Positions 1 through 64,000 of a stretch of 64,000 bases of DNA are shown here, piece after piece; the first letter of the stretch is position 1; each line of letters opens with the position of its first letter. This stretch comes from Mizuhopecten yessoensis (taxonomy: Eukaryota). The stretch is from the NCBI RefSeq assembly GCF_002113885.1, contig NW_018403537.1, forward strand, positions 4,025 to 68,024, read 5' to 3'. Both the position numbers and the translations under genes were made by a program. The notes beneath the pieces are model-generated. The model made no database searches, was not told where the DNA came from, and saw only the letters and a program-made list of their open reading frames with translations.

Positions 1-16
1 TGTGTAAAATACAGTA

Positions 17-498
17 TTAACCAATGGAAAGGTATAAAACTGGTTCTACGTGTACAGTACAGAACTAACCAATGGAAAGGTATAAAACTGGTTCTACATG
101 TACATTACAGAATTAACCAATGGAAAGGTATAAAACTGGTTCTACGTGTACAGTACAGAATTAACTAATGGAAAGGTATAAAACTGGTTCTACGTGTACA
201 GTAAAGAATTAACCAATGGAAAGGTATCAAACTGGTTCTACGTGTACAGTACAGAATTAACCAATGGAAAGGTATAAAACTGGTTCTACGTGTACAGTAC
301 ATAATTAACCAATGGAAAGGTATAAAACTGGTTTTGTGTGTACAGTACAGAATTAACCAATGGAAAGGTATAAAACTGGTTCTACGTGTACAGTACAGAA
401 TTAACCAATGAAAAGGTATAAAACTGGTTCTGCGTGTACAGTACAGAATTAACCAATGGAAAGGTATAAAACTGGTTCTACGTGTACAGTACAGAATT
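17..498. repeat. 48-bp minisatellite, ~10 copies
   Basis: Unit AATTAACCAATGGAAAGGTATAAAACTGGTTCTACGTGTACAGTACAG; CCAATGG recurs at 21, 69 and onward with period 48. Confidence 0.95.
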
Positions 499-2180
499 GA
501 AACATAATTTTGTGTTTATTGTAATATTTTGAAACTTTTTGTTTGTAAAAATTCTTGTTTATTATAACACGTTTTTCATTTTTCTATTTTATCCATTTAT
601 TTAAAAAAAAAAGTATTTCTTTATTCTATTTCTTTGTTCTATTTCTTTATTTTATTATTCATCGATTTTTTATTTATTGGTCATTTCGACCTATATTTAT
701 TTATTCATTTTATTTATTGATTTATTCTAACTGTTCACACATTTTTAATTTGTTTATTTGCTCGTTCCAACCTATTTTTATTAAAACAATTATTTTTTTT
801 GCATATTTATTTATTTGCTCGTTTCTTCCTGTACTGAGTAGCTTAAATATCATTGTGCAAACACTGTGAAACAAGGTTGAACATATCTGCTATCATCAAC
901 ACGGCGTGTGATCTCTTTCATTTAAAGAATACATTCAGTGTGATGAAAAACGGACAATATTCAATATATTTTGTTGGATTATAATATTTAGACACAATAA
1001 GTAACAATCAATTTCATTTGATACTCCTCCATAATAGTTGTGCAGTATGTACATGTTACTCGTTAAAATGTCTCACGATGAATGCGGCGTGGTAATTCGC
1101 CTGTCCCTATATAATAGCCTACTTACATCTCAAACAAACAGGTAATGGGAACTATTGAGCTTGTTACATAAACATGAGTTTAGTGCCCGGTATTTCAATA
1201 TGTTTGCGTCTTTCAAAGATCTGATGTAGAGGACCAATTTGGACGTAATAAATTTGTATTTATGTGATATGACCCAGATAATCTGACGCATGTCTTATAA
1301 AACGGATATTTTTTCGACATATCTACTGTATCATTGTTTTCAATAACATATAACTTATGCCTGGATAAACAGGGGGGGGGGGGGGGGGGGAGTCAAAAAC
1401 GATTGTAGGTTTTTGTTTTTGTTCTGTATAGGTTTCAATGGAGGTAATATTTTATATTTGCATTTGTCAAGCCGTTGTTGTAAATTTCAATTATGTAAAT
1501 ACAGCTGCAGATAGTTAGCTCTAATTTTGATGCAAATATTATATGATTTGATAAGAACAATTCTAAAATGTATATTCTTTTGGTAGAACGAAGCTTGACT
1601 ATATAATTGGTATGTTATAAACCCAGGCGCGGACTATTATTTTTTTTTGGTGTAGACGGGTTTGAGGCTTGACTATATTAATCTTTGATCTATAATTCAA
1701 GAAGAAAATATTCAAGAAACTTCAGTTATTTTCGTATATAGCAAACATAAAACATTTCCTGTGTAGAGTTTCTTTTAAGACAAACAGAGGAATTAAACAT
1801 TTAGTAACAGTAACAGTCATGTTATCTTAAACAGGAAACTTCATGCAGAAAATAAATTACTATGCGTATATATAAGCACAATATATATTTATTTATACAG
1901 TAAATTACATAACTATGGTATATAAGCATATACATAAAACACTATAGGCATACGAATAAAACATTAAACAAAATGGCACAAGTGGATAAAGCAAAAGACT
2001 AGTTTTTTTTTTTTATCACAAAATAGTAGGTTACATAAAAGGGTTGTATAAATATAGACATTTATATACTGTATTAAAAGACACTGCAACACAAAACAGA
2101 AATAATCAAATGTAACGAACCACATTAGCATTTATTGCCATACAATATATAAAATACACTACAATATGCACAAAATAAAT

Positions 2181-3480
2181 TTAAAAAAACCTTAAGTTTA
2201 CTAAATGCGAAGGATAGCAGGAAATTCTACGACACATAGAAAACGTGCAATGATTACCATCCCAGGTTAGTAACAGCCTAATGCAAACTGAGTAGTTTTC
2301 TGAGTGTCCTATATCTCCAGGTAGGCTGTTCCACACGTGCGTAGCCTCATAGCGAAAACAGTTTCTTACCACACCTGGAAGTACATGTATTTTTTCAAAT
2401 GGCCTACTTTCCTTATACTGTTCTAAACTTGGTTTTTATCTATCAATTTCTTTTATTAAATCTGGTGAAGAATCATTCAATATATTTTATACTTCCTTAG
2501 CCACTGACTTGAGCCCAGCTGTATGTAAATATTCTGGACTATTTTCTGGATAGAAGATATTTGACATGCGAAATAAAAGTACTCCCCTATATAAAAAGCA
2601 GGGCTCCTTCCCGAATCTTTCAAATTTTCAAAATGTTTCCGTTTTTTGCGTAACTTAAAAAACAAAAATGCCAAGCAAAATGGCAAAATGGCAAAAAAAT
2701 AAATAAAAAAATAAAGGATTTAATAATATTGACATTGCCCATTTTCATCAGAATAATGCCTCTTCTTTTAAGAAACCATTGTTGTTTGGAAGCCTTTATA
2801 CATTTAATTGGTAATATGAGCATCAGACTTCAAACCGTTGTCAATATCCACTCCAAAAAAATTTAAAAAAGTCTAAATATGTGATTTTATTTTTAAACCA
2901 AAATAAAGTTTATATTTGTTCCACAGATTATTTTTCTATACCTATGGCTGGAATTTATCTGGTTTGTCATGCACGCTGTTGTTAAAAAAAACAGTTTTCT
3001 AAAAATGTACTATCATTTTGTTAAACATCCCTTATATTGAAGAAATTTTACTAGTATGAGTCCAAGAACTGTATTATATCTACTTTTATTGTATAGAGAG
3101 CCCGATTTTAGAAAAGTGAAAATTTCATTTAGACAGATGTCTAAATGAAAATAGGTCCTGCTATACAATGTTCATGTAGAACCCGCTATTGTCTGTCACT
3201 GAGGAAGCTGCTGACGAGAGCGTGCGCTGGCTCAACCGGGGGAGGCTCGCAACTGCATCTTTCCCAGAAACAGTGAATGAAGGAGGCGGTCAAATGCCTC
3301 GGATAATCTATCGGAATAGCTCTCACTAAAGCTTATGACTCCCAAGGCCTGATGTCTGTCCTCCTTGAGCATCCACAGCACATACTTATACAGACACATG
3401 TAGCCCCGCCTTAAAGCAGTTACTATATTTTAAAAACTTACCCAGCTGAGATGTTAATCTGGCCCGTGCTTTAGAAAACG
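2181..3480 (-). mobile_element. Degenerate CR1/L2-group LINE ORF2 (reverse transcriptase and C-terminus), frameshifted
   Basis: Minus-strand fragments in collinear LINE ORF2 order: LSEAFDRLLHSLFLGK...SSFLSDRQ*RV (~3180-3310), KPDKFQ (~2950), GVDIDNGLKSDAHI...CIKASKQ (2780-2854), WHFC, and the terminal FRYEATHVWNSLP...WDG..C...C (2181-2372). Confidence 0.85.
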
Positions 3481-6400
3481 TTGATGTATCAGTGATATCA
3501 GGATAAGGACGAGGTCCACTTTGGGCCTTGTTTGTAATGGACGCCGGTTTTAGCATATGATATTTATGCCATATGCACCAGGAAAACTCTTTTAAAAAGA
3601 AATAATGGTTCTATACTGTCTTTTGCAAGAGCGAGTTAATATATTAGTCAATATGTTTTTTAATACACCTATGGTCATTTAAGGATGTGCCAGGTTTGTT
3701 TGATTGAAGAAAGCCGGAGACAAAAACCCGACTTGCGGTCAGCACCATCGTAAGCATGTGCAGGATGATCTTAAATCGGTATACGCAATTTGAAAGCACT
3801 TTTAATTTTGAAATACAGAGCAGTTAAATTTGTCGTATAAAATACTTCCTGGATCCATTTACGTTATTCCGAGCTCAGACAGAGTTTGCTCTTTAAAATT
3901 GCATAACAAACTTGTCATCAGTACCTTTAATATATCTCCTAAGCTAACAGAAATACAAAAAACTCATTCTTTAGAATTCATTCTAAAATTAGGAACGACA
4001 CTTTTAATGTTGCGACAGATGCCCGCGTTGCACTTTGTTACGCATTTGTGTCTTCCTTAATAGAACATTATTACGCCAGACTACTCAAGTTGTGCTTTTT
4101 CAACTCTTTTGCGTTATATAATATGTTCAAGCCCTTGCGTCAGTACTGGATCGTTTAACCGGCGATTGTAAGGTAAAATCTTCACTTGACGACTCTCGAA
4201 GTGCAGACACATCGAATTGTAGTCATATTTAAGGTGACACGGAACTGGAAGAGGATATATTTTTAATGCCTCATCACTTGCGTTTCGCTTAATTAGTTAA
4301 CTTTACCAAAACGCTAAGCCAGATATATGCATTACACCGACTGACGACCCAAATGGCAATATTACTCCCCAACAAACAGTAACCAGAGGGACAATTCCTA
4401 AAAGGAAATGATACCTCTGGAGAGATAATTACTTATACCGTACTGGTTCTTATAATATACCTATTATTTAAACACATGAAACAACGAAAGATAAGGATGG
4501 GCAATTACCATTAGTTTTGGGAAAGTAAAACAGCGGGAAATAATCGCTGTTTTGGATATTTTAACCTTAAATTGGAGAGGTGGTTTTTTATTTGAGTATC
4601 GGCTGTTATTAAAACAAATACACACAAAAGAGTTCCTTTCAGTATGTATATATATATATGTATAGAGACGGATAAATAATAAGAAAAACAACAAGAGAAT
4701 ACCAGAGTTTAAAATAAACCACAGTTCGAACTCAAAATCGATAAATCTAGTGCAAAATATGAACAAAGGAAAGCTTTACATGGAGACCCTTGAAAAATAT
4801 AAGGATAATAAGACCAGGTGTTCCAGAGAGTAAGCGTATTTTGATTCATCGATGACATACCCCATGCTTAAATAATTCGAATCCAAGTAATGTCGCGTAC
4901 ACGCATTGAGAACTCTGGTAATGACAACAAAACCACAAGGCACTCTTTTGAGCATTATCAAAAACATTGACCTTCATATCACATGAAGGAAGAATTATTT
5001 CCTAGCGAGATCCGGATGACGACCACAAAACATGTTCATAGGGTATGAACCTTAGGATTGTTGCTATCAAGAAAGGGAAAATTCATTAATATAAAGACGA
5101 AATTGTCCCGCTTATCAAACAGCTTAGTAATAGGCCGTTCCTGTTGGTCATATTGAAAGTAATGGTCGAAGTATACGATCGATGTTGTCAGTGAATTTCT
5201 TTTTATTCAAAAACAGCACATCGTCAGCTGATGTGCTGATCGAAGAAGTCCTTTTTTGAAGTCCTGGTCATTAGAGTTTAGACATCATATAGACAGAGTT
5301 TGTGATCTATTTATACATATGGTACATGTATATAGAGAACATTAAATTGTCTCCGTTGAAATTTCCTCTGACATATATCTCTTACTATATAAAATGGGAT
5401 CGATTAAAGTTTAAATTATGCTGCTCTTGTCTTTCTTTCGAATATGTATGTTCATATAAAAATGTAACTTTATCACAAAAAAAACAATCATGTTTGACTC
5501 CCAATAAAACTACCAGATACTAATGGTGTCTAGGAGAAGTATGTCTGTAGGTACATATGCTTACAGTTTTCTAGCATAATGGAATAAAATAGTATCTGAA
5601 AGAATCAAAAACTTTAAAGCAATATGGTTTTGTCTGACAAATATTTAAACACACAATAGTATAGTATAGAGTAGTATAATTTAAATGAGTTCGGATATAA
5701 TCGGAATGAATCAAAATATCAAAATATATATTTTTTAAGATGCTCTGCTTTCAATTAAATACGAATGTGCTGATACTGGTATCGCCTAACATGATAAAGA
5801 AAATAAAAAAAAAATCATCAGATAAAGGGTAACTGGAACGAAAATAAATCAATATCTTAAAACGTATTTTCTCCGGAAAAATAAGCACTAAAAATATTAA
5901 TAAAATAGGCACCTATATAAAAGTGATTTTATCTCTGCGAAAAGGCAAGGAAGAAAATTCAAAACAATTTGTTTTTCTCTTTTTCTCATTAACAGATAGG
6001 ATTTCACTTGTTACATAAACGTGGGACACAGATGATTGCTTCTATAAAATTTGGAAATTGATACATTATGCAAAAAAATGAATGAATAACACCGCATCAT
6101 ACAGCTGGTTCGCACTTCTCACTCTCATCAGTGATGCTAGGGGCCGAACAGTTGGCCTAAAATACTGTAAAAGCAATAAGCATGTAGATGTGAAGCTGAG
6201 AACTTCTCCTTTCGAAAAAATGTTAAGTTGAATAAAGCAAGAGAATGCAGGAGATGTATTTTAATTGTGCCATTCTTTGTATCTATAGGACTTTCAGATT
6301 TAAAACTAAAATGAACTACCTTCAAATCTTATAAGGTTTCGTAGGAGGTAGTTATAGTTGACTAAAGAAATTGTAAACAAAAATATCATGCTGCTTGTTT

Positions 6401-7639
6401 TGATACTGAATGGAATCTTTGAATCCTATGTTCCCTAATTCTTTGTTGAGTTGAGAGTAAATAATCATACATTTGTATTAAAATTGCATAACATCTATAG
6501 TAATGTGTTATATAGATATGATACATTTTAATACTTATTTGAAGAATTTTTATTATTATATTGGTGATGCTAATTCGGTTAAGATGTTTATGTTTGAATA
6601 TATTCTGTAAGTTTTGTAAATTAAAATTTAACTGTACAATGAAATATACTGTAATATTCTTGATATTTTTGTGAATAATTCTCAATCAAGTTTGCGTGTG
6701 AAACATCTATTTATATGTTGTCATCATTAAAATAATGTCTGAAGAGTTAAAAAGCGACAACAAAAATGTTTCCATACTATTTTGCAAATTACATTACATG
6801 CAGAACATATGGAAAGTAGGATAGAAAATACTTTTCCATTTAAACAAGTATGCATAATGTACCATCTAGACTGTGACGTCACACCAGGGATGACTTAGGT
6901 ATACCTCGATAAATAAAATATATATAATATATATCTCATTTTGATTATCTCCAAAAGACAATTTAATACAACATATATTGACACACAAACAAAAAAGTTA
7001 ATTGGAAAAAATGCTTTCTTTATGGGTTCACTACAGCATTTAAACGAATATCGCATCGTGTTTATAAAACTGAAAATGGTGAATATTCGACAAAATTATG
7101 TCAGCTAAAAAATAGTTAAATATAAGTTGTAAGCTATAGAAATACTATAATAAAACTTAACATGCATAAAGCATCTCTCGTGAGCTTCCTTTGTGGAATC
7201 ATCATTGAAACCAAACTATTGATTTATTCATTTTCAAAACAAAAACAAAACGCTTTGTTTATTGTCGGAAATAGCAATGGGATTTCGAATAATTTTTCAA
7301 GCATTATTTCTCATTGACAAACAGTGTAACGGTTTCACACATTCATTGCAATAAACGAATCACGTTAACGTTGACTTTGCCAATTTTACCGTTTCTTATT
7401 TTATTCTAGTTATAGAAATAGCTCTTTGCTGTTTCTCCTAATTTATCAAGTACATCTGTACTTCATAATTTGTACGGCCAATCAGTTTCAATTTCATATT
7501 TTGACACATGTTTTCGATTGTGTATGACCATCTTGCACAACAGATCATAGATGATCGCCAGCGAGCCACGTGGTAGGCCTATAGCGATCATAATTCTGTC
7601 TAGAAAATACCGTGGGTGCTTTTGAACCAGATAAAATAT

Positions 7640-9400
7640 AAATCATGGAAACAGAGGACATTTACAAATGTACCGTACCATCACGGAGGAACATGGGAGA
7701 AGAATCTCCACAGTTATGGTAAACAATGGTAAAGGTATGCAATGTGTAACACTTGGGAAGCTCCTAAGGAGAACCACAGTTTCAGAAGGAGACAACAAAC
7801 CAAATCGTCAAACAATGCAGATGCTGCTATGAGTAAACAACTAACCGAATATCAAGAGGGGAAAAAGATTGTGATAGTAGAGTAAGAGAGTGTTATTCAA
7901 CCAACCGGTAAGCCAGAGATATCTCACGACATTATGAGGGAGATGTAAAACAAAGACAGTCTAAACACTGAACACAACGACATTAAGACGTAATGATGGT
8001 GACATTTAACAAATTCAACTCCCTGGAACGACTAAAGGTAGGCAATTTTGTATTACAGTACCTTTGGTAACATTAAATTCAAAAAGACTATAATCAAGAA
8101 AAGCTTCGTGCAGACAATCAGTCTAAAATTAGAAAATTGGAACCCGACCTTACAAAAATGGCCAGAAAACAACGCGTCGGGGAAATAGGCTTCGAGTGTC
8201 TGGCCAACTATTCTAAGAAAAGTGGGCAAATCATGAAAAAGAAATGGAGAAAGCTCAATACAAGTGAGACCTTGTATAACGGAGATAAGTTACCAAATAT
8301 GATTATTTTAATTAGTTATACTAACGAATATCTATTTCGAAATCAAATGTCAGAACTTACAGGGAGACTTCAGGACATAATTCAAGACATGATTGGCATC
8401 AATGACGTTAAACCTAAAAATGATACCAACAATGGAAATCCATCTGCATTCACTTTTGACATCTGAGTAGATGAATACGCTATGTTCTCCAAAATGTCGT
8501 AAATGATACTGAGCGCGGAATGTTGTGCATGGACAAGAGACCGTCAGGAGAGTATATACGCCAAAACTCGGCAAACCCGTCTAGAAATACATAAACTTAC
8601 CAGTGACAAATGACTTTTGTGATTTTTCTACAGGTCAGATAGTGGTTTCAAATATGCCGAACAACTGAGAGAATGTTTGTGTGAAGCCGTTAATACAAAC
8701 AATATGCCCATATATTAATCATGAAAAAATAAACCTCGAAATACAGATTTATTACTTGGGACATCAAAAGTAGCATCGTATTATATAATAGGTACAATTC
8801 CTGTCCGACAACTCAATTCATCGACAAGTCACTCTACATACACAATGACGAGAAGTTCTATATTCTATCTGACCTCGTACTGATGATTAGAGAAAACAAC
8901 ATGAGCTCTGATTTTGAACACAACCACCTCGGTCAGAGCGACCACTGCGAGTTGAAGCTGAATTTCTTATAACAAGACAGAATCAAGGTAATGCTACAAT
9001 CAATAAACCTAAATGTGTAAAAAAAAAAAAAAAAAAAAGGGGGGGGGGGGAATGTTTCATGCAATACCGTTTGGAAGTATCATCTCGAAAACGGGCAGAA
9101 AAATACTGTTCAACACTGTGTTCGTATATAAAACATACAACGAATAAGCAGGTGTCTGTCAATAGGAGAAACACGCGTCTTCATAGTGGGGAAAAAACAC
9201 ATTCAACAAATTAAATAAACCTTATTTGATATCAGAATGATCAAGAACGAATGAAAAAGCTTAAAGACATCGTTTATGCACGGAATGGAAATGGACTTGA
9301 GAATTTGAAGACAAAAATGTCAGAACATGAAACTAAAGAAACAAAGTACATTAGACATCAAAAAGGAAAGTTTGTGGGAACTAACCTCCTTAAAGTCTAA
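7640..9400 (+). mobile_element. Possible very old LTR-retrotransposon (Gypsy-like) gag-pol remnant
   Basis: A-rich coding-like composition with many stops. Only faint motifs, such as IPVRQLNS (~8800) and DFEHNHLG (~8910-8935). No LTRs identified. Confidence 0.25.
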
Positions 9401-9914
9401 ATACAAATTGAAAATTGAAAAAATATTTTTTACGATGTAATATCATTTATTTACTAAATGTGATGTCGAAGGATTTATAAAGTATTTGATCATATGCGAA
9501 GGATTTTATAAAATTATGAACATTCATTGTTATTTATTTCTTTTAAGTGTTTTTTTAATGAGACTTGAGTTCCAATCGAATCAACAAACTGTGATTGCGA
9601 AACTCACCTTTTTTTTAAAAATTGTATTCATATATTTTAAAGCAATTATGAAACCAGTTCTATCAACTCATATTTATTGAAATGATATCCGTAAGGCATT
9701 GATGACTGTTCGTTATCTCATTGAGTTTCCCTTGTAGGGGACATTTATGGGAAGTCATTACAATATGTGTCACACTGTGTAAGATTTAATTATGTATCTT
9801 TGACCGTTTGCTACCATTAAGTACGTTACCGTATTTTAGAACTAAGCATGCATGTATCGGTGGCCTATGTAAAGACTAATTATTTAGCAGTGACAGTTCG
9901 CTCCATGCTATGAT

Positions 9915-10125
9915 AGCCTATAACTGCCCTGTGTGTTTTACCCTTTGTGAGGAGTGTGCCCATTCTCTACTTGATAACCCATGTGAGGACTAAACATGTA
10001 TCGGTGGTCTATAATTGCCCTGTGTGTGTTACCTTTGTGAGGAGTGTGCCCATTCTCTACTTGATAACCCCTGTGAGGACTAAACATGTATCGGTGGTCT
10101 ATAATTGCCCTGTGTGTGTTTCCCT
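9915..10125. repeat. 90-bp tandem duplication (~2.3 copies)
   Basis: GTGAGGAGTGTGCCCATTCTC starts at both 9947 and 10037; the copies are near-identical. Confidence 0.9.
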
Positions 10126-12277
10126 TTTTGAAGACTCGTTAGCATTTGTAGCCGTTTGTCACCTCACAGTGCTAGCCTTATCGTTGATGGCGGTGAAATG
10201 ATCTACTACGGTGTTACAGCGAAACAGATGTCTATATCTTATATAACCTGAGGATTTTACGGGTGAATGTATTGATTTTAATTTGAAATTGATGGATACT
10301 CCACAGCCTTGTATATATCATTATTTGTCCGTGCTGTCGTCACTGCTAATAAGTCCATCGGCGATCACACATTCATTAACAGTAAATTGGAAATTGTGTG
10401 TTTTATAATAACTATGGATTGCCGAACAATCTTGACGCTATTACGAGTTTTCAGCACGGGCGGGGAATATATCAGCCCTGTCACGTTGTCACAGTAAACA
10501 GGTCTGTGCCGTACAGCGGACCCAGCACACTCACAGCGTAAATGGCGGAGGGGCACATATAACCATGTATTACTCTGTTCGGTGTCATTACGGCTTGAGA
10601 TCTGTCGGTTGAAATAGTTAATCGTTTTAACTGCCAAGAAAAATACATAAAATCAATTAATGGGTTTTTGGAGAAATTATTTTGTGCTGCTGTGTAGTTC
10701 AATAGTCAGTGGCTATAAAGAGTGTTTAATGAATCCACGTCTACCTCAGTATTGAAATTCGTCTTCACACTTGATTTTTTTTTATTACTTTTCGGCAATG
10801 ATTGAAAATCATGCAATCGTACGGTAACCATGAATTGATTAGCATGTTACCTGTATGAGGTAAGTGATACATTGTATTTCCACAACGTCCTTTTTCTTCG
10901 AATTGAAAATAAATAACTTTTGAACGAGTACATTTGATTGAAAATTATTTTATGCGAAAATGTGGTTGATATTAATCAATTTTAATTGACAAAAGTAATT
11001 TATGAATAACATGACTTTGCAAGATTCTGCTATTTGACAGATGCCCGATTTCGATAGGTATATGTGCTTCATGTGTAGTACCAGACAGACACCGCCTGTT
11101 ATATATACCTTTCTAAAATAAAGCTAATAAGAAACTATCTTAAACCTTTGGCTTCAAGTTTAAAATCCCAAGGCAAACGACGTTCATTGCAAAAATAGAC
11201 TCTCACGGTTAATTTATTACTTAAATTCAAAATAACAGAAGGTCTGATAAATTATGAAAATTGTACCATAACTAAAAAACAAATCAGTTGGAAATATTCA
11301 TTTAACGTGGATGCTAAGGATAACTTTAGATTCCGGTTCAATGCCAATTTGAAATGAAAATGGTAAGAAAGCACGCATTCCAACCGATGTAGAGCAAAGG
11401 GAGGTGACTCCATAAATGTACAAAATATATTTTTAATATTAGTTGATTCGTTACATTAACATTTTTTTTTTAACTCTTTTAAGGTGTGCGTATACTTTCC
11501 AAATCAAGCGACAAGGTGCAGAGAGTTTCGCACGTAGCTCAGTTTTAAAATGATTTACGGTAATATTTCAATGCAAGTCTGAAGAGTGTTTTCAAACTCC
11601 CGTAAATAAGAGCGGAAGTCATTTGCACCGGAAGTTCACCGTCGCAGCTGATGACAGCTTTATGGCAGCTGCTGATGATAAAGTCTGTAAATTTGTTATC
11701 AATTTGATATAAAAATATCAATATTGCATCCTCCAATGAAATATAGCTCTCTTTTCATTTCAATACGCATTTTCTATATTTTATTTCAACAATGTGAACG
11801 GTTAAAAACCAATATATTTCAATATATGTGGGGGCTTTATTCATTATTTTTCTCCTGATATCTAAAAAAATAAAATGCATGGTAAATTCACTTCGAAAAT
11901 ATAAATATGTTTTCAAGAATTCCAATTAATACCTCAGATTTCATTGCTTTTCTCTCAAGATTCCAAGTTCGGTTTCATATTTAGAATCTAATATTAGTTT
12001 ATTTAATGATTCCAGATATATAATTCCCGTGTTATGAATAACCTCCTTCTTCCTCAATTCTGCTCTGACCATAGTATTCCATGATTTGCATTTCTTCCTG
12101 GATTAAGATTGAACAGCATAAGTCACCTTCATTGAAAATTCCTTTTAATACTTTTTTCAGTACAGTACATGGCCCGTCGAACTTTAACTTATCCATACAA
12201 TTCCAATAAATTGCATCAATATAAAGTAAATAAGATATGGTCAATTATATTTTTAAATAATATATTTTCTATATTTT

Positions 12278-13190
12278 ATGTCTGTTGACACTCATGTGAC
12301 CTTTGGTCTGGTGGATGGTGTGTCGGACTGTTGTAATGTGTAGTGAATGTCTGTGGTGTATATAACCTGTGTAATAGTGGAAGATGTGTCGGACTGTGGT
12401 AACTTGTAGTGTATGTCTGTGTTATATATAAGTTGTGGTCTTGTGGATGGTGTGTCGGACTGGTGTAATTTGAAGTGTATGTCTGTGGTGTATGTGACTT
12501 GTGGTCTGATGGATGGTGTGTCGGACTGGTGTAATTTGAAGTGTATGTCTGTGGTGTATGTGACTTGTGGTCTAGTGGATGGGGTGTCATACAGTTGGAA
12601 TGTGAAGTGTATATCTCTGGAGTATGTGCCTTGTGGTCTGGAAAATGGTGTGTCGGACTGCTGTAATGTGTAGTGTATGTCTCTGGTGTATGTGACTTGT
12701 GGTCTGGTTGATGGTGTGTCGGACTGGTGTAATGTGTAGTGTATGTCTGTGGTGTATCTGACTTGTGGTCTGGTTTATGGTGCGTCGGACTGGTGTAATG
12801 TGTAGTGTATGTCTGTGGTGTATGTGACTTGTGGTCTGATGGATTGTGTGTCGGACTGGTGTAATGAATGTCTGTGGTGTATGTGACTTGTGGTCTGGTG
12901 GATAGTGTGTCGGACTGGTGGAATGTGTAGTGGATGTCTGTGGTGTATGTGACTTGTGGTCTGGTGGATGGTGTGTCGGACTGCTGTAATGTGTAGCGTA
13001 TGTCTGTGGTGTATGTGACTTGTGGTCTGGTGGATAGTGGGTGGGACTGGTGTAATGTGTAGTGTATGTCTGTGGGGTATGTGACTTGTGGTCTGGTGGA
13101 TAGTGTGTCGGGCTGGTGTAATGTGTAGTGTATGTCTGTGGTGTATGTGACTTGTGGTCTGAATATTGTAATGTGTAGTGTATATTTCTG
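12278..13190. repeat. 66-bp GT-rich minisatellite, ~13 copies
   Basis: Unit GTGTAGTGTATGTCTGTGGTGTATGTGACTTGTGGTCTGGTGGATGGTGTGTCGGACTGGTGTAAT; the minus strand reads as 22-aa repeats HPPDHKSHTPQTYTTHYTSPTH. Confidence 0.95.
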
Positions 13191-13864
13191 TTGTATATAT
13201 GGCCCACCTAGTGTAAGTGTTGTTCATTATTTATTAGGTTTGACCTATTTATATCATACCGATTTTACTCATTTCTTTTCGTATAAGTATCACCCGTTCC
13301 CTAAACTTCTAGCACAAGATGTATATTCCTAAAATTGTATTCGCCGATGTAGGTATGGAAGCATGTCAACATAATTACTATTTCTGATGTTTGTATTTAC
13401 ACCAAGCTAACGTCTAATTAAGCTTTGTTCCTGTTAACTGTGGGGTTTTTTTCTCAATCGATCCTGTTTGAATGAAAAATACAGCTAAGTTGATGAATCG
13501 ACTGGTTATCGTATATGGTGTATGTTATGTTATAGATAGATAACACTCCCTTGTCTGTTACTGCTACTACAATGCAGTGCGAATGTTTTCGCACATCTAT
13601 TTCAATATAGCTGGCAATGGTATATTTATTGATGATGATGTGCAAGGTTGATGGTTTGATAGTTTCAAACTCCAACGAAATACTTTCGAATCTGTAAACC
13701 ACTTCCAGCAAATATCCAAAGTCAATTAGCACATTAGCAGAAGCAAGAGCATCCCTAAGGAGCTACAATGTATTCCACATTTATCTCAATCTAGCCGGAA
13801 TAAGGCGAACTTTGATATCTGATCGATCACCGGGAGCTGTGAAACACTTAGAGAAAAAGTCGGA

Positions 13865-14600
13865 AAGCAATACCACAATGCGTGGGGCTGAGGAGTCAAA
13901 CAAATACGTGCAGTACGTGAGCTCTGGTGTAAAGCAATAGCATACGGTACTCAGGGCCGAAGGTACTGCATGACACACAGTACATGGTGTCAGGGAATAA
14001 AGCAATGACACACGGCCCGTGGTGCCGGGAAATAGAGCAAGCACACAGTATTTTGCAGCTAAGGAATACAGCAATAATACAGAGGACGTGGAGCCGGAAG
14101 TACAGCAATTACACACAGTACTTGGGGCCGTCGGGAGCAGCAAGAACACACTATACATGAGTTGCATTGGGCTGATGAGTAGGAGAGCAATGCGACACAG
14201 TACATGGAGCCAGGGAAAACAATAATAACACAGAAATCGTGGAGCCGGAAGTACAGCAATGACACACAGTACTTGGGGCCGTCGGGAGCAGCAATAACAC
14301 GCTGTAGTCGAGGCTAGGAGTAAGAGGGCAATGACACACAGTACTTGGGGCCGTCGGGAGCAGCAATAACACACTGTAGTCGAAGCTAGGAGTAAGAGGG
14401 CAATAACACACAGTACATGGAGCCAGGAAATACAACCATAATTCAGAAAACGTGGAGCCGGAAGTACAACAATGACACACAGTAAAAAGAAACAGCGATT
14501 CGGAATTCAACAATCACACCCTGTACGTGGTGCCAGGGAGTAAGAGAGCAATGATACAGAGTACGTAGGGTCCATGAGTACAGTATATTACACACAGTGC
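13865..14600. repeat. Mosaic tandem repeat of ~35-bp related modules
   Basis: Recurrent modules starting GCAAT(G/A)ACAC, e.g. ...ACAGTACTTGGGGCCGTCGGGAGCA (x3), ...CGTGGAGCCGGAAGTACA (x3) and ...GCTAGGAGTAAGAGGG (x2). Confidence 0.85.
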
Positions 14601-14852
14601 GACGGACAGAATGCTTAAGAGGTCACATCACACACACACAAACGTCAACATGGCCCAGACACAGATGACATTAACATATCAGGGGACCACATACTCGTCG
14701 TACCATTTACACAGTAAACGGGTGATGGATGAAAGAAATGTCAAAAGTGAGAGGACTACTGACACAGATGTGGGTTATGTGAGGATACGAGACCAACGGC
14801 AATGTAAGTAGGGGGTGGGTGGCTGGGGTGGAGGACAGAGGGCGACACACAT

Positions 14853-17522
14853 ATGATGCTGGGATAACAGAGGGCCAATGCCCTCAATATAACGGTGCTG
14901 GAGGACAGAGGGACTATAACTCTTGTCTGTATATAACGGTGCTGGAGGACAAAGGGACTATAACTCTTGTCTGTATATAGCGGTGCTGGAGGACAGAAGG
15001 ACTATATCTCTTGTCTGTATATAACGGTGCTGGATGACAGAAGGACTATAACTCATGTCTGTATATAACTGTGCTGGAGAACAGAAGGACTATAACTCTT
15101 GTCTGTATATAGCGGTCCTGGAGGACAGAAGGACAATAACTCATGTATGTATATAACGGTGCTGGACGACAGAAGGACTATAACTCTTGTCTGTATATAA
15201 CGGTTCTGGAGGACAGAGGGACTATAACTCTTGTTTGTATATAACTTGATGCTGGGATAACAGAGGGCCAATGCCCTCAATATAACGGTGCTGGAGGACA
15301 GAGGGACTATAACTCTTGTTTGTATATAACTTGATGCTGGGATAACAGAGGGCCAATGCCCTCAATATAACGGTGCTGGAGGACAGAGGGACTATAACTC
15401 TTGGCTGTATATAACGGTGCTGGACGACAGAAGGACTATAACCCTTGTCTGTATATAACTGTGCTGGACGACAGAAGGACTATAACCCCTGTCTGTATAT
15501 AACGGTGCTGGAGGACAGAGGGACTATAACTCTTGTCTGTATATAACAGTGCTGGAGGACAGAGGGACTATAACTCTTGTTTGTATATAACTTGATGCTG
15601 GGATAACAGAGGGCCAATGCCCTCAATATAACGGTGCTGGAGGACAGTGGGACTATAACTCTTGTCTGTATATAACGGTTCTGGAGGACAGAGGGACTAT
15701 AACTCTTGTTTGTATATAACTGTGCTGGAGGACAGAAGGAATATAACTCTTGTCTGTATATAACGGTGCTGGTGGACAGAAGGACTATAACTCTTGTCTG
15801 TATATAGCGGTCCTGGAGGACAGAAGGACTATAACTCATGTATGTATATAACGGTGCTGGAGGACAGAGGGACTATAACTCTTGTTTGTATATAACTTGA
15901 TGCTGGGATAACAGAGGGCCAATGCCCTCAATATAACGGTGCTGGAGGACAGAGGGACTATAACGCTTGTCTGTATATAACGGTGCTGGAGGACAAAAGG
16001 ACTATAACTCTTGTCTGTATATAACGGGGCTGGAGGACAAAGGGACTATAACTCTTGTCGGTATATAGCGGTGCTGGAGGACAGAAGGACTATATCTCAT
16101 GTCTGTATATAACGGTGCTGGAGGACAGAGGGACTATTACTCTTGTCTGTATATAACGGTGCTGGAGGACAAAGGGACTATAACTCTTGTCTGTATATAG
16201 CGGTGCTGGAGGACAGAAGGACTATATCTCTTGTCTGTATATAACGGTGCTGGATGACAGAAGGACTATAACTCATGTCTGTATATAACGATGCTGGAAG
16301 ACAGAAGGACTATAACTCATGTCTGTATATAACGGGGCTTGAGGACAGAAGGACTATAACTCTTGTCTGTATATAACGGTGTTGGACGACAGAAGGACTA
16401 TAACTCTTGTCTGTATATAACTGTGCTGGAGGACAGAAGGACTATAACTCTTGTCTGTATATAACGGTGCTGGGGGTCAGAGGGACTATAACTCTTGTCT
16501 GTATATAACGGGGCTGGAGGACAAAGGGACTATAACTCTTGTCTGTATATAACGGTGCTGGACGACAGAAGGACTATAACTCTTGTCTGTATATAACGGG
16601 GCTGGAGGACAAAGGGACTATAACTCTTGTCTGTATATAGCGGTGCTGGAGGACAGAAGGACTATAACTCTTGTCTGTATATAACGATGCTGGAAGACAG
16701 AAGGACTATAACTCATGTCTGTATATAACGGTGCTGGAGGACAGAGGGACTATAACTCTTGTCTGTATATAACGGTGCTGGAGGACAGAAGGACTATAAC
16801 TCATGTCTGTATATAACGATGCTCGGGGACAGAAGGACTATAACTAATGTCTGTATATAACGGTGCTGGAGGACAGAAGGACTATAACTCATGTCTGTAT
16901 ATAACGGTGCTGGACGACAGAAGGACTATAACCCTTGTCTGTATATAACTGTGCTGGAGGACAGAAGGACTATAACCCCTGTATGTATATAACGGTGCTG
17001 GAGGACAGAGGGACTATAACTCTTGTCTGTATATAAAGGTGCTGGACGACAGAAGGACTATAACTCTTGTCTGTATATAACGGAGCTGGAGGACAGAAGG
17101 ACTATAACTCTTGTCTGTATATAACGGTGCTGGCGGACAGAAGGACTATAACTCTTGTCTGTATATAACGATGCTGGAGGACAGAGGGACTATAACTCTT
17201 GTCTGTATATAACGGTGCTGGGGGACAGAGGGACTATAACTCTTGTCTGTATATAACGGTGCTGGACGACAGAAGGACTATAACTCTTGCCTGTATATAA
17301 CTGTGCTGGAGGACAGAAGGACTATAACCCCTGTCTGTATATAACGGTGCTGGAGGACAGAGGGACTATAACTTTTGTCTGTATATAACGGTGCTGGAGG
17401 ACAGAATGACTATAACTCTTGTCTGTATATAACGGTGATGGACGACAGAAGGACTATAACTCTTGCCTGTATATAACTGTGCTGGAGGACAGAAGGACTA
17501 TAACTCTTGTCTGTATATAACT
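14853..17522. repeat. 44-bp minisatellite, ~60 copies, with an interspersed variant unit
   Basis: Unit TATAACGGTGCTGGAGGACAGA(A/G)GGACTATAACTCTTGTCTGTA. The variant TGATGCTGGGATAACAGAGGGCCAATGCCCTCAA occurs five times, all in the left part. Confidence 0.97.
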
Positions 17523-18512
17523 GAGGACACGAATGAAACTCATTATACATTGGACTAGGAGGGCAGAGGACAAAGGAAGCGCCGTATGAGGAACGTGAAA
17601 GATAGAAGGCTATTTACACATGGTACATGGGACGGGGAAGCAGGTCAAGGATAGAGGAAAACACATATTGAAATATATCATTTAAAGGAAAAATAAATTA
17701 AAAGTTGCGTCCCTTGGATTTCAAGGTGTTTTTTATATATATTTTCCTGTTTTAAAAGAAAAAAGAAAAAATGAAACAGGGACAGTAGAACGAACATTTT
17801 AACGTGTTTTGATATAGTATGCTGCAAACGTCTTTACTGATGGCTTAAAGCTATGTAAAAACAAAACGACTTTTTATTTGAACAAATAGGGAATTTTTAC
17901 TTCAGTCTCAACGTACACAGTCTATTAATTCTCTTAAACACATTCGTTAATTTAAGATAATCCAACAAAGTTCACAGATAGCGTTTTTGAGTAAATGAAT
18001 ATTGTGACAGCTAAGTACGATTATCCAGTAGCCTGTACAATTTGTGTATTATATCAACACTGTTCTTTTGAACATAATTCCGCAAACGGTGTTCAGAACA
18101 ATTTTAGGACAAGAAAATAAGCAACGTTCTTAATGTATTTAAAAAAAAATATGTTTTGCCTTAATTTGTAATGTAAAGTTTTATAATAAAAAGGTTTATC
18201 CTTGCGCCAGGCCAATAACATTTATACATGCTTCGTGTCTATCAAAACAGTCTGACAGGTACGTTTACAAATAGTTAGATATTTTAAACGTAAAACGATT
18301 AAGTTACACTTTTCTGTAATAGATGATTATTTTTCACTATTTAAATTGTATATGACAAGGACATCGGAGAAAGTGAACGCTTAACATAGACAGTAATCCG
18401 ATACTTACGCTTCGGGATCGACTGCCTTTCTATGTAATCCTGGTTGTCTACTGACCGTTGTGTGTTATGTACCCCGACATCTGAGACGGCCACCCACTGA
18501 AGGTCTTACTCT

Positions 18513-18584
18513 GTCAATTACGTGTATTCTCAAGCAATAACAACGAAAAATTGTATTATCAACCTAAGAATACCCGTAGTCGAC
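18513..18584 (-). ncRNA. mir-137: microRNA mir-137 precursor hairpin
   Basis: Minus strand reads GTCGACT-ACGGGTATTCTTAGGTTGATAAT-ACAATTTTTCGTTG-TTATTGCTTGAGAATACACGTAA-TTGAC. The 3p arm (18518-18540) matches the invertebrate miR-137 sequence I recall (UAUUGCUUGAGAAUACACGUA). The 5p arm (18555-18577) matches the miR-137 star arm. The arms pair, and CNNC (CTTC, 18499-18502) lies 16-17 nt downstream. Confidence 0.96.
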
Positions 18585-18794
18585 TAAGTGGTTCTCTTGG
18601 TGGTTTGGCGAATCCGGATTTTTGACATGTAACTTCTGAATCCGTGAATAGCTCTGCAGATTTCCGACAAACGTGGTATGAAGCAAGACCACTAATGCCA
18701 AGTGGTCAGCGACTGTATACGCTGTGATGGTCAGTGCCAGTTAAACAGTGATGGACACGTCTGATGACAACTGGAGATGAGCTTTGTAAAGGTG

Positions 18795-18950
18795 TCGTTG
18801 ATTGGAATTTGATGCTAATGACCACACTATGGGACGAGAGAACGTGATGACAAGTCCCCACGCCCTCCCGCCGCACGTGTGGCCGCTCAGGGGCGTGGTC
18901 CAGTCTCGCACCTGTGCAGGTAACCCAGGTAACGGAGCGCCAGGTAGCGA
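18795..18950 (-). promoter_or_regulatory. Candidate promoter or proximal enhancer of the mir-137 primary transcript
   Basis: GC-rich island 220-370 bp upstream of the hairpin. Contains CCAAT (18801-18805, minus), KLF/Sp boxes CCCCACGCCC (18856-18865) and GGGGCGTGG (18890-18898), E-boxes CACGTG (18874) and CACCTG (18909), and three CAGGTA (18917, 18926, 18941). Confidence 0.5.
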
Positions 18951-20696
18951 ACAACACCTCTGGGTTCATCATCGACCACTATGTACACATACAAAGAGAT
19001 ATACTTCAATAGCTATATTAATTAACAAAAAGAAGTCTTCAACACGTGATAACTGAAATTATGATTCCAAAAATACATAACAATGCTACGAACCAATGAT
19101 AAAGGAAACGAAAAAAGGGACAACGAGAAAGAAAACGTGAAGCTGGAGATAGTTATACTTGTGGTGCCACAGATCGTGCATTTTAAGGATCAATTTAATT
19201 TCTAAAAAGAAAAAACCCCGCTGTCTCGTGTAATTCTAGTGATTTTGTTTTTTAACAGTTTTCCCGAAAGAATTTCAAATCTGATCTCATTTGTATTTCA
19301 CGAAACTTAACAAACAATCTAAACATTATATCATTTATATATCAGAATGATCGTAAAAACATGGTTGTATAACGTGCAATATACATGTCGTATCAATATC
19401 AGGATGAAGCGGACCTTCTCGCTGTCTTGCATTACATAAAACTGCATTCGGATCTATGCGCTAAGGATAACATTGAACATGATAAATTTATATACCTGTT
19501 TAAAAATACACTAAGTGGTGATTTAGTTTATGCATATGCCTACCAAATATTGTTATTGGCATATTGTTATATAATTTATACTTTTGAATTCAAACAGAAT
19601 TTGTACAATTGCAAATTAAATTTTTCGATTTTTTTATGTAACCTTCATGAAACTTTAAGAAATTATAAATTCAGTAACAAAAATATTTGCTTATAAAAAT
19701 ATTTCATTCGTTTATTTAACTTGACAATAAAATACGACAATTTTTCTTGTGATGAAATAGATTCTTTTATTGAAACGTTAAGAATATAGACCATGCGTCC
19801 ACTTGAATATATATTTTTATGCAGTCGACAGTTTTATACTACAGAGAAAGCAAGATATCTTTTCTATAATTAATGAAAGGGTTGAAATTCAAACGCAAAT
19901 TTTGAGAAGTAAAGATTGAGTTTGCGCAGTATCGTATCAATAAAACAATGTATGAAGTTGCGAGAAACAGACAAGCAGTTTTACCAAAAACAACTGACGA
20001 AGAATTTGTTACAACGAAAATAAATGTCTTCTAGATGTATACAAGGTGAAAGTTGAGAAAGAAATCAATTATTGATGTAGTTTTAACTAAAATCCTATGG
20101 ACTTAAAAAAGAGAGAAGCTTACAGAAGTGATCTTGTTTCTTCCTTATATTTATAAAACATGCAATATTGTTACAAAGACACCCGATACTGCCTGGCCGC
20201 ACAACGGGCTGTCAGAAGAAAATACCTTTAGATCCTAGATCTCCGCCACGGCAGCCCCAGACTAATATACCAGAGTAGATGAAGGACTCGTCCACAATAG
20301 TCTAGAATTAGCACACTAGATTCCGACTTGAGGCATCCTGGATACTAGACTCCACCACTATGTCAATTTGTCATCAGCCGTAGCCGTGCATTGTTGCACA
20401 CAACATCATCGGATCAGCTCGGCAGGCAGAGCACGTGACTGAAGTGACGGGGGATGCGACACTCTCCTACATTGACACACGCACGACTTCCCCTATTGAT
20501 CCGTACCAAGTATACAGCATTGTTCTTTCTATTCTCAATGTACGCTTTGAAGCTTTTCTGCCGTATGGCCATGGATAAATGATGATGAATTTGACTCGGG
20601 GAAAGCAACTCATTCCTGTGTGTGACAGTTCAGTAATATCACCACCTTGTGGCGGTTACGGAGGCTAGACCGTCATAACTCGATACGTATATAACC

Positions 20697-21797
20697 GCTA
20701 GATACCTGCCTGAACGCTAGATACCTGTCTGACAGCTAGACACCTGTCTGATTGCTAGATACCTGCCTGACAGCTAGATATCTGTCTAAACGCTAGACAC
20801 CTGTCTGATTGCTAGATACCTGCCTGACAGCTAGACACCTATATTACCAGTAGACTTCTGTCTGAACGCTAGATATCTGTCTGACTGCAAGATACATGTC
20901 TGAAAGCTAGATACCTGTCTGAACGCTAGATACCTGTCTGATTGCTAGCCACCTGTCTGATTGCAAGATCCCTGTCTGATTGCTAGACCCCTGTCTGATT
21001 GCTAGATACCTGTCTGAACTCTAGATTCCTGTCTGAACGCTAGATCCCTGTCTGATTGCTAGACACCTGTCTGATTGCTAGATACCTGTCTGAACTCTAG
21101 ATACCTGTCTGAACGCTAGATACCTGCCTGACAGCTAGACACCTGTATTACCAGTAGACTTCTGTCTGAACGCTAGATATCAGTCTGACTGCAAGATACC
21201 TGTCTGAAAGCTAGATACCTGTCTGAACGCTAGATACCTGTCTGATTGCTAGACACCTGTATTACCAGTAGACTTCTGTCTGAAAGCTAGATACCTGTCT
21301 GAACGCTAGATACCTGTCTGATTGCTAGACACCTGTCTGATTGCTAGATACCTGTCTGATTGCTAGACACCTGTCTGATTGCTAGATACCTGTCTGAACG
21401 CTAGATACCTGTCTGAACACTAGATACCTGCCTGACAGCTAGACACCTGTATTACCAGTAGACTTCTGTCTGAACGCTAGATATCTGTCTGACTGCAAGA
21501 TACCTGTCTGAAAGCTAGATACCTGTCTGAACGCTAGATACCTGTCTGATTGCTAGACACCTGTATTACCAGTAGACTTCTGTCTGAAAGCTAGATACCT
21601 GGTCGAACGCTAGATACATGTCTGATAGCTAGACACCTGTCTGATTGCTAGATACCTGCCTGACAGCTAGACACCTGTCTGATTGCTAGATACCTGTCTG
21701 ATTGCTAGACACCTGTCTGATTGCTAGATACCTGTCTGAACGCTAGATACCTGTCTGAACGCTAGATACCTGTCTGATTGCTAGATACCTGTCTGAC
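20697..21797. repeat. ~19-bp minisatellite, ~58 copies
   Basis: Unit GCTAGA(T/C)ACCTGTCTGA(TT/AC). The variant block ATTACCAGTAGACTTCTG recurs five times, giving higher-order structure. Confidence 0.95.
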
Positions 21798-23108
21798 TAG
21801 TACTGATAGAATCTTGGTTGACCGCTTGATACTTGTATGACTGAAAGATACAGTAGAAAAGGCAATTTGTATATATATTCGACAATTTGTACCATTCTAC
21901 CATAAGGCGTAAAAGGTCTACTGTCCGATGTAGAAATAAAAGGGTTGAGTGTGCCATTCGACCTCAATATAATCAGAATACACCAATTGCGTTGATTTGC
22001 TGATGTTTTGAAACAAGGATCCTCTTGCAACTGACTGTAACAGTCCTGAAATATTTCTGTCTTTCAAAATCATATTCTAGAAAAAATAAGATGAATGTTA
22101 AAATTTCAGGACAATTTTGTCCAGGGAAACGTTTTTAAGTGTGAAATCTTTTCTACAGAATAACATTTTCAGAACAGTATAAATTATGCTGATGTGAGGT
22201 GACAGTCAAAAGTCTAATGTCACCACGTTGTTAACGTCTTGCTGGATTGTCACAAAATGTTTGTTCTCCATACCATACCTTGAAAACCGTTAAGTTTTCA
22301 TAATGACACTTGAAACCGCATTACGCGCAGACGCCATGCAATGTACCAGAGTTAGGTAATTTCCGTATCTTTTGTAACTTAGCGCAATAGGTTGCTCCAT
22401 TAAAAGCGAGTTTACACAAGTAATTAAATAGGAAGTGATGGGTCGGGATAGTGAAGACTAACATGGGGAAAGATGTTGGGGACCGGCTTCACGTACAGGT
22501 TGATGAAGATGTTGGTGACGTATGTCGATCCTCTCAACCCTTGTCGAACGTCATGCCGAGGACACATTTATTTGGCGAACCAATCATGCCGGACACATTT
22601 TGAAGGATGCAATAATACAGCGCCCCCGGAGGGACATGTTCATTCCGCTAGCAGGGGTCTTCAAACAACACACAATAAACCCCGTATTGATGTGTTTGAT
22701 GTTTGATATTTTGGTCAATATTTGAAGAAAAAAAAAATCAAAGTGTTTTACAAAATGTAATGGTCTAACGGGTCATGACTCTGGAAAAGAGATCGAAATT
22801 ATACCTCCAATATATATTCCGGGAAGATAATCTGTTGCATTAACTTTTTATGGCTTGAATTTGACATTGTTCTCCGTCTTATATCTAGGTTAGTATATTG
22901 ATTATACAATAAAGAATGGAATATTAATTTCTTGACATTGATTGGTTTCTTTGCCGTGTCATAAATTGTAATAAAAGTGTACCACAAATGTATTTCTAAC
23001 ATCGGGTTTCTCGATGTGTTTGTTTTAGTAAACATGAAGCAGGAATTAAGAGGGCTGTTAACATGTAGGTTCCCGAAAACGATATCAGGAAACATAGGTG
23101 CAACGAAT

Positions 23109-24670
23109 TACCTAGAGACAAAAAACTACCTAGAGACAACATATCATGCCTGATGTCGACATCAATCTACCAAGAGACAACACCATCATGCCTATTAACG
23201 ACACAAAACGACCTAGTGACGATATCATCATTCCTAGTGACTACACCAAACTACCTAGTGACGACATCATCAAACCGATTGACGACACCAAAACACCAAG
23301 AGACGGCATCATCATGACAAGTGACGACACCAAACCATCTAGAGACAACATCATCATGCCTAGCGACGACACCAATTACCTAGTGACGACATCATCATGC
23401 CTAGTAAGGACACCAAACCATCTAGTGACGTCATCATCGTGACTAGAGAAGACACCAAACTACCTAGAGACAACATCACCCTGCCTAGTAACGACACCAA
23501 ACTACCTATAGACAACATCATCATGCCTAGTAAGGACACCAAACTACCTAGTGACGACATCATCCTGACTAGAGAAGACACCAAACTACTTAGAAACAAC
23601 ATCATCATGCCTAGCGACAACACCAAACTACTTAGAAACAACATCATCATGCCTAGTAACGACACCAAACTACCTAGAGATAAGATCATCATGCCTAGTA
23701 ACGACACCAAACTACCTAGAGACAATGCAGCATGCCTAGTGACGACACAAAACTTCAATGTACTTAGTGACGACCCACCCTACCTAGAGACGACACCATC
23801 ATACCATGTGACGACACCACGCTGCCTAGTGATGACACCAAGCTTCAATGTTCCTAGTGATGACCCCACCCTACCTAGAAACGGCATCATCAAGCCTGGT
23901 GACGACACCTAACAACAATGTACCTAGAGACATCAAACTACCTAGTGACGAAATCAAACTACCTAGTGACGACCCCATCCTTCCTGTAGACGACACCACA
24001 TTGCCTATTGTTGACACCACCATTCCAAGTGATGACATTCCTAACTACCTAGTGACGATACCAAACTACTTAGTGACGATACCACATTGCCTAGTAACGA
24101 AAACAAACGACCTAACTATGACACCGCCATGCCAAGGGATGACACCAAACTACTACGTGACGGTGTCCCACCTAGATCCATTACGAAACATCCATGTGAC
24201 GACACCACGCTGCCTAGTGATGACATAAAACTACATGTTAAAGTCATCACAATTCTTAGTGATGACGTCAAGCTACCTAGTGACGACAATATCCTTCCTA
24301 GTGACGACACCAAACTACCTAGGGACGACACCATCATGCCTCGTGATGAGCCCAGACTACCTAAACGACACCGCCCTGCCTAGTTACGTTACTGAACAAC
24401 CGAGTGACGACACCAAACTACCTAGTGAGGACAAAATCTGCCTAGTTACAACACCAAACTACCTAGCAACGACACCATCCTGCCTAGTTAAATTACTAAA
24501 CAACCGAGTGACGACACCAAACTATCTAGTGACGACAAAATCTGCCTAGTTACAACACCAAACTCCCTAGCGACTACGCCACCCTGCCTAGTTACAACAC
24601 CAAACAACCTAGTGATGACAATACCCTTATTAAATACAACACCAAACTACTATTGACGATATCATCTTTC
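23109..24670. repeat. Degenerate 21-bp minisatellite (42-bp dimer)
   Basis: Units CCTAGTGACGACACCAAACTA and CCTAGAGACAACATCATCATG translate as PSDDTKL and PRDNIIM repeats across several shifting frames. Confidence 0.9.
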
Positions 24671-27600
24671 TTACTCTAACAAAGTACGGAACCAACATAC
24701 AGAGTGGCGACCTACTACGTAATGAAAACACTTAGTTTTCAAATGAGAACAAGCTGAACTGTGACAATACCGACCCAACAAAAAAACACTGACTTATACA
24801 GTGACATGGTCTGGATAGTTTCGAAAACTGACCTATATTATCGCATTGCATGATTGCAAGATACCAAAGTCCATTACGGGACTCCTTGTAGAATCAGGGA
24901 TATTTTCCTGTGCAATCGTCTCGGGGACTTAAATACTTCTTTTTCTTTGTTATTCACCTACTATTTCCTTTCGGCGGTGTCTAAGTACCCTTTTGCTTGA
25001 CCATGGTGAGACTCTTTCTTGCTACCTTTTTAAATTTTGCTCTCGGTGACATGGCTCGTTAGAATGAGCCTGGTTGAAATTTTTGCTCCAAACACTAGAG
25101 CTGTTGTGATAACACAAAACAAAGAACCTGCCCAATGACGAAACCGGCTTACTTAGTTACGGCTTCAACAAAAATGTGATGACTCTAACATACCTTGTTA
25201 ATACTACAACCAATCACGTGAAGTCCCCAACCTTATATTACTTGTCGACACAAATCAGCTTAGGGACGAAAACAAACTACATCAAACTGCCTGTATTGAC
25301 AATAAATACGTACCGTGTGTTACCGCGTGGTTACACATATACAACAATAACAACAACAACAAACAGTTATTTCATTTTTGGCAGCAGCATACTTTGTCGC
25401 TGTGGACAATGACTCTGACAATGTACTGAACGTACTTGCACAAATGCATTGAAATGCTTGGCGTAATGTGAAGCGGTTTAACAAATATGTGTGCAGCACC
25501 TTGTTAAAACAATGCTGGAATATGTACAAAACTAAACACTGTGAACTGATATCACCGTCATCTGCCATTTATATTTACCATCATTCCTCTTCATATTTTT
25601 ATCTTCATTACAAAATAAATCGTGGTGCACCAGATCAATGCCATTGTACCGTTTACATTTATTACTATGGAAACACTATATATCAACTAGCGATATCGGT
25701 GTCCAGATAACAAGCACCCAATGATGAACTAAACATCTGTGAACAAGCAAATAAAGCGATTCTGACCTACAATTGACAAGGTCTGTCCCGCCAGTGATGG
25801 TCGGCAAAACGACGATAATTGCTCAATGGACGGACGGACTGTAGCCATCAAACACACACTCCACCACATGCTTTGCCTAATTAGTAATAAGCCATATACG
25901 AGAAAAACGTTGTCTCGACCCGAATGAGTCTCAGCATTGCACTAGAGTTGTCTTATATGGTGTAATTTGTCAGCGTAAATGGCTTTATATGCTGATGTGA
26001 TGTCTGCATCCATCAAGAAATCGAAAACACCTGTTAAAATATTCATGATGTGTTTTATCATTGCGAGCCCATGGGTATTGGGGAAGGCCTGTATCGAAGG
26101 CCTTGTATTGGCACTTTTATGACGAGTGACCCAGATGTCGAGCTGTGACACCCGCCTCTACTACATGTGGTGTGTAAACACAGTGATGTGTCCGTTTATT
26201 GGTGACGTCAGCGCGGTCAGTACTACATATGTACCGATTACGAATATTTAGATCTTACCATGCGATACATGTACTTGACTGAAGTCCGAATTAATATGGC
26301 ATAAAACTGACTCATTTGTAGAAACAAAATAGCGGTGCAACTTAACATCATGCATACATGACTCAAATGTCATTATGTTACCTCGTTGCGTGGCTCTGGT
26401 GATAAACATATTCCCCTTTTCATAAACTGATCATTCGTCCCGTGTGTCCCATACAATCGCCCTCCTGTACGCACCTCGCTTATTTTGTCGCAAGTGAAGG
26501 CAATAATTTGCTTGTTTTAATATCATTTCATACGTACACACTACTGAACATCAAATTATAACAGCCCAAGGTACCATGGTATAGATTTTTTGATGAGTTA
26601 TTGCCCGGCTACGCCAGGCAGGTTTTCGCGCCATCAATTGTGACGTCCAGAATTGTATTTACACCTCAAATCCATGTCATCGCTCCGACATGCTTTCTTT
26701 GTGGTTGGGTTTTATGAATGGTTATGGCGGCGATGACGACATTGTAATTTCGAAGGTCTGTATGATTGATTTATTTATAAATTTTCAGAGATTGAAGCAC
26801 GACAGTTACATAACTTCGAGAACCTTAGAATGGGTACTGCCGCTAAATGTCACAGCGCACTGTGATAGCATATAACCTATATTGTGTAACACTACCCAAC
26901 AGAAAGACGGTCGTACATGTCGCGACAATCTCATCAACGTCAATGAATGGACGTTTTATATTTCTGAGAGTCGCCGATACTAATTTGCTTTGCGTACGGT
27001 GATTGTCAATTTGATACCTTCCTGAAACTTTGACCTCGCTTCTATGCCCGATAGCATGTCCTGTGGCCATTTAGTACTGTGGTTTCAACTTGATTTAAAT
27101 GACATTTATAACTGAGTAATCTTACGTATTACTCTATATACCAAATCGAATCAGTCTACTTTTATGAATATAAAAACCATGAACACATGTTTTTTTTAGT
27201 GACAAAAGGATCTTTACACATTTTTTCATATTTGTAAACGATCGTTTGACCTCGTGACCTGGTTAAGCGGAGACAGCGGTACACAGAATATAGCTGGAAT
27301 TACTGATCATGGCGACAAACGTTTATGGTGTAATATCGACGGACCTCACACTTTCGTGTGTTTTATTTTGATAAATGGCGAATATTAACCATATATATGG
27401 TAGAATGCTCCTTCGTAATGTTCTTGGTCGATATGAAAGACACCATGCTCTGTCATACTCTTGTCTATCGTACCGTCACAGCAGCCTGTCAACTGTCCGG
27501 CTATCTAAAAATAGATTTAGTCAAGGATGACATATACATATTCATATATTAAAACAGCAAATAAAACACAAATACTAAATGTTACTCTGACCAGCATTAA

Positions 27601-27858
27601 AAAAGATTTGTTTGGAAAGATATAAAAATGCCACCTCCAACGGTACCTATCTTCAATGTTTAAAGGACATTCATAAATGACAATTATCCTGACATAACAC
27701 AAATTTCCTGCAAAGTGTTAAAGACATTTGATTTAAAATAGGTTTATCTGTTAACTGGATGACTTCTGACCAATTTATGACAAAAAGAAATATTGTAACA
27801 CAAGCGACGGTGTCAGGAATGACCTCGCACTAGAGTTGTCCGTCCCCTGGTCCAGTGA

Positions 27859-28075
27859 CTATTTAACACGTTGTATGTCCCTCACGGGCAAAAACCAATG
27901 CCATACCCTCTTCATCATACAACCCATCAGCCTATTTATTCTTTCAATAGAGATGTTATATAATTCCTCCAAAAGTGCCATCTGTGCGACGTTGCTTTGG
28001 GCGATGGTGCGTTTCCTAACTCGTCTGTCCAGTTCGTCCCACAAATGTTCAACCGGGTCCAATCTGGACTTTATG
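27859..28075 (-). mobile_element. Tc1-family transposase C-terminal remnant
   Basis: SRLDPVEHLWDELDRRVR...LLEELYNISIERINRLMGCM matches the Tc1 motif SPDLNPIE(H/N)LW and the C-terminal helices. Truncated and degenerate. Confidence 0.85.
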
Positions 28076-28560
28076 TTGTCGTCCACCTCTACCACGGTCC
28101 GTTACTGGTCCAGTGTGCCTGAGACCAAAGTCAAAATTAAGTCAAAATCTTTTATGTACCTTGTTTAATATAGAGCGTGAAACTATAGTGCATTGTTTAT
28201 GAGAATGTAAAGTTTTGCATGTAATAAGGAATCCTTCCTTTTTGGAATGATATCACAACACTCGAGCTATGTGGACAACAAATTTAAAAGACTAAATGCC
28301 TGAGCAACTCTTTGAATCTGAATGCACTTATTAATGTCATCAAAGATAACTTCCTTATTCAAAAACATATAGATAACAGTAAAAATGTCCACATTCAGAG
28401 GGAAATTTGAACTTTACTGGAGGAAATTGAAACCTTTATTAGAATTATAGTTGTCTAATTATGAACACTTTTTGAACAATTGCTATTATCGCAGGACCCT
28501 GACATAGCCTTATTAGCTTGTTGCATTGCATAAGTAATGCACATGAAATAATATCTCCCA

Positions 28561-28564
<4 letters not shown>

Positions 28565-28616
<52 letters not shown>
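28565..28616. repeat. (CT)n microsatellite, ~26 units
   Basis: Directly visible. Confidence 0.98.
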
Positions 28617-28618
<2 letters not shown>

Positions 28619-28652
28619 GTTTCATATGCAAATTAGAAATGTGCAGGCAAGA

Positions 28653-28797
28653 AATAGAATCCATAAGGTTATTCAAACCCTCGGGATAAAATATTGAGCA
28701 AAAGACCCTTGGCAAAGCCTCAGGTCTCCTGCTCAATATGTTATCCCTTGGCATTGAATAACCTTATCTATACCTCACATTAGGGATGGATTCTATT
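28653..28797. mobile_element. Palindromic non-autonomous element head (hairpin 1)
   Basis: Outer arms AATAGAATCCAT / ATGGATTCTATT, inner arms ATAAGGTTATTCAA...ATATTGAGCA / TGCTCAATAT...TTGAATAACCTTAT, centre GGCAAAGCC (28711-28719). Confidence 0.75.
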
Positions 28798-28864
28798 AAT
28801 CTTGCCCGTTTGGACTGATTCTTTTCACTGACAATACAACAATATGACAGAAATGATTCACGCA

Positions 28865-30972
28865 ATATGATCTATGTAGCAGAATGTGAAATCGTCGGTT
28901 CATTGTAATCCGGATTAGCGCGGATATACTTGTTGAATCGACAACGTCAGACTTTTATGTGCGCAGCAGCCTTTTCATCCAGTTCTATTTTCCGATCATT
29001 TGCTGTCATTAATTGTAAAGGTTCCAGAGACCGCCTCATATTTATAGTAAACATGTTGATATATATCGTGGTTAGACCAACGCATCTTAAAGAATAATAG
29101 CTCGAATTATTGACGACCTTATTATGGCACTATTTTTGTGCTGGTATACTTTTTTCTCATATCCGGTCATGTAAGATAACGCTGACCATGTAAGATAACG
29201 CTGACCATGTAATATAACGCTGACCATGTAAGATAACGCTGATCATGTAAGATAACTCTGGCCATGTAAGATAACGCTGATCATGTAAGATAACGCTGGC
29301 CATGGAAGATAACGCTGGCCATGTAAGATAACGCTGACCAAGTAATATAACACTGACCATGTAAGATAACGCTGATCATGTAAGATAACTCTGGCCATGT
29401 AAGATAACGCTGATCATGTAAGATAACTCTGGCCATGTAAGATAACGCTGACCATGTAAGATGACGCTGACCATGTAAGATAACACTGACCATCTAAGAT
29501 AACGCTGACCATGTAAGATAACGCTGGCCATGTTAGATAACGCTGACCATGTAAGATAACGCTGACCAAGTAAGATAACGCTGACCATGTAAGATAACGC
29601 TGGCCATGGAAGATAACGCTGGCCATGTAAGATAACGCTGACCATGTAATATAACGCTGACCATGTAAGATAACGCTGACCATGTAATATAACACTGACC
29701 ATGTGAGATAACGCTGATCATGTAAGATAACTCTGACCATGTAAGATAATGCTGACCATGTAAGATAACGCTGATCATGTAAGATACCGCTGACCATGTA
29801 AGATAACGCTGATCATGTAAGATAACTCTGGCCATGTAAGATAACGCTGATCATGTAAGATAACTCTGACCATGTAAGATATGATCTATGTAGCAGAATG
29901 TGAAATCGTCGGTTCATTGTAATCCGGATTAGCGCGGATATACTTGTTGAATCGACAACGTCAGACTTTTATGTGCGCAGCAGCCTTTTTATCCAGTTCT
30001 ATTTTCCGATCATTTGCTGTCATTAATTGTAAAGGTTCCAGAGACCGCCTCATATTTATAGTAAACATGTTGATATATATCGTGGTTAGACCAACGCATC
30101 TTAAAGAATAATAGCTCGAATTATTGACGACCTTATTATGGCACTATTTTTGTGCTGGTATACTTTTTTCTCATATCCGGTCATGTAAGATAATGCTGAC
30201 CATGTAAGATAACGCTGATCATGTAAGATAACTCTGGCCATGTAAGATAACGCTGACCATGTAAGATGACGCTGACCATGTAAGATAACACTGACCATCT
30301 AAGATAACGCTGACCATGTAAGATAACGCTGGCAATGTAAGATAACGCTGACAATGTAAGATAACGCTGACCATGTAAGATAACACTGACCTTGTAAGAT
30401 AACGCTGACCATGTAAGATAACGCTGCCCATGTAAGATAACGCTGGCCATGTAAGATAACGCTGACCATGTAATATAACACTGACCATGTAAGATAACGC
30501 TGATCATGTAAGATAACTCTGACCATGTAAGATAATGCTGACCATGTAAGATAACGCTGATCATGTAAGATAACGCTGGCCATGTAAGATAACGCTGACC
30601 AAGTAAGATAACGCTGACCATGTAAGATGACGCTGGCCATGTAAGATAACGCTGACCAAGTAAGATAACGCTGACCATGTAAGATGACGCTGGCCATGTA
30701 AGATAACGCTGGCCATGTAAGATAACGCTGGCTATGTAAGATAACACTGACAATGTAAGATAACACTAACCATGTAAGATAACACTGACCATGTAAGATA
30801 ACACTGACCATGTAAGATAACGCTGACCATGTAAGATAACGCTGATCATGTAAGATAACGCTGACCATGTAAGATAACGCTGACCATGTAAGATAACGCT
30901 GACTATGTAAGATAACTCTGACCATGTAAGATAACGCTGACCATGTAAGATAACACTGACCATGTAAGATAA
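28865..30972. repeat. Tandem duplication (period 1014 bp) of a ~300-bp spacer plus a 19-bp minisatellite array
   Basis: The spacer ATATGATCTATGTAGCAG...CTCATATCCGG starts at 28865 and again at 29879, near-identical. Each copy is followed by an array of TAAGATAACGCTGACCATG (29167-29880 and 30181-30972). Confidence 0.95.
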
Positions 30973-31829
30973 CAGGCCAATGAAAAGGTTTGTTACAAGC
31001 AAGATTAAATTATAACAGAATTACTGAACAAAATAAAGTTCGTTGATGACATGGATGGATAGTTATAGTACATGCTTGCTTCATTTGTAGTATCACATCT
31101 AAAGTGGGACCAATGTACGATTTCCCTGAATCCATTTATAATACTCGTTTTTGTTATCTCTACTGGTGCTGAGGGAATATAATTAGACGTTTTAAGGCGT
31201 TGATCAACTTTTGTTAAAAACAATCCTCAAATTTCACCCAGCCCTTCTCGCCTGTTGAGTGACGTTGACGTTAAAGAAACCACCAAGTGCCCAAAAAGCA
31301 CACCTTAAAAACCCAGGATTTTCGGATGACGTCGATTTCGGAAAAAATACATATTTTTATTGCGGGAATTCATTTTACGAAGTATTACTCTAATCCCGTT
31401 AAACACCTAATAATACATCCTACACTTCAGCCGAAGTCTAAACATTCGCACCGTTATCTAATGTTTAGGCCCTTGTGGGTTTTCAGAAATGAAGAAAGCA
31501 CTACGTACGTTTCAAACGAAATGAAATAGCTACCATGCGTATAACCAGCCAATCACAATTGGCGCTATAACCAAGAATTGTTTCTCCTCAAAATCAATCA
31601 ATGGAAATAAAATACGATCTCCTTTGCCTGTCATTAATGAAGATGATTAGGACACTAAAATAAATATTTGAGGATCGTTGCCAACAAGAATCGCGGTTTG
31701 TCTCAACTAGGGTCACATTACACACTAACAATTATTTGTCGTTTTGTTTTCTTTGATATATATGGGATTTCCGTCGGAGTTTTGTTTCATACCCGGTTTT
31801 TATGCATGTGTCAGCAACAAAGCTTGCAG

Positions 31830-32170
31830 GTAGGAGTGATTGTCGACAAAGCAGACACAAAATAATGGTTGTAAAAAACGAGACTGATATGGACGAATGG
31901 TTGTAGAAAATGAGACGGATATGAGGAAACGAGACTGAATTAAAGGGATGGCTGTAGAAAACGAAAGGGATGCTATATATATGGTAAGAGTATTAGAAAC
32001 AACACTTTGACTATGGATGGTTGCCGACAGCGAAAGTGTAAGAGATAGATAGTTCGTGAAAGACGAGACTGCTAAGGAGGTGTGCTGTCGGAAACCGAAA
32101 CTGGTAAACCGAGAGAGTCCTGAAAACAAGAATGAAAAAGTTGTATGGTTGTCAATGATGGTACTGAAAG
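31830..32170. repeat. Highly degenerate short tandem repeat
   Basis: Recurrent ATGG(T/C)TGTAGAAAA(C/T)GA / GAGACTG motifs. Confidence 0.5.
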
Positions 32171-32411
32171 AAAAGGATGGTTGATCTGACTTAGACAAAA
32201 TTCAACCGAAAGAATACCATCATGCCTACATACAAACGCAAAATATATAATGAATTTCCAAATAATTAAGTATCTACATGAACAACAAACGCAGGATTAA
32301 TATAGTCTATCATATACAGGTATTAGTGATTAGGAAAATCTACCCGAGGGTGAAAATTTAGGGTCAGAACTGAGGCTATACCGTGGTTCCATACCCGGAT
32401 TCTACATATGA

Positions 32412-32537
32412 GGGGCCGTGGTGACCTAGTGGTTAAGGCGTCTGACATTGCTACCACTAGCCCTCCACCACAGGGTCGAGGGTTCGAGGCCTACGTGGGA
32501 CAGTCGCCAGGTACCGGCCGTAGGTCGGAGGTTTTTC
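32412..32537 (+). mobile_element. tRNA-derived SINE 5' portion
   Basis: GGGGCCGTGGTGACCTAGTGGTTAAGGCG (A box) and GGGTTCGAGGCC (B box), followed by non-tRNA sequence. No acceptor stem. Confidence 0.8.
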
Positions 32538-32651
32538 AGAAGATGCATTACATACTGGTTGTTTAAAACATAAGTCAGTAGTTTGTCACAAAAATAGTCA
32601 ATAAATGTACATATTATTACGGATATCGAGTAAATCAACCGGAGGGTTATT

Positions 32652-32997
32652 TAAGGATTAACTTGAATATATTTTTTATGTTATTGAGATATAACACAAA
32701 AAATCGGAGTGTACTCTAAATAAACCGCGAAGCGCTTTATGATGAGAGTACACTCCGGTTTTTTGTGTTATAACTCCATAACATGAAAAATATATTCAAG
32801 TTAATCCTTATAATTTTATCTACTATACACAATCCCTGTGGAAATCCACTTTTATTGAGGGACTCTTTTCTCTTGGAAATTATTGCGCTGCAGTATCAGC
32901 CAATCAAAACCAACGTTACAAACGGCGACGTCATATTTTACGTTATGGACTGATAACATAAATGTTTAAGCCAATGTTACAAGCAAGATTAAATTAT
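32652..32997 (+). mobile_element. Palindromic non-autonomous element (hairpin 2, 32652-32810, plus body and tail)
   Basis: ~66-bp inverted arms TAAGGATTAACTTGAATATATTTT...GGAGTGTACTCT / AGAGTACACTCC...TCAAGTTAATCCTTA, centre GCGAAGC (32727-32733), tail TGTTACAAGCAAGATTAAATTAT. Confidence 0.8.
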
Positions 32998-33682
32998 TCA
33001 TGGATATCAATCGGGCGTGGAGATAATATAAACGTTATCTGTTTCAGGCTATATTCTAAAATGTTGGTCGTCTCACAGCAGGAAATAACCGACGTAAAAA
33101 ACTGCAATAATAGTGCTGTTCGGGCGTTATTATACATTTTGATGTTTCATTTCCTATTTTAAACTGCCCTGACAAGGCTGTTTTTTTTATATGATGGCAA
33201 CAAAACGATACCTTCAATATTACCGACTCGACTGACGGGCAAGGTGGTTAGCGGATATTTCATGAACATGTAATGTCTATGGTATACAGGTCAAGCACGT
33301 ATTTGTGACAGCGGCATGGCTGACACTTCAATCACAGATAAACGTCTCATTTGTAAGTCCAAAGCAACATATCACCCCCGATGGATTGGAATCTTGCTGG
33401 GGTTGCGGTTGGGTGGGGTGGGGGTGTCGGGCTTTGTGAACTTCGGATCTATTCTGGATAGGTGCAGCCACAGCATACTGGCAGAAGGAGAGGGACGTAC
33501 AAGACTGCATGAGAGCAATCCCACAAATCCTTTTATACCAGGGATTGTCGTATTTGCTACCATTGCGGTATATATGATAAATAAACATGTTTGATGGCAT
33601 ATTGGCGACAAAATCTGAACAACAATCCCAATTGAAAAAGGTGGATTTTGTTTTTATTCTTTCTTTACTTTTTCATCGGTAA

Positions 33683-33870
33683 TTGGGTGGCGCAGTGAAT
33701 AGCGTACTCAGCTGCCTTTCACCTAAACGGCCGGGGTTTGAATCAACGACCGGCTTTACCTATCTAACGCCTCCAGCACTCATACACACATATATGTACA
33801 TACATACACCCATACATGTAACACATAGGTATGTCACGCTAAACCCGGTAAAACCACAACCAAACCAAAT
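33683..33870 (+). mobile_element. Degenerate tRNA-derived SINE
   Basis: GTGGCGCAGTG (A-box-like), GGTTTGAATC (B-box-like) and an AACCAAACCAAA tail. Confidence 0.6.
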
Positions 33871-34871
33871 CGTGACCCGACTATTTATTTTTCTTGACAG
33901 ACATTCTTGTTTCTTCCAGAAATTCTTCCGGTTAATTTTTTAATCATATTTAGCTAAGCATTATTCATAAAAATGAACAACCGTTTCCTTCAAACGTTTG
34001 CTGGTTTCGTTGATAATTTATGATTAATCGCTTCGTTTTTCAATAAAACTAGTCATGCAGCAAAATATTTCTTTTCTTGCATAGTTACGGTGTTTAAGTG
34101 GTAATAGTGTCTTTAAGGATAAAACCATGGATATCTTAAGGGAACAGATATAGTTTAAGACGAACTCTGGAAACTAATTTGCATGATGAAAAGCGTCATT
34201 TTTCGCATCCATTTACAGACAACACTGAAAGTATGTGAAATGCTAAATAATTTGTTTTAGTTTTGTTTAACGTCGTATATGTACATGTCTCCCTTCTTTA
34301 GCTTAGTAAACACTGACTGCGTATTAAGTGGCGTATACGCAGTGAAAAAAGGCTCGGCGGATTGATACGTGTTTCAAATATGGCGCCGTTCACGCTTCAG
34401 CGAGATAACAGCCCAATGACAACAAATGCTTGGATTAGTCACCGTTTAGATACATAGAACATATTCAGGAACAATTATGTCCTATTATACAACAAAAGAA
34501 TGCTGACAAACTTCTTATTCTGTGGATGCATATTCCAATTTCTTTGGCGGTAACGTCAACAATGGCGGCTTCGTTCTGATCCCTCCATCCCATGAGCAGT
34601 GTGTCAATGCGCTTACATGACAACCGTTGTAAATTAAAAGAAAAGTTCGAAAGGCTTCTCACATTGCTTAATTTAAAATTTAAAAACCAGGAAAGGAAAC
34701 AAATAGTGTCGTTCTTTGCGTATTTTATAAAGTTACTCATATATCGATGTAGATTCACTGGAACTATATTGTCCTATCAACCACGTCTACCGTAGTTACA
34801 ATCGTGGCAACCCATTTCGACTTTTTTTCTCTGCGTAATGTACCGTTTAAACATTTTTTAAATGTAAATAT

Positions 34872-35027
34872 AAGGATTGACCTTGATTTTGACGGCGTAT
34901 ACGGTAGTATGAACGCAGTTGGCAACGAACATATTATTTATGGAGCGCTAACGCACACCATAGAATACGTTCGTTGGCAACTGTGTTCATTCTACCTTAT
35001 ACGCCGTAAAAATCAAGGTCAATCCTT
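34872..35027. mobile_element. Palindromic non-autonomous element (hairpin 3)
   Basis: ~64-bp inverted arms AAGGATTGACCTTGATTTTGACGGCGTATA... / ...TATACGCCGTAAAAATCAAGGTCAATCCTT, centre GCGCTAACGC. Confidence 0.8.
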
Positions 35028-35039
35028 GAATAAATAGCT

Positions 35040-35410
35040 AAGGTCATTTTAGGACGTACCTCCATGTGTGTAGTATATGTGAGCTTGCGTGTGTGTATGC
35101 AGGAGACAGAGTATGGTGGTGTGCTTGCTTCCTTGTGATAACGCGGATCTGATGCCGACTTTATAGTGCTATCTCACTCAAATACCATGCCGAAGGCACC
35201 CAGCACAGCATTCCGCCCGGTCACATTATACTGACAAAGGGTGAACCAGTTGTTGCCATTCCCGAAAATGCTGAATATTGAGCAGTGAATAATAGCTATC
35301 ATTTCTAAGGACTTTGGTATGTCCCGGATCGGGGACACAACCCATTGCCTGCCTCACCTGGGAGAACGCTCAACAAAAAGTGAGGTGTTGCCAAGCAAGG
35401 CACTAGGAAG
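35040..35410 (-). mobile_element. tRNA-derived SINE with conserved central domain (copy 1)
   Basis: Collinear with 63228-63490 (AAATACCATGCCGAA...CCCGGT...ATTATACTGACAA...AATAATAGCTA...GAACGCTCAA). Decayed A/B boxes lie at the right end on the minus strand. Confidence 0.7.
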
Positions 35411-35424
35411 TAAAACGTAGTTAG

Positions 35425-35620
35425 AAGTAGAAAGAAAGATAAAGATCCGATATATTGCAATGGGTGCAGCAGATTTATTTTGGTCGCTTTTGTGTCCCAA
35501 AATAGAGGACACCAAAGCAAATCCCCGATTCTGCGTGGGGATTTACTCATTAGTCGCCTCATACGATGCATGCAGGGATAACAGCAGATGTATTCTTGTC
35601 CCGATCCCCCACATGCAGGG
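35425..35620. repeat. Interspersed repeat fragment (SINE- or RTE-related)
   Basis: GTGCAGCAGAT(T/A)TATT also occurs at ~46626 and ~51284, and CGCCTC(A/T)TACGA also at ~46678. Confidence 0.6.
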
Positions 35621-36194
35621 AAGGTTTTCTAAGTAACTAATTCTGTTACACATTCGATCTAAGTCGACTTGAGGAAACGTTTGCCTGGCTTTGAAAATAT
35701 GCAATCTACGTACAAAAGCAGGAAAGAACTGTCTTAGTATATATTTTACACAATAAAGGGACGCATAATAAAAAAAAATCATTAACTAACAAAAAAGACC
35801 TCCTTGGTTTACACCTCTATCATTATTAGATGGGTTACTAGAGAGATACCGTCGGAAAGCAAGAGTGGGGAAATGAAAACAAATGTCAATCTAAAAGGAT
35901 GCAATTGGAACAGCAGATTAATAAAGCAGAAGAAATCTACAATTTCTGAGGGGTCACACATGTGTCGCCTCTTGCAATAACATGATGTGGGACCAGGCTT
36001 ATTATTCCCCCGAACCTGCAATGCTACATTTAGGTTGTTTGGATTTATATTGTTTCACATTCTTATAGCACAGTTAAGATCAGTTAAGTACGTGCATCTA
36101 GGTGTGCAATGCAAGCACGATGTGTGCTGAACGCATGGTATATTGGTGTATTTGTCTCCTTGTGATAGCAATGCCGAATTTGTAGTGTTGGTTT

Positions 36195-36370
36195 CAGAAA
36201 CGTCTGCCTCGTATTTTAAGTAACAATCAAAGTTTACACCTAGAAGTTTCACTACACTGTCGGGAGCAAAATCTGAGTCACCGACATTAAAACAATGTAA
36301 AGTATCAATAGAACACTTTCCTATAGGTATGACTTGACATTTATTCGGGCTTGTGTTCATCTGATTTGAT
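36195..36370 (-). mobile_element. CR1/L2-group LINE ORF2 fragment
   Basis: MNTSPNKCQVIPIG...DSVVKLLGVNFDCYLKY matches the post-RT motifs NPxKxQ...VKLLGVxID..L.F, the same region as seen at 2800-2970. Confidence 0.75.
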
Positions 36371-36707
36371 TTTAACCTGTCTTACAAAGTTTAAAAGTCA
36401 GTCTCAATATTTAAATGTAGTACGTAACCGTCCCTATTTCTTATTCTTGTCTTTCATAGAATAATGTTTTCCCGGCAAAAATCGTTTGCTTTCTTTTACA
36501 AATGTATGCCGTTTTCTTTAGATTTTATGTGGTAGAGGACGTTAGTAGAGGACGTTAGACCAACATACACTATACAAACATACAATTACTGTACGAATAT
36601 GTCTTCAAACACTATCATCAAAGCGTTACTTAATCTAACAACTGACGTATAAAATGTGTCGCAACGTTTCAGGTCGACTGGTCCCTTTAACAAGCGAAAC
36701 TGTAAAT

Positions 36708-37848
36708 GGACCAGTCGGTCCTGAATTCTGTTTGACTAAGGGACTAGTCGGTCTTGAATTCTGTTTGACTTAGGGACCAGTCGGTCTTGAATTCAGCTTT
36801 TCTATTTAGGGACCAGACGGTCTTGAATTCAGCTTGACTAAGGGACCAGTCGGTCTTGACTTCAGCTTTTCTATTTAGGAACCAGACGGTCTTGAATTCA
36901 GCTTGACTAAGGGACCAGTCGGTCTTGAATTCAGCTTTTCTATTTAGGAACCAGACGGTCTTGAATTCAGCTTTTCTATTTAGGGACCAGTCGGTCTTTA
37001 ATTCAGTTTGACTTAAGGACCAGTCGGTCTTGAATTCAGCTTGACTAAGGGACCAGTCGGTCTTGAATTCAGCTTTTATATTTAGGAACCAGACGGTCTT
37101 GAATTCAGCTTCACTAAGGGACCAGTCGGTCTTGAATTCAGCTTTTCTATTTAGGGACCAGACGGTCTTGAATTCAGTTTCACTAAGGGACCAGTCGGTA
37201 TTTAATTCAGCTTTTCTATTTAGGGACCAGACGGACTTGAATTCAGCTTGACTAAGGGACCAGTCGGGCTTGAATTCAGCTTTTATATTTAGGAACCAGA
37301 CGGTCTTGAATTCAGCTTGACTAAGCAACTAGTCGGTCTTGAATTCAGTTTTCAATTCAAGGACCGGACGGTCTTGAATTCAGCTTCACTAAGGGACCGG
37401 TCGGTCTTGAATTCAGCTTCACTAAGGGACCAGGCGGTATTTAATTCAGCTTTTCTATTTAGGGACCAGACCGTCTTGAATTCAGCTTGACTAAGGGACC
37501 AGTCGGTCTTGTATTCAGCTTTTCTATTTAGGGACCAGACGGACTTGAATTCAGCTTGACTAAGGGACCAGTCGGGCTTGAATTCAGCTTTTATATTTAG
37601 GAACCAGACTGTCTTGAATTCAGCTTCACTAAGGGACCAGTCGGTATTTAATTCAGCTTTTCTATTTAGGGACCAGACGGACTTGAATTCAGCTTGACTA
37701 AGGGACCAGTCGATCTTGAATTCAGCTTTTCTATTTAGGAACCAGACGGTCTTGAATTCAGCTTGACTAAGCGACTAGTCGGTCTTGAATTCAGTTTTCA
37801 ATTTAAGGACCAGACGGTCTTGAATTCAGATTGACTTAGGGACCAGTC
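36708..37848. repeat. Minisatellite of mostly alternating 33-bp and 36-bp units (~33 units)
   Basis: GGGACCAGTCGGTCTTGAATTCAGCTTGACTAA (33) and GGGACCAG(A/T)CGGTCTTGAATTCAGCTTTTCTATTTA (36). Confidence 0.95.
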
Positions 37849-38984
37849 TTACGTGGATAAAATCTCGAGTTCAATGCATACATTTTATGATAAACTGTGT
37901 ATCATCTATATACAGATACAACAAAAAGTAAACTAAACTTCCAAATGACCTCGAGGCTCAATGGCCATCGATCGCAAAATACTTGGTCTGTAACAAACGT
38001 GAACAAAAAAGGATTTGCGCGTAGGAATACAATGAACCTTTAAACTTTGTAGATTTTTTGTTAAACAATCGTACCGGCATTGGCTTCTCCATGGTGCAAA
38101 CGGTGTTGTCATCCTCACAATATTTTTTTCGTATATATTTGTTTATGACAGACGATTTTCTTACGTGGATATTTTGCGTGAATACCGTTTTTCCTTTTTA
38201 GGACATGACCTAGCGCTAGCAGACCTCCTTTATACTGAAAATACAATAATTAGTTGGTTGCCATGACGTGATGGAAAGTCGCTGACCGGCTGATCATGAT
38301 GCGACCTTCACCTTCACCGACTTCACCGGACAGCTGTGTTTTGCAACCACTGTTCAGACCGATGCTACTTTTTGCAACATTATTCTTCACACATGGTATG
38401 TACACTGTAGGCGAATGCTCGACATCACTTTTATTTTTTGAAAGCAGACGACATTTTGCAGACCAGAAACAACTGAACACGTGTGACGTCAGATACGATG
38501 TTTAGTTCAATCAATCAAACATTGGCACGCTATCGAAATCGTTCGTCAAATATATACACACACTGCACACTTCGTGAAATGTACGGCACTACCCAGTGAA
38601 GTAAAAACAGAAGTAATTAATAATTTACCATTTTGTTTTCAGACCTGTACATTTTAAATGTCAATAATTAATAAACCATTTTCACTGCACGGACCCACAT
38701 ACTTTAGGTCTATAGACCGTGTAATCTTTTGAATGGCAGGCCTGTCAAATATTTTGATCCCGCCTGACAGTTATGCTATTTTTGTTAATTCATGATATAT
38801 ACGGGGATGTTTTTGGAACAGCATGCGTGCGCACTATTCCACGTGCGTTGGTTATTGGCATTGGTTATTGGCACGCGCATGGTATATCGCTCAATAATAC
38901 ACTCTATCACAGACGTGGTAGAATTACAGATATTTACAGTACGATTGAAGACTACAGAAAAAGACAAATACTACACAAAAATAC

Positions 38985-39715
38985 GTATGTATAGGTACAT
39001 TGAAAAGCAGTATATTTCCAGTACATTTTAAATATGAAAGTGGATATTATATGTAAGGGTTAACATTTGAAAATTAACAGATTTTCAGTATATTTATAGA
39101 TATTCTATGGAATTATAGTTTAGTATACACGTGTGGAGAGCAATGTATTTGCAATTAAATTTACTTCTGGTATAAAATGGTATAATACATAGTTATGCAT
39201 TTGAAGAGAAGTGAACTTGCATATATTAAATGGAACCATATATGTATCAATATGCATGTGGAAAGCAGTGTATTTTCAGCACATTTGAAGATACACTATG
39301 GAATAATCATTGTAGATATTACAAGGGGAAAACATACGAAACAAGTATGCATTGAAAGAGCAGTATAGATTTATAGTACAACTTCAGATAAATTTTGGTA
39401 TAATACAGCACATATGTATACGTTTGAAAGCAATGTATTTATTGATTAATACATAAGTATACATATTTGGAGAGTAATATGTTTCCATTAGACTTTTTTT
39501 GCTGATATATTGTGGAATAATAGGTATGCGTTAGGTGAGCGATATATTCCAGTACATTTGAAGATATACTATGGAGAATTGCATATGAATGTATACACTT
39601 GATATGTGTTAACATTTACAGTGTATTTTCAAATACAACACGGAATAATACATCGTTATGAATTTTAAGAGATGTTTAGTATAATTTCAGTACATTAAGT
39701 TTTATTACGGAGTAT
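38985..39715. repeat. Old degenerate ~66-bp tandem repeat
   Basis: Recurrent CATTTGAAAAGCAGT(A/G)TATTT...CAGTACATTTGAAGATA...ATGGAATAAT-like units at about 38998, 39064, 39130, 39198, 39255 and onward. Confidence 0.7.
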
Positions 39716-39737
39716 ATACCGATACGAGAGGGAGCAC

Positions 39738-40975
39738 TTAGTATCGGTCAGCTCTCGCAGTACCCTCGGAAGACAGGAAGGGGACTACCTGTAGTAGATG
39801 GGTTAGGTTTTTGATCAGTACTTTGTCGCTAGTCGGTGAAGATTTCACAAAAATCCGTCCGTCAGTTGTCCAATAGGTATGAATGTCTATCCTCCATTTT
39901 GCCTTTCCCAACAGCATGATTCCTCAGTGACAAATCATTTCTTGCGGTCATTTTTCAGCTTCCGTTTGCTAGTGAACACCTCATTTTTGACATTCCAGCT
40001 GCGGAACCTACAAATCACTTGGTATTTGCCATTACGATTTTCTTTGCCGATTATATGGGAACGGAGAATGTCATCTTTCCCAATGTTGATATTAAGTTTT
40101 GACCTGCAAATTTCTATTAGTTTATGGGCCGTGAACCTTTTCTGGACAGGTTTCAGTGTCACGTTGTGTTTCGACGACCATATTGTTCTAACTCCTCTAT
40201 TTTTCAAGCAAGGCAGATTTTTCATCAATGCAAACATTCATTTTTTTTCAAATCGGTCTTAGGTGAAGCACATTTATTGGTTAAGAACTCATTGGAAGCT
40301 TTCAGATCAGATAAAGCAGTCTCGTGTCTCTGGATTTTATGTTGTAAAGATTGTATAAGTTCAGCCATTGTTGCTTGGACAATGTCCTTGAACATAATCC
40401 GTCAAACAGGGGACGAAGGCCTCAGCTCACACTGGTGCTATAGGTTTAGCTAGATCTGGATTGGATAGGGAGGATCTTATAATTGTATCCATATCGATAA
40501 ATTTGCCTTTCCCCATATCTATCCGGTGGGATGAGCCAGCCATGACTTCCATGTTGGGTAGTGAGTTACCACGGGAATGACCTCTGGTATGCCGGGGGTG
40601 GTCAGGGGCACCAGGTGAAGCAGTAAGCTTCCTTTTACTTTTACTGAAATTTTCAGAGCAAGACGTTGACACACTCATAATATTTGAGATGGAAAGTTTT
40701 TTAAGATTTAAATACACAGGTCCGTGAGCGACTCTTATGAAGTCTGTGATAAAATGGCGGTCAGTGCCGGACAATGGAATGTTAACGAGTCAGTGTATAT
40801 GGAAATATCACATACATACGGCGCTAACAGCATACGATGACATTTAGTTATGATGGTTGATTCGTATAAAGTTCACAATTTACAGTTACCCTACGTCTGA
40901 TTGACAATTACATGTATAAACCAACAAACCTAGGTCTCCGATCGTACGGTCAGTCCATTCAAGTCGCCATCTCGA
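39738..40975 (-). mobile_element. CR1/L2-group LINE 5' UTR and ORF1 (coiled-coil and RRM type) pseudogene
   Basis: Across stops and frameshifts: MSVSTS...KRKLTASP, a coiled coil ending IEELEQYGRRN, RSHIIGK...QVICRFRSWNVKNEVFTSKRKLK and HTYWTTDGRIFVK. A YY1-like AGATGGCG lies at 40965-40972 (minus). Confidence 0.85.
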
Positions 40976-43224
40976 ATTTTTATGAAGATATGGCCTGTTC
41001 AAAGTCACAAGTGGATATTTTCCTCTGTGCCATAGAACATATTATCGGTTTGATGCACAGGAAACATCATTAGGCTGTGTTCAAAACATAAAGTCACATG
41101 TTCTTTTTCTTCAGACCATTTATGTTGCCCGTAGGTATAAGATCAGAGTAGGGCAGTTTAATATCTTCCGGCTGTGGGTTAAATGTTGCTTTTGAAGCTG
41201 TAATTATTCTCTCATTTCCAGTCACATGATAGAAAGTTAAATATTGTCGACACAAAGAATAATGTTTTGTATGATAAAATTCTTAAAGTTGCGATGTTTA
41301 ATACTTTGTAGTACTGACAAAGAGTCGAGCAGATTATTACTTTTTTGATATTTTCCCCCCAACTTTATCATAAGCTTGGTTAATTGGAAGTGCTTTACTA
41401 ATAAGTTTATATATCTATTTGTTTGGGTATGTTATTGACGTAAAATTGGATTAACCTTTGACCGCAAATTACCTAATTTCGTACCTTTATATCTTTAAAA
41501 TTGAAAAACTAAAACAACCTGGACAAATTGCATATAATTATGTTCGTGTCCACGGAGGTCACAACTTGCGCAACTGTTTGCCTTGTTAATGGAGTTGATG
41601 CGAAAGTTTCCCGGTATACAGTATCTGGTGGTGCAGAACCTTTTTTATTCAATTCATTACCCTTACTTCTTGTAAGTGGAATCCAGTTAAAATATTCATT
41701 AAAATGCCTTAACTAAATTATTCACCGACTGGGTAATTAACAACTACAGTGGAAGACAACCGAGATATGAAATGATTCACGTGGGCTTCGATAACGATAT
41801 CAGCCACCACGTAAGAGCAAGACTGTTAATAGAGGAAAATCAAACAATAAAACTAAATAAAAGCACAAGCTCCACGTGCAGCCTTCATCTATCATTACCA
41901 CTGAGTATAAACACGAGAACAAAAAAGGGGAGAACGGGGAGGAAGGTGATTCAACTTGGTCATTGATCGATTGGTTGAACTTTGAAAAATTCCAAGAGTA
42001 CGAATTCAAGGTTGTAAATACAATTGTGTGGATTAGTGAGGTAGCGACGATGCTGTTAGAGCAATGGTGGTGGTCTCCCGGGCGGGTCGGGACGCGTTAG
42101 ACGGTCATCATATAGCGCGCTTCCCCCCTCGAGACAGGGACAAGACATATTAACCTTTTATCGAATGCAGTGTTAACAGTTATCGCTCCATCGTCACTGC
42201 AAATTGTGTTACAAATCTGTCCGGTTAACATCCAAGTGTCGACACGGTGGGTCAAGTTTACATTCATACTGGCAATCACAAGCAAATAAACAGTGGTAAT
42301 TTGGAAAGAGAGTAAATGTTATTAAGATTTATTGCGTGCGATTGAATGTTAACTTCATATAACACTGACGTAGAAGTAGGACATCAGGTTAAAGCTTGTT
42401 ATTTAACCTGACATGTGATACAAAAAAAGGTGAATGACGTTTTACTCTAATTAATGCGTTACTTGTTGATTTTCTCGATCATCAGTTGTATATTAGCTGC
42501 GATTATTAGTTTACTAGATAGCTTTTTAGCGCAAGTTGTGTTTGGAATAATTATCAGTCAGCAGAGACACAATTGTAACTGTCTGTTAGACACAAAGACA
42601 GAAAATTGTACAAGTCGTACATGTAGTTGATATGCTTTGTGGTAGGTGCCGTGATCTGTGGTAGATTTGATATGTAACCTGTGTACGTGATTGTAACAGC
42701 TGTGTTTATATAAGGTCTTTGTCTAGGCTGTGGAGGTATTCATGGCTACTTTTGATTCGCATCTCGACACAGAAAAGCGAGGACGCCACCCAATCTCACT
42801 TCATCGACACCTGGACAACAATACTGACGGACACACAGTTGAAGCTGAACGTCAGACGGCGGACAAAACACAAAGATTAAGGACTCGTTTGACTGATGTT
42901 TAGAGAACAGACTTCATAACCTTCCTCGCTATGGTGTATGCCGAAAGTAAACAGCAAGGCAAGTGTGGAAATGGGTAACGAAGAAATATTTTTTAAATAA
43001 CTATCGTGTCCCCAAATATGATAGAAAATCCCGTATTCTTCATTGGTTTCAAACATTAATCTCTTCTTATTATCACGCAGTTGGTATCAGCATGTATATT
43101 CATTTCTCAGATCTCAACCTTTTCACAGCAAAGGTTGTTCAAGAATAATGCATTATACAACGGCCTACCAAGTTTTCAAAGCTATGTATTTAAAGCTGAA
43201 CGCCAAGTCGATGGAAGGTCTTTG

Positions 43225-43292
43225 GTTTGCCCCGTCCTTAAATGACCATAGCTGTTGATAGGACGTTAAACAATACTAAACCAAACCAAACC
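43225..43292 (+). mobile_element. SINE 3' end fragment
   Basis: CCTTAAATGACCATAGCTGTTGATAGGACGTTAAAC followed by an (AAACC)n tail, the same tail type as at 33860. Confidence 0.6.
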
Positions 43293-43519
43293 CGACTTTA
43301 GTTTGCCTCGGCTAGGGTACAGAGCCAATAACATGTATCGCTTGGTCGAACGTTCAAAGTAGCCGCACATGTAGAAATAAAAAGTAAAGATTCCAAATGT
43401 CAAATGGATGCAACGCTTTTTATGTCGCTAAGTAAAGGTCACAGAAGTAAATTCCTGATTCTACAGGGGCGTGTCTACTCTAAGTTGATATCTTAAATTT
43501 GGCCTGATCTATGATAAAG

Positions 43520-43860
43520 ATCAGATCATGGTGGCATTATCTGTGGTAAGAGTCATAGATTTCAAGCTGCAATGCTCTATCGCAGAGATATAGTTGTATG
43601 CTTCTATATAGCAAACCAGTGTGATCCTTAAATGTTCATGGCATGGTCCATTGTGGAGACCAGTGGAACATATCGTGGTCGAAATGGTTTGGAAGACGTT
43701 GTGTTCTGTGATAGTCGACCTACCTTTCAACCAGATTAATGTATGTTCCATGTTGTTTTCTCCACACCAATCAGGAGCTGACGTTTCTAACTTAATGCGG
43801 GTTTACGACTTTACCATAATAGTCCTCGCATCGCCTTCCCTTGAGACAGCTGACATCCTA
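43520..43860 (-). mobile_element. Possible RTE-clade LINE C-terminal remnant
   Basis: Frameshifted minus-strand motifs resembling RTE RLPK...G.R..G.P..RFKD (QRLPN..., TFKDH). Very decayed. Confidence 0.35.
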
Positions 43861-46800
43861 TAGTCACAGAGTCGCTTCTTTATGATACAATATCCGACCA
43901 AAACCTTTTCATTTCAAAATCATTTCGAGAAGTGTGTTCACATTCTAAGAAATGTAGACAATGCAGATAAGAGCAGCAACCCCATCTTAGCTAAAGAAGT
44001 GGCTTTAATCGTAAAGGAATTAAATGTCGTTAGAAATTAGCATTGTAGCCAACTGAGACATTTTTTCCTAAGTAGCAACGTGAATTCCTGAACACAGCCT
44101 CAACCATGAGCTGTCATCACTTTCTTAGGTTTTTGGACATGACATAGTATATGAGATGTTTGAGTGAAAATAACTATCCTCTATTTGCATTCTTAAACAG
44201 TATGTTTAAACACTTCGCCAAAAAGTTCACGATAAACCCTATTAAACTTTAGACAGGACTATTATTCCAATTGCCTTACAAACAAAAACCCTTTGACTTA
44301 TACTTCAATCAAAATTATCGATTTTACATCGAAACATTAATTTTGAAGGATAAGTTCTAAGCTCTAATTTTCCTTAAACAGACTGTGATGCAGACCGTTG
44401 CATGGTACTGATTCTTTATCACTTTTGTTTGATCAAAAGTTATATATGGTTCCTTGATGAATGGGTCAGCTCGCAAATCATATTGCTAGATATTTGATCA
44501 CTTCCATCATGGAGGTGGGAGGGTTCTTCTGGTTTAAGGAGTTTTTCGCACAACACCTGCCGCGAGGCTCTGAATTGAAGCAAATGAATCACTTAATTAT
44601 TCCAAGACAATAGCGTCTCTCTTGCTTGCTTTCGACTTGAAAGGTATTCCAGAATAGTCAGCTTTTAATTCAATATTTCACTCAAAATATACAACGGTTC
44701 GAACAAAAAAGAAGTGATTTCAACTTTTTGCCGATGGCTTCGAACACTACGCGAAAATTCTGATTTAGATCCGTCATGGACATGGGCGTTTTGACAGTCT
44801 GGTGGAAATAAGTATTACATCTAACACTCTCCCGATTAAATACAAGCGTTCTTTTTCGAGAATTTTCAAAATGTTTTTCACCTTAACTCTAAATACCGAC
44901 GATTCTATGATCGAAGAAAAATGAGAAGCAAAGTGTGTTGCTGATAATATATATTTCCTTTTCGTTTACCCAATAATGTTGTTATCTCACATTAAGCAGT
45001 TTCAATTAACCTAGCTCTGGATGAAATTGTTAACAATAAAATGAAAATAAAACCAATGTTGCAGTATATTGCTAAGACTCGTTTTCAGTACTAAAACAAT
45101 TAATATCGGAACTTTCGATGAATATTTTCATATAAAACATTGTCTTTCGAATTACTGCAACCTGATCTTAATTCAGATACCCTTTCATGTTTGAACAAGT
45201 GTAAATGATAATGTGGATAGGACTGCAAAAGAAACACTTGCCGTACAATAGGAGATATGAAACTGCTTTATTCTAATTTCAAACATTCCATAGCCAAATG
45301 TATTAAAGCCGTTACAATGTACCTAAGCCAGTTGCGTATTTTTTTTATCCGTGATTGAAGATAACTTTTCGCGAAAATTATTAAAATTAAATTCAGAATG
45401 GAAAATCAAACTTATTTTACTCGATCATATGCATTTGTTTTGTGTATGTGCTCTTTTTACGATTCAATATTTGTATCTTTTGAAACTAGGTTTCAATATT
45501 TTCTTAATTGTATATGAAATTCTTTCTTTGACATTTGTTTTCAACACATTTTTTTTTATTTGGATTGTATATTGTATCTTGTTCTAATGTTTCGAAACGA
45601 TATCATTTAATCTTCTGTCTGATTATAATGCTACCCGGTAATTGATATTCTACAATTACATCATCAACACCTTTTGTTACTTTGATCTTGATTTTCGTGA
45701 CAAAATAACACGGGAGGTTTTTTTACATCGACTCTGAAATCATTTACCAAAGAACAGTTCATGCGAGGCACGTGAGCAGTTTCACAGCATGTTCACATTC
45801 TATTCTCACGATCAGATCTCAACTGGAAGCAGTCTTATGATTAGCGTTCTTTTTTTTCCATTACACTTTTATTTTATGAAAAGTTAAATCAAATTTAGCT
45901 AACTCTCCCGATGATTTCTCTCGCGTGGGACTAATATGGAGAACTTGTTTCATAATTTGGTTAAACAACTATTCTTAAATTAAGATTGAAAAGAGATAAA
46001 AGAAATGCTGATGACATTTCGTGGTGGACATCTCTTTAAGTTACTTGTGCTATATTATCAAAACAAAATCAAAAACATCCCATTGGAGTTAGACAGCATC
46101 GCCAATCAAACGGAGTAACTGACAATATTTTTCTGTATTCATATTGTCGTTTCTCTAGGAAAAGGTACTAGATAAGATTTGACGAAACGACTTTGCAGTT
46201 TTATTGATGTGTTTTGACTAAACACTTGACACGGGTTAAGCGGTTTTAAAGAAACTGTTGCAGTTTTCTTTCATTTCATAATAAAAACAAACGTCACTGC
46301 ATCGCTGCATTGAAATGTCCATTGAAACGCCTATTGAAATGCCTCTAAAATAAAACTCATCCAACAGTTTGACGAGTGACGAGAGATATACCGCTAACAG
46401 GCAAGTGCAAAGGAGCGGGAAAAGAACAAATGTACTGTAAAAAAATACTTACTTTAGCGGACACAAATTTAAGCGTATTCCCAAATTTTAATAGATAAGC
46501 ACATTGATGACTGCACGCACTCACAATATCTGCAGTAGAAACCTAAATACAGAAGCGTTAACCGTAAATAATTTAGAAAACGTCAAAAGTAGAATATCGT
46601 TACAGAAAACAAAAACGCTGTTGTGGGTGCAGCAGATTTATTAATGTCCTTATTCAGACGTTCAGGGTCACAAAACGCGCCTCTTACGATATCATGCAGT
46701 GGTATACAACAGGACAATGTTACCCATAACCTACATGGGGTCTTTATGGAAAGAAACAACTGTTTAAGATTAAATTAACAGTAATCTAAAACCCTTATTG

Positions 46801-47817
46801 AAATTGATAGATAACATAAAAATAGCTTATTGAGATTAACTCTTAACCAGAATAAATCGCATGTTTTCGACTTTCGTTCGCATTTACCTTCAGTCTATTC
46901 GAACAGCGGTCGGTAACTCTGAGTAACAATTTCAGAAAACTTTCCCCAAAAACCGAGAAATGTAATAAAAATGAAAATTAATCGTAAAATAATCACTCCC
47001 CCCCCCCCCCTTTGTCTGTAATCCTGACACAAAAAGACCCCTGCGAATTCGGGGAAATAAAACCCCTGCTGTATCCAAATGCGTGTTATCGTAAGAGGGC
47101 ATTTTGATTCTACTATCAATGCTGACTTGATCCATGTGACTTCACAGGGTGTTGTCTGGAATCTTGTCTAGCAAACACCAACATCTGGATAATCAGCAAT
47201 ACGTTTCAGCTTTATTGGGACAAGACAGAAGTATTCATCTTATATCTCAAGTGTCAGCAAACACAGACGCTACTGTGAAAGTTTAGTGCTAAAACTAAAA
47301 GGGCAGTTTTAGCTGTATAAGTACCAATGGTTTATTTCGACAATTCACTTAACATGGAGAAACATGTGAGTCCTGTTACTACTAGATCAGAAAAATTCCG
47401 CATTTATTAACACAGATGTTTGCAAGATTAAAATGTATTCGGGGGAACGTCTATGCTATATCCATTGCATAAGTTTCCTGTGTGATACAGGTCGTAGTAC
47501 GTTTGTTTTATGTACACATACAAGGCATTATATTGAACAGCTCCTCAGTATTGCAAGGTTTAAGTTAAATGTTATCAACCGCCTCAGTTGCTGCAATAAA
47601 TTTGGTAGCAAATCTTAAACCGTTGTAACATCTTCACCAGTAAAATGTAGTTCAACCAAATTTTCAATGAAACATCATTGGGAACAAGGAAATCAAATGT
47701 TGTATAATGAAAGCTCGTTATTTCCATTTGTACTACCAGGCAGAACCCAAAATGGGAAATTTTGTGTGTTGTATGATTCAGACTGAACATATTTTGCCAT
47801 GATTGGTTAAATGTCTA

Positions 47818-48818
47818 GTTGAATGTAAAGGCTCTGCGGACTTTTAGTTACATAAAATAATTATCTTGATAAAGCCTTTGAGGAAGGACTAGCAAACATT
47901 TCTAAAGCATGCTTCGATATCAAATCAGTATTTTGTCAATTATATCAAACTACATTAAACTTAATACCTCATACCATGATTGGCCCTCTAAAGTTACAAA
48001 CTGATAATCTCAGTGCAGTGATATTGGTTCTAGATCAAACATAAGCAACAGTCATTTCATCTAGGATCAATTTCTCCTAAATTTCAGTTGATGATATTGT
48101 TTAGAAATCAAAGCAATGAGAAAATCCGAACTGTTGAATTTTCAATTGTCAATCATCTTTGTGCAGAGTGTGTGATCTTCGTCACGCATATTCGGTCACA
48201 TACAGTCAAAATTAAATTAACTTTTAAGTCCTTTGCGTTGAACAAAACTATTCAATGGTCTTGATTTTCAATAAATCATATGCTACCACATGTTACTACA
48301 TACTACTCTTTTACGACATAGAATGACATTATAGCTACTGTTCTAAGAATACAGAGGTGTTTTTGTAAATTAATGGTTTTTTTTGTTAAGTTCTTTAAAG
48401 AACTTAGAGAGTTATGTCCATTTCATGTAAAATCCTATTAGAAATAAATTGTAAAGGTGAAAACACTGTGTATTTTTACTCCGGAGCATTTTAATGTCGA
48501 AAAACTTATGGCCAAAACTCCCGATCATCTTCATAAAGCAATATATTCATCACCGGTCCATACCCTATGCTTCATACAAAATCAATATTAGGTATCACTG
48601 GTATAAATTCACTACCTCAGAACATAACACCATTAATGTATATGTTGAATGTAAAGGCTCTGAGGACTTTTAGTTACATAAAATAATTATCTTGATAAAG
48701 CCTTTGAGGAAGGACTAGCAAACATTTCTAAAGCATGCTTCGATATCAAAACAGTATTTTGTCAATTATATCAAACTACATTAAACTTAATACCTCATAC
48801 CATGATTGGCCCTCTAAA
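47818..48818. repeat. 175-bp direct repeat pair (47818-47992 and 48644-48818)
   Basis: GTTGAATGTAAAGGCTCTG...GATTGGCCCTCTAAA occurs twice at offset 826, with two mismatches by eye. Confidence 0.92.
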
Positions 48819-51800
48819 AATATATTATATCAATATAAATGCATATATCACTGTTAGGTGATATTTCCTTTTTTTAATCGAGTAATCACCAATGTTGCCT
48901 GTGTTTTTTCAAAATGTTTTATATAATTGTAAACATTTATTCCTGTATATCAGTTACCTTTTATAAAAGTAGGTACCATGGCAAAATGTTAATTCTCTAA
49001 CCGCTTATAGTAGATTAAGAAGAACTTGTATTAGATCGTTGATATGTTTTCGCTAGTAAATATTTCATGTAACCTATCTGTATAATTTTTTTATTATTAT
49101 TAATTAACGAACGATTTAGTATGCATTTAAAAAAAACATGATGTCTCCCTTCAAATGGAATATAGCAATGGTCACCTTACTTACGACTTACGTATCTAAT
49201 AACATCTAATAAATCTATAATTAAGGAAAACGGAAACGTGTTTACTAGGAAAACAAATGCGTTAAAAGGCAATCCTACTTCGATGGAATGACACGTACAT
49301 TTTGGACGCAATGAATTTGCCGCAAGCTCTGTTAGCAATGTAACACAATTTTTTCAGACAACATGAACAGATAAGACCCGACAAAGAAGCAAGGAAACTT
49401 AATCGTCGGTCTCTGTTTCATCTTAAAGATTCTAGCCCCGTCTAATTTACACAGGCAGTCGTGTGCTTAAGTCTGTTCTGTGGTTTGATCAATTTCTTAA
49501 AAGACGGATGCATTGCGCGTAACTGCCACGACCAGCTGTATGGATCGATATGGACCCCTCCCGAGGGGCTAGTATAATCGTCATAGCTGTAAGGTTTTGT
49601 AACTGCCGACCTGTAATTCTTACCTTGTGAACTTGGATATAGCAGCGCTTGATAAATCAAAATAACCCAACCCTTGTTGCTACCAGCTATACGCGACTAC
49701 ACAGGTTTGAAACAAACTCCCGCACAATGTTAAGGCATGCGACATGTTTTTCACCATGAGGTTTGCAAGTTATATACCGATAAGGTACTTACTCTGTATG
49801 TCAGTTGATGCTGTCTATCAGCATATTGTAAACGATGCAAATAATAAGCACGGTAACATTGTTGAAAGATTAAAAACATTCACAGTTATGTATGATTCTT
49901 GAAACCCCCCACTAAAAACAGCAAATTCCCAACAAAATATTTAACTAATCTATGTATTATTACGAAACGACAATTTTTTAGATATACGTTTTATAAACTT
50001 GTCCAGTTTCATCACAAATTAATACTTAATTGTTCAGGTTATTTTTATACGAGTATGAATAAATCCAAATGTGTACAACTGATTTTATTATTAATAGTTC
50101 CCACCAATTATATTTTTCCAAACTTTTTAAACATGGCAGAGATAAGACTTCATTGGTAAATATTTTGCAATTTTCACTACATTAACCAAGTTCGAAAGCA
50201 AAGTTACATAATGGCTAAATGTTTACGTTAAAAAGTTGAGTATGAATATAAATGGAAGTCAAGCAATTAAATGCAAAACAATTCAAAATTGTCAAAACAA
50301 TAGCAAACACAGAACGATCACTGATAATCTTCTGATGCATCTTGTTGGGGAAAAAGGTAATTCCATTTTCTATTCCGATTATTTATATAAATCAACCAAT
50401 CACAGAAAATGTAAATCGACCGATGTGTTGTATAATTACTCAAATCCAAATTTAGGATCAATGTTTATGAAAAGAATAATTAAATCGTATTTTAATTAGT
50501 GCACGTAGGTAAAATTAAACGGCAAGCTAAATAAAGTTTTTGAAATGTGATGGAACCGCTTTAAGTTCGGTTTCCGAATTTTTGAGATAGTAAATTAAAC
50601 TTTCTCATGATTTTTACCGTTTTCTCCGATGAGTTGTGAAACGCAAGATTATAAAGAATCTGAATTTACCATCATTGCATCATTTTTACTGAACTCGCTG
50701 AGTAGTCCTATGATAACATGCAAAATTTAATGAAAATATGGTTTTTTCTGTCGATAAATCAAACGTAGGTTTTGATTATTAATCGATTTATTTACATCGA
50801 TTTTGATTATTTGTTTCAGTTTTTCTCTTAAAAGGATCGGTGATAAGAACAAAATAGAAAAAAATATTTTAAAAATAAGTTTGATATTTCAACTACATTT
50901 TGTAGTTCTGTAAAATTCTTCTTCGTTAAACAATATTGAAATTCAGTTCGTCCTCTAGCTATCGATATTTGTTTTATCAGAATTTAACTTCTCGAATATT
51001 TAACTATTGTGAATAATGAAGATATTGTTGAAGTTAAAAGCTACTTTTCAAATCGGACTGCTTATGTTTCCTTTGAGAAAACATAGTGTTAAATTTTGAA
51101 AACTTAATATTAGATACTCATTCATCATTATCGATTTGTGGTATTAAACATTTGTTTATGACGGAAACCCCGACTTAAACAAGTGCTAAGGCCTTAAGTG
51201 AGGTTTTGGAAAGCAAGGCGCTAGACAACCAAAAGCTTGTTATTAAGTAGAGATAAAAGATAAAACACCCAAAGTGTGCAATGTGTGCAGCAGATATATT
51301 TTGCTCGGTTTTGTGGGCACTTGTTGAGGGCTCTAAAGTAAATTCCAAATTATGCAGGGGATTACCACATTAGATGGGTTTTTTTTCAAAATGCAGTGGG
51401 TAACTGAGGTATATTATATTTTCCATCCCCGACCTGCAGGTATATGCATCCCAACTCATCAAGTGTCTTTTCAGGACACACTTCAATACAAATTGTTACT
51501 GGTAATATATTTTGAATACATTGTTAATACCTCCAAAACATGTTCTGCTTTATTCTTATCAGAAGACAGTTTTTTTCACATCCACATCCTCAATATATGT
51601 GTTCTTTTTATTATTTTTTTTTATTAAGAATATATGTAGCGCTGCACGCAAGCTAAACGTGTATATTTTCATAACCTTATAGACGAAGCATTCACTGTAG
51701 AAAGCATTGTACCATTGCTTTTTCTTTTTCGTTATATTTAAACAATAATTACAAATTCGGTTAATTTCAAACCCTTTGATGGTTAGATTTTTCGTGTTGA

Positions 51801-52764
51801 CATCATCAGTAGGGATGCAGTTGTCTGGTGGTTTTCAATATCGTTTTGTTCAACATTATCTCCGATTAAACTAACATGCAGTATTTACAAGACAGTTCAA
51901 AAAACTGGTACACGGAGATTTGAAAAAATATCTTCCCACCAAAATGTTTATTTAAAATTTTACAATACAAAATTATGTTCTGAGGTTCCCGAATTAACCA
52001 AGCGGTATCAAACATCAAACCAATGTTTTAAAATATCTAAACACCTGCACATTGTATATCACCGGTCAATATTCTGGACGATGCATCAGTACAAAAACAA
52101 ATGGCTTGTTTACAAAACTCACTATAAATATTTTTCTTATTTAAGTACGTGTTATAGTTAATATTTTGTAACTATATATTATGAAAACCTTAAGAATCAA
52201 AAAAGCTAACCTGGAATGTATTTTGTCAAATACTTAGTTATAATAATATACTATTGTTAATCAAATATATTTTTTTGGGGGGGGGGGGGGGGGGGAATAA
52301 ACAATAATTTCATTTAAACAGTATATATTTTGACGTGTATGCAAACGGCTTTGGTTTTTATGATTTCATGAAAAATGTTTATGCAGGCCATTTTGACAAT
52401 CGTTGATAGTGTTAACAAAACAGCTTTAAAAGTTACAGCACGGCATATGAGTGAGATTCGTATCTAATTTAAATATTTAGTGTTCATCCATTTTACCAAA
52501 AAATAAAAAAATAACTCATTAATCAGTAGCCGTTTATGGTCTGATATTTGGCACTTCTGGCCTTCTCAAACAATATTTGTAACAGAGTCTTGTGATTACC
52601 TACCGGCTGAAAAACGATATAGATAGACCAGTAACATTGTATAAAACCACGGCATATCTTTCTATTGATTCAACTTATTTAATTTATAATAATTTTGGAG
52701 TTAACCATATTGATTCTACTTTTGTCTAACTAAAACTTCTATTTATAACAAAATTGATAGGAAC

Positions 52765-52950
52765 AGGGTTTTTATACAAGTGAAATAACATAGATTTCAT
52801 TCAAGTTAAATAATATGTTTTTTTTTATACAGATGAAGTTACATGGTTTTATACAAGTTAAATTACATGGTGTTATACAAGTTAAGTAACACGAGTTTTA
52901 TACAAGTTAAATTACATTATTTTTATAGAAGTTAAATAACTTGGTTAAAT
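52765..52950. repeat. Degenerate ~25-bp tandem repeat
   Basis: TTTTATACAAGTTAAAT(A/T)ACA repeated about seven times. Confidence 0.75.
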
Positions 52951-55900
52951 GAGTGAAAATACTGAACTTGCTATTGTGAATTAACAATATTTTGTTTTCT
53001 TCTGTTAAATCTAAAAAAACAGATGAACCTTCATCGAATATGAATTTCATTTATCTCGAAAATTCATACAGCATTTCTTATTCCTTAATGCGCTTGACAA
53101 TACAAATGTAAAACATTTGTTTGAAGACTGATTAAAGGATTGCATGTACGTATACTTGTCATGCATAATATCAGTCGGTTATATTTATACGCTGTATATT
53201 GATATTGATCGATTCGATACAAATATTTGGATGTGCCTGATATGAATTGGTTTTAGACAATTGATGCGTCAAAGATTGGTGAATATCTACGTATGTCTTT
53301 AGTATAGAATCTGAAATTTTGAAATGCTTGTTAAAATAATATCTGACCATTTTGATATTAACTTATGTATGCAGACTTAAACCGTTTACAATTCAGTTTC
53401 CTCTAATGTGTTAATTTGTGTGAGTGTCACTTATTGTTGCCAGACTCAATAAGAGTTTACCGTTGTTAGGCCAATAAGCAACAAACTAAACAAATAACAC
53501 ATAAAGTTAAATGCAATTGTTACATTATTTATATGTTCCTTTCGTGGGTAAATGCTGAAGAATCACAGACATATATGTGGATAGTTTAGAGTAGCAATAT
53601 GTAAACCGACATTATAGAGATTGGAGACAAAAGACCAAATGAAGCAACCTCGAACTGGCACTATCGTACTTATGTAAAACCTAAACGTTTCTTTGTTCGA
53701 CGTGGTAATTCGATAACAAAGACAAGGGTGTCGTGTAAAAAAAAAAATCAGGATTCTTTTGTTTATGAACGTAGCGAAAATTATGATAGATGTTTCAGAA
53801 ATAATTGTTTTTCAAAATCCACAATGACAAGTCCAGGCCAAATTGATTACATCCTGTCCTAGATTGCAGGTTGAATTATTGCTTGATTTAATTCTTTTTT
53901 GATGTTGTTTCAATGGCTCTTCAGCACAACAACTGATGAACATGATGTCGATAGCCAATGAGTAGGCGGCAAAAATAAAGAGAGACAATGGCAATAAGAA
54001 TATTCAAAATATACATCATTTTAATTTAATCTAGGAAAAGTGGGAAAACATCTCAAGATATGATGATGAAAAAGATAGCGAGAATGATTTAAGATTAAAG
54101 TTTGACATTGCCAAATCGTTCAATGTTTTATCGACATGAACTATTGTTGTTTTGTTTCTGTGGTCCTTTTTTCACCATTTCACGTAAATGTGTGGTTAAG
54201 ACACCAACATCCCAAGACGTTTGTATATCTAACTAAGGTGAATTATCCGACTCACAGATCCCGCCTCCTTGTTCCCTATCCACAACCCCTCACACTAGTC
54301 CCTTCCCCGATAGTTTCAAGCTTATAGGGCTCCCCTCCCTCAACCCAAACTCCCGCCCTCGATAGTATTCGGGTCTTGCAAGTTACTCACTCTATGACGT
54401 GCCGTGTGATCAATCTCTTATATTGCCTAGCCAATTCTTTCAAATAATCATGGAAACAACGACACAAACCATAAAGATAATAAACTTAAAACTAAAAGTG
54501 CTTTCCAACATGTTTTTATTATTTATTTTAAACACATTTTATTGAATGAAATATGTTTGAAAACAAAATACGAACGTTTGGTAATAAGACGCAGTCACAC
54601 CTTTGGGGACCATATTTTGTAAACTGTTTAAAAGGTTCAACACTAACTGCTATATATTATATCTTTCACGACTGAACCCTTATATGTGTCAAAAAAGAGA
54701 TTGTGATACCAACGCTTAATATATAATTTCTACTCACAGTCTAAATCGAAAGGGTACATGGTCACTACCAGGATGACAAGTGATCTGATGAAAGGTATTA
54801 GAGAAAGGTGTTATGACAGATCACGTTAGAAATAGCATTATTTGTGACATTAATGACATTTCCCGACAAAGTTTAATACATCAAAGCTGTTGGTGTTTCT
54901 CTTCAATCACGTGGTCTGTATCGGTTGTCTGTAATGTCTGTTCGTCGCAACCTATCTTGTGAGAATTTAAAAACTAATTGGTTGGGTTGTCATGGTGACA
55001 ACTGATATACGATACCAGACACAGGTAGTGTCATTGTACGAATATTAGCACCAGTCGAATTAAAGCCGGTATGCCTCGTATAACAGTTATGTTGCGCAAA
55101 ACAACGAGATTCGATCGTGATACCCGATTCTGTAGTATATGTTGCTATAGCAACTCTGAGATGAAAGAGGCGAAATGCAGTCTACTTTCACTAACGGAAA
55201 GACAGAAATGCGAGTGACGTGTGCTTTCGTTAAAAGATGGAAGCTAGATAATTAGAGCGCCTCTTGGACACAAGTAATAAACATTACAAGAAGATGAATC
55301 TACATGGTATTTGTCAATAAGATAATTATATTATTTGTGAATTAATAAGAAAAATAGTTTACTGAACTAAGATTTATAACTAATCATACTGTCTAAAAGA
55401 AAGAAATCCGAATAAAATGGATTATTTATAAATCGCTTTTTCGACGAGTCCTCACAATTGTGTCCATGTTTAATTAATTAAGTACTGTATGTGTAGACTT
55501 AAAAATATTTCAGAGTTGCTATGTTTATGTACATGTTTAATGTAAGTTATATTTGTATCTTGATTTAAAGTTACCCAGATAGTAAGAACAAAAGTTGTGG
55601 AAGTCAATTAATGTACATGGTGATCCAAAAAACATATCCGTATTTTTAAACTCGCATCTTAAATTATTTTTTAAAACCCAAATATTATGTAAATTTATTA
55701 TAAAAAAAGAATGAATAAAATTGCTGTAGATGAATAACGTCAAAAGAGATATAGCGTATTAAATTATAGTGCCTAACACGTGACCTAATACCCGAGCAAA
55801 ATGTCGTTTTATAAACGTAATGTTCACCTTAAAACAGATACTTCGTAGCGAATAGCGTATTTCTGAATAAGATATACATGAACTTAAAATATATGCCCAT

Positions 55901-58275
55901 ACAAATAACATGTGTGCGCTTAATGCCAACAGAAATCGCATATTTATTTACCGAAAATGACATCGCAGAAAGCAAATATGTCAAAGCAAATGCCCTGTAT
56001 ATATATTATCAGACTATCAGTATAAATAAGTTCCAAGAAACAAATATACACATTTTTTTCAAAAAGAAAAGCATTAACAATACGCATGATAAGTAGATAT
56101 CACGTTTATATATATCCAGAGACAAATGTTAAGTGTATCGTTATATTTTTGAAGCATGTGCATTTGAAGAATCTTGCATTATAACATGATATTTCGCTTT
56201 TGTGTTCAGCATATTTTGCTATTTCAAATGATCTTTTTGTTTCATTCCGAATTTATGAACATTACAAAAATACATTTGCGATATTTTGTACAATTGTGCA
56301 CTAAATATTAAGTTTACATTTTGTTTTATTCACATACAATATATAATACATCATGCAAACCTGAATGAGCATGTATAATAAACTGATGTAAATATGTTAC
56401 ATCAACAGCCAGAGCTACAGGGAGAGTGACGTGAGCAATGACAATTCACAGCGGTTAAAAGTGAACATGGACTGGGGAACTGCAGTGAAACAAATGGAAC
56501 GTAAACACAATATAATATTTTATAATTATAGTAGATTGTTGCCGACACTTAAAATCTTGTTGCAATATTGTGTTTTGTCTCATCACAAAATATCTACAAA
56601 TTAAAACACCATTTAGTCACAAAGTGGAAATGTTAAAAGTGGTCTGACAGTCACCGCTGCCTGTCTATACAGAACAAAAAGTGTCGATAAATCAACCAGG
56701 CCACTCCCTTTATAACTCCATGTCCTTTCTCTTCTATTTGATTTTAAAATAAATGTCAGCTCATTTTGGTAAACGTTCCCATGAGCATAAAATGACAAAT
56801 CTGTATTATGATTTCTTAACCATTTCGACTGCTAGTTAATAATTGGCTGTACGGTTGCAAATGCCGATCTCCGCTAAAACGCTGATACACATAGAAAAAA
56901 GCATGGGCAGGAATTTACTCTATTACAAAAATTAGTTAACATATTTTTTTCTGAGATTAACTTCAAGCTCTAGAATTTAACGATTGAAATGATATCACGT
57001 GATAACGTTATTTTTAATTTGCTCCCTGGACACTTGTTAACATGTTAATTACGCAGATGTCATACCATTCACCTCTTCATCAACACCGAGGGAAACTCGA
57101 TAACCTGCTATAACAACGACAATGAGTCGATGACAGGTCTGATGCTGGGCGATGGTTTCCTCTTTATTCGAGTCTTTGATTAGCAAAAATCACCACATGC
57201 TACTCCATGAACAATTACTCTCACAGGTAGATTACACGAACCCATGCACTACCGTGTCTCATTACGTTAATTACATTCACTTGCATATAATTACCTTCCC
57301 GACAGCGATACTATTTATAAACATGACTATACGGTGCAGGGGAACACAATTGATATGTCTGTACATTTCATAGCTACTCTTTAGAACGCCTACATAGATA
57401 ATAGGCGGCTATGAAAAGGAGACCGGATCAGGGAATCATATTTTCCCTGACAATGGATTAATTCTTATAAACAGTTGTCCTACATTATCCACGTCGTCGA
57501 ATCAATACTGTAAATGTACATCCATCTGTGTTGATTGTCAAGCGATCGCGTAGCATATGTTCATTGGGTAGGTAAGTGCATGCAAACTCTCCAACTTTGC
57601 ATACCATAGTATCGTTGAAACAATAGAAACTGCTGCTAATCTTTTTGTTAATATTTGCAATGAAACAAATATAACTGATAAGAAGTTAATTTAGCAAATA
57701 TATGCAGTTCATGTGTGTGGTGATGTCGTATCTATATTTACTGGATAACAGGGTTTGCAGTCAATAGCAGATTAAATCTAGTCCGATGTGTGTCTGGTCA
57801 TCTTGAAAAATAAACTATGGTCAAGACAAAAGACGAACCTAGGATGCACATATTGGACTTCACCTTTAAAAACGTGGTAATAGATACAACTTGCCAAAAA
57901 TTGAATTACCTAGAATTTTAATATTTCTTTTTATTGCGTCAATGCACGATAGAAAACAAATGTCTTTTTTTTGGATTGAAGTAAGTTCGCGCTTAGAACA
58001 TTTAATTGTAACAATCTTTCAAAAAAACTGTTATGTTTTACTTTACAATCATTTTTCAAACCAAACAAACCAAGTCGGCATATGTTTAACACTGTGGATG
58101 AAATAAGAATTACAATTTAGGTACAGCTGGATATCTTTAAAGGTGAAAGTCTGTCGTTTTGTCTGTTAGCTGATTCAGCACTTCCCCAAGTTCATCGTGT
58201 TTAACGATATGTTTGTCAAGCCATCTACTGATAGTTAAACAAAATTAAAGAATTTAAACAAAAAAAAAAGACGTT

Positions 58276-60400
58276 TATCTAGTAGGTTAACCTGTACGAG
58301 TATCTAGTAGGTTTACATGTATGAGTATCTAGTAGGTAAACCTGTATGAGTATCTTGCCGGCAAACCTGTATGACTATCTCTTGCTCGCAGGCTAACTTG
58401 TTTGTCTATATGGCGTTGATGCGACCAAAACAAATATAAAATACAATTACATGCCAGCAGATTTTTATACGTTTTCGGCTATCATGTATTTCCTATTATA
58501 TTTGGCCATTCTAGTTACTGGCGTGTTTATGCAATGGTGTGTTTTGTTGTTTTGTGTGTTGACGCTGGTGTTGTTTTTCTGACGGCTCACACGTTCTACG
58601 ATATATTTTGTTCCTTTGTATCGATATTACATCTGCTTCTATTTATACTAAAGAAATCATCTCATCGAAATAAGAAACAGACAAGAAGATTTTTTTCTTT
58701 TTTCTTTTTTTTTTCTTCAATATTCTTTAAATTGATGTGCAAATAATTTAACTGTACCAGTTTGTAGTTTATCATTAAATCCTGTGGAATCAATCAATTA
58801 AAACGTACAAGATAAAAGTTAAATGAATGCTGCATAAATAACAATGAATAATAGTCTATAAAATGAGAAAATAATAGCTAAAAAATAAAGTTATAGAACC
58901 ATTGCTGTTTTGATAATGTTTTATTCATAGTGGGCCTCACTCGAACAATATCCCTGTTCGTTAACATCCAGGCCAGCATATTTACATTTTCAATTAATCG
59001 GCCTCGCTACAATATAGCTTATAGAGTACAGTGAAACCAGTGCATTGAACATACAACAATAGTCTAATGCTATTCTATATGTACTACCCTATCAAATCTT
59101 ATAATTTTGTGGTATACCAGTGTGTCACAATAGACCGTTTCACTTAACGTGCTTTGTTTTCAAAAACTGAAACAATGCTTTTATTATATATTTTTTTACG
59201 TTATACATTTAATCGAAATCCAATCATTAATCAATAACATGGAGGTTGAATTTTTATAATTAACACTTTGTTGGAAAATATGACAATTTCGTACATTTAC
59301 TAAGCGAGATGTTTTCCATTAAAATAAGATTGTTTTTTCTTTTAAGTCGCACATTGAAAGTATTTCTATAATTAAGAGAGCCTGAAATAAAATAAAAATA
59401 TTTTGAAAGATCACAAAAACAATTTGATTGACAGAGTCGTACAGTGTACATACCTGTAATACAATAAAAGGTAAAATAGCAATATAATTAGACCAATGAC
59501 ATTTTTTTTGGATTTGTCGTTTGCGCGATTTCATATATTTGTAGAACTACAAGAATCGCGATTTATTACAATAAATCGCATAACAATATTTAACTGTACC
59601 AGTTTGTAGTTTATCATTAAATCCTGTGCAATCATTCAATTAAAACGTACAAGATAAAAGTTAAATGAATGCTGCATAAATAACAATGAATAATAGTCTA
59701 TAACATGAGGAAATAATAGCTAAAAAAATAAAGTTATAGAACCATTGCAGTTTTGATAATGTTTTATTCATAGTGGGCCTCACTCGAACAATACCCCTGT
59801 TCTACAAACGTATTTATTTTAATGAGAATGATTTTATGAATTATTGAAGCTTACGCCACCGTACAAATCAGATTTTTCAAATTCAGGCAGACGGATCAAA
59901 AAAAAATTATAAACTACAAACTTGTACAGTTAAATTATTTGCACATCAATTTAAAGAATATTGAAGAAAAAAAATAGAAAAGAAAAAAATCTTCTTGTCT
60001 GTTTCTTATTTCGATGAGATGATTTCTTTAGTATAAATAGAAGCAGATGTAATATCGATACACAGGAACAAAATATATCGTAGAACGTGTGAGCCGTCAG
60101 AAAAACAACACCAGCGTCAACACACAAAACAACAAAACATACCATTGCATAAATACGCAAGTAACTAGAAACGCCAAATATAATAGGAAATACATGATAG
60201 CCGAAAACGTAGAAAAATCTGCTGGCATGTAATTGTATGTTTATTTGTTTTGGTCGCATCAACACCATATAGACAAACAAGTTAGCCTACTAGCAATAGA
60301 TAGTCATACAGGTTTACCTACAAGATACTCATACAGGTTTACCTACTAGATACTCATAAATGTTAACCTACTAGATACTCATACATGTTAACCTACTAGA
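58276..60400. repeat. Inverted duplication (58276-58772 vs 59909-~60400) enclosing a direct duplication (58746-58959 vs 59588-59802)
   Basis: ORFs 58534..58746(+) and 59951..60280(-) translate to nearly the same text. ATTTAACTGTACCAGTTTG...CCCTGTTC is repeated directly. Confidence 0.92.
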
Positions 60401-62590
60401 TACTGATACAGGTTAACCTACTAGATACTCAAACAGGTTTACCTACTGGATACTCGTACATGTTTTCCTACTAGATACTCATACATGTTAACCTACTAGA
60501 TACTCATACACGTAAACCTACTAGATACTCGTACATGTTAACCTACTAGATACTCGTACATGTTAACCTACTAGATACTCATACACGTAAACCTACTAGA
60601 TACTCGTACAGGTTAACATACTAGATACTCATACATGTTAACCTACAAGATACTCGCACAGGTTTACCTACTAGATACTCATACACGTAAACCTACTAGA
60701 TACTCGTACAGGTTAACCTATTAGATACTCGTACAGGTTAACCTACTAGATACTCATACATGTTAACCTACTAGATACTCGTACATGTTAACCTACAAAA
60801 TACTCGTACAGGTTAACCACCTAGATACTCATACATGTTAACCTACTAGATATTAATACAGGTTAACCTACTAGAAACTCAAACATGTGAACCCACTAGA
60901 TACTCGTACAGGTTAACCTACTAGATACTCGTACATGTTAACCTACTAGATACTCGTACATGTTAACCTACTAGATACTCATACAGGTTAACCTACTAGA
61001 TACTCATACAAGTTCACCTACTAGATACTCATACAGGTAAACCTACTAGATACTCATAAAGGTTTACCTACTAGATACTCATACAGGTTTACATACTAGA
61101 TATTCGTACATGTTAACCTTCTAGATACTCATACATGTTAACCTACTAGATACACATACATGTTAACCTACTAGATACTCATACATGTTAACCTTCTAGA
61201 TACTCATACAGGTTAACCTACTAGAAACTCGTACATGTTAACCTACTATATACTCATACATGTTAATCTACTAGATACTCATACATGTAAACCTACTAGA
61301 TACTCACACAGGATTACCTACTAGATACTCATACATGTTAACCTACTAGATACTCATACATATTAACCTACTAGATACTCATACAGGTTTACCTACTAGA
61401 TACTCACACAGGATTACCTACTAGATACTCATACATGTTAACCTACTGGATACTCGTACATGTTAATCTACTAAATACTCATACAGGTTTACATGCTAGA
61501 TACTCGTACAGGTTTACCTACTAGATACTCGTACATGTCAACCTACTAGATACTCGTACAGGTTAACCACCTAGATACCCATTAATGTTAACCTAATAGA
61601 TATTCATACAGGTTTACCTTCTAGATACTCATACATGTTAACCTACTAGATACTCGTACAGGTTAACCTACTAGATACTCATACATGTTAACCTACTAGA
61701 TACTCGTACATGTTAACCTACTAGATACTCGTATATGTTAACCTACTAGATACTCATACATGTTAACCTATTAGATACTCCTACATGTTAACCTACTAGA
61801 TACTCAAACATGTGAACCCACTAGATACTCATACATGTTAACCTACTAGATACTCGTACATGTTAACCTACTAGATACTCGTACATGTTAACCTACTAGA
61901 TGCTCATACAGGTTAACCTACTAGATACTCGTACATGTTAACCTACTAGATATTCGTCCAGGTTAACCTACTTGATACTCGTACATGTTAACCTACTAGA
62001 TACTCGTACAGGTTAACCTACTAGATCCTCATACATGTTAACCTACTAGATGCTCATACTGGTTAACCTACTAGATACTCGTGCATGTTAACCTACTAGA
62101 TACTCCTACATGTTAACCTACTGGATACTCAAACATGTGAACCCACTAGATACTCATACATGTTAACCTACTGGATGCTCAAACATGTGAACCCACTAGA
62201 TACTCATACATGTTATTCTACTAGATACCGTACATGTTTTCCTACTAGATACTCATACATGTTAACCTACTGGATGCTCAAACATGTGAACCCACTAGAT
62301 ACTCATACATGTTAACCTACTGGATACTCAAACATGTGAACCCACTAGATACTCGTACAGGTTAACCTACTAGATACTCGTACATGTTAACCTACTAGAT
62401 ACTCGTACAGGTTAACCTACTAGATACTCAAACATGTGAACCCACTAGATACTCATACATGTTATTCTACTAGATACTCGTACATGTTAACCTACTAGAT
62501 ACTCGTACATGTTAACCTACTAGATACTCAAACATGTGAACCCACTAGATACTCATACATGTTAACCTATTAGATACTCATACAGGTTAA
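60300..62590. repeat. 25-bp minisatellite, ~90 copies
   Basis: Unit ACCTACTAGATACTC(A/G)TACA(T/G)GTTA. About four reverse-complement copies also lie at 58276-58380. Confidence 0.97.
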
Positions 62591-63227
62591 CATGCTATAT
62601 ATAGAGTAAGTAAACATTAGGTGTACCAAGCGAGACACGGTAATAAAACAACATCAACAGGGTAAGAAAGGAAACATATTTCAGTCTGCAACGTTAGCAG
62701 TATTGGTTTTGTTTTTGCGACATCTTCTCAGAAGAGTATGGTGAGGTAAACCTCATAATATGTCGTTAACGCCATGTTATTGGCCTGATACGACCACATA
62801 AACAGTAAGGTAGTCATGGCCAGTTGTATTCCCCTGAGCCAAAAAGAGATCCAGACAATCATGTCGATCATTATTAACAACGTAACACGCAGTTAATAAC
62901 ATTTTTTAATGTAAAACATTAATATTGTCGTATTAGTACCCTGCTGACAGAGTCATAGCACCCATTACATACAATGTGTTATGAACGCACATTTAATAAA
63001 ACTTAGCTGAACTACGATTGGCTGTAGGTTCAGGACTACTCTTTCAGTTGTGATTGTTATACATACTTCCATTTTCATTTTGACGTCACAAAAGATGAAT
63101 GTTGGACACTCAAATGGTGATATACAGAAAAGTCATGATTTAAAACTGTAGCTCGCCAGTGGCTTGCTCAATTTATATAATTCTAATAAATTCTATGAAA
63201 TCTAAATATATGTACGATTATCCATTT

Positions 63228-63490
63228 TCCTTCTTGCGATAGGGCGGTTCTGTTGCCGACTTAGAGAGCTACCTCACTGAAATACCATGCCGAAAGCTCC
63301 TAGCACAGTATTCCACCCGGTGAAATTATACTGACAACAGCTACACCAGTTGCTATACGATAGCCCTAGATGCTGAAAGTTAAATAGGGAATAATAGCTA
63401 CCATTTTAAGGATTTTGTGGTATCCCAGCCTTGGACAGATCTCGTCGCCCACTTGGGCGAACGCTCAATACTAAGGCGAAAAGTGAGGCT
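63228..63490 (-). mobile_element. tRNA-derived SINE with conserved central domain (copy 2)
   Basis: Collinear similarity with 35130-35390. Confidence 0.7.
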
Positions 63491-64000
63491 GGAGCATGGG
63501 CGATTTATAGCGTAAGAGGTCCCTAATATGGTCTACATCTTTTCTACCATGTCTCATACTTTTTTAACTAACCACCATCGATCGGCAACCGCATTATTAT
63601 GTTAGTGTGCAATGACCGTAAATCAACTCCTTGTCGGTCGGCTGTAACAAACAAATCACATGTTGTTGAGTAAAATAGTTTCACCTTTAAAATAGCATTA
63701 TAATGCGATTTTTGTTTTATATCAAGAATATCTCAAAGCAAAACTGGTGAAAACTCTGTTACATGTAATAGTCGTTAGTATCCTTTAATAAGATATGAAT
63801 TCTTTTGGGATTCAAATACAGGGAGAGTGGATATGATAATTGTATGATGCAGTGTTATTTGGTTTTGGCATTCTGTAGATATTACCAAATTTTCACTGTG
63901 CAGCCACATGTCTGTATATGTTACACTCTACATCTATCAAGAACATAATGTTTAAACACAATCGTTAATCATCTAAAGTTTAAAAATTACCTTTAAAAAA

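What the first reader, a model, noticed from the sequence alone, without database searches (positions are those of the whole stretch)
18499..18584. mir-137 is the only recognisable gene in 64 kb and is invisible to the ORF track
Seen: a complete hairpin with canonical 3p and star arms and a CNNC motif at +16/17. Established: miR-137 is a conserved, neurally enriched bilaterian miRNA. Inference: the window is the regulatory gene desert of mir-137 and the locus may be unannotated in this genome. The family itself is known, not new.
Basis: partly seen in the sequence, partly recalled or inferred. Interest (0 to 1): 0.7.

Follow-up and report, generated by a model that had tools for sequence, protein, structure and literature searches.

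The report
Ordinary mir-137 microRNA gene, gene-poor surroundings
The stretch is a genuine, single-copy copy of the ancient animal microRNA gene mir-137 in a gene-poor, repeat-rich part of what is probably a scallop genome; this is a correct but ordinary finding.

Summary
Window 18513-18584 (minus strand) matches the Rfam mir-137 model end to end at 81.3 bits, against a gathering score of 56.7 (E = 1.7e-16).

- **Mature arm:** 22 of 22 bases match the Lymnaea miR-137 assay target.
- **Processing geometry:** the proposed arms leave a 2-nt 3' overhang at the Drosha end. A CNNC motif starts at +16, and 22 of 25 distinct mir-137 loci that I fetched from other animals have one at +16 to +18.
- **Copy number:** the locus is single copy. 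The only other match in the genome is a 2.6-kb contig that is 97.6% identical, probably the other allele.
- **Rest of the 64 kb:** no other Rfam family reaches its threshold and there is no tRNA. None of the 150 longest non-repeat reading frames reaches a Pfam threshold. The window is mostly minisatellites and transposon-like repeats.

Expression of the small RNA could not be tested, and neither could the annotation status of the locus.

Two things were not in the finding. A cDNA contig shows a polyadenylated plus-strand transcript (18690-19073) next to the hairpin. A second single-copy hairpin that folds well only on the minus strand lies about 230 nt upstream of mir-137 (about 18815-18885). 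It could be an undescribed clustered microRNA, but no reads or conservation support this.

Verdict: an already known family and an ordinary orthologue, of low interest.

The parts
18513..18584 (-). mir-137 precursor hairpin (full match to the Rfam model)
   Evidence: RF00694 at 81.3 bits against a gathering score of 56.7, model positions 1-72. Fold z = -4.0. Single copy plus one allelic contig.
18518..18540 (-). Predicted mature miR-137-3p (guide arm). The 5' end is at 18540 or 18539.
   Evidence: 18540-18519 is identical to the 22-nt Lymnaea Lym-miR-137 TaqMan target (PMC5834643). It matches 21 of 22 bases of cte-miR-137 (PMC8044141). The arm is invariant in alignment A2, although most of that is by construction of the search word.
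18555..18577 (-). Predicted miR-137-5p (star arm)
   Evidence: It pairs with the 3p arm, and 18577:18520 gives a 2-nt 3' overhang. The 5p core is invariant across 20 loci that were not selected for it.
18499..18502 (-). CNNC motif (CUUC) starting 16 nt downstream of the predicted Drosha cut
   Evidence: 22 of 25 distinct mir-137 loci from other animals have a CNNC starting at +16 to +18.
18503..18512 (-). 3' side of the basal stem extension and single-stranded flank of the pri-miRNA
   Evidence: The minimum-energy fold extends pairing below the Drosha cut. The basal stem pairs that could be compared lie just inside the model match (18581-18584 with 18513-18516), and three of those four show compensatory changes across species.
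18585..18600 (-). 5' side of the basal stem extension and flank
   Evidence: The two haplotypes show no difference across 18487-18600.
18815..18885 (-). Second hairpin ('hairpin B'), single copy and strand-specific: a candidate clustered miRNA or a palindromic promoter element. Whether it belongs to the mir-137 gene is uncertain.
   Evidence: Minus strand -48.2 kcal/mol, z = -3.9; plus strand -37.3, z = -1.1. Single copy. No Rfam family. Not found at other animals' mir-137 loci.
18690..19073 (+). Unspliced polyadenylated transcript on the opposite strand, starting 106 nt from the hairpin base and antisense to hairpin B
   Evidence: Contig of run X20 at word depth 74. It has a template-switch-oligo tail before 18690 and 18 A after 19073. 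Three of its four differences from the reference are listed, and all three are differences of the allelic contig. Its 75-aa ORF has no homologue.

Best explanation
Window 18513-18584 (minus strand) is the single-copy orthologue of the conserved bilaterian microRNA gene mir-137, in a roughly 988-Mb invertebrate genome. Notes by other agents call the genome the Yesso scallop; I did not test that.

How it most likely works; all of these steps are inferred, none was observed:
1. An RNA polymerase II primary transcript is read from high to low coordinates.
2. It folds into the hairpin.
3. The Microprocessor, helped by the CNNC motif at +16, cuts about 11 bp above the basal junction, at 18577/18578 and 18518/17.
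4. Dicer removes the short apical loop.
5. The 3p arm (UUAUUGCUUGAGAAUACACGUA...) is loaded into Argonaute. It represses mRNAs that carry matches to its seed (UAUUGCU, or AUUGCUU if the 5' end lies one base further in).

The surrounding 64 kb has no recognisable protein-coding or other RNA gene. It consists largely of minisatellites and transposon-derived repeats.
For: - **Model match:** full-length covariance-model match 24.6 bits above the curated threshold, on one strand only.
- **Mature arm:** identical over 22 nt to the sequence used to measure Lym-miR-137 in snail ganglia, and one terminal base away from cte-miR-137.
- **Geometry:** the hairpin is stable, and the proposed arms leave a 2-nt 3' overhang at the Drosha end.
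- **Comparison with other animals:** 20 mir-137 hairpins were aligned. The 5p core was not part of the search word and is invariant. Three basal-stem pairs show compensatory double changes.
- **CNNC:** it starts at +16 here, and at +16 to +18 in 22 of 25 distinct loci.
- **Copy number:** only two places in the 988-Mb assembly match. The second is a 2,620-bp contig that is 97.6% identical along its whole length, so probably the other allele. The hairpin is identical in both; there is no difference across 18487-18600.
- **Family status:** mir-137 is listed among the conserved bilaterian, protostome and lophotrochozoan families (PMC3840308).
Against: - **No expression evidence:** the one raw-read RNA run laid on the locus gave 0 reads, which is no test. 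No small-RNA library was available.
- **Haplotype identity is weak evidence:** a difference-free 114 bp is expected about 1 time in 9 at the local rate.
- **Alignment bias:** the invariance of the 3p arm is largely forced by the exact-word search that fetched the loci.
- **Missing motifs:** there is no basal UG at -14, and no apical UGU at the 5' side of the loop.
Confidence: 0.93

Rival explanations
1. The hairpin is a mir-137 copy that is intact in sequence but no longer expressed or processed: a silent relic stranded among minisatellites.
For: No RNA read or contig covers 18026-18689 in the RNA-like runs that were laid. The locus lies between large tandem arrays.
Against: It is the only copy in the assembly apart from its allele, so the family would otherwise be lost. 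The mature arm, the star arm, the basal pairing and the CNNC position are all intact, and the hairpin scores as high as the best loci from other animals. Missing reads are uninformative, because there were no small-RNA libraries and 0 reads of X23 mapped anywhere on the stretch.
Confidence: 0.04
2. The hairpin is a chance or repeat-derived palindrome that merely resembles mir-137.
For: The window holds several strong hairpins that are transposon-like repeats and that gave weak miRNA-family hits (mir-2763, MIR7533).
Against: E = 1.7e-16 with full model coverage. The 19-nt core is expected 0.03 times in the window by chance. The locus is single copy, unlike the repeat hairpins, which have at least 40 scored copies each. 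The basal stem shows compensatory changes against orthologues.
Confidence: 0.01
3. mir-137 is not alone. It is the downstream member of a two-hairpin cluster, and the upstream hairpin B (about 18815-18885, minus strand) gives a lineage-specific, undescribed miRNA from the same primary transcript.
For: - **Fold:** hairpin B has about 32 bp of stem, -48.2 kcal/mol, z = -3.9 on the minus strand, but z = -1.1 on the plus strand.
- **Strand specificity:** all 7 wobble pairs have G in the 5' arm and U in the 3' arm, so the fold works only on mir-137's strand. This is my own count on the fold. It gives roughly p = 0.016 if the changes were strand-blind transitions in an old palindrome.
- **Copy number:** single copy.
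- **Rarity:** only four places in the 64 kb hold a 90-nt single-stem hairpin at or below -42 kcal/mol, and the other three are multi-copy palindromes that fold on both strands.
Against: - **No reads, family or paper:** there are no reads, no Rfam family, and no paper holds either arm sequence.
- **No conservation:** there is no similar sequence and no consistently placed hairpin upstream of mir-137 in 25 loci of other animals. The closest one, L053, has a minisatellite there instead.
- **Shape:** the apical loop is tiny and there is no CNNC at +16 to +18.
- **Polymorphism:** the one haplotype difference in the stem (18864) changes G:U to C·U and is not compensated.
- **Other readings:** the only transcript seen over it is antisense. 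The GC-rich palindrome with a central CACGTG could instead be a promoter element.
Confidence: 0.15

Closest known systems
Rfam RF00694 / MirGeneDB Mir-137: invertebrate mir-137 (Lymnaea Lym-miR-137, Capitella cte-miR-137, Drosophila and other insect miR-137)
   Same: Full-length model match. The mature arm is identical to the Lymnaea assay target over 22 nt and to cte-miR-137 over 21 of 22. The 5p core is the same, the basal stem is compensated, and the CNNC sits at +16 as in most loci fetched from other animals.
   Different: Only the last base or two of the 3p arm differ (…CGUAAU here, …CGUAG in Capitella), along with the lineage-specific loop and basal stem sequence. The metagenome locus L053 shares the …CGUAAUUGAC ending.
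Vertebrate MIR137 in its host gene MIR137HG, with neighbouring MIR2682, in a gene-poor region next to DPYD (from my own knowledge, not checked here)
   Same: The family is the same. Both lie in gene-poor surroundings, and both may have a second hairpin close by on the same strand.
   Different: The vertebrate mature sequence differs at two internal positions (from memory). Hairpin B matches no Rfam family, at an E-value limit of 10. The Fer4_20 (DPYD-type) domain matches lie on other scaffolds, not on C210. No host transcript on the miRNA strand was seen.
Transposon-derived long hairpins of this genome (window 28665-28770, 32685-32790, 34890-35010)
   Same: They are stable hairpins that give weak hits to miRNA families.
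   Different: They are multi-copy, with at least 40 scored copies each, and they fold equally well on both strands. mir-137 and hairpin B are single copy.

Membership tests
mir-137 (Rfam RF00694 / MirGeneDB Mir-137) | Covariance-model score at or above the curated gathering score, over the whole model | tested here: met
   81.3 bits against 56.7, model positions 1-72 of 72, minus strand. The plus strand scores 42.2 bits, below threshold.
mir-137 (Rfam RF00694 / MirGeneDB Mir-137) | Mature 3p arm with the family seed (UAUUGCU / AUUGCUU) and near-identical full length | tested here: met
   18540-18519 equals the 22-nt Lym-miR-137 assay target. 21 of 22 bases match cte-miR-137.
mir-137 (Rfam RF00694 / MirGeneDB Mir-137) | Hairpin whose arms form a duplex with 2-nt 3' overhangs (Drosha and Dicer signature) | tested here: met
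   In silico only. The overhang is 2 nt at the Drosha end. It is 2 nt at the Dicer end if the 3p arm starts at 18539, and 1 nt if it starts at 18540.
mir-137 (Rfam RF00694 / MirGeneDB Mir-137) | Structure conserved with orthologues, with compensatory change outside the duplex | tested here: met
   In 20 aligned loci the duplex pairs are invariant and 3 basal-stem pairs keep pairing through double changes.
mir-137 (Rfam RF00694 / MirGeneDB Mir-137) | Downstream CNNC processing motif at about +16 to +18 | tested here: met
   It starts at +16 here. 22 of 25 distinct loci have one at +16 to +18. The motif is common to many animal pri-miRNAs and does not define this family.
mir-137 (Rfam RF00694 / MirGeneDB Mir-137) | Small-RNA reads from both arms with a homogeneous 5' end (the expression criterion of MirGeneDB) | not testable with these tools
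   No small-RNA run was offered. The raw RNA run X23 gave 0 reads on the stretch, which is no test.
mir-137 (Rfam RF00694 / MirGeneDB Mir-137) | Unique, non-repeat genomic locus | tested here: met
   There are two places in 988 Mb, and the second is a 97.6%-identical allelic contig.
Clustered novel miRNA (hairpin B, 18815-18885, minus strand) | Stable, strand-specific, single-copy hairpin of pri-miRNA dimensions on the strand of the neighbouring miRNA | tested here: met
Clustered novel miRNA (hairpin B, 18815-18885, minus strand) | Conservation in related species, or small-RNA reads from both arms | tested here: inconclusive
   It was not found beside mir-137 in distant animals. No close relative's genome and no small-RNA data were available.

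The most novel reading that the evidence does not exclude
In this bivalve, mir-137 is the downstream member of a two-hairpin cluster. The second hairpin, about 230 nt upstream (about 18815-18885, minus strand), is single copy and folds well only on that strand. It would be an undescribed lineage-specific microRNA, overlapped in antisense by a polyadenylated transcript (18690-19073, plus strand) that could modulate its production.
Probability: 0.15. Interest if true: 0.3.

Novelty: already known. Interest (0 to 1): 0.12.

Why it matters
It matters little beyond annotation. The report gives exact coordinates, strand, arms and predicted cut sites for the single mir-137 gene of this genome, and these can go straight into a miRNA annotation.

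It also shows that the CNNC motif at +16 is kept at mir-137 loci across several invertebrate lineages. miR-137 acts in memory formation in a snail, through CREB2 (PMC5834643). It has also been linked to shell colour in a clam (PMC8044141). A mapped locus therefore helps anyone who studies it in scallops.

The neighbouring strand-specific hairpin and the antisense transcript are cheap to test with one small-RNA library.

Tried and rejected
1. **Protein-coding content of the window.** I scanned the 150 longest non-repeat stop-to-stop frames (63-241 aa) against Pfam. The only hits were two sub-threshold UbiA matches (21.8 and 19.4 bits against a cut-off of 34.2), one DUF3915 and one Atrophin-1. 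The two UbiA frames are the two arms of one inverted repeat (58276-58712 and 59967-60402), so they are not independent and not a gene.
2. **Weak Rfam hits.** The mir-2763 hit (34909-34990) and the MIR7533 hit (28664-28766) lie in multi-copy palindromic repeats.
3. **Synteny with DPYD, as in vertebrates.** The Fer4_20 domain matches lie on other scaffolds, not on C210. This is uninformative without a chromosome-level assembly.
4. **RNA evidence.** The raw-read run X23 gave 0 reads. The contigs of X19 cover 17530-18025 and 20187-20492 at low depth; their strand is unknown and X19 is only guessed to be RNA. They could be pieces of the primary transcript, but that cannot be shown.
5. **The 75-codon ORF of the plus-strand transcript.** It has no homologue by word search. 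The Atlas was busy. Of its three haplotype differences, one is silent and two change the residue. I treat it as non-coding.
6. **Hairpin B at other mir-137 loci.** I found no sequence similarity and no consistently placed hairpin. No paper holds its arm sequences.
7. **Papers on miR-137 in this species.** None was found in the library. This is not evidence that the locus is unannotated.
8. **Operators' rules.** None of the fetched contigs looked human; all carry the invertebrate form of the mature arm. No run of N was filled in.

Full report
**1. The observation**

A scan of the whole 64-kb window against Rfam at gathering thresholds gives exactly one match. It is RF00694 (mir-137) at 18513-18584 on the minus strand. 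It covers model positions 1-72 of 72 at 81.3 bits, against a gathering score of 56.7, with E = 1.7e-16.

The reverse orientation scores 42.2 bits, below threshold, so the strand is clear. The 121-nt minus-strand stretch around it folds into one long hairpin of -36.8 kcal/mol, with z = -4.0, and none of 200 shuffles folds as well.

- The arms are 3p 18518-18540 and 5p 18555-18577.
- Position 18577 pairs with 18520, so the 3p arm overhangs by 2 nt at the Drosha end.
- At the Dicer end the overhang is 2 nt if the guide starts at 18539 (the UAUUGC… form), and 1 nt if it starts at 18540 (the UUAUUGC… form).
- A CNNC motif (CUUC, 18502-18499) starts 16 nt after the 3p end. This explains the finding's start coordinate.
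- There is no basal UG at -14.

**2. Identity**

The 22 bases at 18540-18519 equal the target sequence of the assay used to quantify Lym-miR-137 in Lymnaea ganglia (PMC5834643). They differ from cte-miR-137, as listed in a clam study, only at the terminal base (PMC8044141). mir-137 is counted among the conserved bilaterian, protostome and lophotrochozoan families (PMC3840308).

To compare the hairpin with independent loci I searched metagenome contigs for the 21-nt invertebrate mature word, which catches host DNA. This returned 40 contigs. Of the 20 I scanned, 17 pass the mir-137 gathering score and none carries any other Rfam family.

I then aligned 20 distinct hairpins, the window's among them:
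- The 5p core was not part of the search word and is invariant.
- All duplex pairs are kept.
- Three basal-stem pairs keep pairing through changes on both sides.

A CNNC starts at +16 to +18 in 22 of 25 distinct downstream flanks. The motif in the window is therefore a conserved feature of this gene, not a coincidence. Many of those loci come from related hosts, so the count overstates independence. At least half a dozen clearly different hairpin types are represented.

**3. Copy number and genome**

The window is position 4025-68024 of a 1.84-Mb scaffold (C210), in an assembly of 987.6 Mb and 82,659 contigs. The family model finds only two places in the genome: this one, and a 2,620-bp contig that aligns to window 17479-20077 at 97.6% identity along its whole length. 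I read that contig as the other allele.

The hairpin is identical in both haplotypes, with no difference across 18487-18600. At about 1.9 differences per 100 bp, that is only weak evidence of constraint.

Notes by other agents on this genome call it the Yesso scallop. The assembly size fits my memory of that assembly. I did not test this, and the run labels are coded.

**4. The rest of the window**

No other Rfam family reaches its threshold, and there is no tRNA.

The window is rich in minisatellites. Examples are a 44-mer repeated 60 times at 14887-17521, a 19-mer repeated 58 times at 20696-21796, a 19-mer repeated 94 times at 29168-30973, and a 25-mer repeated 92 times at 60297-62591. All bacterial-style ORFs of 120 aa or more lie in or beside these arrays.

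Outside the repeats the longest open frame is 140 aa. None of the 150 longest frames reaches a Pfam cut-off. The two weak UbiA hits come from the two arms of one inverted repeat.

In the next 100 kb of the scaffold, the ten longest frames give only a DDE_Tnp_4 transposase and a reverse-transcriptase fragment.

So 'no other recognisable gene' holds at this sensitivity, although short exons would be missed. That the desert is regulatory is not shown by anything here. The first 4 kb of the scaffold are mostly a run of N, which I left alone.

**5. Expression**

No small-RNA library was offered. The one raw-read RNA run gave no read on 17530-20690, which is no test.

A contig of run X20 covers 18690-19073 at word depth 74:
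- Before 18690 it carries a tail that I recognise, from my own knowledge, as a SMART template-switch oligo ending in GGG. After 19073 it carries 18 A.
- It is therefore a cDNA of a plus-strand, unspliced, polyadenylated RNA of about 384 nt.
- Three of its four differences from the reference are listed, and all three are differences of the allelic contig, so it comes from this locus.
- The stretch is single copy.
- Its 75-codon ORF has no homologue.
- I saw no canonical poly(A) signal, and the genome is A-rich just after the end. Internal priming on a longer RNA cannot be excluded.

The transcript starts 106 nt from the base of the mir-137 hairpin and runs away from it. It is therefore either divergent from a shared promoter or antisense to the 5' part of the pri-miRNA.

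**6. A second hairpin**

I slid 90-nt folds over the unique 3 kb and then over the whole window. Only four places have a single-stem hairpin at or below -42 kcal/mol.

Three of them (near 28670, 32690 and 34900) fold on both strands and are multi-copy repeats, each with at least 40 scored copies.

The fourth, about 18815-18885 on the minus strand, differs:
- It is single copy.
- It folds to -48.2 kcal/mol (z = -3.9) on the minus strand, but only to z = -1.1 on the plus strand.
- The reason is that all seven wobble pairs have G in the 5' arm and U in the 3' arm.
- It lies about 230 nt upstream of mir-137 on the same strand and has roughly pri-miRNA dimensions, with about 32 bp of stem.

Against a miRNA reading:
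- It has a 4-nt apical loop and no CNNC at +16 to +18.
- No Rfam family matches it, and no paper holds its arm sequences.
- An uncompensated polymorphism lies in the stem (18864).
- No counterpart was found next to mir-137 in the loci from other animals. The most similar of these, L053, has a minisatellite there instead.
- The segment is GC-rich with a central CACGTG, so it may equally be a promoter palindrome.

I give the clustered-miRNA reading about 15%.

**7. Mechanism**

Shown here: sequence, fold, cut-site geometry in silico, conservation, and copy number.

Inferred from established miRNA biology:
- Polymerase II transcribes the locus on the minus strand.
- The Microprocessor cleaves at 18577/18578 and 18518/17, aided by the CNNC.
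- Dicer cleaves near 18555 and 18540.
- The 3p arm is loaded into Argonaute.
- Seed-matched mRNAs are repressed.

In a snail the validated target is CREB2, and the miRNA is needed for long-term memory. Whether that holds here is untested.

**8. Verdict**

This is a correct identification of a known, deeply conserved miRNA gene. It is an ordinary orthologue in a repeat-rich, gene-poor stretch. Novelty class: already known. Interest is low. The only loose ends worth a look are hairpin B and the plus-strand transcript.

Noticed in passing
window 18690-19073 (+): A cDNA contig of run X20 (word depth 74) has a template-switch-oligo tail at its 5' end and a poly(A) tail. It marks an unspliced plus-strand transcript of about 384 nt that starts 106 nt from the mir-137 hairpin. 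The stretch is single copy, and its 75-codon ORF has no homologue. I saw no canonical poly(A) signal, so internal priming is possible.
   Followed up: partly
window 18815-18885 (-): A single-copy hairpin folds well only on the minus strand (-48.2 kcal/mol, with 7 G:U pairs all in one orientation). It lies about 230 nt upstream of mir-137 on the same strand, inside the plus-strand transcript. It contains a central CACGTG. It is a candidate clustered miRNA or a promoter palindrome.
   Followed up: partly
window 34890-35010, 32685-32790, 28665-28770: Three near-perfect long palindromic hairpins; the one at 34890-35010 folds to -71.5 kcal/mol over 121 nt. Each has at least 40 scored copies and hundreds of candidates in the genome. 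They probably belong to the hairpin-ended mobile elements that other agents described in this genome. Two of them caused weak hits to miRNA families.
   Followed up: partly
window 58276-58712 and 59967-60402: An inverted repeat of about 437 nt (93-96% complementary) with a 1,254-nt spacer. Its outer parts are made of a 25-mer minisatellite, which continues as 92 copies up to 62591. The hydrophobic translation of both arms gives spurious sub-threshold UbiA hits.
   Followed up: partly
window 12000-18000 and 20000-26000: GC skew is strongly positive (+0.2 to +0.3) on the low-coordinate side of mir-137 and negative (-0.07 to -0.19) on the other side. The skew coincides with different minisatellite arrays. 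No large inverted repeat links the two sides.
   Followed up: partly
window 17895-18486 versus 18487-20077: Haplotype divergence is very uneven: 42 differing alignment columns in about 590 bp just downstream of the hairpin, against 20 in the 1,590 bp from the hairpin upstream. One stretch, 19230-19824, has none in 594 bp.
   Followed up: no
L053:1-330: In the metagenome-derived mir-137 locus most like the window, which shares the …CGTAATTGAC flank, a roughly 21-nt minisatellite abuts the hairpin on its upstream side. mir-137 sitting among minisatellites may therefore not be peculiar to this genome.
   Followed up: no
L021, L035, L043 (marine metagenome contigs): These loci carry the exact miR-137-3p word but a divergent 5p arm. 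L035 and L043 were scanned and do not reach the Rfam gathering score; L021, which has the same hairpin sequence, was not scanned. They may be a divergent mir-137 of an unidentified marine animal.
   Followed up: no
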